From Raja brachyura (taxonomy: Eukaryota): 64,000 nucleotides of DNA. Of the stretch, positions 1-64,000 are shown one piece after another. A model generated the notes under the pieces. That model did no database searches and had not been told where the DNA came from. It saw only the letters and a list, made by a program, of their open reading frames with translations. A program made the position numbers and the translations under genes. The DNA is taken from positions 36,766,001 to 36,830,000 of the forward strand of contig OY740805.1 in the NCBI GenBank assembly GCA_963514005.1. Reading direction: 5' to 3'. How positions within the stretch are numbered: position 1 is the stretch's first letter; the number at the start of each line of letters is the position of its first letter.

Positions 1-1069
1 AATTAACCTACAAACGTGTACGTTGTTGGAGTGTGTGAGGAAACCGAAGTTCTCGGAGTAAACCCACGCAGGTCACTGGGAAAACGTACAAGTGCGCGGG
101 GATCGCTGGTTGGCGCGGGTCCGCTGGGCCGAAGGGCCTGTGTCCGCGCTGTATCTCTAAACTAAATCTTAGTTTGCCTTCAACGATGACTAAGTAGTAA
201 ATTAATCACGTCTTGTGTTCAGTTTAGTTTGAGTTTAGAGATACAGCGCGGAAACGCGCCCTTTGGCCCACCGGGTCTTCGCCGACCAGCGATCCCCTCA
301 CACATTAACACTGTCCTACGCATGGGAAAAACACAGAAACGTAGAAAAATAAGTGCAGGAGTAGGCCACTCGGCCCTTCGAGCAAGCACCGGCATTCAAT
401 ATGATCATGCACACCAGGGACAATTTACACATACAACCAGCCAATTAACCTACACACCTGTACATCTTTGTAGTGTGGGAGGAAACAGAAGATCTCGAGG
501 AAAACTACACGCGATCACGGGGAGAACGTGTCTTTGTTGGTGTAAATTGCCGTAAAGGGGAAAGGAAATCAGAACTCGGTGCCAAATACTCGGTGTGATA
601 CATTTCCAAAACTTTATTGACGTATTGAATGTTTAAACCACAGGTAACACTGAATTGTTGATGTTTAAGAACCATACTTATATCATAATATCTCTCCCTC
701 CTTCAAAATCCCGCAAACAAATAGCATAGGCAATATTTCCATCGATATTTACACGAATGGTCATTTGTTAGTAAATTTCATTGAATGCAATGGCGCTCGT
801 GTCTTATGAAAATAAAAGTCTTCCAGAAATAAGTATTAGATTGTACCAAAGTTGTTGGAATTAATTAGAAACATAGAAAATAGGTGCAGGAGTAGGCCCT
901 TCGGCCCTTTATACTGCATTTATGCTGCATGTATACCCGACATTTTACTGCATCTTCCATGCATCTGCCACTCACCCAACCGATCTAAGTCACCTTGCAG
1001 CCTCATAGCATCCTCCTAGCAGCTCACACTGCCACCCGGCTTTGTGTCATCCGCAAACTTGGAAATGTT

Positions 1070-1698
1070 ACATTTCATAGAATCATAGAAAATAGATGCA
1101 GGAGTAGGCCATTCGGCCCTTCGAACCTGCACCGCCATTCAATATGATCATGGCTGATCATCCAACTCAGTATCCTGTACCTGCCTTCTCTCCATACCCC
1201 CTGATCCCTTTAGCCACAAGGGCCACATCTAACTCCCTCTTAAATATAGCCAATGAACTGGCCTCAACTACCTTCTGTGGCAGAGAATTCCACAGACTCA
1301 CCACTCTCTGTGTGAAAAATGATATTCTCATCTCGGTCCTAAAATACACCCCTTATCCTTAAACTGTGACCGCTTGTTCCCAACAGCGGGAACAATCTTC
1401 CTGCAGCTAGCCTGTCCAACCCCTTAAGAATTTTGTACGTTTCTGTATGATCCCCCCTCAATCTCCTAAATTTCAGCGAATACAAGCCGAGCCTATCCAG
1501 CCTTTCTTCAGATGGAAGTCCTGCCATCCCAGGAATCAGTCTGGTGAACTTTCTCTGTACTCCCTCTCTGGCAAGAATGTCTTTCCTCAGATTAGGAGAC
1601 CAAAACTGTACGCAATACTCCAGGTGTGGCCTCACCAAGACCCTGTACAACTGCAGTAGAACCTCCCTGATCTGGAACTCAAATTCTTTTGCTATGAA
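1070..1698 (-). mobile_element. CR1-type LINE 3' fragment
   Basis: [19 protein letters not shown]...RLRGD...[14 protein letters not shown]. Confidence 0.9.
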
Positions 1699-2015
1699 TT
1701 TATTGGGTGGGTGCATGGAACAAGCCACCGGGTTCGATCCTGAAAACGGGTGCTGTCTGCACGGAGTTTTTAGATTCTCCCCGTAACCGCGTGGATTTTC
1801 CCCGGGTGCTCCGGTTTCCTCCCACACTCCAAAGACGTTCGGTTTCGTGGTCTAATTTGGCTTCGGCAAAAATGGTAAATTGTCCCTAATGTGTGAAGAA
1901 TAGTGCTAGTAGCGCTGGTCGGCGCGGACTCGCGGAGCCGAAGGGCCTGTTTCCGCGTTACTAAAATAAACTAAGAGAGCGCCGCCGCCTAGTACAATCC
2001 TCTCATTCCCAATGT

Positions 2016-2465
2016 TCAGTGATGACGAACTGGCGGACGCTGAGCATTTACGGTTGCGTACACAACCTGTTGTTCCTTTCTTCTGGGATTCTTCTTCTGC
2101 TTGCTCGATGCTGGGTTTTCCGTCGGAGCCGGATGTCTCAAGGCGGAGTAGACGACCGGGTCTTCCCTTCCACCTGCCGCCGAAGCTCGATTCTCCATCG
2201 GAGCCGGATGTCTCAAGGCGGAGTAGACGACCGGGTCTTCCCTTCCACCTGCTGCCGAAGCTGGATTATCCGTCGGAGCGGGATGTTTCAAGGCGGAGTA
2301 CACGACCGAGTCTTCATATCCACCTGCCGCCGACAGGGGTCTGGCTCCGCCGGGGTCTTTGACCCGAGCCCCATTCTCTCTGGCACCGTGACCCGAACGG
2401 TGATTCCTGGTCGACTTTTTGATGTTCAGGTCAGCATATATGATATTTGTCGATGTGTCATTTTC
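2016..2465 (-). CDS. Gene A terminal cytoplasmic exon with five ITIMs
   Basis: Acceptor tctgttgcattccag|GAAAATGAC (phase 0). Encodes IIYADL, VVYSAL x3 and VVYATV, all matching I/V/L/S-x-Y-x-x-L/V. Confidence 0.88.
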   Translation of the reverse strand, partial: ENDTSTNIIYADLNIKKSTRNHRSGHGARENGARVKDPGGARPLSAAGGYEDSVVYSALKHPAPTDNPASAAGGREDPVVYSALRHPAPMENRASAAGGREDPVVYSALRHPAPTENPASSKQKKNPRRKEQQVVYATVNAQRPPVRHH

Positions 2466-5400
2466 CTGGAATGCAACAGAGTAGTCGTTACAATATTTGA
2501 AACTCAAACTAGATTGGAAATTGTCCAGCACTTCGTCCCTCTCCTAAAGTCCAAAGATCGTAACGGGTCCGTAGGAGGCCGTAGACATATCGTAAACCAG
2601 CAGTAGGTACTCGAGGCATCCTCCCGACTATTTATTTACTCGTGGACATTTTTTTCTCACGCAGGAAAAAACGTCCTGACGCCCCGAGTACCCACGGCTG
2701 GCATAACGAGGCGCTGCGATATATCTACGGACTCCTGCGGCCTCCTACGGACCCGTTACGAACATACTGCGAGTTTGAATCAAGGGGAAATCTCGGGAGA
2801 ATTGCAACTCAGGTGAATTCGTAGGAATTACCTCATAAAGTGGGGCAGGCCCTTAAGATTCTGGATTATTTGTTGCAAGACATACGAGGATGTTGCCAGG
2901 TCTAGAGGGTGTGAGCTATAGGGAGAGGTTCAGCAGGCTGGGTCTCTATTCCTTTGCGCGCAGGAGGATGAGGGGAGATCTTATAGAGGTATACAAAATC
3001 ATGAGAGGAATAGATCGGGAAGATGCACGGATTCTCTTGCCCAGAGGAGGGGAACCGAGGACCAGAGGACGTTTGTTCAAGGTGAAGGGGAAAATACTTA
3101 ATAGGAAATTGAGGAGTAAAGGACCTCGAGGTTAATGAGCCATTAGGAGGTAGTGGCCATAACATGGTCTGGTTTTATCTACAATCAGGGAGGGAAAAGG
3201 GTAGATCGGGGGTGTCAGTGTTGCAGTTGAATAAAGGCTATGGGGTCATGAGGGAGGAGCTGGCCAAAGTTCACTGGAAAGATACACTAGCAGGAATGAC
3301 AGTAGAACAAAAATGGCAGGTGTTACTGTGAATAATACAGAAGGTGCAGGATCAGTTCATTCCTAGGAGGAAGAAAGATTCCAAGCGGAGAAAGGGACGA
3401 ACATGGCTGACAAGGGACGTCTGGTACAGTATAAAAATTAAGCGAAGAAGTACAACGTAGCAAAGATGAGCGGGAAGCAAGAGGATTGGGTAATGTAAAA
3501 GAACAACAGAAGGTAACCATTAAGACAATACGGGGAGAAAAGATGAGGTACGAAGGTAAGCTAGCCAAGAATATAAAGCAGGATAATAAAACCTTCTTTA
3601 GGTGTGTGAAGAGGAACAAATTACTTAAGACCAAAGTTGGACCCGTGAAGACAGAAAAAGGTGAATTGATTATGGGGACCAAGGAAATGGTAGATGTGTT
3701 GAACAGTAACTTTGGATCTGACTTCACTAAGGAGGACACACACAATCTTCCTGATATAGTAGTGGCTAGAGGATCTGGGGTGACGGAGGAACTGAAGGAA
3801 ATCCACATTAGGCAGGAAATGGTGTTGGATAGACAGATGGGACTGGAGGCTGATAAATCCCCAGGGCCTGATGGTCTGCATCCCAGGGTACATATGGATG
3901 TGGCTCAAGAAATCGTGGATGCATTGGTCATAGTTTTCCAATGTTCTATAGACTCAGGATCAGTTCATGTGCATTGGAGAATAGCTAATGTTATCCCACT
4001 TGTTAAGAAAGGCGGGAGAGAAAACAGGGATTTATAGACCAGTTAGCCTGACATCGGTGGTGGGGAAGATGCTGGAGTCAATCATAAAAGATGAGATAGC
4101 CGAACATTTGTATAGCAGTAACAGGATCGGTCCGAGTCAGCATGGATTTACGAAGGGGAAATCATGCTTGACTAAACTTTTAAAGACGTAACTAGGAAAA
4201 TGGACAAGGGTGAGCCAGTGGATGTAGTGTACCTGGACTTTCAGATCGCATTTGATAAGGTCCCACATAGAAGATTATTGGGCAAAATTAGGGCACATGG
4301 TATTGGGGGTAGAGTGCTGAAATGGATAGTGAAGTGGTTGGCAGACAGGAAACAAGGAGTAGGGATTAACGGGTCCCTTTCAGAATGGCAGGCGGTGACT
4401 ATTGGGTTACCGCAAGGCTCGGTGCTGCAACCGCAGCTATTTACAATATACATCAATGAGTGGATGAAGGGATTCAAAGTAACATTAGCACATTTACAGT
4501 TGACATAAAGCTCGGTGGCAGTGTGAAGTGTGAGGAGGATGCTATGAGAGTGCAGGGTGACTTGGACAGTTTGAGGGAGTGGGCAGATGCATGGCATATG
4601 ACATTTATTCGGATGAATGTGAGATTATCCGCTTTGGTAGCAAAAACAGGAAGGCAGATTACAATCTAAATGGCATCCCGTTGGGAAAAGGGGAAGTACA
4701 ACGGGATCTGCTGGTCCTTGTACATCAGTCTATGAAAGTAATCATGCAGGCACAGCAGGCAGTGAAGAAAGCGAATGGCATGTTGGACTTTATAACGAGA
4801 GGAATCGAATATAGGAGCAAATAGGTAATTCTGCAGTTGTACAGAGCCCTAGTGAGACCACACCTGGAGTATTGTGTGCAGTTCTGGTCCCCTAATTTGA
4901 GAAAGGTCATTCTTGCTTTTGAGGGAGTGGAGCGTAGGTTTACAAGGTTAATTCCCGGGATGGCGGGACTGTCATATGCTGAGAGAATGGAGCAGCTGGG
5001 CATGTACACTCTGGAGTTTAGAAGGATGAGAGGGGATCTCATTGAAACATATAAGATTGTTAAGGCTTTGGACACACTAGAGGCAGGAAACATGTTCCCG
5101 ATGTTGGGGGAGTCCAGAACCAGGGGCCACACAGTTTAAGAATAAGGGTAAGCAATTTAGAACGGTGACGAGGAAATACTTTTTCACACTGAGAGTTGTG
5201 GAATTCTCTGCCTCAGAGGGTGGTGGGGGGCCGGTTCTCTGGATACTTTCAAGAGAGAGCTAGATGGGGCTCTTACAGATAGCGGAGTCAGTGGATATCG
5301 GAACAGGCAGCAAAGGGGAACTGATTGGCGATGATCAGCCACGATCAAATTGAATGGCGGTGCTTGCTTGAAGGGCCGAATGGCCTACTCCTGTACGTAT

Positions 5401-8400
5401 TGTTTATTGTCTATTGTCTATTTAATTCACAAAATGGCAAAGAACTAATGATCAAGTCAGAGGAAACATTTAAAGTCTAATTGACTACATACCTTAGCCC
5501 CATTTTCTGTTCCGGTTCCTTTACCTGTAATATATTGTGAACAAGTTACATATTTCAAGCGGTGAAACAAAATAACTAGCAATAATAAAATTCGATTTCA
5601 TTCAATAGAGGATGTGGCCTATGAGAATATAGTTCCTTCATTAACATAACTTTACTCTTCATAAACATAACCTCGCTCGTACAAATTTATATTTTCTCTG
5701 TGACATTGTGTTTTTAACATATAGTCATACGGCACCGAAACATGCTTCCTCCCACCTTTCCCATGTCGACCAAGTTGTACCAGTTACGCCGGTCCCATTT
5801 CACGGGAGTTTCCCCCGCCAAGGTTACCATGTAATCCCGTGCTACCTCCTCCATGGTCGGGTAGTCGACGACTAAACCGTCTCCCCCACCTGGTTTGCCA
5901 GGAGAGAAGGGGGCTATGGACCCACAGCAGGACCAAACACAACACATGTCAAAGGGCGGATGAGCTTCTGGAGAGCCAACGGCCACCCACACTTCAGTAG
6001 AAGTTGCGATCATTGTCGTACATGCAATTGTNNNNNNNNNNNNNNNNNNNNNNNNNNNNNNNNNNNNNNNNNNNNNNNNNNNNNNNNNNNNNNNNNNNNN
6101 NNNNNNNNNNNNNNNNNNNNNNNNNNNNNNNNNNNNNNNNNNNNNNNNNNNNNNNNNNNNNNNNNNNNNNNNNNNNNNNNNNNNNGCGGTAGTCCCCAGG
6201 AACTGGAAGACAGAGATGTGTGGTGCGTCCGTCACTGTTCCCGTCGGAAACCAGCACCACTGCGTCGCTAATGTTTTCAACAATGTTGAATCTCACGTTT
6301 TGGCCGCATGTCTCTAAACATTTCGTTGGCACACCAACGCCTCTACTTCCTTAGAAGGCTTAGGAAGGTTGACGTGTCCCCCACACCTCTACAGGTGCAC
6401 CATAGATAGCATTTGATCAGGTTGCATCACAGCTTGGTTTGGAAACAACTCCATCAAAAACAAACGCTATTGCATTGAATTGTGCACGCAGCCCAGACCA
6501 TCAGACAAAACCAACCCCCTTCCTATTGACTCCATTTGTAACTCACGCTGCCTCGGCAAGACCAGCAGCATAATCAATGACCACTCGCACCCTGGCTCCA
6601 AGCAAGGATTTCATTGTCGTGTCTGGGACACATGACAATAAACTCTCTTGAATTAACTTGACTTGACGGAGATACAGAGATAAGGAAGTGTAAGGTATGA
6701 GAAGGTGGCGGAGGGGGGCGGAGATCAAGGGAGAGGGTACTGTTTCTCCTTCTCGTTCTCACTCCGTACATGTTCTTATCTCTGTGTCTCCCTCTCCCCT
6801 GACTCTCAGTCTGACTCAGGGTCCCGACCTGAAATCTTTCCCATTCCTTCTGTCCAGAGATGCTGCCTGTCCCGCTGAGTTACTCCAGCATTTTGGGTCG
6901 AAACCACATTCTGCAGTTCGTTCCCACACATTGAGATAATAAATTTGTGTTTGCTGCAAATTTAATAATCCGCTGTGTCATGTGTCGTCCCTCCCTCCAC
7001 ATTCGGAACTTGTTCCTCCTCGTATTCCCTTCTCAGAAGCTTCCTCGAGTACTTTTTGGGACTAATAAATAACCATATAACAATTACAGCACGGAAACAG
7101 GCCTTCTCGGCCCTTCCAGTCCGTGCCGAATATTTATTTTCCCCTAGTCCCATCTACCTGCACTCAGACCATACCCCTCCATTCCCTTCCCGTCCATATA
7201 CCTATTCACTTTACTTTTAAATGTTAAAATCGTTCCCGCCTCCACCACTTCTGCTGGAACATCATTCCACACAGCCACCACTCTCTGAGTAAAGAAGTTC
7301 TCCCTCATGTTACCCCTAAACTTCTGTCCCTTAAATAGACGAAGATCTTGCTAGTATTATATATGCATACACAAGATTATTTCTCGCTTCCGATTGGTGC
7401 AAAATAAACTCTACAATCTGTGCAATACATTCATTTTTTTGATGAAAACGAAAAATGCTGGAATAACAGAGAGTCAGGTAGCATCTCTGGAGCGCCGGAG
7501 CCCCCGGTTCGATCCTGACTACGGGTGCTGTCTGTACGGTGTTTGTACGTTCTCCCCGTGACCCGAGTGGGTTTTCACCGAGATATTCGGTTTCCTCCCG
7601 CACTCTAACGATCAACAGGTTTGTATGACACTTGTCTAAAAAAGAATGCTGGAGCGATCGAAGGTCGATAAAAATGCTGGAGAAACTCAGCGGGTGAGGC
7701 AGCATCTGTGGTGAGAAGGTATAGGCGAAGTTTCGGGTCGAGAGCTTTATTCAGACTGATGTCGGGGGGGGGGGTGGGTGGGGGGGGGCGGGAAAAATAA
7801 AGGAAGTAGTCGGGGAAGGGTGGGACGTGGGAGAACCGGGAAGGAGAGGGGAAGGAGGGAGAAAGCAAGGGCTGCCTAAAATTAGATAAGTCAATGTTCT
7901 TACCGCTGGGGTGTAAAGTACCCAAGCGAAATATGATGTGCTGCTCCTCCAATATCCCGTGGGCCTCACTCAGGACAGAAAGCTCAGATTAGGAATGGGA
8001 GGGGGAGTAACCGGGCGATCAGGTTGGTTAACACTGACTGGGCGGAGGTGTTCAGCGAAGCGATCGCCGAGCCTGCGCTTATGTAGATGACACTTAGAAC
8101 AGCGGATGCAGTAGATGAGGTTGGAGGAGGTGCAGTTTGGTTTGGTATAACTGCATAATTGTCCCTCGTGTACGTCGGATAGTGTTGATGTGCGGAGATC
8201 GCTGGTCCGAAGGGCCTGTTTCCGCACTGCATCTCTAAAATAAACTAAACTAACACATGGACAGGACCTTTAGAGCCCAGGAGACTTAATCCTCCTTGGA
8301 TTTCCTTCTGAGTTCTAATGCTTGCGTTCGCGTACCAAGGAAAGAGGAAATTGCTTCCATGTTATTACCTGGAGATCGACCACGGCGTCGAAGGAAAATG

Positions 8401-11400
8401 ATGAGAATCAGTACCATCCCGAGCAACGCTAAGCCCAAAAGTGCATATACAAGCGGAAGAATATAATCTTGATTAGAATGCGATTCATTGCCGCCCCGAT
8501 CAGACCCTGTTGGGAAATAAAAGTACAGTAAAAAAAATACAGCAACATGTGGCTGTGCAGGCCAAGTCAATTTATATAATTTTAAGGCGGAGATTGATAG
8601 ATTAATTATTAGTACGGGTGTCGGGTTTTATGGAGAGAAGGCACTAGATTGGGTTTTTTTTAGTTCAGATATAATTTGGAGATACAGCGCGGAAACAGGC
8701 CCTTCGGCCCACCGAATCCGCACCGATCAGCGATCCCCATACATTAACACTACTCTACACACTCAAGGGACAATTTACTTTTATACCAAGCAATTAACCT
8801 ACAAACCTGTACGTCTCTGGAGTGTTACAGCCCAGCGGTATGAATACTGACTTCTCTAATTCCAAGTAACTCTTGCATCCCCGCTCTCTCCGTCGCTCCC
8901 CACCCTAGTCCTCCCACGTTTCACTGCCCCTCTTGATTAATTTTACTGATGGCATGCCCTCTTGTCACCTTCCCCTCAGCCAACATCATCGGCCTGGTTA
9001 TCGTCTGCTTTGATCTGTCGTTCTCACATCTCACATGCTCATTGTACCAGAGACAATACACAATAGACAATCGGTGCAGGAAAGGTGCCATTCGGCCCTT
9101 CGAGACAACACCGCCCTTCAATGTGATCGTGGGTGATCATCCCCAATCAGTACCCCGTTCCTGCCTTCTCCCCATATCCCCTGACTCCACTATCCTTAAG
9201 AGCCCGATCAGCTCTCTCTTGAAAGTATCCAGAGAACCCGCCTCCACCGCCCTTTGAGGCAGAGAATTCCACAGACTCACAAATCTCTGGGTGAAAAAGT
9301 GTTTCCTGGTCTCCGTTCTAAATGGCTTACCCCTTATTCTTAAACTGTGCCCCCTGGTTCTGGACTCCCCCAACATCGGGAACATGTTTTCTGCCTCCAG
9401 CGTGTCCAAACCCTTAATAATCTTTAAATAAGATTCCCTCTCATCATTCCAAACTCCAGAGTATACAACCCCAGCCGCTACATTCTCTCAGCATATGGCA
9501 GTCCCATCATACCAGGAGTTAACCTTGTAAACCAAGGTTGCACTCCATCAATAGCACGAATGCCCGTCCTCAAATTAGGGGACCAAACTGCACACAATAC
9601 TCCAGGTTTGGTCTCACTAGGGCCTTCCATATCCCTCTCTCCTGACTCTCAGTCTGAAGAAGGATCCCTTCTTCACAGACAACCCGAGACGTCGCCTGTT
9701 CATTTCCCCCAGAGATGCTGCCTGACCCGCGGAGTTACTCTAGCATTTTGTGTCCATCCAAAGGCAAGTGGAGATAGACACAAAAAGTTTCTTCGGACTG
9801 AGAATCAGGGGAGAGGGAGACAAGAGGTATGGGAGGGTACAAAGAGCATGTGAGGTGTGAAATTGACAGATCAAAGCAGACGATTATCAAGATGATGAAT
9901 GGGTCCCCACCCGAAACGTCACCCATTCCTTCTCTCCAGAGATCCCGCCTGTCCCCCTGAGTTGCTCCTGCTATCTTCTGTGTAAACCAGCATCTGGAGT
10001 TCATCACATTTACCCATCTCCAACGCTTTCCGCCTTCCGCAGAGACCGTCCCCTCCGCAACTCCCTGGTTAACATCCCTTCCCAACAAACCACCCCCTCC
10101 CCAGGTACCTTCCCCTGCAACCGCACAAGATGCAACACCTGTCGCTACACCTCCTCCCTCGACTCTGTGCAGGCACCCGGACAGTCCTTTCGGGTAAGGC
10201 ATAGGTTCACTTGCACCTCCTCTAACCTCATCTACGGTAACAGGCGAGACCTAACACAGACTTGGCGATCGTTTCGCTGAGCACCTACGCACAGACCGCC
10301 TGAACCAACCTGATCTCCTGGTTGCTAAACAATTTAATTATTCTGTTAAAGAAGGAACTGCAGATGCTGGAGAATCGAGGGTTACACAAAAAGCTGGAGA
10401 AACTCAGCGGGTGCAGCAGCATCTAAGGAGCGAAGGAGATAGGCGACGTTTCGGGTCGAGACCCTTCTTCAGACTGGTCAGGGATCAGGGAAACAAGAGA
10501 TATAAACAGTGATGTGGAGAGATAAGGAACAACGAGTGAAAGATATGCAAAAAAGTATTGGTGATAAAGGAAGCAGGCCATTGTAAGCTGTTTGTGGTGT
10601 CAAAATGAGAAGCTAGTGCGACTGGGGGGGGGGGGGGGGGGGGAGATGGAGAAGGAATGTCAGGGCCAGAGGGTTGAGGGAGAGGTGGGGGGGGGGGGGG
10701 GGGAGGCAGTCTGGGTTAACAGAATTGAGAAAATTCAATGTTTAAGCCCAGAGGATGCAGACTCCCCAAGCAGAATTTAATTATTCTTCCGATTCGCACA
10801 GAGAACATTTTGTCCTAGGTCTCCTCCATTGTCCGAGTGATGATAAATGCATATTGGAGGAACAGCATCTCACATTTCGCTGGTGCAGATTACACCCCAG
10901 TGGTATGAATATTAATTTATCTCACTTCAGGTAGCCCCGACATTCCCTCTCTCTCTATCCATCCACCAACCACGTCGCACCAGCTTCTCGTTTTCACCCA
11001 ACAGACAGCTAACAATGGCTTGTTTCCTTTATCATGGTTACTTTTTTTTGCATATCTTTCATTCGTTTTATCTCAACATCATCGCCTATATCCCTCGTTT
11101 CCTTTATCCCTAACCAATCTGAAGAAGGGTCTCGACCCGAAACGTCACACATTCCTTCTCTCCAGAGATGTTGTCTGGTCCGCTGAGTTACTCCAGTGTT
11201 TAGTGTCTATCCTCAGTTCTTTCCTGCACACGAATGCAAATGAAGTCGGATTAAGAATGTTTTTTAGAACAGTAAAGATAACGTTAAGGTACTGCAAACT
11301 TACATGTGACTGTGACATCTGTGCTGTCCGCCAAGTTAGGTGTGACTGTGACATGTGTGGTGTCCGCCAACTTAGGTGTGACTGTGACTTCTGTGCCGTG

Positions 11401-14400
11401 ACCATTATGTATTTCCCCTTTGAAATCAGTCACCCGGCAGTAATACTTTCCTGTATCGTTGATTTTGAGGTAAATGATTTCGATGGATTCATTTAGAATT
11501 CCCGTTGAACAATGTTTCAGAACGCGACCATAATAGTCGCCGCTCGTGTTGGAAACGATACGAGTTTGCACGTCCACGTACCAACTAATGGCCCCAAGTG
11601 AACTGCTTGTCTTGCCACAGTTTAGCCGCACAGTCCCGCCTTCAGTAACTGTGACCTGCGTCGGTGATTGTATGATCGATTCGTCGGATCCAACAGCAGC
11701 TGGAACGAGAAATAAACTTATAGTTTCGGCGCTGGCCTTTCGGCCCACCCAGTCAATGGCATCCATTACACCTATCTACCCAATCCCATTTACTCGCGTT
11801 TCATGGCCTTTCTCTGTCTCAGCGTTTCAAGTGCTTGGCGAGACGCCTCTTAAATGTCGTGAGACAGCCCGTCTTCGATCCTGACCGCGGGAGCTGTCTG
11901 TCTGTGTGGAGTTTGTACGTTCTCCATTACATTGCCAGCATTTCCTCCTGGGAGCTCTTGCTTCCTCTCTCATCCCAAGGACGTGCTTCCTGATCGGTAA
12001 TTAACAGCTGTAAACAACTCCTTGCATCCATCCAGCTAACTGAGACAAAAGGACACTGTATAGCCACCAACTGGTCACAGGAGTGGAAGGCAACCTCATC
12101 TCAATTACAGAGCTGCATTTCTTCACCAGATAAAAGCTATCCAGGGTCTGACCTTCCCAGAGGAGCATGGGTGAAGCATGGGTGAACAACAGACAGCCAA
12201 CCATGCCATCTCTGGGTGACGGCACCACCACCCACCAAATGGAGCTCAGGGCCTGGCAGACATTGACGCCAACAGAAACAACAACCTGGCTGCTCAACAC
12301 CCGGCTTCAGATCTAACTATTCCTTTGGTTTATATTTCATTCGCAAGAAGAAGAACAGCTGTAAATTTCCCCTGGTATATGGAGGAGTCGGAGTGACCGT
12401 AGCGTGAATGTGAATTAAGAGAGAACTGGATTGCTCTTCAACGGAAAAAAAATGGCTTCCTTGCCACTTTCTAGAAATAGGGGATTTCGCCCACAATGGA
12501 CAATAATCGTGTTGGTTTAGTGTGGTTTAGAGACACAGCGCGGATACAGTCCCTTCGGCCTACCGAGTCCGGTGCGACCAACGAACCCCGCAAATTAACG
12601 CTATTCTGCACATATTGGGTACAAGTTACATTTATTCACAGAGGCAAATTAGCCTACAAACCGGCACGTCTTAGGAGTGTGGGAGGAAAACGGAGCTCCC
12701 GGTGAAAACTCACGCAGGGAGAACGTAAACTCTGTACAGACAGAATCCATAGTCAGGATCGAACCCGGGGTCCCTGGCGCTGTAAGGCACCACCTCTACC
12801 GTCCCTCGTGCGTGTTGCCCCTCTCGTAAGCTTTCCTGAACCCTCTGTACTTTCCTTACAGTTCCTCCATCTTCCTCGCCAGGTTATGTTCCCCCATCTT
12901 CCCCGCCAGCTACACCGTCTAGTCTGCATTGGTATCAACAACACATCACTCACCTGGTTCAAATTATACCTCTCCGGCAGCACTCAGTTTGTACAACTTA
13001 AAAATGTCCAATCACAACCCTCCCCAGTCACCAGCTGTGTTCCCCAGGGCTCAGTCCTGGGGCTCCTCCTTTTTATAATTTATTTACACCCCTTCGGTTT
13101 TATTTTCAGGAAATACAACATTCAATTTCACTGCTACGCAGATGACACCCAGCTCTACCTGTCCACCAAACCCACTTCCATGCTTCCTCCCTCTTCCCTG
13201 TTTGACTGCTTAGTGGAAATTAAAACCTCGTTTCCTCACAACTTCCTCAAACTCAACAGTGACAAAACTGAAATTCACCTTGTTGGCTCCAAATCCTCCC
13301 TATCTAACTGTCCCAATTTCTCACTCACCATTAACAATTCCATAGTCCCTCCTTCCCCTCAGGTCAAGAGTCTGGGTGTCATCCTTGTTAGCACACTTTC
13401 CTTTGAAAAACACATCAATAATCTCACTCGGTCTGCTTACTTCCCCCTACGCAGTACCCACCGTCTTCGTCCATCACTCAAACCTAACAGCACTGCTACT
13501 CTCATCCACGCCCTCGTCACCTCCCGTATTGGTTATTGTAACTCTCTCCTCTCTGGTTTACCCCACAAATCCATCCATAAACACCAATTGGTCCAGAACT
13601 CAGCTGACCGGATTATCACCAGAACCGCATCCCCCGAACACATCACTCCCATCCTCAAACAACTGCACTTGCTCCATATCCAATATCGCATTGATTTTAA
13701 GATTCCCCCCCCCCCCCCCCATTCACTTTCAAAGCCCCCCACAATCTCGCTCCTACAAACCTCTCTGAACTCCTTCAGCCTTACACTGCATCCCGAACTC
13801 TCCGATCCTCTTCTTCCTCCTTGCTCTCCACTGCGTCTACCCGCCTGTCCACGATGGGGTTCAGAGTCTTCAGCCGTTCTGCCCCTCACCTCTGGAACTC
13901 TCTCCCACTATCCATCCGTACCATAGAGTCTCTCCCCACCTTTAAAACCTCCCTCAAATGTCACCTATTCAGACGGGACTAGCCCACGTAACTCCACTTT
14001 CTATCAAATTCATGGATATGTTGTTTCTGTCTCATTTTATCTATATATTTGTAATTTGCTTGTTTTAACCGTAAGGTGTTCTTGAGTGATCTGAAAGGCG
14101 CCCATAAATAAAATGCATTAAACGCATTGTGGTCGTATGTTTGTTATTCCGATCTTGTGCTTCAATATTCATTGATTTTGCAGCGTCGAAAGCAGCCATG
14201 AAATCAGCACGGATTATATCAAATTATGCACCGATTCTCTCTTGGTCTTGTGCACATAGTCTCTTGCCAGAGTAGGGGAATCAAGGACCAGAGGACAGAG
14301 GTTCAAGGTGAAGGGGAAATTTTCAATAGGAATCCGAGGGGTATGTTTTCACACAGAGGGCGGTCGGTATATGGAGCAAGCCACCAGAGGAGATTGCTGA

Positions 14401-17400
14401 GGCTGGGCTAGGTTCCCATCGTGTAAGAAGCAGTTAGACAGGTACATGGATATGACAGGTTTCGAGGGACATGGTCCAAGCGCACGCAGGTTGGACTAGG
14501 GTTGCTGGGGCATTGTTGGCCGGTGTGCGCAGGTAGAACCGAATGGTCTGTTTCCACGCTGTATCTCTCTATGCCTCTATGACTGATCTTATAAACATGG
14601 AAAAATAGCAGGTGTAGGCCATTCGGCCCTACGAGCCAGCACCGCCATTCAATATTATCATGGCTCATTATCTAAATCCGTACCCCGTTCCTGCCCTCTC
14701 CCCATATCTCCCGACTCTGCTATATTTAAGAGCTCTATCTTGAAAGCATCCAGTGAATCGTCCTCCACTGCCTTCTATGGCAGATAATTCTGCAGATTCA
14801 CAACTCTCTGGATGAAAGTTTTTTTTCTCATCTCAGTCCTAAATATCCTAAACCCCTTATTCTTCAACTGGGACCCCTGGTTCCTATATTTATAATGGTT
14901 TTCTGTGCCTAAATAATGAATTTCTGTGCATAAATCTGATCTGGCAAAGCTTCGTTGTTGAGACGTGTGGTGGCCGGTGTTCAGAATGGTTTTTAGAACA
15001 ATAAAGGTAAAGTTATGATAACGGAAACTTACGTGTGACTGTGACTTCTGTGCCGTGGCCATTATATATTTCCCCTGTGGAACCAGTCACTCGGCAGTAA
15101 TATTTTCCTGTCTCGTTCATTTTGAGATCAGTGATTTCGATGGATTCTTGTAGAATTACCGGTGAACGATTTTTCAGAACGCGGCCATAATAGTCGCCGC
15201 CCTCATTGGAAACGGCACGAGTTTCCACGTCTTTGTACCAACTAATGGCCCCAATTCTACTGTTTGCCTTGCCAACAGATGTACAGTTTATCCGCACAGT
15301 CCCGCCTTCAGTGACTGTGACATTCTTCGGTGATTGTATGATCGATTCATCGGATCCAACAGCACCTGAAATCAGAAACAATCTTATAGTTCCGGCGCTG
15401 GCCTTTCGGCCCACCCAGTCAATGCCATCCAATACACCTATCTACACAATCCCATTTACACGTGTAGGGATCGTGGCCTTTCTATATCTCAGCGTTTCAG
15501 GTACTTAGCGAGACGCCTATTAAATGTTATGAGACAACCCAGGTTCGATCCTAACCCCGGGTGCTATCTGTCTGTGTGGATTTTGCGCGTTCTCCATTGT
15601 ATTGCCTGCGTTTCACCTGGGCGCTCTTCCTTGCTCTCTCATCCCAATGACGTGCGTCCTGATAGGTAATAAACAGCCCAAAACAACTTCTTGCATCCAT
15701 CCAGCCAACTGAGACAAAAGCACACCGGGTAGCCACCAAGTGCTCACAGGAGTGGAAGGCAACCTCATCTCCATTACACAGCTAAACCTCTTCACCATAA
15801 AAGCTGTTCAGGTTCTGACCTCCCCAGAGGAGCATGGTGCAGATCAACAAACTTGGTACTGGAGTTGGCCGTTTCAACGCCAGAGGCCAGCCTGTGAATG
15901 CGGAGCAGAACAACAGACAGCCAACCATGTCATCTCTGGGCGCCCGCTTTATCACCAAATAGAGCTCAGGCCCTGGCAGACATTGACGTTAACAGAGACA
16001 ACAACCTGGCTGCTCAACACCCGGCTTGAGATCTAACCATTCCTTTGGTTTATGTTTCATTCGCAAATTACCCCTGGTATATGGAGGAGTCGGAGTGACC
16101 GTATCGTGCATGTGAATTAAGAGGGAACTGGATTTCTCTTCGATGGAAAGAAATAAATGTCTTACTGCTTTCTAGAAATAGGGGATTTCGGCCACAATGG
16201 ACAATAATCGTGTTGGTTTAGTGTGCTTTAGAGATACATCGCAGATACCGGTCCTTCGGCCCACCGAGTCAGCTGCGACCAATGATCCCCGCAAAATAAC
16301 GCTATTCTGCACTCACTAGGGCCAATTTACATTTCTCACCGAGGCCAATTAACCTACAAACCAGTACGTCTTTGGAGTGTGGGAGGAAAACGGAGCTCCG
16401 GGTGAAACCCCACGCAGGGAGAACAGAGAGAACCTGTAGTCAGGATCGAACCCTGGGTCCCTGGCGCTGTAAGACTGCAACTCTCCCGCCGCGCCACCGT
16501 GTCGCCCCTCTCTTAAGCTTTCCTAAACCCACGGTACCTTCCTTACAGTTCCTCCATCTTCCCCGCCAAGTTATGGTCTTATGTTTCTTATTTCGATTTT
16601 GTGCATCAACATTCGTGGATGTTGCAGCGTCGAAAGCGACCGTGAAATCGTCACGGATTATATCAAATCATGCACCGATTCTCTATTGATCCTGTACACT
16701 GATGCACATACTCTCTAGCCCAGAGTAGGGGAATCGAGGACCAGAGGACAGAGTTTCAAGGTGAAGGGGAAAATATTTAGTAGGAATCCGATGGGTATTT
16801 TTTTCACACAGAGGGCGCTCGAAGTATGGAGCAAGTCGTCAGAGGAGTTCGTTGGGGTTGGGACTATCCCATCGTTTAAGAAGCAGTTGGACAGGTACAT
16901 GGATAGGACTGGTTTCTATGGGCTGGTGTCGCTGGGACACTGTTGGCCGCTGTGGGCAAGTTGAGCCGAAGAGCCTGTTTCTACGTTGTATCACTTTATG
17001 ACCATGTGACTGATCTTGCACATTCTAATACAAAAATAAACGTAGAACAATGGGTGCAGGAGTAGGCCATTCGCCCCTTCGAGTCAGCACCGCCATTCAA
17101 TATGATCATAGCTGATCATCTAAAATTAGTACCCCGTTCCTGCTTTCCCCCCATATCTCTTGATGCTCTTAATCGAACTCCCTCTTTAAGGCATCGAGTG
17201 AATCGTCCTCCACTGCCTTCTGTGGCAGAGAATTCCACAGATTCACAACTCTCTGGGTGAAAAGGCCTACCCTTTATTTTCAAACTGTGTCCCCTGGTTC
17301 CTACATATATAATAAATGTCTGTGCCTCAATCTGATCTGAACACGTTTCGTTGTTGAGGCGTGTGGTGGCCAGTGTTAAGAATGTTTTTGAGAACGGTAA

Positions 17401-20400
17401 AGATAAAGTTAAGATAACGGAATCTTACGTATGACTGTGACTTCAGTGCCGTGGCCATTATATATTTTCTCTGGGAAAACACTCACTCGGCAGTAATATC
17501 TTCCTGCGTCGGTCATTTTGAGGTCAGTGATTTCGATGGATCCGTTTAGAATCCCCGTTGAAATAATTTCCAAAACGCGACCATGATAGTCGCCACTCGA
17601 GTTGGAAACGGTATGAGTTTGAGTTTCCACGTCTTTGTACCAATTAATGGCTCCAATTGCCTTGCCAACAAATGCACAATTAATCCGCACAGTCCCGCCT
17701 TCAGTAACTGTGATCTGCTCCGGTGATTGTATGATCGATTCATCGGATCCAACAGCACCTGAAATTCAGAAATAACAATATAGTTTCGGCGCTGGGCTTT
17801 CGGCCCATCCAGTCAATGCCATCCAATACCCTATCTACACAATCCCATTTACTCCCGTTAGGATAATGGCCTTCCTATGTCTCAGCATTTCAAGTGCTTG
17901 GTGAGACGAGTCTTAAATGTCATGACACAATGCGGGTTCGATTCTTTACCTCTCTCCCTCTCTCCCTCTCTCCCTCTCTCCCTCCCTCCCTCTCCCCTTT
18001 CTCCCTTTCTCCCTCTCTCTCTACCTCTCTCACTCTCTCCCTCCCTCCCTCTCCACTTTCTCCCTTTCTCCCTCTCTCTCTCCCTCTCTCCCTCTCTCCC
18101 TCTCCCTCCCTTACCATCACCTCCCCTCCACTCTTTCTCCATCTCCCTCTCCCTCCCCCCCCCCACTGTTCTCACTTCCGCACACTCCGTCCCCCACCCC
18201 CTCTCGCTCCCCTCGCNNNNNNNNNNNNNNNNNNNNNNNNNNNNNNNNNNNNNNNNNNNNNNNNNNNNNNNNNNNNNNNNNNNNNNNNNNNNNNNNNNNN
18301 NNNNNNNNNNNNNNNNNNNNNNNNNNNNNNNNNNNNNNNNNNNNNNNNNNNNGAAAGGACCAAGCGACCACACTCCACTGCATCTTTGAACGGATACCTG
18401 TAGGCGGAAACAAACACACAAATAGAGGTCAGGCAGCATCTGTGGAAGACATGGGAAATCCGTCTGCAGAGAGGTCCAGACCCGAAACGTCTGCAGTTCC
18501 CATTTCCCACCTCCAGAGGCGCTCCCTGACCTGCTGAGTTACTCCAGCACTTAAGTCCTTGTGCATTAACTAGCACATGTGGTTCATTGTTTTTACCTCC
18601 AGAGATGCTGCCTGACCCGATTAGTTCCTCCAACACGATGGGGGGTTTTTTATACCGTCTTGTGCAGCATTGTGAAATCCCTTCAGAAGGAACAAGCTAG
18701 ACCGCTTTTCCGGAGGAAACAGGACGTTAGCTGCCTCAAAGGTGACGAAGCCTTTTAACTATTTGCGTGCAAACAATCCACTTAGTGGAAGATCTAAAAG
18801 TAAGATGTTTATTGATCACTCAAATTCAGAATTCGGGATTTCGTTCATTGGCCGAACGGATAATCTGGATCTGCACTCAGTTTAGTGTACCGAGGTACAG
18901 AGATGCTGCCTGTCCCGCTGAGTTAGATGGAGCTCTTAAATATAGTCGAATCAGTGGATATGGGGATATGGCAGGAACGGGGTACTGCTAGGGGATGATC
19001 AGCCATGATCATAGTAAATGGCGGTGCTGGCTCGAAGGGCCGAATGAGGGAGAGAATTCCGCAATCTCACAACTCTACGTGTTTCCTCATCTCCGTTCTA
19101 AATGGCTTACCCCTTAATCTTAAACTACGACCCCTGGTTCTGGACTACCCCAACATCCTGCCTCTAGCGGGTCCAAACCCTTAATAATCTTATATGTTTC
19201 AATAAGATCCCCTCTCATCCCAAATTCCAGTGTATACAAGCCGAACTGCTCCATTCTCTCAGCATATGACAGTCCCGCCATCCCGGGAATTAACCTGCTG
19301 AAGCTACGCTGCACTCCCCCAATAGCAAGAATGTCCTTCCTCAAATTTGGAGACCAAAACTGCACACAAAACTCCATTTGTGGTCTCACTAGGGCCCAGT
19401 ACAACTGCAGAAGGACCTCTTTGTTCCTATACTCAATCGTCTTGTTAACAAGGCCAACATGCCATTCGCTTTCTTCACCGCCTGTTGTACCTGCATGCTT
19501 ACTTTCATGGACTGATGAACAAGGACCCCCCATATCCCGTTGTACTTCTCCTTTTCCCAACTTGACAACATTTAGATAATAATCTGCCTTGATCTTTTGT
19601 TACCAAAGTGGATAACTTCACATTTATCCTCGTTAAACTGCACCTGCCATGCAACATTTTTACCCAGAGAGTTGTGAATTTATGGAATTCCCTGCCACAG
19701 TGGGCAGTCGGCAGTGGAGCAGTGGAGGCCAAATCACTGGATGGATTTAAGAGAGACGATCAGCCATGATCATATTGAATGGCGGTGCTGGTTCGAAGAC
19801 CGAATGGCCTCCTCCTGCACCTATTTCCTCAGTTTCTATTTTCTCTGTTTCTGTAAATTTGCTAATGTGGCGTAATCCTTCATCTAATTCATTAACATAT
19901 ATTGTAAATAGCTGCGGTCCCAGCACCGAGCCTTGGGGTACCCCATTAGTCAGTCCCTGCCATTCTGAAAGGGACCTGTTAATCCCTCCTCTTTGTTTCC
20001 TGTCTGTCAACCACTTCTCTATCCATGTCAGCACTCTACCCCCAATACCACGTGCCCTAATGTTGCCCACTAACCTCCCATGTGGGACCTTATCAAATGC
20101 TTTATGAATGTCCAGGTACACTACATCCACTGGTTCTCCCTTGTCCATATTCCAAGTTACATCTCAAATATTACCAGACGATTTGTCAAGCATGATTTCC
20201 CCTTCGTAAATCCACGCTGACTCGGATCGATCCTGATACTCCTATCCAAATGTGCAGCTATTTCATCTTATATGATTGACTCTAGCATCTTCCCCACCAC
20301 CAAAGAACCGGTCTATTATTCCTCGTTTTCTCTCTTCCGCCTTTCTTAAAGAGAGGGATAACATTAGCTACCCTCCAATCCACAGGAACAGATCGTAAAT

Positions 20401-21015
20401 CTATAGAACATTGTAAAAAATATCTCCAATGCGTTCACGATTTCTAGAGCCACTTCCGTAAGTACTCCGGGATGAAGACCATCAGGCCCTGGGGATATAT
20501 CAGACTTCAGTCCCATCAGTCTACCCAACACAATTTCTCCAAGGTTCCAACTTCGGTCTTAAGTAATGTTTTCATCTTCACATACATAAAGAAGCCTTTA
20601 CTATCCACCTTTATATTCTTGGCTAGCTTACCTTCGTACCTCATATTTTCTCCCCGTATTGCCTTTTTAGTTATCATCTGTTGCCCTTTAAACATTACCC
20701 AAACCTGTGGCTTCCAGCTCATCTTTTCTACGTTGTACGTCTTCTCTTTTATTTTTATAGTTCCTAGTTCACTTGGGACAAACTTGCTAGCCAATTCGCC
20801 TTAAACCAGGATACTGGAGCACACAAGTAACCCCAAGAGGTTCATTGGGAGATGTGCAAACTCCATTCAGACAGCACTCAGGATCTGGATCAAACGTGGA
20901 TAATTGGATTCAGTATCCTTAGTAACAGGGCCGATCATCTTATCAACATAGGGGTACAGTGGACTTCAAGCACGAGGAAGCAAGCTAAAGATATTCTGAT
21001 ATTTTCACATGCCAT
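2016..21015 (-). CDS. Gene A (spliced, 7 exons, ~578 aa): NKp30/NCR3-like inhibitory receptor with 3 VJ-type Ig domains, neutral TM and 5 ITIMs
   Basis: Exons 20958-21015, 17429-17758, 15033-15365, 11304-11699, 8369-8506, 5493-5524, 2016-2465 have GT/AG boundaries, phases 1-1-1-1-1-0, and sum to 1737 nt (579 codons with stop) without internal stops. Leader exon is the least certain part. Confidence 0.8.
2109..2333 (-). repeat. Three 75-bp coding tandem repeats, each carrying one ITIM
   Basis: ggatgt(c/t)tcaaggcggagta recurs at 2131, 2206 and 2281; unit SAAGG(Y/R)ED(S/P)VVYSAL(K/R)HPAPxxNxA. Confidence 0.95.
2556..2855. mobile_element. MITE-like DNA transposon remnant with internal inverted repeat
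   Basis: 24-bp perfect inverted repeat at 2558-2581 and 2738-2761; ends in AAGTGGGGCAGGCCCTTAA, resembling a Harbinger-type terminus (inference). Confidence 0.45.
2875..5420 (+). mobile_element. CR1-type LINE ORF2 (reverse transcriptase), degenerate
   Basis: [28 protein letters not shown], [17 protein letters not shown] and PQGSVL split by stops and frameshifts. Confidence 0.93.
5493..5524 (-). CDS. Gene A short cytoplasmic exon, (G)[10 protein letters not shown]
   Basis: atattacag|GTAAAGGA...GCTAAG|gtatgt; 32 nt, phase 1 in and phase 0 out, exactly bridging the TM exon and the ITIM exon. Confidence 0.75.
6032..6185. other. Undetermined bases (N run); others at 18217-18352, 41127-41318 and 41411-41552
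   Basis: n characters in the sequence. Confidence 0.99.
6335..6600 (+). mobile_element. Rex1/Babar-like LINE 3' fragment
   Basis: Degenerate RLYFLRRL...YRCTI-type C-terminal ORF2 sequence. Confidence 0.45.
7660..8135 (-). mobile_element. Penelope-like element fragment (GIY-YIG C-terminus and LTR)
   Basis: [27 protein letters not shown] and [19 protein letters not shown]. Confidence 0.8.
8369..8506 (-). CDS. Gene A transmembrane exon (uncharged TM)
   Basis: ttttatttcccaacag|GG... and CCAG|gtaata; encodes [45 protein letters not shown], a hydrophobic span followed by a basic stop-transfer. Confidence 0.88.
9055..9622 (-). mobile_element. CR1-type LINE 3' fragment
   Basis: [27 protein letters not shown]. 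Confidence 0.88.
10445..10472 (-). ncRNA. Minimal hammerhead-ribozyme-like motif (Penelope LTR)
   Basis: CUGAAGA-A-GGGUC(UC)GACCC-GAAACGUC. Confidence 0.5.
11119..11146 (+). ncRNA. Minimal hammerhead-ribozyme-like motif (Penelope LTR)
   Basis: CTGAAGAAGGGTCTCGACCCGAAACGTC. Confidence 0.5.
11304..11699 (-). CDS. Gene A membrane-proximal VJ-type Ig domain plus repetitive stalk (NKp30-like)
   Basis: cgttccag|CT and T|gtaagt, phase 1-1, 396 nt. Has C..W..DTGKYYC and the J-like GHGTEVTV. Confidence 0.92.
12900..14118 (+). mobile_element. L2-type LINE 3' fragment (RT)
   Basis: [36 protein letters not shown]; frameshift at the poly-C near 13710; aataaa at the 3' end. Confidence 0.9.
15033..15365 (-). 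CDS. Gene A middle VJ-type Ig domain (NKp30-like)
   Basis: atttcag|GT and C|gtaagt, 333 nt. INCTSV...IGAISWYKD...ETGKYYCRV...[10 protein letters not shown]. Confidence 0.92.
17429..17758 (-). CDS. Gene A membrane-distal VJ-type Ig domain (NKp30-like)
   Basis: atttcag|GT and C|gtaaga, 330 nt. [30 protein letters not shown] and GHGTEVTV resemble human NKp30 AIGSVTWFRD, VRN..EFRGRL, CRVEV and GNGTRLVV (recalled, not aligned). Confidence 0.92.
17950..18216 (+). repeat. CT-rich low-complexity tract (also 21835-22040 and 45035-45240)
   Basis: (CTCC/CT)n polypyrimidine runs. Confidence 0.9.
18920..20762 (-). mobile_element. CR1-type LINE fragments, nested (paralog 42120-43960)
   Basis: [42 protein letters not shown]. 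Confidence 0.88.
20958..21015 (-). CDS. Gene A putative leader (signal peptide) exon
   Basis: [19 protein letters not shown](C) joins in phase 1 to AVG|SDESIIQ, giving a plausible signal peptide. The donor GTACCC is weak. An ETS-IRF motif lies just upstream. Confidence 0.55.
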
Positions 21016-21047
21016 TAAAAAAAATCATCAAGATTGCTCACAGCTAG

Positions 21048-21057
21048 TTTCACTTCC
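21048..21057 (-). promoter_or_regulatory. ETS-IRF composite element (EICE-like), gene A promoter
   Basis: GGAAGTGAAA matches GGAAnnGAAA, about 33 bp upstream of the putative ATG. Confidence 0.5.
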
Positions 21058-21514
21058 TCACAAGCAGGCAACTAAACTTCCTTAATTTTGTAATTACATT
21101 CTAAGAAACGACGTGTGTGCTTAGTAACGACGTGTGGAAATTTATTTTGAGAATACCGCATCTGCAGCCTTGTTAACGCCAAGTTGTTTAGTTCCTCTTT
21201 ATTTACCGCCCTTCTGCATTCACAGGTTCACATATGTGTCCACCTGCTAGATATCTCGCGAAGTTGGGGGTTTAAAGTGCACACTCTCCACTCTCCAACT
21301 AGAACACACGGATTGCGTGGGGATTCAACATGGCGGATACGCAGGCAGGTGGGACTGGTGCGGATGAGACATGTGAGAGTGTGGACAGGTTGGACCGAAG
21401 GGCCTGATTCCATTCTGTATGCGTCCATGACTCTGTCAAAATCAAAAGGCAAAGACATAACAAGCTCGATTAACTCGGCGGGACAGACAGTATCTCTGGA
21501 GAGAAGGAATGGGT

Positions 21515-21542
21515 GACGTTTCGGGTCGAGACCCTTCTTCAG
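21515..21542 (-). ncRNA. Minimal hammerhead-ribozyme-like motif (Penelope LTR)
   Basis: Same 28-mer on the minus strand. Confidence 0.5.
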
Positions 21543-22100
21543 ACTGAGAGTCTGGGGAAAGGTAAACGTGAGATGTGCAAAAAAAAGTACAATGATAACG
21601 GAAACAGGCAATATACAATAGACAATACGTACAGGAGTAGGCCATTCGGCCTTTCGAGCCAGCACCGCCATTCAATGTGATCATCCACAATCTGTACCCT
21701 GTTCCTGCCTTCTCCCCATATCTCCAGACTTCGCTATTTTAAGAGTTTTTTTCTCGGTCCAGTGTCTTTAATTCCACGCGATCCTCGATACACAGACAAG
21801 ATAAGTTAAACATTAAAAAAAACGTGTATCAGTCTCTTCCGCTCCCTCCCTCTCTCTCTCCCCCACCCCCCCCCCCCCCTCAGCCCCCCCTCTCTCCACC
21901 TCTCTCCAGCCACCTATCTCCCCGTCTCCTCCCTCTCCCTTCTCTCTCCCCTCTTTCTCCCCCCCTCTCCCCTTCTCCGTCTCCACCTCTCCCCACTACC
22001 TTCCTCCTCTCCCTACTCCCCCACCACCCCCCCTTCCATCCATGAACCCCCTCCAGGGTAACACATTCACCAACACTCAGTGTTCTATCGTATTATACTG

Positions 22101-22300
22101 GCGGTCACGGTGGCGCAGCGGCAGAGTTGCTGCCTTACACCGCTTACAGCCGCCAGTGTCCAGGTTCAATCCCGATCACGGATGCTGTCTGTACGGAGCT
22201 TGTGTAGTGTGTCGTGTTAATGTGCGGCGACCGCTGGTCGGTGCGGATTCGGTGAACCGAAGGGTCTGTTTTCGCACTGTATTTCTAAACTAAACTAAAC
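22101..22300 (+). mobile_element. tRNA-derived SINE (paralog 45301-45500; other copies near 1725-1972, 12505-12820, 16205-16505, 39375-39690)
   Basis: A box TGGCGCAGCGG, B box GGTTCAATCC, (CTAAA)n tail. Confidence 0.8.
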
Positions 22301-23399
22301 TGGTTAAACCCACCAACATCCCACTAACATAAACACACAATATTCCCAAAGACCTATCGGGGGTAACTCGATATTCCGGCACTTACCCCCAGTAAATTGT
22401 TGCGCGATGGCAGCGTTGGATCTGAAGCTGCTCTTGGACTTCTTACAGGGAGCGAAGCACTGAGCTGCAAAAGAGAGAAGTCTTGTCAACATCCAGTCTT
22501 ATCTGCATCCGGCAGAATTCTAGCTTCCGTAAACCATGTTGGGAACGAGGGCACGTTCTGTATGGTTGCCTTATGGATTAATAACAGCAAAAAAAACATA
22601 CTTACATTTTGGAAAAACGCATCCACGCCAACGTTTAAAATGTGGATTTCAAATATGTCGGAAACGTTACATCTTGAAGAAATTAGATTCCTCCTATTAG
22701 GCAAAGTAGACCAATTCTTAAAGATTTGGTCTCCTTTTATCGACTTGTTACAAGCATATGGTGCAACATAACCTTAGAAATTAAATGGTCCAGAAGCGGG
22801 TGACGGGTGGGTAAAGATATTAAAGACGTATATCTTTCCTAATTTCTTTTCTGTTTTTAGTCTTTTTAAAAAAATATATTTAGCTTCTTATGCCTTCTTT
22901 CTGTCTCTCTGGCTATTCGTTTCTACTCTCTTGTCTATCTCTTTTTCGGGCTCTTCCTATTATATCACGAATTATCACCATCACCATTGCCTGCGACACT
23001 CTCTATTTTCTTCTTTCTATCACTGTTCTTTTATCATTAAATTAAAAAGAAGAAGTTGTACAAGAACTGTAATATGTCTGTATGCATCCGGTACTTAGGT
23101 ACCACATTACTGTATTTACTTCTAACAAAAATATATATATTTAAAAAAGAAGAAAAAAAGACTTGGGTGTCTCCAGCTGAAACTCACCAGGAAGGCTGGC
23201 TCTGTCCTGGGGCGGAGTTGGATTCATGGGAGGTGGACTTGGAGGGCAGGCAACAGACTGGTTCCACCAACATGCAGCACAGAACGCCACAGGAGATCCT
23301 TCTTCCCTGTGGCTACCAAACTGTACAAGGGTAGACTGACTGATGGTGCCTCACCCGCTGAGTTACTTCAGCATTTTGTGTCTACTTTTCTTTTTTTTT

Positions 23400-24475
23400 G
23401 TTACTAATATTTTTATTAGAAGTAAACATTTCACAATGATAAAACAAATTTGCAAATACCAACTTAAATCAGTAATTGTACAAATATCACATTGATTATT
23501 ATTATCTTCTGTTTTTTAGAAATAGAGAGAAAAAGAAAAAAGAATACATTTTAAATCAACAAATGTTGTGATTAAATAATAATTTTGATTATATAAAAAA
23601 AGTAAAGAGAAAGAAAAAAGAGAAAAAAAATAAAAACACCAGTTAATATATATCTATTCAATATATATATATTTCCCCTTTAAAAACAATAAAAGGTATT
23701 ATATATATATTTAAAAGAGAAGCAACAAAATACATTGTAAATAAAAATATTACAAATGATAATATCATCCTATTGTAGAGACATGTATACAAATCCCAGT
23801 TTGAAAATGAATTATTTTCATCAAATCCTGTCGAGTACCCATTGAGTTGTAATGCCAAGAACAGCTATCCCTTCAAATATTGTATATATGGAGACCATAT
23901 TTGTTCAAAGATTTCACATTTGTCCATTGGGACAAATCTGATTCTTTCCAAATACAATGTCTCCAACATCTCTGCTGTCCACATTTTAATTATGGGGGTT
24001 AATGTTCCCTTCCAAAATTTCAATATTATTTTTTTCCCTATTATCAAACAGTAATCAAAGAAATTTCTTTGATTTACCGTTAATACCAATTTTGAGTCCG
24101 GAATTCCTAACATTATTAACTTTGGATCAGGATCCAGTTTAACTCTAAGAACTTCAGAAATAACTCTAAAGATTTCTGTCCAATAATACCTAAGTTTTGA
24201 ACACGTTACAAAACTATGTATTAAATTAGCCTCTAAATTCTGACATTTATCACAAATAGGAGAAACGTTAGGAAAAATTCTATTTAATTTAGTTTTTGAA
24301 TAATGTAATCTATATAATACTTTAAATTGTATCAATGTATGCCTAGCATTTAACGAACAACGATGTATACGTTGTAAACTTTCTTCCCAAGTTTCTTTTG
24401 TTATAGATAATCCTATTTCATTTTCCCAAGCTTGGCGATATATTTCTGTTGTTGGATTCTCCCTATCCAAAATAA
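23400..24475 (-). mobile_element. Tx1/L1-clade LINE 3' fragment with A-rich UTR (paralog 46600-47675; related + strand piece 22560-23140)
   Basis: QFKVLYRLHYSKTKLNRIFPNVSPICDKC...HSF..C..L..YW zinc-finger C-terminus. Confidence 0.85.
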
Positions 24476-25309
24476 TATTATATATATGTTTTGTGTCTAC
24501 TTTTCTATTAACATTTATGTTGCACTTGTAATGAGTTGAAACGCAAATTTCAGTTCAGTTCTGGGCCGGTTTCTTCCCATCTGTTATCAGGTAACTGAAC
24601 CATATGACCAGAACCATAGATTAGTGCTGAACTACTATCTACCTCATTGGTGACCCTGGGACTATCATTGATCGGACTTCATCGGATCGCACTTTGCACT
24701 AAACGTTATTCCCTTATCATGTGTGTATACACTGTAAATAGCTCGATTGTAATCATGTTTTGTTGTTCTGCTGACTGGTTAGCACGCAACAAAAGCTTTT
24801 CACTCTACCTCGGTACACGTGACAATAAACTAAACTGATAACTGCAATCCTGCTGCTTGGTCCTTGGTCCTGTATTTCTTGGAACGTGGGAACGTAAGGA
24901 ACGTGAGAGCACTGTGTTGAAATTGCAGAACCTTTGTACTGTTGTTAGTAGCAAAACACCCGAAATGTTTCACAATGCAGGAAATGTCCTCAGGTTAAGT
25001 ATTTCTGCTATTTCAGTGTTTCCACAACGCGATTGAGACATGACTCGACTGATGCTTGAGAACCACTTGAAACCTATTATGTTAATTTATATGCTGGAAA
25101 AAAACCGGTCTTGTGGAAAAACAGTCGGGGACAAAGAAAAATTGTTCCCATGTAACCTCCCTGATAATTGTTTCTTAGGATCTCAGGCTGTCGATTTCGC
25201 TACAAGTACGCATTTATATTTACAATCAATCTCTTGCGCAATAATACTCGATTCAGCAATGTAACATTAGTACATTAGCTTGCAGTAATACAGTTAAATA
25301 TATATTTTA

Positions 25310-27735
25310 GCTATGAAAAACAAATATTGTTTTGGAAAAGAATCTGGAGGTTAAGCGTTAAGATCAGAAACATTCGAACACTCACTGAGGAAGACATAAA
25401 CAATCTCCCAGAAGTACTGGTGGACAGAGGATCTACGGGGGTAGAGGAACTGAAATACATTTCCATTAGGCGAGAAATAGTATTGGGTAGCCAAATGGGA
25501 TGAAGGATGATAAATCTCCTGCGCCCGATGGCCTGCATCCCAGGGTCCTCAGTGAGGAGGCTCTAGAAATAATGGACACATTGGTGATAATTGTCCAATG
25601 TTCAATAGATTCAGGATCCGTTCCTGTGGATTGAAAGATAGCTAACGTTATCCCACGTTTGAAGAAAGGAGCGAGAGAGACAACGGGGATTACAGACCAG
25701 TTAGTCCGATTCGGTGTTGGGAAAGATGCTGGAGTCAATTACTAAAGAGGTAGTAATGGGGCGTTCGGATAGCAGTAAAACGATTAGTCCAAGTCAACAT
25801 GGATTTATGAAACGGAAATCATGGTTGACTAATCTTCTGGAATGTTTTGAGGATGTGACAAGTAAAATGGATGAAGGAGTGCCAGTGGACGTAGTGTATC
25901 TAGGCTTTCAGAAAGCCTTTGATAAGGTACCGCACGGGAGACCGCACAGCCATCCACCATTACTCTCTGGCATCTCCCATTCAGCCACTGTCGAATCCAT
26001 CTTGCTACCTCGCCATTAACACCCAATGATTGAACCTTCTTAACGAACCTTCCATGGGGAACCTTGTCAAAGGCCTTACTGATATCCATATAGACAACAT
26101 CCACTGCTTTAACCTCATCAATTTCCCTAGTAACCTCTTTTAAAAAAAGGTTTGTCAAACATGACCTTCCAGGCACAAATCCATGTTCTGTTCCTGATCA
26201 GACCCTGTTTATCCAAATGCTTATATATATTATCTCTAAATATCCTTTCCATTAATTTGCCCACCACTGACGTCAAACTAACAGGTCTATAATTGCTTGG
26301 TGTATTCGTTGAACCCTTTTGAAACAATGGAACAACATGCGCAGTACGCCAATCCTCCGGGACTATTCCCGTTTCTAGTGACATTTGAAATATTTCTGTC
26401 ATGGCCCCTGCTATTTCTGCACTAACTTCCCTCAATGTCCGAGGGAATATCCTGCCAGGACCCGGAGACTTATCCACTTTTATATTTTTCAAAAGTGTCA
26501 GTACTTCCTCCTCTTTGAATCTCATAGTTTCCATAGCTACTCTACTTTTTTCCCCTTACCTCACAGAGTTCAATATCCTTCTCTTTGGTGAATACAGAAT
26601 AAACTAAATTGTTCAATATCTCCCCCATCTCTTTTGGCTCTGCAGATAGCTGTCCATTCTGGGTAATGGAATGTTGGCCTTCATAACTTGAGGATTTCAG
26701 TACAGGGGTAAAGAGGTTCTTCTGCAGTTGTGTAGGGTTCTGGTGAGACCACATCTGGAATATTGTGTACAATTTGGGTCTCCTAATTTGAGGAAGGACA
26801 TCCTTGTGATTGAGGCAGTGAGCGTTGGTTCACGAGATTGATCCCTGTGATGCCGGGACTGTCATATGAGGAAAGATTGAAAAGACTAGGCTTGTATTCA
26901 CTGGAGTTTAGAAGGATGAGAGGATATCTTATAGAAACATAAAAAATTATATAAGGACTATGCAAGCTAGATGCAGGAAAAATGTTCCCAATGTTGGGTG
27001 AGACCAGAACCAGGGGTCACAGTCTTAGAATAAAGGGGAGGTCATTTAAGACTGAGCTGAGAAAAAACTTTTTTACCCAGAGTGTTGCGTATTTATGGAA
27101 TTCCTTGCCACAGACGGCGGTGGAGGCCAAATCACTGGATGGATTTAAGAGAGTTTGATAGAGCTCTAGGGGGCTAATGGAGTGAAGGGATATGGGGAGA
27201 ATGCAGGCACGGGTTATTGATAGCGGACGATCAACCATGGTCATATGGAATGGCGGTGCTGGCTCGAAGAGCGGAATTTAATATATTCATTGTATATATA
27301 AATTAATATATTTTGTAAATAGCTGCGGTCCCAGCATGGAGCCTTGGGGTACCCCATTAGTCACTGCCTGCCATTCTGAAAGGGACCCGTTAATTCCTAC
27401 TCTTTGCTCCCTGTCTGCCAACCACTTCTCTATCCAAGTCAGCACTATACCCCCAATACCACGTGCCCTAATTTTGCTCACTAACCTCCCATGTGGGAAC
27501 TTATCAAATGCTTTATGAATGTTCAGATACACTACATCCACTGGCTCTCCCTTGTCCATTTTCCAAGTTTCATCCTAAAAAATCCCAAAGGATTAGTCAA
27601 GCATGAATTCCCCTTCGTGAATCCGTGCTGACTCTGATTGATCCTGTTACTCCTATCCAAATATGCCGCTATTTCATCATATGATTTACTCCAGCATCGT
27701 TGCTATGTTGTACTTCTTCTCTTTTATTTTTATAG
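25310..27735. mobile_element. Mosaic of CR1-type fragments in both orientations (paralog 48510-50960)
   Basis: Several RT motifs (KSPGP, QHGF, AFDKVPH) on both strands. Confidence 0.85.
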
Positions 27736-27932
27736 TTCCTAGTTCACTTGGGACACAATTACTAGCCAATTAGCTTTAAACCAGGATACTGAAGCACACA
27801 AGTAACCCCAAGAGGTTCATTGGGAGATGTGCAAACTCTTTTCAGACAGCACTCAGGGGCTGGATCAAACTTGGATAATTGGAACCAGGATCCCTAGTAT
27901 CAGGGCTGATCATCATGTCAACATAGGGACAC

Positions 27933-28035
27933 AGTGGACTTCAAGCAAGAGGTAGTAAGTTAAAGATATTCTGAACTTTTCTCATGACATTTAAAAATAA
28001 AATCATCAAGATTGCTCACAGCTATTTTCACTTCC
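27933..28035 (-). pseudogene. Duplicated, disabled leader exon with retained EICE motif
   Basis: Homologous to 20958-21057 but reads ATG TCA TGA (codon 3 TGT->TGA). Part of an internal duplication of about 19.9-21.5 kb at 27.3-28.5 kb. Confidence 0.55.
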
Positions 28036-29899
28036 TCACAAGCAGGCAACTAAACTTACTTAATTTTGTGATTACATTGGATGTGTGTGGTTAGTAACGA
28101 CGTGTGGAAATGTATGTTGAGCACAACGCAGCTGCAGCCTGGTTGACGCCAAGTGGTTTAGTTGCTCTGGATTTACCGCCCTTCTGCATTCACAGAGTTC
28201 ACAAATGTGTCCACCTGCTTGATATCTCGCGGAGTAGGGGGTTTAAAGTGCATACTCTCCACTGTCCAACTAGAACACACGGATTGCGGGGGGCTTCAAC
28301 ATGACGGATACGCAGGCATGTGGGACTGGTGTGGATGGGGCATGTTGGTCGATGTGGGGAAAGTTGGGCCGAAGGACCTGATCCCATTCCGTATGCGTCC
28401 ATGACTCTGTTAAAAGCAAACAGGGGTAACCACGGCAAAGACACAAAAAGCGGGAGTAACTCAGCGGGACGGGCAGCATCTCTGGAGAGAAGGAATGGGT
28501 AACGTTTCGGGTCCGGTTCGAGACTCTTCTTCAGACTGATGTCAGGGGAGGGGGCGGGACAAATGTAGAAGGTAGGAGTGAGAGAGGATGTTGCTGAACT
28601 GTCGTCGGAGAGAGGAGGTGAACTTCCTCAAAGTTGACACACCTGGCGGAGTTTACGCAGCGGAGTGGACAAAATGTGCAAGAAAGAACTGCACATGCTG
28701 GTTTAATTCGAAGGTAGACACAAAACGCTGGAGTCACTCAACGGGACAGGCAGCAACTCTGGAGAGAGGAATGGGCGATGTTTCGGGTCGAGACCCTTCT
28801 TCAGACTGATGTCAGAGGACGGGGCGTGGCAAAGATAGAATGCAGGGTATGGGATATATTGGTCGGTACGGACAAGTTGGGCCGAAGGGCCTATTTCCAC
28901 ACCGTATCACTCTATGTCTCTTTGACTCCAACCCGCTTTCAGTTTCTCTAACTAAAATAGACAATATCTTAGGAAAGCAATGGAACACTCTCGATCTGAA
29001 CAGATGCTGGGAATCGCTGCATCACCTGGTACACGTATCAATCCCTGGACAAGAAACTGTCTCCTTTGACGAGTACAGTACCAATGACGGCCTTTTGCAG
29101 AAATGGGGACAGTTGATAAATTGCTGTAAGCTGTTTTAGTGTGTTTTTAGACGTTGGAAGCTTCTGAGATACTGCGCGGAAACAGTCCCTTCGGCCCACA
29201 GAGTCCGTTCCGACCAACGATCACCCCATCCGTTTGTTCTATCCGACAAGTAGATACAAAATGCTGGAGAAACTCATCGGGTGAGACAGCATCTCTGGCG
29301 AGAAGGAATAGGCGACGTCTCGACCCGAATCGTCGCCCATTCGTTCTCTCCACAGATTCTGCCTCACCCGCTGAGTTATTCCAGCATTTTGTGTCTACCA
29401 TCGATTTTACAGGTATTTGCAGTTCTTTATTAAACATTTCAATCCTCCACGCTCGGGGCAGTTTACAATTTATACCAAGGCCAATTAACCTACAAACCTG
29501 TAGGTATTTGGAGTGTTGGAGCAAACCGGAGATCTCGGAGCAATCCCACGCAGGTCACGGGGAAAACGTACAAAATTCGTACAGACAGTATACGTGGTCG
29601 GGATGGAACCTGATAAGGCAGCAACTCTACCGCTTCTCCACCGTGCCGCCCTAATGACACTTTATTCGCACATGTACATTGGTGCAGTGAAACGCTTTGT
29701 TCTGCATACAATCCTGTAATATATATATTTTCCAGAGTTGCTGCTTGTCCTTTGGGATGTTGTGATCTTTTACTTGTATATATTCATTGGGTTTAATTTT
29801 AAACAATATTTCAGATAACACATTGCGGAGATTGGAAATGTTTTATCTGACATCGGGTTGCAGTGAACGACAAGTTGGTCGTGTAGAGCTACAGGATTC

Positions 29900-30965
29900 T
29901 ACACGACCAATATCTGAGGAAGGAAGTGCTGCTCCGGAGAGGGTCCAGAGGACGTTTATTGCCATAGAGGGGGTACAGAGAAGATTCACCAGACTGATTC
30001 CTGGGATGTCAGGACTTTCATATGAGGAAAGATTGGATAGACTCGGTTTGTACTCGATGGAATTTAGAAGATTGAGGGGGGATCTTATAGAAACCTACAA
30101 AATTCTTAAGGGGTTGGACAAGCTAGGTGCTGGGAGATTGTTCCCGATGTTGGGGGAGTCCAGAACAAGGGGTCACAGTCTAAGGATAAGGGGGAATTCC
30201 TTTAGGACCGAAATGAGGAAAACATTCTTTACACAGAGAGTGGTGAGTCTCTGGAATTCTCTGCCACAGAAGGTAGTTGAGGCCAGTTCATTGGCTATAT
30301 TTAAGAGGGCGTTAGATGTGGCACTTGTGGCTAAAGGGATCAGGGGGTATGGAGAGAAGGCAGGTACGGGATACTGAGTTGGATGATCAGCCATGATCAC
30401 ATTGAATGGCGGTGCAGGCTCGAAGGGCCGAATGGCCTACTCCTGCACCTATTTTCTATGTTTCTATGTTTCTATGTTTACACGAATGATCGTAGGAATG
30501 AGTGGGTTACCATATGACGAGCGTTTGACGGTACTGGGCCTGCACCAGCAGGAGTTTAGAAGGATGAATTGGGAACCTCATTGAAACTTATTGAACAGTG
30601 AAAGGCTTGGATAGAGTGGATGTGCAGAGGATAATTCCACTAACGGGAGAGTCCAGGACATGAGGTCACAGCCTGAGAATTAATTGACTTCATTTTTTAA
30701 CAGAGGAGGAATTTCTTTAGTCAGAGAGTGGTGAATCAGTGAGATCTTTTGCCACAGAAGGTTGTGGAGGCCAAATCAGTGGATATTTGTAAGGCAAAGC
30801 TAGATAGATTCCTGATTAGTACAGGCGTTAGAGGAATGGGATTAAGACAGGGAAATGGGGTTAGGAGGAAGAGATAGATCAGCCACGATTGAATGACGGA
30901 GTAGACTTGATGGACCAAATGGCCTAATTCTGCTCCTATCACTTATGACCTTATGACCTTATCAC
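29900..30965 (+). mobile_element. Tandem CR1-type 3' fragments
   Basis: [15 protein letters not shown]...[13 protein letters not shown]...LWNSLP; (tttctatg)n and (ttatgacc)n tails. Confidence 0.88.
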
Positions 30966-31193
30966 TTTATGAGACACATACGTGTATATACAGATAGATT
31001 GGACATCCATGTAACAGAAGAGACTTATTAAAGTTTCGGATACAGCAGGGCTTTTAATAACTTTCCAGCGCACATCACTCAGCGTTAAATTGTTGCATTA
31101 TTTAAAGAACATGAACAAGACTCTATTAACAAAGCGTTCATTATTGGTCTATTATTACAGCCTGTAATAATCACTGTCAAACCACACCATTAT

Positions 31194-31210
31194 GGCGCCA
31201 TCTAGTGGTC
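31194..31210. promoter_or_regulatory. CTCF-like binding motif between gene B 3' end and gene A upstream region
   Basis: GGCGCCATCTAGTGGTC, reverse complement containing CCACTAGATGGCGC, a close match to the vertebrate CTCF core. Confidence 0.55.
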
Positions 31211-32708
31211 GAGGCACTTTGGTCTCGAAGCTTCGTTTGTCGAGCTCGAACTCTCGCCTGAACTGGCGTGATCTAGGCCGAACAATCAACGCCGACCTGG
31301 TTGGGCAGGTGAAGGGGTGCAGCAGACGACAGAGAGAGACTTCACTTGGCAGCTATCGCGTTGCTACTAATATTAAGAATAAGGGGTAAGCTATTTAGAA
31401 CGGAGATGAGGCAACACTTTTTCTCACACAGAGTTGCGAGTCTGTGGAATTCTCTGCCTCGGAGGGCGGTGGAGGACGGTTCTCTGGATACTTGCAAGAG
31501 AGGGCTAGATTGGGTTCTTAAAGATAGCGGAGTAAGGGGATATGGGGAGAAAGCCGGATGGGTATTAATTGGGGATGATCAGGCATGATCACATTGAAAG
31601 ACGGTGCTGGCTCGAAGGGCCGAATGGCCTACTCCTGCACCTATAAACGGTGTGTTTAAATATTAAATACGACACGTGAACCTCTCCACCACACATGATA
31701 CAATCAATACAAGTCGTATACAGGTGCAATAGTTTATCTCATTGGTCTGAATCTCGCTGCGTGAAAGGGTAAGGGAGGTTGATACAATTGCGCAATCCAT
31801 AAGGGAATTAGAGGTGTGAACGGAAAATATGATTACGAAACCAGAGGAAGGAAGAAAGGTGGATGGGGCGGGCAAGGGAAATGGGCGCATGTCCAGCTGG
31901 GGCAAATGGAAGAACGGGGGATGGGAGGGAGGGGGGTTTCAGGTTATTTACCTGACATTGGAAAATTCAGAGTTCAATATTGGGTTCTAAGCTGCCCAGA
32001 TGGAGTATGAGGTCCTGTTCCACCAATGGTTTAACTCAGGCAATGGAGGAGACCCAAGGTAGAGGGGCCAATGTGGGAATGGGAAGGAGAGGTAAAATGG
32101 TTTGCAACCGGGAGATCCAACAGGCAAATGGAAAGCAAGTGTACTGACCGAAAGCAGATACAAAACGCTGGAGTAACTTAGCGGGTCACGCAGCATCTCT
32201 GGAGAAAAGGAATGCGTGACGTTTCGGGTGAAGACGCTTCTTCAAAAGGTATCGTCGCTTGGGGAGGTGGAGCAGGATCTGGGAGTCCTTGTTCATCACT
32301 GAATGAAAGTGGGCATGCAGGTGCAGTGGGCGGTGAAGAAAGCGAATGGCATGTTGGCCCTTATAACAAGAAGAGTGGAGGAGCAGAGAGGTCCTTCTGC
32401 GATTGTATTGGACCCTAGTGAGACCTGACCTGGAGTATTGTGTGCAGTTTTAGTCCCCTAATTTGAGGAAGGACGTTCTTGCTCTTGAGGGAGTGCAGCG
32501 TTGGTTCACATGGTTAAATCCCGGGATATGCTGAGAAAATTGAGCGGCTAGGTTTGCGTTTGAAATGTAACCACTCTGACTTGAATCAGTTGTTGCCAGG
32601 AATGAACAAATAAGAAGGCAATGTGGAGTTTTAATGAGTGTAAGATTTCACAAATTACATTACCCAAAATGGGTGTTGACCCAAACAGTATCAGCACAGC
32701 TAACTGAG

Positions 32709-32798
32709 CTAATATTGATTCAGTAATGAATTTGCTTTTCTTGGTTTGATCTGCTGGATGAGTTTATTCAAATATGTTGGGAGCTCAACGCTTCTGGT
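32709..32798 (-). CDS. Gene B terminal exon (alternative cytoplasmic tail, or 3' UTR)
   Basis: Acceptor tattttattttctcag|ACC. Phase-0 [32 protein letters not shown], conserved in the paralog at 54731-54820. AATAAA at 32763-32768 lies within it. Confidence 0.5.
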   Translation of the reverse strand, partial: TRSVELPTYLNKLIQQIKPRKANSLLNQY

Positions 32799-35700
32799 CT
32801 GAGAAAATAAAATAGATACATTAGTATATCACAAGCACAGGCATAAAAATCATAAATAGCTTTGAACACAATTGACTTCAATTATTGTTATTAAAGTTCC
32901 TGTCAATTATATGACAACATAGCTCCTAGTCATAGAGTCATAGACTGATACAGTGTGAAAGCAGCCTCTTAAGGCCCACTTTCCCCTCAACGGCCAACAT
33001 GTCCCAGTTACACTAAATCCAGCTGCCTACACTTGTGCTATATCCCTCCAAACATGTCCTATCCATGCCCCATCCAAGTCCCGTATGAGCTCTTTATTTC
33101 TGGCCAGGATCGGTATAGTTTTCCTTGTCATGTTGCTTTTATTTTGTTGCAGCAAGTCTACGTTGCAAGAATCAAGAGGCTTTGCATTAGTTACTAATTT
33201 GTTGTTGATTTGGTTTATTATATTATATAAGTTTGTTGTACCGACAACCGGACAATTGAATTCTTATTTGCAGCAGAATAACAGGCCTGTATATACAACA
33301 ATCTTAGATAAAATATAATAAACAAAACCAACAATAAATTTGTATCTAGTGCAAACACGAAAATACAAGATCCATGGTGCAACACAGGAAAGCCCATAAA
33401 TGTTCATAGTTGAGCCTAGTCTTCTGTGGTGTTCAAAAGCCTGATAGTTGAAGGGAAGAAGCTGTTCTTGAACTTTGTGGTCACGGTTTTCAGACTCGGA
33501 TATCTTGTTCTTGATGGTTGGAGTGAAATGAGAGTGTGGCCAAGGTAGTGTGGGATTTCAATGAAAATATATGTATTTTAGATTAATGTAGTTGGTAAAT
33601 TAAGTTAATTTAAGTTTAGTTTAGTTTAGTATTGTTAAGCTTTGTTTAGATTAGTATAATTTCGTTTGGTTGGCTTTGGTTTGGTTAAGTTTAGTTAAGT
33701 TTAGTTCAGGTTTTTTTTGTATAGTTAAGTTTAGTTTAGTTTAGTTTCGTTTAGTTTCATTTTGGGTATTTTATTTTATTTTAGTTTAGCTCATTTTAGT
33801 TTAGTTTAGTTTAGTTTGTAAGGAAATATTTTCACTGTGGTAGCAACTCGCAGGTGACAATAAAATGCACCATTGTCCAGTGAGCTCAGCTGCTAATGCA
33901 ACCCACACATGCAGCAGGCAATCCTCTTACCGTTTGACCAGCCTGTTAGGCTTCTTTTCTACGACTGACAAATCCACAAGACTCCCAAGAGCGGATGATG
34001 AAGACTATTATAACGTTGATCACAATGAACGTTGCAAGTTTCACTCCCATTACAAGCAGCTGCCAACGTAATCCCCATGCAGGGCTTTCTACAAGGCTCC
34101 GGCCTGTAAGAATAAAACATCAAGTTCACCAATTACTTTCCCAGTTTCATTCTGTTTCCTTCCAATCTTATACACCGAAATGTTCCCACTATCATTCTAA
34201 ACGTAGACCAATTCGTACACTTGCCTGAAAAGGAACAACAGATGTTGGAATTTTGCATAGAATACAAAGTCCTGGAGCAAGTCAATGGGTGAGGCAGCAA
34301 CGGGTGGAGAACATGGATAGGCGACGTTTCTGGTGGGCACCCTTCTTCAGCATCCCACAATGTCACCTATCCATGTTCTCCAGAGATGCTGCCTCGCCCG
34401 CTGTGTTACTCCAGCACTTTGCGTATGTTTGTTTGTAACCCCGCATCTGCAGTCCCTTTTATCTCCACATTGATTGCTTGTGGAAATAGCCGAAGCAGCT
34501 GCTGCCTCTGAGGGCCAGCAGCCTGGCCTCAATGCTGACTGCCGGTGTGGAGTTTGCATGGTCACCATGTTATTGCCTGCGTTTCCCTGGGCGTTACTGC
34601 TTCCTCTCTCATCCCAAAGACGTGCGTCCTGATTGGTAATTAACAGCTGTAAATTACCCCTGCTATATGGAGGAGTCAGAGTGAGCGTAGCGTGCATGTG
34701 AGTTATGAGGGAACTGGATTGCTCTTCGATGGAAACAATGGTCGCTGTATGGAACAAGCTGCCAGAGGAGGTAGTTGAGGATGGGATATTCCCATCGTTT
34801 AAGAAGCAGTTGGTCAGGTACATCGATAGGACAGGTTTTGAGTGATATTGACCAAGCGCAGGAAGGTGGGATAAATGTCACTGGGACATTGTGGGCCTGT
34901 GTGGGCAGTAGACAATAGAAAATAGATGCAGGAAGAGGCCATTCGGCCCTTCTAGCAGGCACCGCCATTCACTGTGATCATAGCTGATCATTCACATTCA
35001 GTACCCCGTTCCTGACTTCCCCCATATCCCTTGACTAAGCTATCTTTAAAAGCTCTATCGAACTCTCTCTTGAAAGCATCCAGAGAATTGTCCTCCACTG
35101 CCTTCTGAGGCAGAGCATTCCACAGATTCACAACTATCTGGGTGAAACGGGTTTTCCTCGTCTCAGTCCTAAATGGCCTACCCCTTGTTCTTAAACTGCG
35201 CTCCCTGCTTCCTAGATATATCATTAATTGCTGTGCCTGAATCTGAACTGACATAGTTTCGTTGTTGAGGCGTGTGGTGGCCGGTGTTAACAATGTTTTT
35301 TAGAACAGTAAAGACAAAGTTAAGATAACACAAACTTACGTGTGACTGTGACATCTGACCCGTACGCAAACTCACGTGTGACAGTGACATCTGTGCTGTC
35401 CGCCAACTTAGGTGTGACTGTGACTTCTGTGCCGTGACCATTATGTATTTCCCCTGTGAAACCAGTCACTCGGCAGTAATACCTTCCTGTCTCGTTCATT
35501 TTGAGGTCAATGATTTCGATGGATTCATTTAGAATTCCCGTTGAACAATGTTTCAGAACGCGACCATAATAGTCGCCGCTCGTGTTGGAAACGATACGAG
35601 TTTGCACGTCCACGTACCAGCTCATGGCCCCAAGCGAACTGATTGTCTTGCCACAGTTTAGCCGCACAGTCCCGCCTTCAGTAACTGTGACCTGCTTCGG

Positions 35701-38700
35701 AGATTGTATGATCGATTCGTCGGATCCAACAGCACCTGGAACGAGAAATAATCTTATAGTTTTGCCGCTTGCCTTTCGGCCCACCCAGTCAATGCCATTC
35801 ATTACACCTATCTACACAATCCCATTTACTCTCGTTTCATGGCCTTTCTATGTATCGGGGTTTCAAGTACTTGGCGAGACACCTCTTAAATGTCGTGAGA
35901 CAGCCCGTCTTCGATCCTGACCGCGGGTGCTGTCTGTCTGTGTGGAGTTTGTACGTTCTCCGTTATATTGCCTGCATTTCCCCTGGGCGCTCCTGCTTCC
36001 TCTCTCATCCGAAAGAGGTGAGTCCTGATAGGTAATTAACAGCTGTAAACAAGTCCTTGCATCCATCAAGCCAATTGAGACAAACGCACACTGGATAGCC
36101 ACCAAGTGGTCACAGGAGTTGAAGGCAACCTCATCTCCATTACACAGCTACAGCTCTTCACCAAATAAAAGCTGTCCAGGGTCTGACCTCCCCAGAGGAG
36201 CATGGGTGAAGCTCAACAGACTTAGTACTGGAGTCGGACGTTTCAATGCCAGCATGTGGAGATGGGGGCTCCGCCAGAGGCCAGCCTGTGAATGCGGAGC
36301 AGAACAACAGATAGCCAACCATGTCATCTCTGGGTGCCCGGTTTACCACCCACCAAATGGAGCTCAGGGCCTGGCACACATTGACGCCAGCAGAGACAAC
36401 AACCTGGCTGCTCAACACCCGGCTTCAGATCTAACTATTTCTTTGGTTTATGTTTTATTTGCAAGAAGAAGAAGAACAGCTGTAAATTTCCCCTGGTATA
36501 TGGAGGAGTCGAAGTGACCGCAGCGTGAATGTGAATTTCGCCCACACTGGACAATAATCGTGTTGGCATAGTGTGGTTTAGAGATCAGCGTGGATACAGT
36601 CCCTTCGGCCCACCGACTCCGCTGCGACCAACGTTCCCCGCAAATTAACGCTATTCTCCACACATTAGGGACAAGTTACATTTTTTCACCAACCACTTTT
36701 AGCCTACAAACCGGTACGTCTTTGGAGTGTGGGAGGAAAACCCGGTGAAAACCCACTCAGGGAGAACGTAAACTACGTACAGACAGAATCCATAGTCAGG
36801 ATCAAACCCGGGGTCCCTGGCGCTGTAAGGCAGAACCCCTACCGCCGCGCCACCGTGTTGCCCCTCTCTTAAGCTTCCCTGAACCCACTGTACTTCCCTT
36901 ACAGTTCCTCCATCTTCCTCGCCAGGTTATGTTCCTCCATCTTCCCCGCCAGGTCCACCGTCTAGTCTGCATTGGTATCATCAACACATAATTGTCCTGG
37001 CTCACATCATACCTCTCCGGCAGCACTCAGTTTGTGCAACTTAAAAATGTCCAATCACAACCCTCCCCAGTCACCAGTGGTGTTCCCCAGGGCTCAGTCC
37101 TAGAGCCCCTCCTTTATATAATTTATTTACATCCCCTTGGTTTTATTTTCAGGAAATACAACATTCAAATTCAATGCTACGCAGATGACACCCAGCTGTC
37201 CACTAAACCCACTTCCATGCTTCCTCCCTCTTCCCTGTCTGTCTGCTTAGTGGAAATTAAAACCTCGTCTCCTCACAACTTCCTCAAACTCAACAGTGAC
37301 AAAACTGAAATTCACCTTGTTGGCTCCAAATCCTCCCTATCTAAATGTTCCAATTTCTCACTCACCATTAACAATTCCATAGTCCCTCCTTCCCCTCAGG
37401 TCAAGAGCCTGGGTGTCATCCTTGTTAGCACACTTTCCTTTGAAAAACACATCAATAATCTCACTCGGTCTGCTTACTTCCCCTTACGCAGTACCCACCG
37501 TCTTCGTCCATCACTCAAACCTAACAGCACTGCTACTCTCATCCACGCCCTCGTCACCTCCCGTATTGGTCATTGTAACTCTCTCCTCTCTGGTTTACCC
37601 CACAAGTCCATCCATAAACACCAATTGGTCCAGAACTCAGCTGACCGGATTATCACCAGAACCCCATCCCCCGAACACATCACTTCCATCCTCAAACAAC
37701 TGCACTTGCTCCCTATCCAATATCGTATTGATTTTAAGATTCTCCCCCTCACTTTCAAAGCCCTCCACAATCTCGCTCCTACAAACCTCTCCGAAATCCC
37801 TCAGCCTTACACTCCATCCCGAACTCTCCGATCCTCTTCTTCCTCCTTGCTCTCCACTCCATCTACCCGCCTGGCCACGATGGGGTTCAGAGTCTTCAGC
37901 CGTTCTGCCGCTCACCTCTGGAACTCTCTCCCACTATCCATCCGTACCATAGAGTCTCTCCCCACCTTTAAAACCTCCCTCAAAAGTCACCTATTCAGAC
38001 GGGGCTAGCCCACGTAACTCCACTTTCTATCAAATTCATGGATATGTTGTTTATCTCTCATTGTATCTGTATATTTGTAATTTGCTTGTTTTAACCGTAA
38101 GGTGTCCTTGCGTGTTCTGAAAGGCGCCCATAAATAAAATGCATTAAATGCATTATGGTCGTATGTTTGTTATTCCGATTTTGTGCTTCAAAATTCATGG
38201 ATTTTGCAGCGTCGAAAGCGGCCATGAAATCAGCACGGATTATATCAAATTATGTACAGATTCTCTCTTGGTCTTGTGCATATAGTCTCTTGCCCAGAGT
38301 AGGGGAATCGAGGACCAGAGGACAGAGGTTCAAGGTGAAGGGGAAATTTTTAATAGGAATCCGATGGGTATTTTTTCACACAGAGGGCGGTCAGTGTATG
38401 GAGCAAGCCACCAGAGGAGATTGTTGAGGCTGGGCTAGGTTCCCATCGTGTAAGAAGCAGTTGGACAGGTACATGGATGTGACAGGTTTCGAGGGATATG
38501 GACCAAGCTCACGCAGGTGGGACTAGGGTAGCTGGGGCATTGTTGGCCGGTGTGGGCAAGTAGAGCCGAATGGCCTGTTTCCACGCTGTATCTCTCTATG
38601 CCTCTATGACTGATGTTGCACATTGTAAATAAAGACAATTAAACATTAAAAAATAGGTGCAGGAGTAGGCCATTCGGCCCTACGAGCCAGCACCGCAATT

Positions 38701-41700
38701 CAATATTATCATGGCTCATCATCTAAATCAGTACCCCGTTCCTGCCCTCTCCCCATATCTCCTGACTCTGCTATGTTTAAGAGCTCTATCTTGAAAGCAT
38801 CCAGTGAATTGTCCTCCACTTCCTTCTGTGGCAGATAATTCTGCAGATTCACAACTCGCTGGATGAAAGTTTTTTCTCATCTCATTCCTAAATGGCCTAC
38901 CGCTAATTCTTAAACTGGGACCCCTGGTTCCTATATTAATAATGATTTTCTGTGCCTAAATAATGAATTTATGTGCATAAATCTGATCTGACAAAGCTTT
39001 GTTGCTTTCAGGACGTACGTCCTGATAGGTAATTAACAGCCCAAAACAACTTTTTGCATCCATCCAGCCAGCTGAGACAACAGACAGCCAACCATGTCAT
39101 CTCTGGGCGCCCGCTTTACCACCCACCAAATAGAGCTCAGGCCCTGGCAGACATTGACTTTAACAGAGCCAACAACCTGGCTGCTCAACACCCGGCTTGA
39201 GATCTAACCATGCCTTTGGTTTATGTTTCATTCGCAAATTACCCCAGGTACATGGAGAAGTCGGAGTGACCGTATCGTGCATGTGAATTGAGAGGGAACT
39301 GGATTTCTCTTCGATGGAAAGAAATAACTGTCTTGCCTCTTTCTGGAAAAAGGGGATTTCGGACACAATGGACAATAATTGTGTTGGTTTGGTGTGGTTT
39401 AGAGATACAGCGCGGATGCCGGTCCTTCGGCCCACCGAGTCCGCTGCGACCAACGATCCCCGCAAAATAACCCTATTCTGCACACACTAGGGACAATTTA
39501 CATTTTTTCACCGAGGCCAATTAACCTACAAACCAGTACGTCTTTGGAGTGTGGGAGGAAAACGGAGCTCGCGGTGAAACCCCACGCAGGGAGAACGTAA
39601 ACTCCGTACAGAGAGAACCCGTAGTCAGGATCGAACCCGGGGTCCCTGGCGCTGTAAGACAGCAACTCTCCCGCCGCGCCACCGTGTTGCGCCTCACTTA
39701 AGCTTTCCTGTACCCACGGTACCTTCCTTACGGTTCCTCCATCTTCCCCGCCAAGTTATGGCCTTATGTTTCTTATTTCGATGTTGTGCGTCAACATTCA
39801 TGGATGTTGCAGCGTCGAAAGCGACCGTGAAATCGTCACGGATTATATCAAATCATGCACCGATTCTCTATTGATCCTGTACACTGATGCACATACTCTC
39901 TAGCCCAGAGTAGGGGAATCGAGGACCAGAGGACAGAGTTTCAAGGTGAAGGGGAAAATATTTAGTAGGAATCCGATGGGTATTTTTTTCACACAGAGGG
40001 CGCTCGAAGTATGGAGCAAGTCGTCAGAGGAGTTCGTTGGGGTTGGGACTATCCCATCGTTTAAGAAGCAGTTGGACAGGTACATGGATAGGACTGGTTT
40101 CTATGGGCTGGTGTCGCTGGGACACTGTTGGCCGCTGTGGGCAAGTTGAGCCGAAGAGCCTGTTTCTACGTTGTATCACTTTATGACCATGTGACTGATC
40201 TTGCACATTCTAATACAAAAATAAACGTAGAACAATGGGTGCAGGAGTAGGCCATTCGCCCCTTCGAGTCAGCACCGCCATTCAATATGATCATAGCTGA
40301 TCATCTAAAATTAGTACCCCGTTCCTGCTTTCCCCCCATATCTCTTGATGCCGTTAGCTCTTAATCGAACTCCCTCTTTAAGGCATCGAGTGAATCGTCC
40401 TCCACTGCCTTCTGTGGCAGAGAATTCCACAGATTCACAACTCTCTGGGTGAAAAGGCCTACCCTTTATTTTCAAACTGTGTCCCCTGGTTCCTACATAT
40501 ATAATAAATGTCTGTGCCTCAATCTGATCTGAACACGTTTCGTTGTTGAGGCGTGTGGTGGCCAGTGTTAAGAATGTTTTTGAGAACGGTAAAGATAAAG
40601 TTAAGATAACGGAATCTTACGTATGACTGTAACTTCAGTGCCGTGGCCATTATATATTTTCTCTGGGAAAACACTCACTCGGCAGTAATATCTTCCTGCG
40701 TCGGTCATTTTGAGGTCAGTGATTTCGATGGATCCGTTTAGAATCCCCGTTGAAATAATTTCCAAAACGCGACCATGATAGTCGCCACTCGAGTTGGAAA
40801 CGGTATGAGTTTGAGTTTCCACGTCTTTGTACCAATTAATAGCTCCAATTGCCTTGCCAACAAATGCACAATTAATCCGCACAGTCCCGCCTTCAGTAAC
40901 TGTGATCTGCTCCGGTGATTGTATGATCGATTCATCGGATCCAACAGCACCTGAAATTCAGAAATAACAATATAGTTTCGGCGCTGGGCTTTCGGCCCAT
41001 CCAGTCAATGCCATCCAATACCCTATCTACACAATCCCATTTACTCCCGTTAGGATAATGGCCTTCCTATGTCTCAGCATTTCAAGTGCTTGGTGAGACG
41101 AGTCTTAAATGTCATGACACAATGCGNNNNNNNNNNNNNNNNNNNNNNNNNNNNNNNNNNNNNNNNNNNNNNNNNNNNNNNNNNNNNNNNNNNNNNNNNN
41201 NNNNNNNNNNNNNNNNNNNNNNNNNNNNNNNNNNNNNNNNNNNNNNNNNNNNNNNNNNNNNNNNNNNNNNNNNNNNNNNNNNNNNNNNNNNNNNNNNNNN
41301 NNNNNNNNNNNNNNNNNNTCCACTCTTTCTCCATCTCCCTCTCCCTCCCCCCCCCCCCACTGTTCTCACTTCCGCACACTCCGTCCCCCACCCCCTCTCG
41401 CTCCCCTCGCNNNNNNNNNNNNNNNNNNNNNNNNNNNNNNNNNNNNNNNNNNNNNNNNNNNNNNNNNNNNNNNNNNNNNNNNNNNNNNNNNNNNNNNNNN
41501 NNNNNNNNNNNNNNNNNNNNNNNNNNNNNNNNNNNNNNNNNNNNNNNNNNNNAAGGACCAAGCGACCACACTCCACTGCATCTTTGAACGGATACCTGTA
41601 GGCGGAAACAAACACACAAATAGAGGTCAGGCAGCATCTGTGGAAGACATGGGAAATCCGTCTGCAGAGAGGTCCAGACCCGAAACGTCTGCAGTTCCCA

Positions 41701-44213
41701 TTTCCCACCTCCAGAGGCGCTCCCTGACCTGCTGAGTTACTCCAGCACTTAAGTCCTTGTGCATTAACTAGCACATGTGGTTCATTGTTTTTACCTCCAG
41801 AGATGCTGCCTGACCCGATTAGTTCCTCCAACACGATGGGGGGTTTTTTATACCGTCTTGTGCAGCATTGTGAAATCCCTTCAGAAGGAACAAGCTAGAC
41901 CGCTTTTCCGGAGGAAACAGGACGTTAGCTGCCTCAAAGGTGACGAAGCCTTTTAACTATTTGCGTGCAAACAATCCACTTAGTGGAAGATCTAAATGTA
42001 AGATGTTTATTGATCATTCAAATTCAGAATTCGGGATTTCGTTCATTGGCCGAACGGATAATCTGGATCTGCACTCAGTTTAGTGTACCGAGGTACAGAG
42101 ATGCTGCCTGTCCCGCTGAGTTAGATGGAGCTCTTAAATATAGTCGAATCAGTGGATATGGGGATATGGCAGGAACGGGGTACTGCTAGGGGATGATCAG
42201 CCATGATCATAGTAAATGGCGGTGCTGGCTCGAAGGGCCGAATGAGGGAGAGAATTCCGCAATCTCACAACTCTACGTGTTTCCTCATCTCCGTTCTAAA
42301 TGGCTTACCCCTTAATCTTAAACTACGACCCCTGGTTCTGGACTACCCCAACATCCTGCCTCTAGCGGGTCCAAACCCTTAATAATCTTATATGTTTCAA
42401 TAAGATCCCCTCTCATCCCAAATTCCAGTGTATACAAGCCGAACTGCTCCATTCTCTCAGCATATGACAGTCCCGCCATCCCGGGAATTAACCTGCTGAA
42501 GCTACGCTGCACTCCCCCAATAGCAAGAATGTCCTTCCTCAAATTTGGACACCAAAACTGCACACAAAACTCCATTTGTGGTCTCACTAGGGCCCAGTAC
42601 AACTGCAGAAGGACCTCTTTGTTCCTATACTCAATCGTCTTGTTAACAAGGCCAACATGCCATTCGCTTTCTTCACCGCCTGTTGTACCTGCATGCTTAC
42701 TTTCATGGACTGATGAACAAGGACCCCCCATATCCCGTTGTACTTCTCCTTTTCCCAACTTGACAACATTTAGATAATAATCTGCCTTGATCTTTTGTTA
42801 CCAAAGTGGATAACTTCACATTTATCCTCGTTAAACTGCACCTGCCATGCAACATTTTTACCCAGAGAGTTGTGAATTTATGGAATTCCCTGCCACAGTG
42901 GGCAGTCGGCAGTGGAGCAGTGGAGGCCAAATCACTGGATGGATTTAAGAGAGACGATCAGCCATGATCATATTGAATGGCGGTGCTGGTTCGAAGACCG
43001 AATGGCCTCCTCCTGCACCTATTTCCTCAGTTTCTATTTTCTCTGTTTCTGTAAATTTGCTAATGTGGCGTAATCCTTCATCTAATTCATTAACATATAT
43101 TGTAAATAGCTGCGGTCCCAGCACCGAGCCTTGGGGTACCCCATTAGTCAGTCCCTGCCATTCTGAAAGGGACCTGTTAATCCCTCCTCTTTGTTTCCTG
43201 TCTGTCAACCACTTCTCTATCCATGTCAGCACTCTACCCCCAATACCACGTGCCCTAATGTTGCCCACTAACCTCCCATGTGGGACCTTATCAAATGCTT
43301 TATGAATGTCCAGGTACACTACATCCACTGGTTCTCCCTTGTCCATATTCCAAGTTACATCTCAAATATTACCAGACGATTTGTCAAGCATGATTTCCCC
43401 TTCGTAAATCCACGCTGACTCGGATCGATCCTGATACTCCTATCCAAATGTGCAGCTATTTCATCTTATATGATTGACTCTAGCATCTTCCCCACCACCA
43501 AAGAACCGGTCTATTATTCCTCGTTTTCTCTCTTCCGCCTTTCTTAAAGAGAGGGATAACATTAGCTACCCTCCAATCCACAGGAACAGATCGTAAATCT
43601 ATAGAACATTGTAAAAAATATCTCCAATGCGTTCACGATTTCTAGAGCCACTTCCGTAAGTACTCCGGGATGAAGACCATCAGGCCCTGGGGATATATCA
43701 GACTTCAGTCCCATCAGTCTACCCAACACAATTTCTCCAAGGTTCCAACTTCGGTCTTAAGTAATGTTTTCATCTTCACATACCTAAAGAAGCCTTTACT
43801 ATCCACTTTTATATTCTTGGCTAGCTTACCTTCGTACCTCATATTTTCTCCCCGTATTGCCTTTTTAGTTATCATCTGTTGCCCTTTAAACATTACCCAA
43901 ACCTGTGGCTTCCAGCTCATCTTTTCTACGTTGTACGTCTTCTCTTTTATTTTTATAGTTCCTAGTTCACTTGGGACAAACTTGCTAGCCAATTCGCCTT
44001 AAACCAGGATACTGGAGCACACAAGTAACCCCAAGAGGTTCATTGGGAGATGTGCAAACTCCATTCAGACAGCACTCAGGATCTGGATCAAACGTGGATA
44101 ATTGGATTCAGTATCCTTAGTAACAGGGCCGATCATCTTATCAACATAGGGGTACAGTGGACTTCAAGCACGAGGAAGCAAGCTAAAGATATTCTGATAT
44201 TTTCACATGCCAT
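32709..44213 (-). CDS. Gene B (spliced, ~313 aa main form): NKp30/NCR3-like activating receptor with 2 VJ-type Ig domains, Lys in TM and short tail
   Basis: Exons 44156-44213, 40621-40950, 35340-35735 and 33946-34103 (to stop) sum to 942 nt in frame; a further terminal exon starts at 32798. Confidence 0.78.
33590..33818 (+). repeat. Short (TTTAG)n microsatellite in gene B last intron
   Basis: ttagtttagtttag runs at the position paralogous to the long satellite. Confidence 0.9.
33931..34103 (-). CDS. Gene B transmembrane exon with charged Lys (activating type)
   Basis: ttttattcttacag|GC (phase 1). [51 protein letters not shown] with TAA at 33946-33948; donor gtaaga after 33931. Confidence 0.82.
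35340..35735 (-). CDS. Gene B membrane-proximal VJ-type Ig domain plus stalk
   Basis: cgttccag|GT; donors gtaagt after 35340 and gtgagt after 35376. Paralog of 11304-11699 with 9 aa differences in the Ig part. Confidence 0.92.
36100..36440 (+). mobile_element. LINE C-terminal zinc-finger fragment (Vingi/Ingi-like); partial copies near 12060-12310, 15740-16040 and 39080-39210
   Basis: [39 protein letters not shown]. Confidence 0.55.
36950..38150 (+). mobile_element. L2-type LINE 3' fragment (paralog of 12900-14118)
   Basis: 338-aa ORF with YADDTQL...AAHLWNSLP...[10 protein letters not shown]. Confidence 0.9.
40621..40950 (-). CDS. Gene B membrane-distal VJ-type Ig domain
   Basis: 330 nt, phase 1-1. 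Protein identical to 17429-17758; two synonymous differences seen. Confidence 0.92.
44156..44213 (-). CDS. Gene B putative leader exon
   Basis: Identical to 20958-21015; EICE motif at 44246-44255. Confidence 0.55.
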
Positions 44214-47200
44214 TAAAAAAAATCATCAAGATTGCTCACAGCTAGTTTCACTTCCTCACAAGCAGGCAACTAAACTTCCTTAATTTTGTAATTACATTCT
44301 AAGAAACGACGTGTGTGCTTAGTAACGACGTGTGGAAATTTATTTTGAGAATACCGCATCTGCAGCCTTGTTAACGCCAAGTTGTTTAGTTCCTCTTTAT
44401 TTACCGCCCTTCTGCATTCACAGGTTCACATATGTGTCCACCTGCTAGATATCTCGCGAAGTTGGGGGTTTAAAGTGCACACTCTCCACTCTCCAACTAG
44501 AACACACGGATTGCGTGGGGATTCAACATGGCGGATACGCAGGCAGGTGGGACTGGTGCGGATGAGACATGTGAGAGTGTGGACAGGTTGGACCGAAGGG
44601 CCTGATTCCATTCTGTATGCGTCCATGACTCTGTCAAAATCAAAAGGCAAAGACATAACAAGCTCGATTAACTCGGCGGGACAGACAGTATCTCTGGAGA
44701 GAAGGAATGGGTGACGTTTCGGGTCGAGACCCTTCTTTCAGACTGAGAGTCTGGGGAAAGGTAAACGTGAGATGTGCAAAAAAAAGTACAATGATAACGG
44801 AAACAGGCAATATACAATAGACAATACGTACAGGAGTAGGCCATTCGGCCTTTCGAGCCAGCACCGCCATTCAATGTGATCATCCACAATCTGTACCCTG
44901 TTCCTGCCTTCTCCCCATATCCCCAGACTTCGCTATTTTAAGAGTTTTTTTCTCGGTCCAGTGTCTTTAATTCCACGCGATCCTCGATACACAGACAAGA
45001 TAAGTTAAACATTAAAAAAAACGTGTATCAGTCTCTTCCGCTCCCTCCCTCTCTCTCTCCCCCACCCCCCCCCCCTCCCTCAGCCCCCCCTCTCTCCACC
45101 TCTCTCCAGCCACCTATCTCCCCGTCTCCTCCCTCTCCCTTCTCTCTCCCCTCTTTCTCCCCCCCTCTCCCCTTCTCCGTCTCCACCTCTCCCCACTACC
45201 TTCCTCCTCTCTCTACTCCCCCACCACCCCCCCTTCCATCCATGAACCCCCTCCAGGGTAACACATTCACCAACACTCAGTGTTCTATCGTATTATACTG
45301 GCGGTCACGGTGGCGCAGCGGCAGAGTTGCTGCCTTACACCGCTTACAGCCGCCAGTGTCCAGGTTCAATCCCGATCACGGATGCTGTCTGTACGGAGCT
45401 TGTGTAGTGTGTCGTGTTAATGTGCGGCGACCGCTGGTCGGTGCGGATTCGGTGAACCGAAGGGTCTGTTTTCGCACTGTATTTCTAAACTAAACTAAAC
45501 TGGTTAAACCCACCAACATCCCACTAACATAAACACACAATATTCCCAAAGACCTATCGGGGGTAACTCGATATTCCGGCACTTACCCCCAGTAAATTGT
45601 TGCGCGATGGCAGCGTTGGATCTGAAGCTGCTCTTGGACTTCTTACAGGGAGCGAAGCACTGAGCTGCAAAAGAGAGAAGTCTTGTCAACATCCAGTCTT
45701 ATCTGCATCCGGCAGAATTCTAGCTTCCGTAAACCATGTTGGGAACGAGGGCACGTTCTGTATGGTTGCCTTATGGATTAATAACAGCAAAAAAAACATA
45801 CTTACATTTTGGAAAAACGCATCCACGCCAACGTTTAAAATGTGGATTTCAAATATGTCGGAAACGTTACATCTTGAAGAAATTAGATTCCTCCTATTAG
45901 GCAAAGTAGACCAATTCTTAAAGATTTGGTCTCCTTTTATCGACTTGTTACAAGCATATGGTGCAACATAACCTTAGAAATTAAATGGTCCAGAAGCGGG
46001 TGACGGGTGGGTAAAGATATTAAAGACGTATATCTTTCCTAATTTCTTTTCTGTTTTTAGTCTTTTTAAAAAAATATATTTAGCTTCTTATGCCTTCTTT
46101 CTGTCTCTCTGGCTATTCGTTTCTACTCTCTTGTCTATCTCTTTTTCGGGCTCTTCCTATTATATCACGAATTATCACCATCACCATTGCCTGCGACACT
46201 CTCTATTTTCTTCTTTCTATCACTGTTCTTTTATCATTAAATTAAAAAGAAGAAGTTGTACAAGAACTGTAATATGTCTGTATGCATCCGGTACTTAGGT
46301 ACCACATTACTGTATTTACTTCTAACAAAAATATATATATTTAAAAAAGAAGAAAAAAAGACTTGGGTGTCTCCAGCTGAAACTCACCAGGAAGGCTGGC
46401 TCTGTCCTGGGGCGGAGTTGGATTCATGGGAGGTGGACTTGGAGGGCAGGCAACAGACTGGTTCCACCAACATGCAGCACAGAACGCCACAGGAGATCCT
46501 TCTTCCCTGTGGCTACCAAACTGTACAAGGGTAGACTGACTGATGGTGCCTCACCCGCTGAGTTACTTCAGCATTTTGTGTCTACTTTTCTTTTTTTTTG
46601 TTACTAATATTTTTATTAGAAGTAAACATTTCACAATGATAAAACAAATTTGCAAATACCAACTTAAATCAGTAATTGTACAAATATCACATTGATTATT
46701 ATTATCTTCTGTTTTTTAGAAATAGAGAGAAAAAGAAAAAAGAATACATTTTAAATCAACAAATGTTGTGATTAAATAATAATTTTGATTATATAAAAAA
46801 GGTAAAGAGAAAGAAAAAAGAGAAAAAAAATAAAAACACCAGTTAATATATATCTATTCAATATATATATATTTCCCCTTTAAAAACAATAAAAGGTATT
46901 ATATATATATTTAAAAGAGAAGCAACAAAATACATTGTAAATAAAAATATTACAAATGATAATATCATCCTATTGTAGAGACATGTATACAAATCCCAGT
47001 TTGAAAATGAATTATTTTCATCAAATCCTGTCGAGTACCCATTGAGTTGTAATGCCAAGAACAGCTATCCCTTCAAATATTGTATATATGGAGACCATAT
47101 TTGTTCAAAGATTTCACATTTGTCCATTGGGACAAATCTGATTCTTTCCAAATACAATGTCTCCAACATCTCTGCTGTCCACATTTTAATTATGGGGGTT

Positions 47201-50200
47201 AATGTTCCCTTCCAAAATTTCAATATTATTTTTTTCCCTATTATCAAACAGTAATCAAAGAAATTTCTTTGATTTACCGTTAATACCAATTTTGAGTCCG
47301 GAATTCCTAACATTATTAACTTTGGATCAGAATCCTGTTTAACTCTAAGAACTTCAGAAATAACTCTAAAGTTTTCTGTCCAATAATACCTAAGTTTTGA
47401 ACACGTTACAAAACTATGTATTAAATTAGCCTCTAAATTCTGACATTTATCACAAATAGGAGAAACGTTAGGAAAAATTCTATTTAATTTAGTTTTTGAA
47501 TAATGTAATCTATATAATACTTTAAATTGTATCAATGTATGCCTAGCATTTAACGAACAACGATGTATACGTTGTAAACTTTTTTCCCAAGTTTCTTTTG
47601 TTATAGATAATCCTATTTCATTTTCCCAAGCTTGGCGATATATTTCTGTTGTTGGATTCTCCCTATCCAAAATAATATTATATATATGTTTTGTGTCTAC
47701 TTTTCTATTAACATTTATGTTGCACTTGTAATGAGTTGAAACGCAAATTTCAGTTCAGTTCTGGGCCGGTTTCTTCCCATCTGTTATCAGGTAACTGAAC
47801 CATACGACCAGAACCATAGATTAGTGCTGAACTACTATCTACCTCATTGGTGACCCTGGGACTATCATTGATCGGACTTCATCGGATCGCACTTTGCACT
47901 AAACGTTATTCCCTTATCATGTGTGTATACACTGTAAATGGCTCGATTGTAATCATGTTTTGTTGTTCTGCTGACTGGTTAGCACGCAACAAAAGCTTTT
48001 CACTCTACCTCGGTACACGTGACAATAAACTAAACTGATAACTGCAATCCTGCTGCTTGGTCCTTGGTCCTGCATTTCTTGGAACGTGGGAATGTAAGGA
48101 ACGTGAGAGCAATGTGTTGAAATTGCAGAACCTTTGTACTGTTGTTAGTAGCAAAACACCCGAAATGTTTCACAATGCAGGAAATGTCCTCAGGTTAAGT
48201 ATTTCTGCTATTTCAGTGTTTCCACAACGCGATTGAGACATGACTCGACTGATGCTTGAGAACCACTTGAAACCTATTATGTTAATTTATATGCTGGAAA
48301 AAAACCGGTCTTGTGGAAAAACAGTCGGGGACAAAGAAAAATTGTTCCCATGTAACCTCCCTGATAATTGTTTCTTAGGATCTCAGGCTGTCGATTTCGC
48401 TACAAGTACGCATTTATATTTACAATCAATCTCTTGTGCAATAATACTCGATTCAGCAATGTAACATTAGTACATTAGCTTGCAGTAATAGAGTTAAATA
48501 TATATTTTAGCTATGAAAAACAAATATTATTTTGGAAAAGAATCTGGAGGTTAAGCGTTAAGATCAGAAACATTCGAACACTCACTGAGGAAGACATAAA
48601 CAATCTCCCAGAAGTACTGGTGGACAGAGGATCTACGGGTGTAGAGGAACTGAAATACATTTCCATTAGGCGAGAAATAGTATTGGGTAGCCAAATGGGA
48701 TGAAGGATGATAAATCTCCTGCGCCCGATGGCCTGCATCCCAGGGTCCTCAGTGAGGAGGCTCTAGAAATAATGGACACATTGGTGATAATTCTCCAATG
48801 TTCAATAGATTCAGGATCCGTTCCTGTGGATTGGCAGATAGCTAATGTTATCCCACGTTTGAAGAAAGGAGCGAGAGAGACAACGGGGATTACAGACCAG
48901 TTAGTCCGATTCGGTGTTGGGAAAGATGCTGGAGTCAATTACTAAAGAGGTAGTAATGGGGCGTTCGGATAGCAGTAAAACGATTAGTCCAAGTCAACAT
49001 GGATTTATGAAACGGAAATCATGGTTGACTAATCTTCTGGAATGTTTTGAGGATGTGACAAGTAAAATGGATGAAGGAGTGCCAGTGGACGTAGTGTATC
49101 TAGGCTTTCAGAAAGCCTTTGATAAGGTACCGCACGAGAGACCGCACAGCCATCCACCATTACTCTCTGGCATCTCCCATTCAGCCACTGTCGAATCCAT
49201 CTTGCTACCTCGCCATTAACACTCAAAGAATGAACCTTCTTAACGAACCTTCCATGGGGAACCTTGTCAAAGGCCTTACTGATATCCATATAGACAACAT
49301 CCACTGCTTTAACCTCATCAATTTCCCTAGTAACCTCTTTTAAAAAAAGGTTTGTCAAACATGACCTTCCAGGCACAAATCCATGTTCTGTTCCTGATCA
49401 GACCCTGTTTATCCAAATGCTTATATATATTATCTCTAAATATCCTTTCCATTAATTTGCCCACCACTGACGTCAAACTAACAGGTCTATAATTGCTTGG
49501 TGTATTCGTTGAACCCTTTTGAAACAATGGAACAACATGCGCAGTACGCCAATCCTCCGGGACTATTCCCGTTTCTAGTGACATTTGAAATATTTCTGTC
49601 ATGGCCCCTGCTATTTCTGCACTAACTTCCCTCAATGTCCGAGGGAATATCCTGCCAGGACCCGGAGACTTATCCACTTTTATATTTTTCAAAAGTGTCA
49701 GTACTTCCTCCTCTTTGAATCTCATAGTTTCCATAGCTACTCTACTTTTTTCCCCTTACCTCACAGAGTTCAATATCCTTCTCTTTGGTGAATACAGAAT
49801 AAACTAAATTGTTCAATATCTCCCCCATCTCTTTTGGCTCTGCAGATAGCTGTCCATTCTGGATAATGGAATGTTGGCCTTCATAACTTGAGGATTTCAG
49901 TACAGGGGTAAAGAGGTTCTTCTGCAGTTGTGTAGGGTTCTGGTGAGACCACATCTGGAATATTGTGTACAATTTGGGTCTCCTAATTTGAGGAAGGACA
50001 TCCTTGTGATTGAGGCAGTGAGCGTTGGTTCACGAGATTGATCCCTGTGATGCCGGGACTGTCATATGAGGAAAGATTGAAAAGACTAAGCTTGTATTCA
50101 CTGGAGTTTAGAAGGATGAGAGGATATCTTATAGAAACATATAAAATTATATAAGGACTTGGCAAGCTAGATGCAGGAAAAATGTTCCCAATGTTGGGTG

Positions 50201-51159
50201 AGTCCAGAACCAGGGGTCACAGTCTTAGAATAAAGGGGAGGTCATTTAAGACTGAGCTGAGAAAAAACTTTTTTACCCAGAGTGTTGCGTATTTATGGAA
50301 GTCCTTGCCACAGACGACGGTGGAGGCCAAATCACTGGATGGATTTAAGAGAGTTTGATAGAGCTCTAGGGGGTTAATGGAGTGAAGGGATATGGGGAGA
50401 ATGCAAGCACGGGTTATTGATAGCGGACGATCAACCATGATCATATGGAATGGCGGTGCTGGCTCGAAGAGCGGAATTTAATATATTCATTGTACATATG
50501 ATTATATGGTTATATGGTTATATGGTTATATATAAATTAATATATTTTGTAAATAGCTGCGGTCCCAGCATGGAGCCTTGGGGTACCCCATTAGCCACTG
50601 CCTGCCATTCTGAAAGGGACCCGTTAATTCCTACTCTTTGCTCCCTGTCTGCCAACCACTTCTCTATCCATGTCAGCACTATACCCCCAATACCACGTGC
50701 CCTAATTTTGCTCACTAACCTCCCATGTGGGAACTTATCAAATGCTTTATGAATGTTCAGATACACTGCATCCACTGGCTCTCCCTTGTCCATTTTCCAT
50801 CCTAAAAAATCCCAAAGGATTAGTCAAGCACGAATTCCCCTTCGTGAATCCGTGCTGACTCGGATTGATCCTGTTACTCCTATCCAAATATGCTGCTATT
50901 TCATCATATGATTCACTCCAGCATTTTTGCTATGTTGTACTTCTTCTCTTTTATTTTTATAGTTCCTGGTTCACTTGGGACACAATTACTAGTCAATTAG
51001 CTTTAAACCAGGATACTGAAGCACACAAGTAACCCCAAGAGGTTCATTGGGAGATGTGCAAACTCTTTTCAGACAGCACTCAGGGGCTGGATCAAACTTG
51101 GATAATTGGAACCAGGATCCCTAGTATCAGGGCTGATCATCATGTCAACATAGGGACAC

Positions 51160-51262
51160 AGTGGACTTCAAGCAAGAGGTAGTAAGTTCAAGATATTCTG
51201 AACTTTTCTCATGACATTTAAAAATAAAATCATCAAGATTGCTCACAGCTATTTTCACTTCC
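51160..51262 (-). pseudogene. Second disabled leader exon copy
   Basis: Paralog of 27933-28035 with the same ATG TCA TGA. Confidence 0.5.
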
Positions 51263-52710
51263 TCACAAGCAGGCAACTAAACTTACTTAATTTTGTGATT
51301 ACATTGGATGTGTGTGGTTAGTAACGACGTGTGGAAATGTATGTTGAGCACAACGCAGCTGCAGCCTGGTTGACGCCATGTGGTTTAGTTCCTCTGGATT
51401 TACCGCCCTTCTGCATTCACAGAGTTCACAAATGTGTCCACCTGCTTGATATCTCGCGGAGTAGGGGGTTTAAAGTACATACTCTCCACTGTCCAACTAG
51501 AACACACGGATTGCGGGGGGGGCTTCAACATGACGGATACGCAGGCATGTGGGACTGGTGTGGATGGGGCATGTTGGTCGATGTGGGAAAGTTGGGCCGA
51601 AGGACCTGATCCCATTCCGTATGCGTCTATGACTCTGTTAAAAGCAAACAGGGGTAACCACGGCAAAGACACAAAAAGTGGGAGTAACTCAGCGGGACGG
51701 GCAGCATCTCTGGAGAGAAGGAATGGGTAACGTTTCGGGTCCGGTTCGAGACTCTTCTTCAGACTGATGTCAGGGGAGGGGGCGGGACAAATGTAGAAGG
51801 TAGGAGTGAGAGAGGATGTTGCTGAACTGTCGTCGGAGAGAGGAGGTGAACTTCCTCAAAGTTGACACACCTGGCGGAGTTTACGCAGCGGAGTGGACAA
51901 AATGTGCAAGAAAGAACTGCACGTGCTGGTTTAATTCGAAGGTAGACACAAAACGCTGGAGTCACTCAACGGGACAGGCAGCAACTCTGGAGAGAGGAAT
52001 GGGCGATGTTTCGGGTCGAGACCCTTCTTCAGACTGATGTCAGAGGACGGGGCGTGGCAAAGATAGAATGCAGGGTATGGGATATATTGGTCGGTACGGA
52101 CAAGTTGGGCCGAAGGGCCTATTTCCACACCGTATCACTCTATGTCTCTTTGACTCCAACCCGCTTTCAGTTTCTCTAACTAAAATAGACAATATCTTAG
52201 GAAAGCAATGGAACACTCTCGATCTGAACAGATGCTGGGAATCGCTGCATCACCTGGTACACGTATCAATCCCTGGACAAGAAACTGTCTCCTTTGACGA
52301 GTACAGTACCAATGACGGCCTTTTGCAGAAATGGGGACAGTTGATAAATTGCTGTAAGCTGTTTTAGTGTGTTTTTAGACGTTGGAAGCTTCTGAGATAC
52401 TGCGCGGAAACAGTCCCTTCGGCCCACTGAGTCCGTTCCGACCAACGATCACCCCATCCATTTGTTCTATCCGACAAGTAGATACAAAATGCTGAAGAAA
52501 CTCATCGGGTGAGACAGCATCTCTGGCGAGATGGAATAGGCGACGTCTCGACCCGAAACGTCGCCCATTCGTTCTCTCCACAGATTCTGCCTCACCCGCT
52601 GAGTTATTCCAGCATTTTGTGTCTACCATCGATTTTACAGGCATTTGCAGTTCTTTATTAAACATTTCAATCCTGTTTTGCATATTTGCATGTTTGCATA
52701 TTTATATGTT

Positions 52711-52770
<60 letters not shown>

Positions 52771-52814
52771 AACATATAAATATGCATATAAAGTGCAATA
52801 GGCTATTAAAGTTC

Positions 52815-53070
52815 AGATTTTTGTTTGATTTGAGTTGAATAGTCTGATGGCTGAGGGGAAGTAGCTGTTCCTGAACCTGGATGTTGCAGATTTCAGGCTC
52901 CTGCACCTTCTACCTGAAGGCAGCGGAGAGATGAGTGTGTGGCCAGGATGGTGTGGGTCCTTGATGATGCTGCCAGCATTTTTGAGGCAGCGACTGTGGT
53001 ACATCCCCTCGATGGTATGGAGGTCAGAGCCGATGATGGAGTGGGCAGTTTACACCTTTTTGCAGCCTTT
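52815..53070 (-). mobile_element. Rex1/Babar-like LINE 3' fragment next to an (AT)n microsatellite (52713-52766)
   Basis: IIKDPHHPGH.L...LPSGRR..SL...TSRFRNSYFPSAIRL. Confidence 0.7.
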
Positions 53071-53984
53071 GCCGCTGGGGGATGGGGTTAGGAGGGACAT
53101 AGACCAGCCATGACTGAGTGGCGGATTAGACTTGATTGACCAAATGACCTAATTCTGCTCCTATCACTTATGACCTTATGACCTTATCACCTTATGAGAC
53201 ACATACGTGTATATACCGTTAGAATGGACATCCATGTAACAGAAGAGACATATTAAAGTTTCGGATACAGCAGGACTTTTTCTAACTTTCCAGCGCACAT
53301 CATTCAGCGATAAATAGTTGTCATTATTTAAAAAAACATGAACAAGATCCTTTTAACAAAGCGTTTATTATTGGTCTATTATTACAACCTGTAATAATCA
53401 CTGTCAAATCACACCATTGTGGCGCCATCTTGTGGCCGAGCCACTTTGGTCTCGAAGCTTCATTTGTCGAGCTCGAACTACAAACAATACAGGTCGGATA
53501 CAGGTGCAACAGTGTGTCACATTGATCTGAAACTCGCTGCGTGAAAGCGTAAGGGAGGTTGATACAAATGCGCATTCCATGAGGGAATTAGAGGTGTGAA
53601 TGGAAAATATGATTGCGAAACCAGAGGAATGAAGAAAGGTGGAAGGGGCGGGCAAGGGAAATGGGTGCATAGCCAGCGGGGGCACATGGAAGAACGGGGG
53701 ATGGGAGGGAGGGGGGTTGCAGGTTATTTACTGACATTGGAAAATTCAGAGTACAATATTGGGTTCTAAGCTACCGAGATGGATATGAGGTCCAGTTTCT
53801 CCAATGGCCTCACTCAGGCAATAGAAGAGACCCCGGGCAGAGGGGTCATGGGAATGTGGGAATGGGAAGGAAAGTTAAAATGGTTTGCAATGGGGAGATC
53901 CATCAGTCCATTTCCGAAAATAGATTTTATAAAGCTGGAGTAACTCAGCGGGTCAGGCAGCATCTCTGGAGAAAAGGAATGGGT

Positions 53985-54565
53985 GACCGTAAGGCTCGGT
54001 GCTGGGACCGCAGCTATTTACAATATACATCAATGATTCAGATTAAGGGATTCAAAGTAACATTAGCAAATTTGTAGATGGCAGAAGGATGGGTGGCTGT
54101 GTAAACTGTGAGGAGGATGCTATGAGGATGCAGGGTGACTTGGACAGCTTGGGGGAGTGGGGAGATGCATGGCAGGTCAGTTTAATGTGGATAAATGTGA
54201 GGTTATCCACTTTGGTGCAAGAACAGGATGGCAGATTATTACCTGAATGGTGTCAATTTGGGAAAAGAGGAAGTACAACGAGATCTGGGGGGTCCTTGTT
54301 CATCAGTCAATGAAAATAAGCATGCAGGTGCAGCAGGCAGTGAAGAAAGCAAATGGCATGTTGACCTTCATAACAAGAGGAGTTGAGTATAGGAGCAAAT
54401 GAGTCCTTCTGCAGTTGTATAGGGCCCAAGTGAGACCACACCTGGAATATTGTGCGCAGTTTTGGTCCACTAATTTGAGGGAGTGCAGCATATGTTTACA
54501 AGGTTAAATCCCGGTATGGCGGGACTGTCAAATGTTGAATGAATGGAGCAGCTGGACTTGTATAC
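53985..54565 (+). mobile_element. CR1-type LINE fragment
   Basis: [29 protein letters not shown]. Confidence 0.8.
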
Positions 54566-54730
54566 TGTATACCATATATTGTCTATTGGTCTACGCTTGA
54601 AATGTAACCACTCTGACTTGAATCTGTTGTTGCCACGAATGAACAAACAAGAACACAATGTGTAAGTATTCACAAATTACATTACCCCAAATGTGTCTGA
54701 TCCACAACAGTATCAGCACAGCTGACTGAG

Positions 54731-54820
54731 CTAATGTAGATTCAGTAATGGGTTTGCTTTTCTTGGTTTGATCTGCTGGATGAGCTTATTCAAATATGTA
54801 GGGAGTTCAACGCTTATGGT
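54731..54820 (-). CDS. Terminal exon of a third paralog (gene C); upstream exons lie outside the window
   Basis: gttttctcag|ACC; [29 protein letters not shown]. Flanks are homologous to gene B's 3' region. Confidence 0.5.
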   Translation of the reverse strand, partial: TISVELPTYLNKLIQQIKPRKANPLLNLH

Positions 54821-55599
54821 CTGAGAAAACAATATAGATACATTAGTATACCACAAGCACAGGCACAAAAAAACATTAATAGCATTGAACACAATTAACT
54901 GCAATTATTGTTATTAAAGTTCCTGTCATGTATGTGTCCACATGAATCTATAACTGGATATAGAGTCATAGAGTGATACAGCATGGAAGCAGGCTCTCTG
55001 GGCCCACATTCCCCACACCGGCCAACATATTCCCAGCTACACTAAACCCACCTGCCTACGTTTGGCCTGTATCCCTCCAAACATATCCTATCCATGTAGA
55101 ATCCAAGTTCCTTCTTTCTGGCCAGGATCGGTCCAGTTGTCCCTACCATGTTGCTTTTTTTGTTAAAGCAGCAAATCTACTTTACAAGAGTCAAGAGGGT
55201 TTGCACTAGTTACACATTTAGTGTTGGTTTTGTTTATTCTATTTTATCTAAGTTTGTTGTACTGACAACCGGACAATGGAATTCTTACTGGCAGCAGCGA
55301 AACAGGCCTGTACAGATAACAAACTTAGATAAAATATAATAAACTAAACCAACAATAAATTTGTGGGCAGTGCAAACACGAAAATACAAGATACTTGGTG
55401 CAACCCAAGAAAGTCCATAGATGTTCATAGTTGAGCCTAGTCTTCTGTGGTGTTCAAGAGCCAGATAGTTACAGGGAAGAAGCTGTTCTTGAACCTTGTG
55501 ATCAAGGTATTCAGACTCAGATATATTTTCTTGATGGTAGGAATGAAATTAGAGTGTGGCCAAATTAGTGTGGGATTTCAATGAAACTAGAAGTATTTC

Positions 55600-58500
55600 A
55601 GATTAGTTTAGTTGTTAATTTATGTTTAATTTAGTTTTGGTTAGGTTAAGTTTAGTTAAGTTTAGTTAAGTTTTATTTAGTTTAGTTTAGTTTAGTTTAA
55701 TGTAGTTTTGTGTAGTTTGGTTTAGTTTAGTGTAGTTTAGTGTGATTTAGTTTAGTATAGTTTTGTTTAGTTTAGTGTAGTTTGATTTAGTGTAGTTTAG
55801 TGAAGTTTAGCTTAGTGTAATTTAGTGTCGTTTAATTTAGTGTAGTTTAGTGTAGTTTAGAGTATTTTAGTTTAGTGTAGTTTACTTTAGTGTAGTTTAG
55901 TGTAGTTTAATGTAGTTTAGTGTAGTTTAGCGTAGTTTAGTTTAGAGTAGTTTGGTGTAGTTTAGTGTAGTTTAGTTTACTTTAGTGTAGTTTAGTTTAG
56001 TTTCGTGTAGTTTAGTGTCAGTTAGTGCAGTTTAGTTTAGTTTATTGTAGTTTAGTTTACTTTCGTGTAGTTTAGTGTCGGTTAGTGCAGTTTAGTTTAG
56101 TTTATTGTAGTTTAGTTTAGTTTATTGTAGTTTAGTGTAGTTTTGTTTAGTATAGTTTAGAGAATTGTAGTGTAGTTTAGTTTAGTTTAGTGTAGTGTAG
56201 TTTAGTGTAGTTTAGTTTAGTTTAGTTTAGTGTCGTTTAGTGTAGTTTAGCGTAGTTTAGTGTAGATTAGTGCAGTTTAGTGTAGTTTATTTTAGTTTAG
56301 TGTAGTTTAGTGCAGTTTAGTGTAGTCTAGTCTAGTTTAATGTAGTTTAGTTTAATATAGTTTAGTGTAGTTTCGTGTAATTCAGTTTAGTGTAGTTTAG
56401 TGTAGTTTAGTGTAGTTTAGTGTAGTATAGTTTAGTTTAGTGCAGTTTAGCGTAGTGTAGTTTAGTGTAGTTTAGTGTAGTTTAGTTTAGTTTAGTGTAG
56501 TTTAGATTAGTTTAGTGTAGTTTAGTATAGTGCAGTTTAGTGTAGTTTAGTTTAATGTAGTTTAGTGTAGTGAAGTTTAATGTAGTTTAGTGTAGTTTAG
56601 TGCAGTTTAGTGTAGTTTTATGTAGTTTAGTTTCGTTTACTGTAGTTTAGTGTAGTTTATCATAGTTTAGTTTAGTTTAGTTTCCTGTAGTTCAGTGTAG
56701 TTGACTGTAGTTTAGTTTAGTGTCGTTTAGTGTCATTTAGTGTAGTCTAGTTTAGTCTAGTTTAATACAGTTTAGTTTAGTGTAGTTTAGTGTAGCTTAG
56801 TTTAGTGTAATTTAGTGTAGTTTAGCATAGTTTAGTGTAGTTTAGTTTAGTGTAGTTTATTGTAATTTAGTTTAGTGTAATTTAGTTTAGTTTAGTGTAG
56901 TTTAGTGTAGTTTAATGTAGTTTAGTTTACTTTACTGTAGTTTTGTGTAGTTTAGTGTAGTTTAGTTTAGTTTAGTTTAGTTTAGTTTAGTGTAGTTTAG
57001 AGTAGTTTGTTTAGATTAATTTACTTTAGGGTAGTGTAGATTTGTTTAGTGTATTTTAGTGTAGTTTAGTGTGGTTTAGTGTAATTTAGTGTTGTTTAGT
57101 TTAGTGTAGTTTAGTGTAGTTTAGTTTAGTTTAGTGAAATTTAGTTTAGTGTAGTTTAGTTTAGTGTTTTAGTGTTTTAGTGGACAACTGTCTCAAGATT
57201 TTTAATCAATGTGTTATGGCAAAATTTAATTTTGTGAAGTTTAATTCAGTATAGTTTAGTGTTTAGTGTAGTTTAGTGTAGTTTAGTTTAGTTTACTTTG
57301 GTGTAGTTTAGTGCAGTTTAGTGTAGTTTAGTTTAGTTTAGTTTAGTTTAGTGTAGTGTAGGTTCGTTTAGTTTAGTTTAGTTTAGTGCAGTTTGGTGCA
57401 GTATAGTTTTGTGTAGTTTAGTTTTGTGACGTTTAGTTTAGTGTAGTTTCGTTTAGTATACTTTAGTGTTGTTTAGTGGAGTTTAGTGTAGTTTGGTGCA
57501 GTTTGGTATACTTCAGTGTAGTTTAGTGTAGGTTAGTTTAGTTTAGTTTTGGTTATGTGAGTGTAACTTAGTTTATTGTAGTTTAGTTTATTGTAGTTTA
57601 GTTTAGTTTAGTTTAGTGTAGATTAGTTTAGTTTTGGTAATGTGAGTGTAGTTTAGTTTATTGCAGTTTAATTTAGTGTAGTTTAGTCTCGTTTAGTGCC
57701 GTTTAGTTTAGTTTAGTGTAGTTAAGTTTAGTGTTGTTTAGTGTAGTTTAGTTTAGTTTATTGTAGTATAGTGTAGTTGAATGCAGTTTAGTGTAGTTGA
57801 CTGTAGTTTAGTTTAGTGAAGTATAGTTTAGTGTAGTTTAGTTGAGTGTAGTTTAGTGTAGTTTAGTTTAGTTTAGTGTAGTTTAGTGTAGTTTAGTTTA
57901 GTATAGTTTAGTTTAGTTTAGATTAGTGTAGTTTAGTCTAGTTTTGTGTAGTTTAGATTATTTTAGTTTAGTTGTAGTTTAGTGTAGTTTACTGTAATTT
58001 ATTTTATTTTAATTAATTTAGTGTAGTTTCGTTTACTTTAGTTTAGTGTAGTTAAGTCTAGTTTACTGTAGTTTAGTGTAGTGTAATTTAGTTTAGTTTA
58101 GTTTAGTTTAGTGTAGTTTAGTTTAGCGTAGTTTAGTGCAGTTTAGTTTAGTTTAGTTTAGATTAGTGTTGTTTAGTGTAGTTTATTTTAATTTATAGTT
58201 TACTTCAGTGTAGTTTAGTGTAGTTTAGTGTAGTTTTGTGAAGTTTAGTTTAGTTTAGTATAGTTTAGTGTTGTTTAGTGTAGTTTAGTTTAGTTTAGTG
58301 TAGTTTAGTTTTGGTTATGTTAGTGTAGTTTAGTTTAGTGTAGTTTAGTTTAGATTAGTTTAGAGTTGTTTAGTGTTGATTAGTGTAGTTTAGTCTAGTT
58401 TAGTCTAGTTTAGTTTAGTTTAGTAGTTTAGTGTAGGTTAGTTTAGTATTGTTTGGTGTAGTTTAGTTTAGTTTAGTTTAGCGTAGTTAGTGTTGTTTAG

Positions 58501-61500
58501 TTTACTATAGTGTAGTTTAGTTTTGTTTAGTTTAGTGTCGTTTAGTTTAGTTTTGGTTATGTGAGTGTAATTTAGTTTATTGTAGTTTAGTTTATTGTAG
58601 TTTAGTTTAGTTTAGTTTAGTGTAGATTGGTTTAGTTTTGGTAATGTGAGTGTAGTTTAGATTATTGTAGTTCATTTTAGTGTAGTTTATTGTAGTTTAG
58701 TGTCGTTTAGTTTAGTTTAGTGTAGTTTAGAGTATTTTAGTTTAGTGTAGTTTACTTTAGTGTAGTTTAGTGTAGTTTAATGTAGTTTATTGTAGTTTAG
58801 CGTAGTTTAGTTTAGAGTAGTTTGGTGTAGTTTAGTGTAGTTTAGTTTACTTTAGTGTAGTTTAGTTTAGTTTCATGTAGTTTAGTGTCGGTTAGTGCAG
58901 TTTAGTTTAGTTTATTGTAGTTTAGTTTAGTTTATTGTAGTTTAGTGTAGTTTAGTTTAGTATAGTTTAGAATATTGTAGTGTAGTTTAGTTTAGTTTAG
59001 TTTACTTTAGTGTAGTTTATTTTAGTGCAGTTTAGTGTAGTTTAATTTAGTGTAGTTTCGTTTAGTGTAGTTTATTGTAGTGTAGTTTAGTCTACTTTAG
59101 TGTAATGTAGTTTAGTGTAGTTTAGTGTAGTTTTGTGAAGTTTAGTTTAGTTTAGTATAGTTTAGTGTTGTTTAGTGTCGTTTAGTTTAGTTTAGTTTAG
59201 TGTAGTTTAGTGTAGTTTAGTTTTGGTTATGTTAGTGTAGTTTAGTGTAGTTTAGTTTAGGGTAGTTTAGTGTTGTTTAGTGTAGTTTAGTGTAGTTTAG
59301 TCTAGTTTAGTTTAGTGCAGTATAGTTTGGTGTAGTTTGGTGTAGTTTGGTGTAGTTTAGTTTAGTGTAGTTTAGTTTAGTTTTGGTTATGTGAGTGTAA
59401 TTTAGTTGTGACGTTTAGTTTAGTGCAGTTTAGTGTAGTTTAATTTAGTGTAGTTTCGTTTAGTGTAGTTTATTGTAGTGTATTTCAGTATACTTTAGTG
59501 TAATGTAGTTTAGTGTAGTTTGGTATACTTTAGTGTAGTTTAGTGCAGTTTAGTGTAGTTTGGTACAGTTTGGTATACATCAGTATAGTTTAGTGTAGTT
59601 TAGTTTAGTGTATTTTAGTGTAGTTTAGTTTAGTTTAGTTTAGAGTTGTTCAGTGTAGGTTAGTGTAGTTTAGTTTAGTGTAGTTTAGTTTAGTTTTGGT
59701 TATGTGAGTGTAATTTAGTTTATTGTAGTTTAGTTTATTGTAGTTTAGTTTAGTTTAGTTTAGTGTAGATTGGTTAATTTTGGTAATGTGAGTGTAGTTT
59801 AGATTATTGTAGTTCAGTTTAGTGTAGTTTAGTCTCGTTTAGTGTCGTTTAGTGTAGTTTGGTTTAGTTTAGTTTAGTGTAGATTATTGTAGTTTAGTTT
59901 AGTGAAGTTTAGTTTTGATTAGAGTACGTTAGTGTAGTTTAGTGTAGTTTAGTTTAGTGTAGTTTAGTTTAGTTTAATTTAGTTTTGTTTAGTTTAGATT
60001 AGTGTAGTTTAGTCTAGTTTACTGTAGTTTAGATTAGTTGAGTGTAGTTTAGTGTAATTTGATCCAGTTTGGTGTAGTTTAGAGCAGTTAAGTTCAGTTT
60101 CGTGTAGTTTAGTGTAGTTTACTGTAGTTTAGTTTAGTGTAATTTAGTTTAGTTTAGTGTAGTTTAGTGTAGTTTAATGTAATGTAGTTTAGTTTAGTTT
60201 ACTGTAGTTTAGTGTAGTTTAGTTTAGTGTAGTTTATTTCAGTTTAGTGTAGTTTAGTGTAGTTTAGTGTAGTGTAGACTAGTTTAGTGTAGTTTAATGT
60301 AGTTTAGTTTAGTGTAGTTTAGTGTAGTTTAGTGTAATTTAGTGTTGTTTAGTGTAGTTTAGTGTAGTTTAGTGTAGTTTAGTTTACTTTAGTGAAATTT
60401 AGTTTAGTGTAGTTTAGTTTACTTTAGTGAAATTTAGTTTAGTGTAGTTTAGTTTATAGTTTAGTGTCGTTTAGTGTAGTTTAGTGTAGTTTAGTTTCGT
60501 TTACTTTAGTGTAGTTTAGTGCAATTTTATGTAGTTTAGTGTAGTGTAGTGTAGTTTAGTTTAGTGCGGTTTAGTTTAGTGCAGTATAGTTTGGTGTAGT
60601 TTAGTGTAGTTTAGTGTAGTGTAGTTTTGTGACGTTTAGTTTAGTGTAGTTTAGTGTAGTTTAGTTTAGTGTAGTTTAGTGTAGTTTCGTTTAGTGTAAT
60701 TTATTGTAGTGTAGTTTAGTATACTTTAGTGTAATTTAGTTTAGTGTAGTTTAATGTAGTTTAGTGTAGTTAAGTGTAGTTTTGTATACTTTAGTGTAGT
60801 TTAGTGGAGTTTAGGGTAGTTTAGTTTAGTTTAGCGTAGTTTAGTGCAGTTTAGTTTAGTTTAGTTTAGATTAGTGTAGTTTAGTGTAGTTTATTTTAAT
60901 TTATAGTTTACTTCAGTGTAGTTTAGTGTAGTTTAGTGTAGTTTTGTGAAGTTTAGTTTAGTATAGTTTAGTGTTGTTTAGTGTAGTTTAGTTTAGTGTA
61001 GTTTAGTTTAGTTTTGTTTAGTTTAGTTTTGTTTAGATTAGATTAGTGTAGTTTAGTCTAGTTTACTGTAGTTTAGATTAGTTTAGTGTAGTTTAGTATT
61101 ATTTAGTTGATTGTAGTTTAGTGTAATTTGGTCCAGTTTAGTGTAGTTTAGTGCAGTTTAGTTCAGTTTCATGTAGTTTACTGTAGTTTAGTTTAGTGTA
61201 ATTTAGTTTAGTTTGGTGTAGTTTAGTGTAGTTTAATGTAGTTTAGTTTAGTTTACTGTAGTTTACTGTAGTTTAGTGTAGTTTAGTGTAGTGTAGTTTA
61301 GTATAGTTTAATGTAGTTTAGTTTAGTTTAGTTTAGTGTCGTTTTGTGAAGTTTAGTTTATAGTTTAATGTCGTTTAGTGTAGTTTAGTTTACTTTAGTG
61401 TAGTTTAGTTTAGTGTAGTGTAGTTTAGTTTAGTGCAGTTTAGTTTAGTTTTGTGCCGTTTAGTTTAGTGTAGTTTCGTTTAGATTAGTTTAGAGTTGTT

Positions 61501-64000
61501 TAGTGTTGTTTAGTGTAGTTTAGTGTAGTTTAGTCTAGTTTAGTTTAGTGTAGGTTAGTTTAGTATTGTGTAGTGTAGTTTGGTGTAGTTTAGTTTAGTT
61601 TAGTTTAGCATAGTTTAGTGTTGTTTACTTTACTTTAATGTAGTTTAGTTTAGTTTAGTGTAGTTTAGTGTCGTTTAGTTTAGTGTCGTTTTGCGTCGTC
61701 TGTTGTAGGTTAGTGTAGTTTAGTGTAGTTTAGTGTAGTTTAGTGCAGTATAGTTTGGAGTAGTTTGGTGTAGTTTAGTGTAGTTTAGTTTTGTGACGTT
61801 TAGTTTAGTGTAGTTTAATTTAGTGTAGTTTCGTTTAGTGTAGTTTATTGTAGTGTAGTTTAGTATACTTTAGTGTAATGTAGTTTAGTGTAGTTAAGTG
61901 TAGTTTGGTATACTTTAGTGTAGTTTAGTGGAGTTTAGTGTAGTTTGGTACAGTTTGGTATACTTCAATGTAGTTTAGTGTAGTTTAGTTTAGTGTAGTT
62001 TAGTTCAGTTTAGAGTTGTTTAGTGTAGGTTAGTGTAGTTTAGTTCAGTGTAGTTTAGTTTACTTTTGGTTATGTGAGTGCAATTTAGTTTATTGTAGTT
62101 TAGTTTATTGTAGTTTAGTTTAGTTTACTTTAGTGTAGATTGGTTTAGTTTTGATAATGTGAGTGTAGTTTAGATTATTGTAGTTCAGTTTAGTGTAGTT
62201 TAGTGCAGTTTAGTGTAGTTTAATGTAGTTTAGTTTAGTGTTGTTTATTGTAGTTTAGTTTAGTTTAGTGTTGTTTAATGTAGTTTAGTTTAGTTTACTG
62301 TAGTTTAGTGTAGTTTAGTGTAGTTTAGCATAGTTTAGTTTAGTTTAGTTTCCTGTAGTTTAGTGTAGTTGACTGTAGTTTAGTTTAGTGTCGTTAGTGT
62401 AGTTTGGTGTAGTTTAGTTTAGTGTAGATTATTGTAGTTTAGTTTAGTGAAGTTTAGTTTAGTGTAGTTTAGTTTAATTTTGTTTAGTTTAGATTAGTTA
62501 GTGTAGTTTAGTCTAGTTTACTGTAGTTTAGATTAGTTTAGTGTAGTTTAGTGTTGTTTAGTTGATTGTAGTTTAGTGTAATTTGGTCCAGTTTAGTGTA
62601 GTTTAGTGCAGTTTAGTTCAGTTTCGTGTAGTTTAGTGTAGTTTACTATAGTTTAGTTTAGTGTCATTTAGTTTAGTTTAGTGTAGTTTAGTGTAGTTTA
62701 ATGTAGTTTAGTTTAGTTTACTGTAGTTTAGTTTAGTTTAGTGTAGTTTTGTGAAGTTTAGTTTATAGTTTAGTGGAGTTTAGTTTAGTTTACTTTAGTG
62801 TAGTTTAGTGCAATTTTATGTAGTTTAGATTAGTTTAGTGTAGTGTAGTTTAGTTTAGTGTAGTTTAGTTTAGTTTAGTGCAGTTTAGTGCAGTATAGTT
62901 TGTTGTAGTTTAGTGTAGTTTAGTGTAGTTTAGTTTTGTGACGTTTAGTTTAGTGTAGTTTAGTGTAGTTTTGTTTAATGTAATTTATTGTAGTGTAGTT
63001 TAGTATACTTTAGTGTAATTTAGTTTAGTGTAGTTTAATGTAGTTTAGTGTAGTTAAGTGCAGTTTTGTATACTTTAGTGTTGGTTAGTGTAGTTTGGTG
63101 TAGTTTGGTGTAGTCTGGTATACTTCAGTGTGATTTAGTGTAGTTTAATTTAGTTTAGTGTAGTGTAGTTTAGTGTAACTTTAGTTTAGTCTAGTGTTGT
63201 TTAGTTTAGTTTAGTTTAGTTTAGTGCAGTTTAGTGTAGTTTAGTTTAGTTTAGTTTAGTTTAGAGTTGTTTTGTGTAGATTAGTGCAGTTTAGTTTATT
63301 GTAGTTTAGTTTAGTTTAGTGTAGATTAGTTTAGTTTTGGTAATGTGAGTGTAGTTTAGTTTAGTGTAGTTTAGTGTAGTTTAATGTAGTTTAGTTTAGT
63401 TTACTGTAGTTTAGTTTAGTTTAGTGTAGTTTTGTGAAGTTTAGTTTATAGTTTAGTGTCGTTTAGTGTAGTTTACTGTAGTTTAGTTTCGTTTACTTTA
63501 GTGTAGTTTAGTGCAATTTTATGTAGTTTAGTGTAGTGTAGTGTAGTTTAGTTTAGTGCGGTTTAGTTTAGTGCAGTATAGTTTGGTGTAGTTTAGTGTA
63601 GTTTAGTGTAGTGTAGTTTTGTGACGTTTAGTTTAGTGTAGTTTAGTGTAGTTTTGTTTAGTGTAATTTATTGTAGTGTAGTTTAGTATACTTTAGTGTA
63701 ATTTAGTTTAGTGTAGTTTAATGTAGTTTAGTGTAGTTAAGTGCAGTTTTGTATACTTTAGTGTTGTTTAGTGGAGTTTAGTGTAGTTTGGTGTAGTCTG
63801 GTATACTTCAGTGTGATTTAGTGTAGTTTAGTTTAGTTTAGTGTAGTTTAGTGTAACTTTAGTTTAGTCTAGTGTTGTTTAGTTTAGTTTAGTGTAGTTT
63901 AGTGTAGTTTAGTTTAGTTTAGTTTAGAGTTGTTTTGTGTAGATTAGTGTAGTGTAGTTTAGTTTATTGTAGTTTAGTTTAGTTTAGTGTAGTTTAGTTT
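55600..64000 (+). repeat. Long degenerate pentanucleotide satellite (TTTAG/TGTAG)n
   Basis: More than 8.4 kb of TTTAG/TGTAG/TGCAG units running to the window end, with recurrent variant blocks. Confidence 0.98.

Follow-up and report, generated by a model that had tools for sequence, protein, structure and literature searches.

A coding tandem repeat of an ITIM-bearing unit, variable in copy number between homologs and probably between alleles of a skate NCR3/NKp30-like receptor gene

Paired activating and inhibitory leukocyte receptors, among them the KIR, LILR, PIR and NKG2 families and the teleost NITR, combine oppositely signalling modules with ectodomains that are nearly identical. Within those families the genes vary in their number of ITIMs, and conversion hits their ligand-binding exons; receptor polymorphism in paired families usually concerns the ligand-binding portion or which genes are present. 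Homogenisation of the near-identical ectodomains of oppositely signalling receptors by gene conversion is described in an excerpt of PMC3210942. The skate locus reported here has the same arrangement, but unlike those families it includes a gene (gene B) in which the ITIM is itself a tandem unit of varying number, and conversion has apparently moved that unit between tails. Coding VNTRs are known from other receptors (DRD4 exon 3, PSGL-1 and the neck of DC-SIGNR) and are similar as in-frame length polymorphisms, but their units are stalk, neck or loop sequence rather than ITIMs. The EPIYA-C segment of Helicobacter pylori CagA is likewise a tandem phosphotyrosine segment whose number, from one to three copies, sets SHP2 binding (excerpt of PMC4623810); CagA, however, is a bacterial effector with no sequence relation to the skate protein, and its one-copy form is a single docking site whereas the skate tail starts at three. 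In the literature covered, to which most subscription papers do not belong, we found no account of the skate repeat or of alleles of a host receptor that form a series in ITIM number. The repeat in gene B is real, coding and expressed, its ITIM number changes among homologs and probably among alleles, and the receptor that contains it is predicted from sequence to be of inhibitory type.

The window analysed is a stretch of 64,000 nucleotides, in which the exons, repeat units and motifs positioned below all lie on the minus strand. The repeat is part of the final exon of a spliced gene that encodes an NCR3/NKp30-like receptor with three V domains and an uncharged membrane segment. Gene B begins with a leader exon that has a readable start (ATG; 18353..18383) and matches the leader of P0014, followed by a first (17429..17758), a second (15033..15365) and a third (11304..11699) VJ-type Ig V exon, all recognised by Pfam V-set and splice sites, the third also containing a 36-bp tandem repeat (TRF) that lengthens the stalk. 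A stalk and uncharged transmembrane exon (8369..8506, homologous to P0018), a cytoplasmic micro-exon of 32 bases (5493..5524, phase 1 to 0) and the last exon (2016..2465) complete the gene; the last exon follows an AG acceptor in phase 0 and contains 149 open codons plus stop, encoding a cytoplasmic tail with five ITIMs. Pfam V-set was present in four of four V exons tested, and from 17758 to 2016 all six exons have AG/GT borders and are joined in one frame of 558 codons with a single terminal stop. The 36-bp repeat (window 11297-11396 and, in a sibling gene, 35331-35435) duplicates the end of the V exon including its splice donor, dead donor copies adding 24 aa of stalk; in the V exon near 35 kb a middle copy retains GTGAG at 35375, a possible alternative donor, and a similarly doubled segment is present in Rhinoraja P0014 and P0018. 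Introns (window 2860-5400 and elsewhere) are filled by decayed repeats visible in ORF translations, which we take to be pieces of CR1-type LINEs and SINEs.

Evidence for transcription comes from contigs of sequencing runs, 5 of 22 listed runs having been compared with the locus; none of the 22 is recorded as RNA, and we infer that X6, X2 and X10 are RNA from the splice junction itself. Contigs of these three runs depart from the genome at 2467 and continue with the letters of the micro-exon (27-29 of 30 matching), the sole one of six candidates that is conserved in the paralog, while the X1 contig runs unspliced past 2467 into the intron, so that the junction is spliced in three of four informative runs and read through in the fourth. 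The reading frame of the tail is fixed because contigs of three runs join the last exon to the predicted micro-exon; the exon is thus transcribed in the frame that the initial annotation had chosen from the letters alone, and an artefactual frame in non-coding DNA is ruled out by the spliced contigs and by homologs. In X6, a contig that covers the first V exon runs on for 16 letters beyond the donor, which itself starts with GT, and this overhang fits two V exons with exactly 16 common first letters and neither transmembrane exon. A three-V transcript of gene B would follow from this one V-to-V junction, which was found in a 16-kb comparison (likeness 85, mostly SINE/CR1 contigs) among the 15 joints listed of about 4,060.

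TRF reports the repeat at window 2119-2333 with a period of 75, 2.9 copies and 90% matches, and in translation it comprises three 25-aa units, each with VVYSAL: unit 1 (2259..2333), unit 2 (2184..2258), the middle and variable one, and unit 3 (2109..2183). They are flanked by a membrane-proximal ITIM, IIYADL (2427..2444), which is kept in Rhinoraja P0018, and a terminal ITIM, VVYATV (2049..2066), kept in P0001, P0018 and P0012. TRF and the in-register translation thus agree with the earlier description of five ITIMs in this order. All five motifs fit the ITIM consensus (I/V/L/S)xYxx(L/V) in the frame set by the spliced contigs, and none of the five is an ITSM (TxYxx(V/I)), position -2 being I or V throughout; in this the tail differs from one of PD-1 type, which combines an ITIM with an ITSM. 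With the repeat counted once, the 149 aa contain 3 strict ITIMs where 0.16 would be expected (P = 6e-4) from the six-frame density in window 1-55600 (120 in 111,196 codons). Conservation of the same motifs in homologs, together with spliced contigs in frame, is stronger proof than these statistics. The three units differ pairwise at 11, 10 and 6 of 75 bases, and units 2 and 3 have 55 identical bases in common. At window 2174-2248 the unit includes CAG/GT, which gives a single unit the form of a potential GT-AG intron of 75 bases, a reading unused in X2; tandem duplication carrying splice signals of this kind is a model of intron gain.

Unit number is 1, 2 or 3 depending on species and gene copy. 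One unit, with three ITIM-like motifs, is present in Rhinoraja P0018 and in sawfish (Pristis) P0001, and two are present in the inverted paralog, gene A. In run X10 (organism C) a gene-B-like contig (558 bases, depth 9.6, 11 other letters) skips exactly 75 bases, the two-unit state of that run resting on this one contig. Three units are present in the window, in X2 (organism B), where the depth of the 55-base node of units 2 and 3 is about twice that of the middle piece (86.4/42.1), and in X1, where the ratio is again about twofold (5.61/3). The third unit as an assembly error is ruled out by the middle-unit pieces in X1 and X2, the units differing at 6-11 bases. A single 264-base piece in X15 says nothing on unit number. 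Copy number is therefore not fixed, and the proposal in the initial annotation of a VNTR holds insofar as unit number differs between homologs and species; an allelic difference is probable, and comes from the RNA-like contigs of X6.

Run X6 derives from the same sample as X1 and matches the window. Its node depth of 188.2 divides into 50.0 for the middle piece and 138.6 for the exit with a residual below 0.05, in a fit for which 8 of 12 records were read directly and the other four solved from bin means. Contigs identical to the window have depths of 45.9-52.1 and variant contigs 59.3-70.8; the depth of the middle unit matches the former, and the variant contigs are most simply a two-unit haplotype, subject to the assembler's removal of bubbles and to phase between variant contigs being given by depth only. 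The sample matching the window thus probably carries a two-unit haplotype in addition to the three-unit one, even though DNA-like X1, at a depth of about 3, contains the three-unit form only and no second haplotype, where RNA-like X6 points to two plus three. Might the two-unit sequences instead be transcripts of a three-unit gene that lost a unit as a spliced 75-base GT-AG intron, by template switching or by assembly collapse? The skip can indeed be cut with GT..AG ends on the coding strand, and the 55 bases common to units 2 and 3 would lend themselves to such loss. We nevertheless regard this as very improbable: the share of gene-B depth that crosses the middle unit at the same junction sequence is 95% in X2, 36% in X6 and none in X10, the middle-unit depth in X6 equals that of the window-identical haplotype, the donor and acceptor contexts are weak and without a pyrimidine tract, and one- and two-unit forms are present in genomic models.

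Between the X6 variant and the window there are up to 14 differences, compared with 5 for the three-unit contigs of organism B, and the variant is closer to organism C. With gene A as outgroup and among the 40 of 46 rows listed, the variant and organism C have five derived sites in common (2023, 2086, 2339, 2345 and 2353), all non-synonymous and outside ITIM cores, while at site 2424 a derived state is common to the window and the variant, against organisms B and C and the paralog. This pattern fits alleles older than the species, introgression or a hidden paralog. The last of these would make the two-unit sequence a third gene copy that the assembly lacks or has collapsed, or that only one haplotype carries, with unit number differing between genes and not between alleles. 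The distance of the variant from the window and its likeness to organism C speak for such a copy, and gene-content variation is usual in receptor clusters of this sort. We consider it improbable all the same; the complete assembly, searched at both DNA and protein level, yielded two ITIM tails only and no third, the depth of the variant is about equal to that of the three-unit form, and its derived state at 2424 is that of the window.

The initial annotation had judged the expansion to be recent, and this stands for the third unit but not for the step from one unit to two, which is older than the two paralogs; outside the repeat, 24 of 225 bases differ between them. A stretch of 59 bases over the junction of units 2 and 3 (2146..2204) is identical to the junction of units 1 and 2 in the paralog and is a likely conversion tract; against a background identity of 89% outside the repeat, such identity has a P of 0.001 for one place and of about 0.02 over the exon. 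Over 70 bases, the junction in gene A has 7 mismatches to the first junction of gene B and 3 to the second. The identity of the third-unit junction suggests import from the paralog by gene conversion. In the simplest account, one unit would have been duplicated before genes A and B split, and gene B would then have gained its third unit by misaligned conversion from the inverted gene A. It is tempting, if rather speculative, to see in these data a balanced trans-species polymorphism of ITIM number, in which two- and three-unit alleles (four or five ITIMs) are kept across skate species, the extra ITIM coming from a paralog by conversion, and set different thresholds of inhibition against activating siblings that share the ligand-binding domain. 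An allelic series of ITIM number on one ectodomain would amount to a natural titration of the importance of inhibitory-site number.

How the units would act can be compared with better-studied tails. Tyrosines of the five ITIMs are 46, 25, 25 and 30 residues apart, a spacing suggested to be of the order used by tandem SH2 domains; in PD-1, Y223 and Y248 are 25 residues apart, exactly the repeat spacing of gene B, and the native pair activates SHP-2 less than two ITSMs do (excerpt of PMC7078208). Spacing and orientation matter to SHP-2 (PMC10231330, in the part available), and the SH2 binding pockets of SHP-1/2 are described as conserved to sharks in an excerpt of PMC12151841. After ligand binding, Src-family kinases would phosphorylate the tail tyrosines, pairs of which would bind tandem SH2 domains bivalently; five sites may then offer more usable pairs (25, 25, 30, 50 and 55 aa apart) or room for two phosphatases per tail. 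We lean slightly towards a graded tuning in which each unit adds a consensus ITIM, docks more SHP-family phosphatase and strengthens inhibition. The gain from extra units may be small, because the one-unit ancestor already had three ITIM-like motifs. A large effect is also weighed against because a consensus ITIM can be inert, that of NKp44-1 being reported to fail to recruit phosphatases (excerpt of PMC6514059), and because the effect of repeat number in CagA, where it can change SHP2 binding more than 100-fold, lies at the step from one site to two (excerpt of PMC4623810).

With the same anatomy and the same variation in number, the extra units might alternatively be neutral by-products of unequal exchange in an unstable cluster, the outer ITIMs doing the work and the copies being redundant. 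We hold this to be possible but distinctly less probable than graded tuning. Conservation across rays and sharks is highest for the outer motifs, and the cluster duplicates freely: it has a block of 9 kb that is 99.5% identical, V exons with a second tandem repeat, and V exons that are broken. Set against neutrality is the finding that VVYSAL is intact in all five units of the two paralogs even though the units differ at 4-13 of 75 bases; moreover, the forms with two and with three units seem to have been retained across species, with five derived non-synonymous sites in common, and drift alone rarely keeps such forms.

In the 264 kb formed by the window and 100 kb on each side there are 10 V exons of the subfamily, two ITIM tails and three Lys-bearing transmembrane exons. 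Besides gene B the window contains an activating-type gene with a leader exon (41553..41581, with a readable start, on the same basis as the gene B leader), a first V exon (40621..40950, identical in protein sequence to 17429-17758), a second V exon (35340..35735, by Pfam V-set and splice sites) and a transmembrane exon with a lysine and a short tail (33946..34103). Upstream and on the opposite strand are two further activating-type genes, of which one has its second V exon broken, together with the inhibitory-type gene A, an inverted paralog of gene B at a distance of 12 kb. A leader exon for gene A was not found on G000:C25 upstream of 36746724, though gene A is transcribed in X6 and X2. That five V exons might share one tail as alternative cassettes is ruled out by the second leader and the separate Lys-bearing transmembrane exon. 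V domains of activating and inhibitory types are intermixed in the tree, the first V being identical in the two window genes. Consensus ITIMs together with linked Lys-bearing siblings of like ectodomain suggest that gene B is the inhibitory member of a paired receptor family.

Within the window a segmental duplication of about 23 kb relates 18355-29446 to 41553-52674 and 11251-17934 to 35287-41126; its identity is 99.5% over 9 kb upstream of the leaders and 92% towards the transmembrane side, which suggests recent homogenisation. Two V exons of the surroundings are damaged: one at G000:C25:36836203-36836508 (-) is divergent, has its 5' end replaced by CR1-like sequence and is probably dead, and one at G000:C25:36715953-36716276 (+), in an activating-type gene, has two stop codons.

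Gene B is assigned to the NCR3/NKp30 family by several lines of evidence of unequal reach. RefSeq names its relatives 'NCR3-like', including the sawfish protein that is the best relative of the tail, and the nearest proteins belong to a skate, Rhinoraja longicauda. When the PDB was searched with a profile built from 15 sequences of the family, human NKp30 (four chains, E 8e-18 to 7e-17) came out ahead of all remaining natural single domains. A single V domain as PDB query ranked antibodies first, with no discrimination among V domains, and Foldseek, run on the modelled structure (pLDDT 82), returned TCR V domains, with no NKp30 among the matches listed; a single domain or a modelled fold identifies no more than a V domain. 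Similar to NCR3, V and a J-like segment are joined in one non-rearranging exon, the phase 1-1 exons with Pfam V-set ending in GHGTEVTV (GxGT motif), and the contig is shared with MHC class I, 6 of 12 MHC_I matches lying on C25 at 18.1-24.1 Mb and the window at 36.8 Mb (a loose linkage, 12-18 Mb apart); excerpts of PMC12227049, PMC10751288 and PMC11599192 describe NCR3 as a VJ gene that does not rearrange and is linked to the MHC. In human NKp30 there is a single V domain, the membrane segment contains an arginine and ITIMs are absent (excerpt of PMC6514059). This mammalian layout of one V, charged membrane residue and short tail is absent in gene B, which has three V exons, an uncharged membrane segment and a tail of five ITIMs, and gene B is therefore regarded as a family member and not as the NKp30 orthologue; its lysine-bearing siblings are the NKp30-like partners. 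The V-domain tree was built from rows other than mammalian ones and P0005, and word-index protein searches returned one relative each, which is weak evidence about multi-V forms.

Inhibitory tails on NCR3-like genes are not new to databases, RefSeq models of rays and sharks already showing them, and Kinlein 2021, cited in PMC10450919, is described as a paper on shark NCR3 subtypes. In humans the NKp30 family is represented by one activating gene; in skates it occurs as pairs of activating and inhibitory type with one to three V domains, a finding that bears on how NK or T cells were regulated in the most ancient lineage that has adaptive immunity. The same contig contains six further, more distant V exons of VJ type, at G000:C25:36671339-36671671 and at 35.82 and 36.19-36.22 Mb; these are other subtypes of the NCR3 family, one of them perhaps the NKp30 orthologue. 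The far end of the window (55603-64000) is occupied by an 8.4-kb satellite with a 10-bp unit (TRF, 838 copies, 77% matches).

What the first reader, a model, noticed from the sequence alone, without database searches (positions are those of the whole stretch)
16616..29446. Homogenised promoter, leader and distal V domain between the activating and inhibitory genes
Block 16616-29446 is near-identical to 39801-52674. The distal V domains are protein-identical with two synonymous changes. The proximal V domains differ at 9 residues, and the flanks (11.2-16.6 vs 35.3-39.8 kb; 30.9-33.8 vs 53.1-55.6 kb) are clearly more diverged. The right breakpoint is sharp (aatcct|ccac vs aatcct|gttt). Inference: a recent gene conversion or unequal crossover keeps the ligand-binding domain and expression matched, as in Siglec-5/14 and Siglec-11/16.
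Basis: partly seen in the sequence, partly recalled or inferred. Interest (0 to 1): 0.78.

Follow-up and report, generated by a model that had tools for sequence, protein, structure and literature searches.

The report
Gene conversion between paired skate immune receptors
Two neighbouring immune-receptor genes of a skate-like fish, one built to inhibit and one to activate, share an almost identical 12.8 kb front end (outer binding domain, start of the signal peptide and 11 kb upstream), most likely copied from one gene to the other as in known mammalian paired receptors.

Summary
Block 16616-29446 matches 39801-52674 at 99.47% (66 substitutions in 12,493 aligned bases, 8 indels). The left flank is 93.3% identical and the right flank 85.9%.

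Both genes run on the minus strand. Gene A has a leader, three V-set exons, a TM exon and a tail with five ITIM-like motifs. Gene B has a leader, two V-set exons and a TM exon with a lysine, a 15-residue tail and a stop. The distal V exons encode identical proteins with 2 synonymous differences. The proximal ones differ at 9 residues.

What I add:
- The block has two layers, 0.14% divergence up to about 24.1 kb and 1.06% beyond.
- The right edge sits where both copies run into unrelated repeat DNA.
- The assembly gap cuts the leader exon in both copies, so only 31 and 29 coding bases of the leader can be compared.
- No promoter is mapped.

Nested interlocus gene conversion is the best reading (about 0.68). 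I could not exclude an assembly artefact, because only contigs were available, not raw reads. This is a known mechanism in an unnamed skate receptor family. First-stage notes report similar unchecked tracts on other pieces of this genome.

The parts
16616..29446 (-). Copy A of the homogenised block. It runs from 813 bp downstream of the V1 exon (inside the V1-V2 intron) to 11,063 bp upstream of the ATG.
   Evidence: 66 substitutions in 12,493 aligned bases against copy B. Edges.
39801..52674 (-). Copy B of the homogenised block.
16616..24130 (-). Inner, younger layer of the block. It holds V1, intron 1, the leader and 5.7 kb upstream.
   Evidence: 10 substitutions in 7,185 bases. Best change point at 24126, and 0 of 500 permutations reached its chi-square.
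24131..29446 (-). Outer, older layer of the block. It is far-upstream DNA rich in LINE fragments.
   Evidence: 56 substitutions in 5,308 bases. RVT_1 matches in ORFs 25832-26197 and 27290-27574.
18353..18383 (-). Gene A leader exon, readable part. ATG at 18383-18381, then the frame runs into the assembly gap.
   Evidence: The first 10 residues match 8 of 10 with the N-terminus of relative P0001.
18217..18352 (.). Assembly gap that removes the end of the leader exon and its donor in copy A. Not filled.
17429..17758 (-). Gene A distal V-set exon (V1), phase 1-1, with a J-like G-x-G-T-x-V-T-V end.
   Evidence: Pfam V-set E = 6.4e-14. Splice sites. An RNA-like contig ends at the exon edge (record 32).
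15033..15365 (-). Gene A middle V-set exon (V2). It lies in an A-only cassette of about 0.95 kb, outside the block.
   Evidence: Pfam V-set E = 3.9e-12.. RNA-like contig 15033-15239 with 0 differences, ending at the exon edge (record 31). No counterpart in B.
11304..11699 (-). Gene A proximal V-set exon plus stalk (V3).
   Evidence: Pfam V-set E = 8.5e-9..
8369..8506 (-). Gene A transmembrane exon, with no charged residue in the membrane span.
   Evidence: 54% identity to P0002 over 56 residues.
2019..2465 (-). Gene A cytoplasmic exon with five ITIM-like motifs: one IIYADL, three VVYSAL and one VVYATV.
   Evidence: BLASTP to P0002 E = 4e-24.
41553..41581 (-). Gene B leader exon, readable part. 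ATG at 41581-41579, then the frame runs into the gap 41411-41552.
40621..40950 (-). Gene B distal V-set exon (V1). The protein is identical to A V1, with 2 synonymous differences.
35340..35735 (-). Gene B proximal V-set exon plus stalk. An alternative donor would end the exon at 35376.
   Evidence: Pfam V-set E = 6.3e-9..
33946..34103 (-). Gene B last exon: phase-1 acceptor, membrane span with a lysine, 15-residue tail, stop at 33946-33948.
   Evidence: 73% identity over 49 residues to the C-terminal part of P0001.
11251..16615 (-). Left flank of unit A, homologous to 35287-39800. Older duplication, 93.3% identical.
30855..33815 (-). Right flank of unit A, homologous to 53082-55841. 85.9% identical.

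Best explanation
Two tandem genes on the minus strand form an inhibitory/activating receptor pair of an unnamed V-set family with a J-like strand, known so far only from skates. The genes arose by an old tandem duplication of a unit of about 21-22 kb.

Later, non-allelic homologous recombination without exchange of flanks (interlocus gene conversion, or equivalently a double crossover) overwrote 12.8 kb of one gene with its neighbour's sequence. The tract runs from the intron behind the distal V exon, through that exon, intron 1 and the leader, to 11 kb upstream. A second, more recent event renewed the 7.5 kb nearest the gene.

The second event ends at the same left edge. My inference is that heteroduplex cannot extend into the 93%-identical flank. 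The right edge lies where the two copies carry unrelated repeat insertions.

Consequence, inferred and not shown: both receptors present the same membrane-distal V domain and share the same 5' region. The same ligand would therefore meet an ITIM-bearing receptor, expected to recruit SH2 phosphatases, and a lysine-TM receptor, expected to pair with an ITAM adaptor of the DAP12 or FcR-gamma type.
For: - Identity steps from 93.3% to 99.47% at 16616 and back at 29446 (Fisher p = 6e-110).
- About 97% of the tract is non-coding. RVT_1 was found in 3 of the 10 block ORFs I scanned. Constraint therefore cannot explain the identity.
- An internal step lies at about 24126: 10 in 7,185 against 56 in 5,308 (Fisher p = 1.4e-12; 0 of 500 permutations reached the observed chi-square).
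- The tract has two edges, so one unequal crossover does not suffice.
- The copies differ by 8 indels, including one of 34 bp, so they were assembled separately.
- The stretch 18353-41126 has no N. It links A's 5' half to B's TM exon, V2 and V1 in one contig.
- Gene models: V-set in 4 of 4 V ORFs scanned, phase 1-1 exons, a lysine-TM exon with a stop and an ITIM tail.
- A related skate, Rhinoraja longicauda, has neighbouring loci. LOC144602683 has a leader, one V and the same lysine-TM. LOC144602684 has a TM and an ITIM tail.
- Contigs of run X1 bridge A's left edge with 0 differences (16455-16741). Contigs break at the variant site 17439. V1 contigs carry 1, 1 and 2 other letters, the numbers expected of B-type sequence.
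Against: - No raw reads were available. All 4 runs laid were Logan contigs, so copy number, depth and long-range phasing are untested.
- X1 may be the very sample the assembly came from. The other sample of the same organism (X19) gave no contig on the unique part of the block (depth 0 at 17448-18216).
- The table did not list which letters differ at 17439 and 17649. 'B-type' therefore rests on counts only.
- I saw no B-side junction contig.
- The assembly has estimated gaps at the same spot in both copies, a sign of a hard region.
- The 0.14-1% difference between copies is within a range that allelic variation could give.
- No orthologous locus could be fetched (look-up of encoding contigs closed). 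The test by species tree, block grouping by species and flanks by gene, was not done.
- Donor and recipient are unknown.
Confidence: 0.68

Rival explanations
1. Assembly artefact. The real copy B (or A) carries a diverged block, and the assembler, gap-closer or polisher wrote the other copy's sequence, or its second allele, into it. The near-identity would then be false or overstated.
For: - Estimated gaps lie at the homologous spot in both copies.
- Differences of 0.14-1% are compatible with allelic variation.
- The inner layer could reflect consensus polishing with mixed reads.
- Only contigs could be laid, possibly from the source sample. No B-side junction was seen.
Against: - Both junctions of each copy lie inside gap-free sequence.
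- Switching to the wrong copy and back would need two chimeric joins at exactly homologous points 12.8 kb apart.
- The copies differ by 8 indels and 66 substitutions, so neither is a pasted duplicate.
- The A-side left junction is present in a 287-base contig with 0 differences.
- The contigs listed in table 8 on the unique part of the block (17239-17943) carry 0-2 other letters. However, only the longest pieces are listed and 250 rows of differences were not shown.
Confidence: 0.13
2. Unequal crossovers in a larger array rather than conversion. A hybrid gene (B's 3' half joined to A's 5' half) arose by misaligned exchange, and a later exchange or deletion produced the right edge.
For: - The units lie in tandem, only 1.5 kb apart. 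The cluster holds more such genes according to unchecked first-stage notes.
- The outcome would look the same as conversion.
- The right edge coincides with insertion and deletion differences.
Against: - It needs at least two exchanges plus loss of a unit, where one conversion explains each layer.
- The inner layer shares the left edge of the outer one. That fits repeated copying within an already identical tract better than repeated array resizing.
Confidence: 0.12
3. One gene, not two. The V exons of unit B are upstream exons of a single long multi-V inhibitory gene, and the block is an internal exon-cassette duplication.
For: All V exons are phase 1-1 and could be spliced in series. I have no transcript that shows B's V2 joined to the lysine-TM exon.
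Against: - Each unit has its own ATG and leader start.
- A phase-1 TM exon with an in-frame stop follows B's V2.
- That exon is 73% identical to the C-terminal part of a separately annotated one-V gene in a related skate, whose neighbour is the ITIM gene.
Confidence: 0.04

Closest known systems
Siglec-11 / Siglec-16 (primates)
   Same: Adjacent inhibitory and activating genes. A tract covering the upstream region plus the V-set exon is 99.3% identical in humans, against 93.1% for the rest of the similar region. Conversions are repeated and fragmented, and a simple-sequence tract lies at the edge of the duplicated region (passages of PMC5701461). Here the figures are 99.47% against 93.3%, there are two layers, and a TTAGT-type satellite lies at the unit edge.
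   Different: The human tract is about 2 kb within a similar region of about 3 kb. Here the tract is 12.8 kb, of which 11 kb lies upstream of the ATG. The domains here are V-set with a J-like strand and there are no C2-set exons. Sialic-acid binding is not implied. The host is a cartilaginous fish.
Siglec-5 / Siglec-14, CEACAM1/3 and Xenopus CEACAMs, CD300A/C, KIR2DS4/3DL2, LILRB3/A6
   Same: Paired receptors whose ligand-binding ends are kept alike by gene conversion. I saw only titles and the starts of abstracts, in the listing (PMC4042635, PMC2832619, PMC5112662, PMC12447643, PMC2768862, PMC3894450).
   Different: All are tetrapod families with other domain types. I did not read these papers beyond the listing.
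Novel immune-type receptors (NITR) of ray-finned fish
   Same: From recall, not from a call: V domains with a J-like motif, inhibitory forms with ITIMs, activating forms with a charged TM residue, and clustered, fast-evolving genes.
   Different: A 2019 review says NITRs are studied in ray-finned fishes and leaves open whether cartilaginous fish have them (passages of PMC6795676). Here every ectodomain exon is a V with a J-like end, rather than V plus I. I ran no sequence test against NITRs.
NKp30 (NCR3)
   Same: A single V-type domain with a J-like end and a charged TM residue. V1 aligns over its whole length to solved NKp30 chains at E = 6e-9.
   Different: Residues 8-91 of V1 score better against one pIgR domain (E = 3.5e-13). 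TCR alpha V domains (E = 1e-8) and SIRP alpha (E = 2e-7) also align over nearly the whole domain. The match therefore shows the fold class, not orthology. NKp30 has one V and no ITIM partner.
Rhinoraja longicauda LOC144602683 / LOC144602684 (uncharacterised)
   Same: These are the only relatives found by two word searches. LOC144602683 has a leader, V, stalk and the same lysine-TM (72% identity to B's proximal V, 73% in the TM part). LOC144602684 has a TM and an ITIM tail (E = 4e-24). Consecutive locus numbers on one 41-Mb contig suggest the two are neighbours.
   Different: The activating form there has one V, not two. Whether its 5' end matches that of its neighbour is unknown, because the locus could not be fetched. 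The search sees only proteins of 0.55-1.75 times the query length.

Membership tests
Paired activating/inhibitory receptors under concerted evolution (Siglec-5/14 type of system) | Adjacent genes with opposite signalling modules: an ITIM tail against a charged TM residue with a short tail | tested here: met
   Gene A has five ITIM-like motifs and its TM has no charged residue. Gene B has a lysine in the membrane span, a 15-residue tail and a stop. Both are backed by relatives.
Paired activating/inhibitory receptors under concerted evolution (Siglec-5/14 type of system) | N-terminal binding domain near-identical while the rest of the genes is clearly more diverged, with abrupt edges that include non-coding DNA | tested here: met
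   V1 has 0 amino-acid differences and the proximal V has 9. The block is 99.47% identical against 93.3% and 85.9% in the flanks.
Paired activating/inhibitory receptors under concerted evolution (Siglec-5/14 type of system) | Across species, the converted part groups by species and the unconverted part groups by gene | not testable with these tools
There is only a hint from proteins: all five V domains of the window share residues near the J-like strand that both R. longicauda proteins lack, and the reverse. Lineage-specific duplication would give the same pattern.
Paired activating/inhibitory receptors under concerted evolution (Siglec-5/14 type of system) | Both genes are expressed | tested here: inconclusive
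   Run X2 behaves like RNA. Depth is 87-331 on V exons and 0 on 17844-18216, and contigs end at exon edges. One contig on A-only V2 has 0 differences. One contig on V1 has 2 other letters, the number expected for B. The run's kind is not on record and the letters were not listed.
Paired activating/inhibitory receptors under concerted evolution (Siglec-5/14 type of system) | Same ligand bound by both; opposite signals delivered | not testable with these tools
   Needs binding and signalling assays.
Siglec | N-terminal V-set of the sialic-acid-binding type followed by C2-set domains | tested here: not met
   Pfam Ig_CD22 matches only partially and below its cut-off (22.6 and 26.1 bits against 27). 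No C2-set domain reaches its cut-off. All ectodomain exons found are V-set.
NKp30 / NCR3 | Orthology of the V domain; a single V; arginine in the TM | tested here: inconclusive
   NKp30 chains match at E = 6e-9 over the whole V. TCR alpha V domains match at about E = 1e-8, SIRP alpha at about 2e-7, and pIgR scores better on part of the domain. Here there are two or three V domains and a lysine. That NKp30 has one V and a TM arginine is recalled, not from a call.
NITR | V domain with J-like motif plus an I-type second domain; family-specific sequence similarity | not tested
   The J-like G-x-G-T-x-V-T-V motif is present in 5 of 5 V exons. I made no comparison with NITR sequences. The definition is recalled.

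The most novel reading that the evidence does not exclude
Skates carry their own, so far unnamed family of V-type paired receptors with a J-like strand. It would be a cartilaginous-fish counterpart of NITR, KIR and Siglec pairs. In it the activating and inhibitory partners are kept matched by recurrent, nested conversion tracts of more than 10 kb. These tracts renew themselves within a fixed 'conversion domain', bounded on one side by diverged intron and on the other by transposon heterology. If the many similar, unchecked first-stage notes on other pieces of this genome hold, this would be the general mode of evolution of its immune-receptor clusters. It would also place the decoy/counter-receptor logic at the base of jawed vertebrates.
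Probability: 0.3. Interest if true: 0.6.

Novelty: new member of a known kind. Interest (0 to 1): 0.42.

Why it matters
Gene conversion that keeps an activating receptor matched to its inhibitory partner is a textbook feature of mammalian immune-receptor pairs. It is read as a trace of conflict with pathogens that exploit the inhibitory partner.

A clean case in a skate, in a family that databases list only as uncharacterised, would show the same arrangement and the same genetic mechanism in cartilaginous fish. It offers a defined pair for binding and signalling tests: identical distal V, different proximal V, and opposite tails.

The tract is unusually long. It consists mostly of transposon-derived upstream DNA and has two layers. 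That makes it a useful natural example of how earlier homogenisation and insertion heterologies set the limits of later conversion.

It does not open a new kind of biology.

Tried and rejected
- Selection as the cause of identity: rejected. About 97% of the block is non-coding and holds LINE fragments.
- A single unequal crossover: rejected, because the tract has two edges.
- A paralogous TM exon for gene B: I looked for DNA similarity to A's TM region in 29.5-35.3 kb and found none. A hydrophobicity scan then found a different, lysine-bearing TM exon.
- Siglec membership: rejected.
- Read laying at 88% likeness: it was meant to lay B-flank contigs across A's left edge. Repeat copies swamped it (114,289 records for X1) and only 40 of 290 difference rows were shown. 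The B-type letters left of 16616 could therefore be neither seen nor excluded. Depth values are summed over repeats and I do not use them.
- dN/dS: V1 has 0 non-synonymous and 2 synonymous differences. The proximal V gives dN/dS of about 0.70 (9 and 4 differences). Both are too few for a test.
- Literature: searches found no paper on paired receptors with conversion in sharks or skates. This covers only the held library and these terms.
- Supplements: I asked for none. Additional file 1 (Figure S1) of PMC5701461, which shows the boundaries, may bear on the comparison.
- Spliced models: I searched exons and open frames one by one.


Full report
**What is in the sequence**

The window has four runs of N: 6032-6185, 18217-18352, 41127-41318 and 41411-41552. 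A BLAST of the first half against the second shows two colinear tandem units, A at 11251-33815 and B at 35287-55841. Identity depends strongly on position.
- The central parts are 99.519% identical (18355-27299 vs 41553-50499) and 98.423% identical (27293-29446 vs 50527-52674).
- The left parts are 91.7-92.0% identical.
- The right parts are 91.0%, 85.2% and 81.8% identical.

A MAFFT alignment of the units read in 500-column windows shows a jump from 93.4% (16086-16571) to 99.2% and more, and a collapse after 29446. The list of differences puts the last densely spaced mismatch at 16615/39800 and the next at 17439. Counts:

| Segment | Substitutions / aligned bases | Identity | JC distance |
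|---|---|---|---|
| Block 16616-29446 | 66 / 12,493 (plus 8 indels) | 99.47% | 0.0053 |
| Left flank 11251-16615 | 292 / 4,385 | 93.3% | 0.070 |
| Right flank 30855-33815 | 344 / 2,438 | 85.9% | 0.156 |

Fisher's test for left flank against block gives p = 6e-110.

**The gap**

On the minus strand an ATG at 18383 opens a frame that reads ten residues and one more base, then meets the N run 18217-18352. Below the gap come a GA-rich simple repeat, ordinary intron sequence and the V1 acceptor at 17760-17759. Copy B is the same, with its ATG at 41581, 29 readable coding bases, the gap 41411-41552 and a second gap 41127-41318 in the simple repeat.

The ten residues match 8 of 10 with the N-terminus of the relative P0001, whose leader has 14 residues before the split codon that opens its V domain. 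So about a dozen coding bases and the splice donor of the leader exon are unread in both copies.
- The V1 exon lies about 460 bases from the gap and is untouched.
- Whether the sequence on the two sides of the gap is continuous cannot be shown. No contig lay on 18042-18216 in any of the 4 runs.

**The genes**

All coding parts are on the minus strand. Stop-to-stop frames with Ig hallmarks were scanned against Pfam, and 4 of 4 V frames match V-set at E = 6e-14 to 8e-9.

| Exon | Gene A | Gene B |
|---|---|---|
| Leader | readable 18353-18383 | readable 41553-41581 |
| V1 (distal) | 17429-17758 | 40621-40950 |
| V2 | 15033-15365 (A-only cassette) | 35340-35735, proximal, plus stalk |
| V3 | 11304-11699, proximal, plus stalk | none |
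| TM | 8369-8506 | 33946-34103, lysine in the span, 15-residue tail, stop |
| Cytoplasmic | 2019-2465 | none |

- All V exons are phase 1-1 and end in a J-like G-x-G-T-x-V-T-V strand.
- Gene A's V2 lies in a cassette of about 0.95 kb that unit B lacks.
- Gene A's cytoplasmic exon carries one IIYADL, three VVYSAL and one VVYATV.
- Gene B's V2 has an alternative donor that would end the exon at 35376.
- Gene B's last exon has a phase-1 acceptor.

I searched the exons one by one and built no joined model.

**Relatives**

Two word searches found only two proteins, both from the skate Rhinoraja longicauda and both named uncharacterised (taxonomy).
- LOC144602683 (P0001, 196 aa) has a leader, one V, a stalk and a lysine-TM. 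It is 73% identical to B's last exon over 49 residues.
- LOC144602684 (P0002) has the end of a V, a TM and an ITIM tail. It matches A's tail at E = 4e-24 and A's TM exon at 54% identity over 56 residues.
- Consecutive locus numbers on one 41-Mb contig suggest that an activating and an inhibitory gene are neighbours there too.

These searches see only proteins of 0.55-1.75 times the query length, so longer relatives may exist. Against solved structures, V1 matches NKp30 over its whole length at E = 6e-9 and TCR alpha V domains at E = 1e-8 over nearly the whole domain, and matches one pIgR domain better on part of its length. That shows the fold class, not orthology. The window is thus most likely from a skate or a close relative.

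**What the block holds**

In gene terms the block starts 813 bases behind V1's donor, inside the V1-V2 intron. It runs through V1, intron 1 and the leader, and ends 11,063 bases upstream of the ATG. Of its 12.8 kb, only the 330-base V1 exon and the short leader are coding.

Of 10 open frames I scanned in the block, 3 match reverse transcriptase. Many stretches resemble other repeat copies in the window at 74-89%. Purifying selection cannot hold such DNA at 99.5%, so a copying event is required.

The two V1 exons encode the same 109 residues and differ at 17439 and 17649, both synonymous. The proximal V domains differ at 9 of 111 codons, with 4 synonymous differences and dN/dS of about 0.70. 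Neither pair allows a test of selection.

**Two layers**

Differences are not spread evenly in the block.
- There are 10 in 7,185 bases from 16616 to 24130 (0.14%).
- There are 56 in 5,308 bases from 24131 to 29446 (1.06%).
- Fisher's test gives p = 1.4e-12. The best single change point is at 24126, and 0 of 500 permutations reached its chi-square.
- The change point lies inside an open frame of repeat origin (23868-24554), not at a repeat edge.

I read this as an older copy that reached 29446 and a younger one that renewed the part next to the gene. It is inference that the younger event stops at the same left edge because exchange cannot extend into 93%-identical DNA.

The left flank is itself uneven, from 87.6% to 98.5% in 200-base windows, with a patch of 96-98.5% at 13165-13764. 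That may be the trace of still older patches.

**The edges**

At the right edge both copies share the same last bases and then continue into unrelated sequence.
- In A this is a high-copy repeat (similar to 1-91, 417-529 and 7506-7625 of the window) followed by a LINE fragment.
- In B it is a TA microsatellite and another repeat-like stretch.
- Colinear homology returns at 30855/53082 at 91-93%.

The tract thus ends at a heterology. The left edge has no indel and no motif that I could see.

**Reads**

All 21 runs offered were kept as contigs. I laid X1, X2 and X10 (one sample) and X19 (same organism, another sample) on 12300-18216 at 88% likeness, hoping to see contigs of both copies across the left edge. 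Repeats swamped the tables. What can still be read:
- An X1 contig of 287 bases lies on 16455-16741 with 0 differences. It bridges A's left edge and carries A's letters at the 11 sites that distinguish A from B there.
- X1 contigs end at 17438 and start at 17440, on either side of the variant site 17439.
- V1 contigs of X1, X10 and X2 have 1, 1 and 2 other letters. These are the numbers expected if they are B-type over the sites they cover, but the letters themselves were not listed.
- X2 looks like RNA. Depth is 87-331 on the V exons and 0 on 17844-18216. One contig stops at the exon edge 15033 with 31 letters going on elsewhere. Another stops at 17427 with 14 letters going on.
- X19 gave nothing on the unique part of the block.

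X1 may be the sample behind the assembly, so this is weak and not independent support. It does not test copy number.

**Explanation and rivals**

Interlocus gene conversion in two nested rounds explains both edges, the layers and the non-coding content (confidence 0.68).
- An assembly artefact remains possible (0.13). Against it: all four junctions lie in gap-free sequence, 18353-41126 is one uninterrupted stretch that links A's front to B's back, and the copies differ by 8 indels.
- Repeated unequal crossovers in a larger array would give the same picture with more steps (0.12).
- One long multi-V gene is unlikely given B's own ATG and its TM exon with a stop (0.04).

**Comparison with what is known**

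The pattern is that of Siglec-11/16, where the upstream region plus the V-set exon is 99.3% identical and the rest 93.1%. Conversions there are repeated and fragmented, and a simple repeat marks the edge of the duplicated region (passages of PMC5701461).

The listing names further cases: Siglec-5/14, CEACAM in mammals and Xenopus, CD300A/C, KIR and LILR. I saw only titles and the starts of abstracts for these.

The differences here are the tract length (12.8 kb against about 2 kb), the domain type and the host. A 2019 review says NITRs are studied in ray-finned fishes and leaves open whether cartilaginous fish have them (passages of PMC6795676). A 2025 paper reports gene conversion among the C domains of shark UrIg2, a different gene (passages of PMC12227049). 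My five literature searches found no report of converted receptor pairs in sharks or skates.

First-stage notes of this scan list similar tracts on other pieces of the same genome, none of them checked.

**Verdict**

This is a new member of a known kind, of moderate interest.

Noticed in passing
55603-64000, and about 33800-33840: A satellite of period 10 (TTAGT-type, about 838 copies, 77% matches) starts next to unit B's far end and runs off the window. Three copies of the same five-base motif lie at the end of unit A, just behind B's last exon. The old tandem duplication may have been bounded by this simple repeat.
   Followed up: partly
14958-15903: Unit A has a cassette of about 0.95 kb that unit B lacks. 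It carries a whole extra V exon (15033-15365), so the inhibitory gene has three V domains and the activating gene two. An RNA-like contig covers the exon with 0 differences.
   Followed up: partly
2106-2333: A direct repeat of about 75 bases inside the cytoplasmic exon (2106-2258 vs 2181-2333, 88.9%) produces the three VVYSAL motifs. The related skate protein P0002 has only one at that place.
   Followed up: partly
11304-11390 and 35340-35415: Both proximal V exons run on into a stalk made of repeats of the J-strand end. In B two good donors (after 35376 and after 35340) could give two stalk lengths.
   Followed up: no
33946-33948: B's reading frame stops at a TAA where the relative P0001 reads on for eight more residues. 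The tail is short either way.
   Followed up: no
2466-8368, including gap 6032-6185: The relative P0002 has about eleven residues between the end of its TM part and the start of its ITIM part. I did not locate a matching exon in the window. Phase 1 out of the TM exon and the frame of the tail exon also call for a small exon in between. An assembly gap lies in this intron.
   Followed up: no
13165-13764: A patch of 96-98.5% identity lies inside the 88-95% left flank. It is in a shared intronic LINE with an open RT frame of 406 aa (12706-13923, + strand). It may be an older conversion patch or slower decay.
   Followed up: no
20713-21558 and 27690-28549: Two stretches inside the block resemble each other at about 85-86%, in both copies. 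This is either an old internal duplication or two copies of one repeat family.
   Followed up: no
run X2: A small run of the same sample as the best DNA holder behaves like RNA and covers the V exons at high depth. It could settle splicing and the A/B transcript ratio if raw reads were laid.
   Followed up: no
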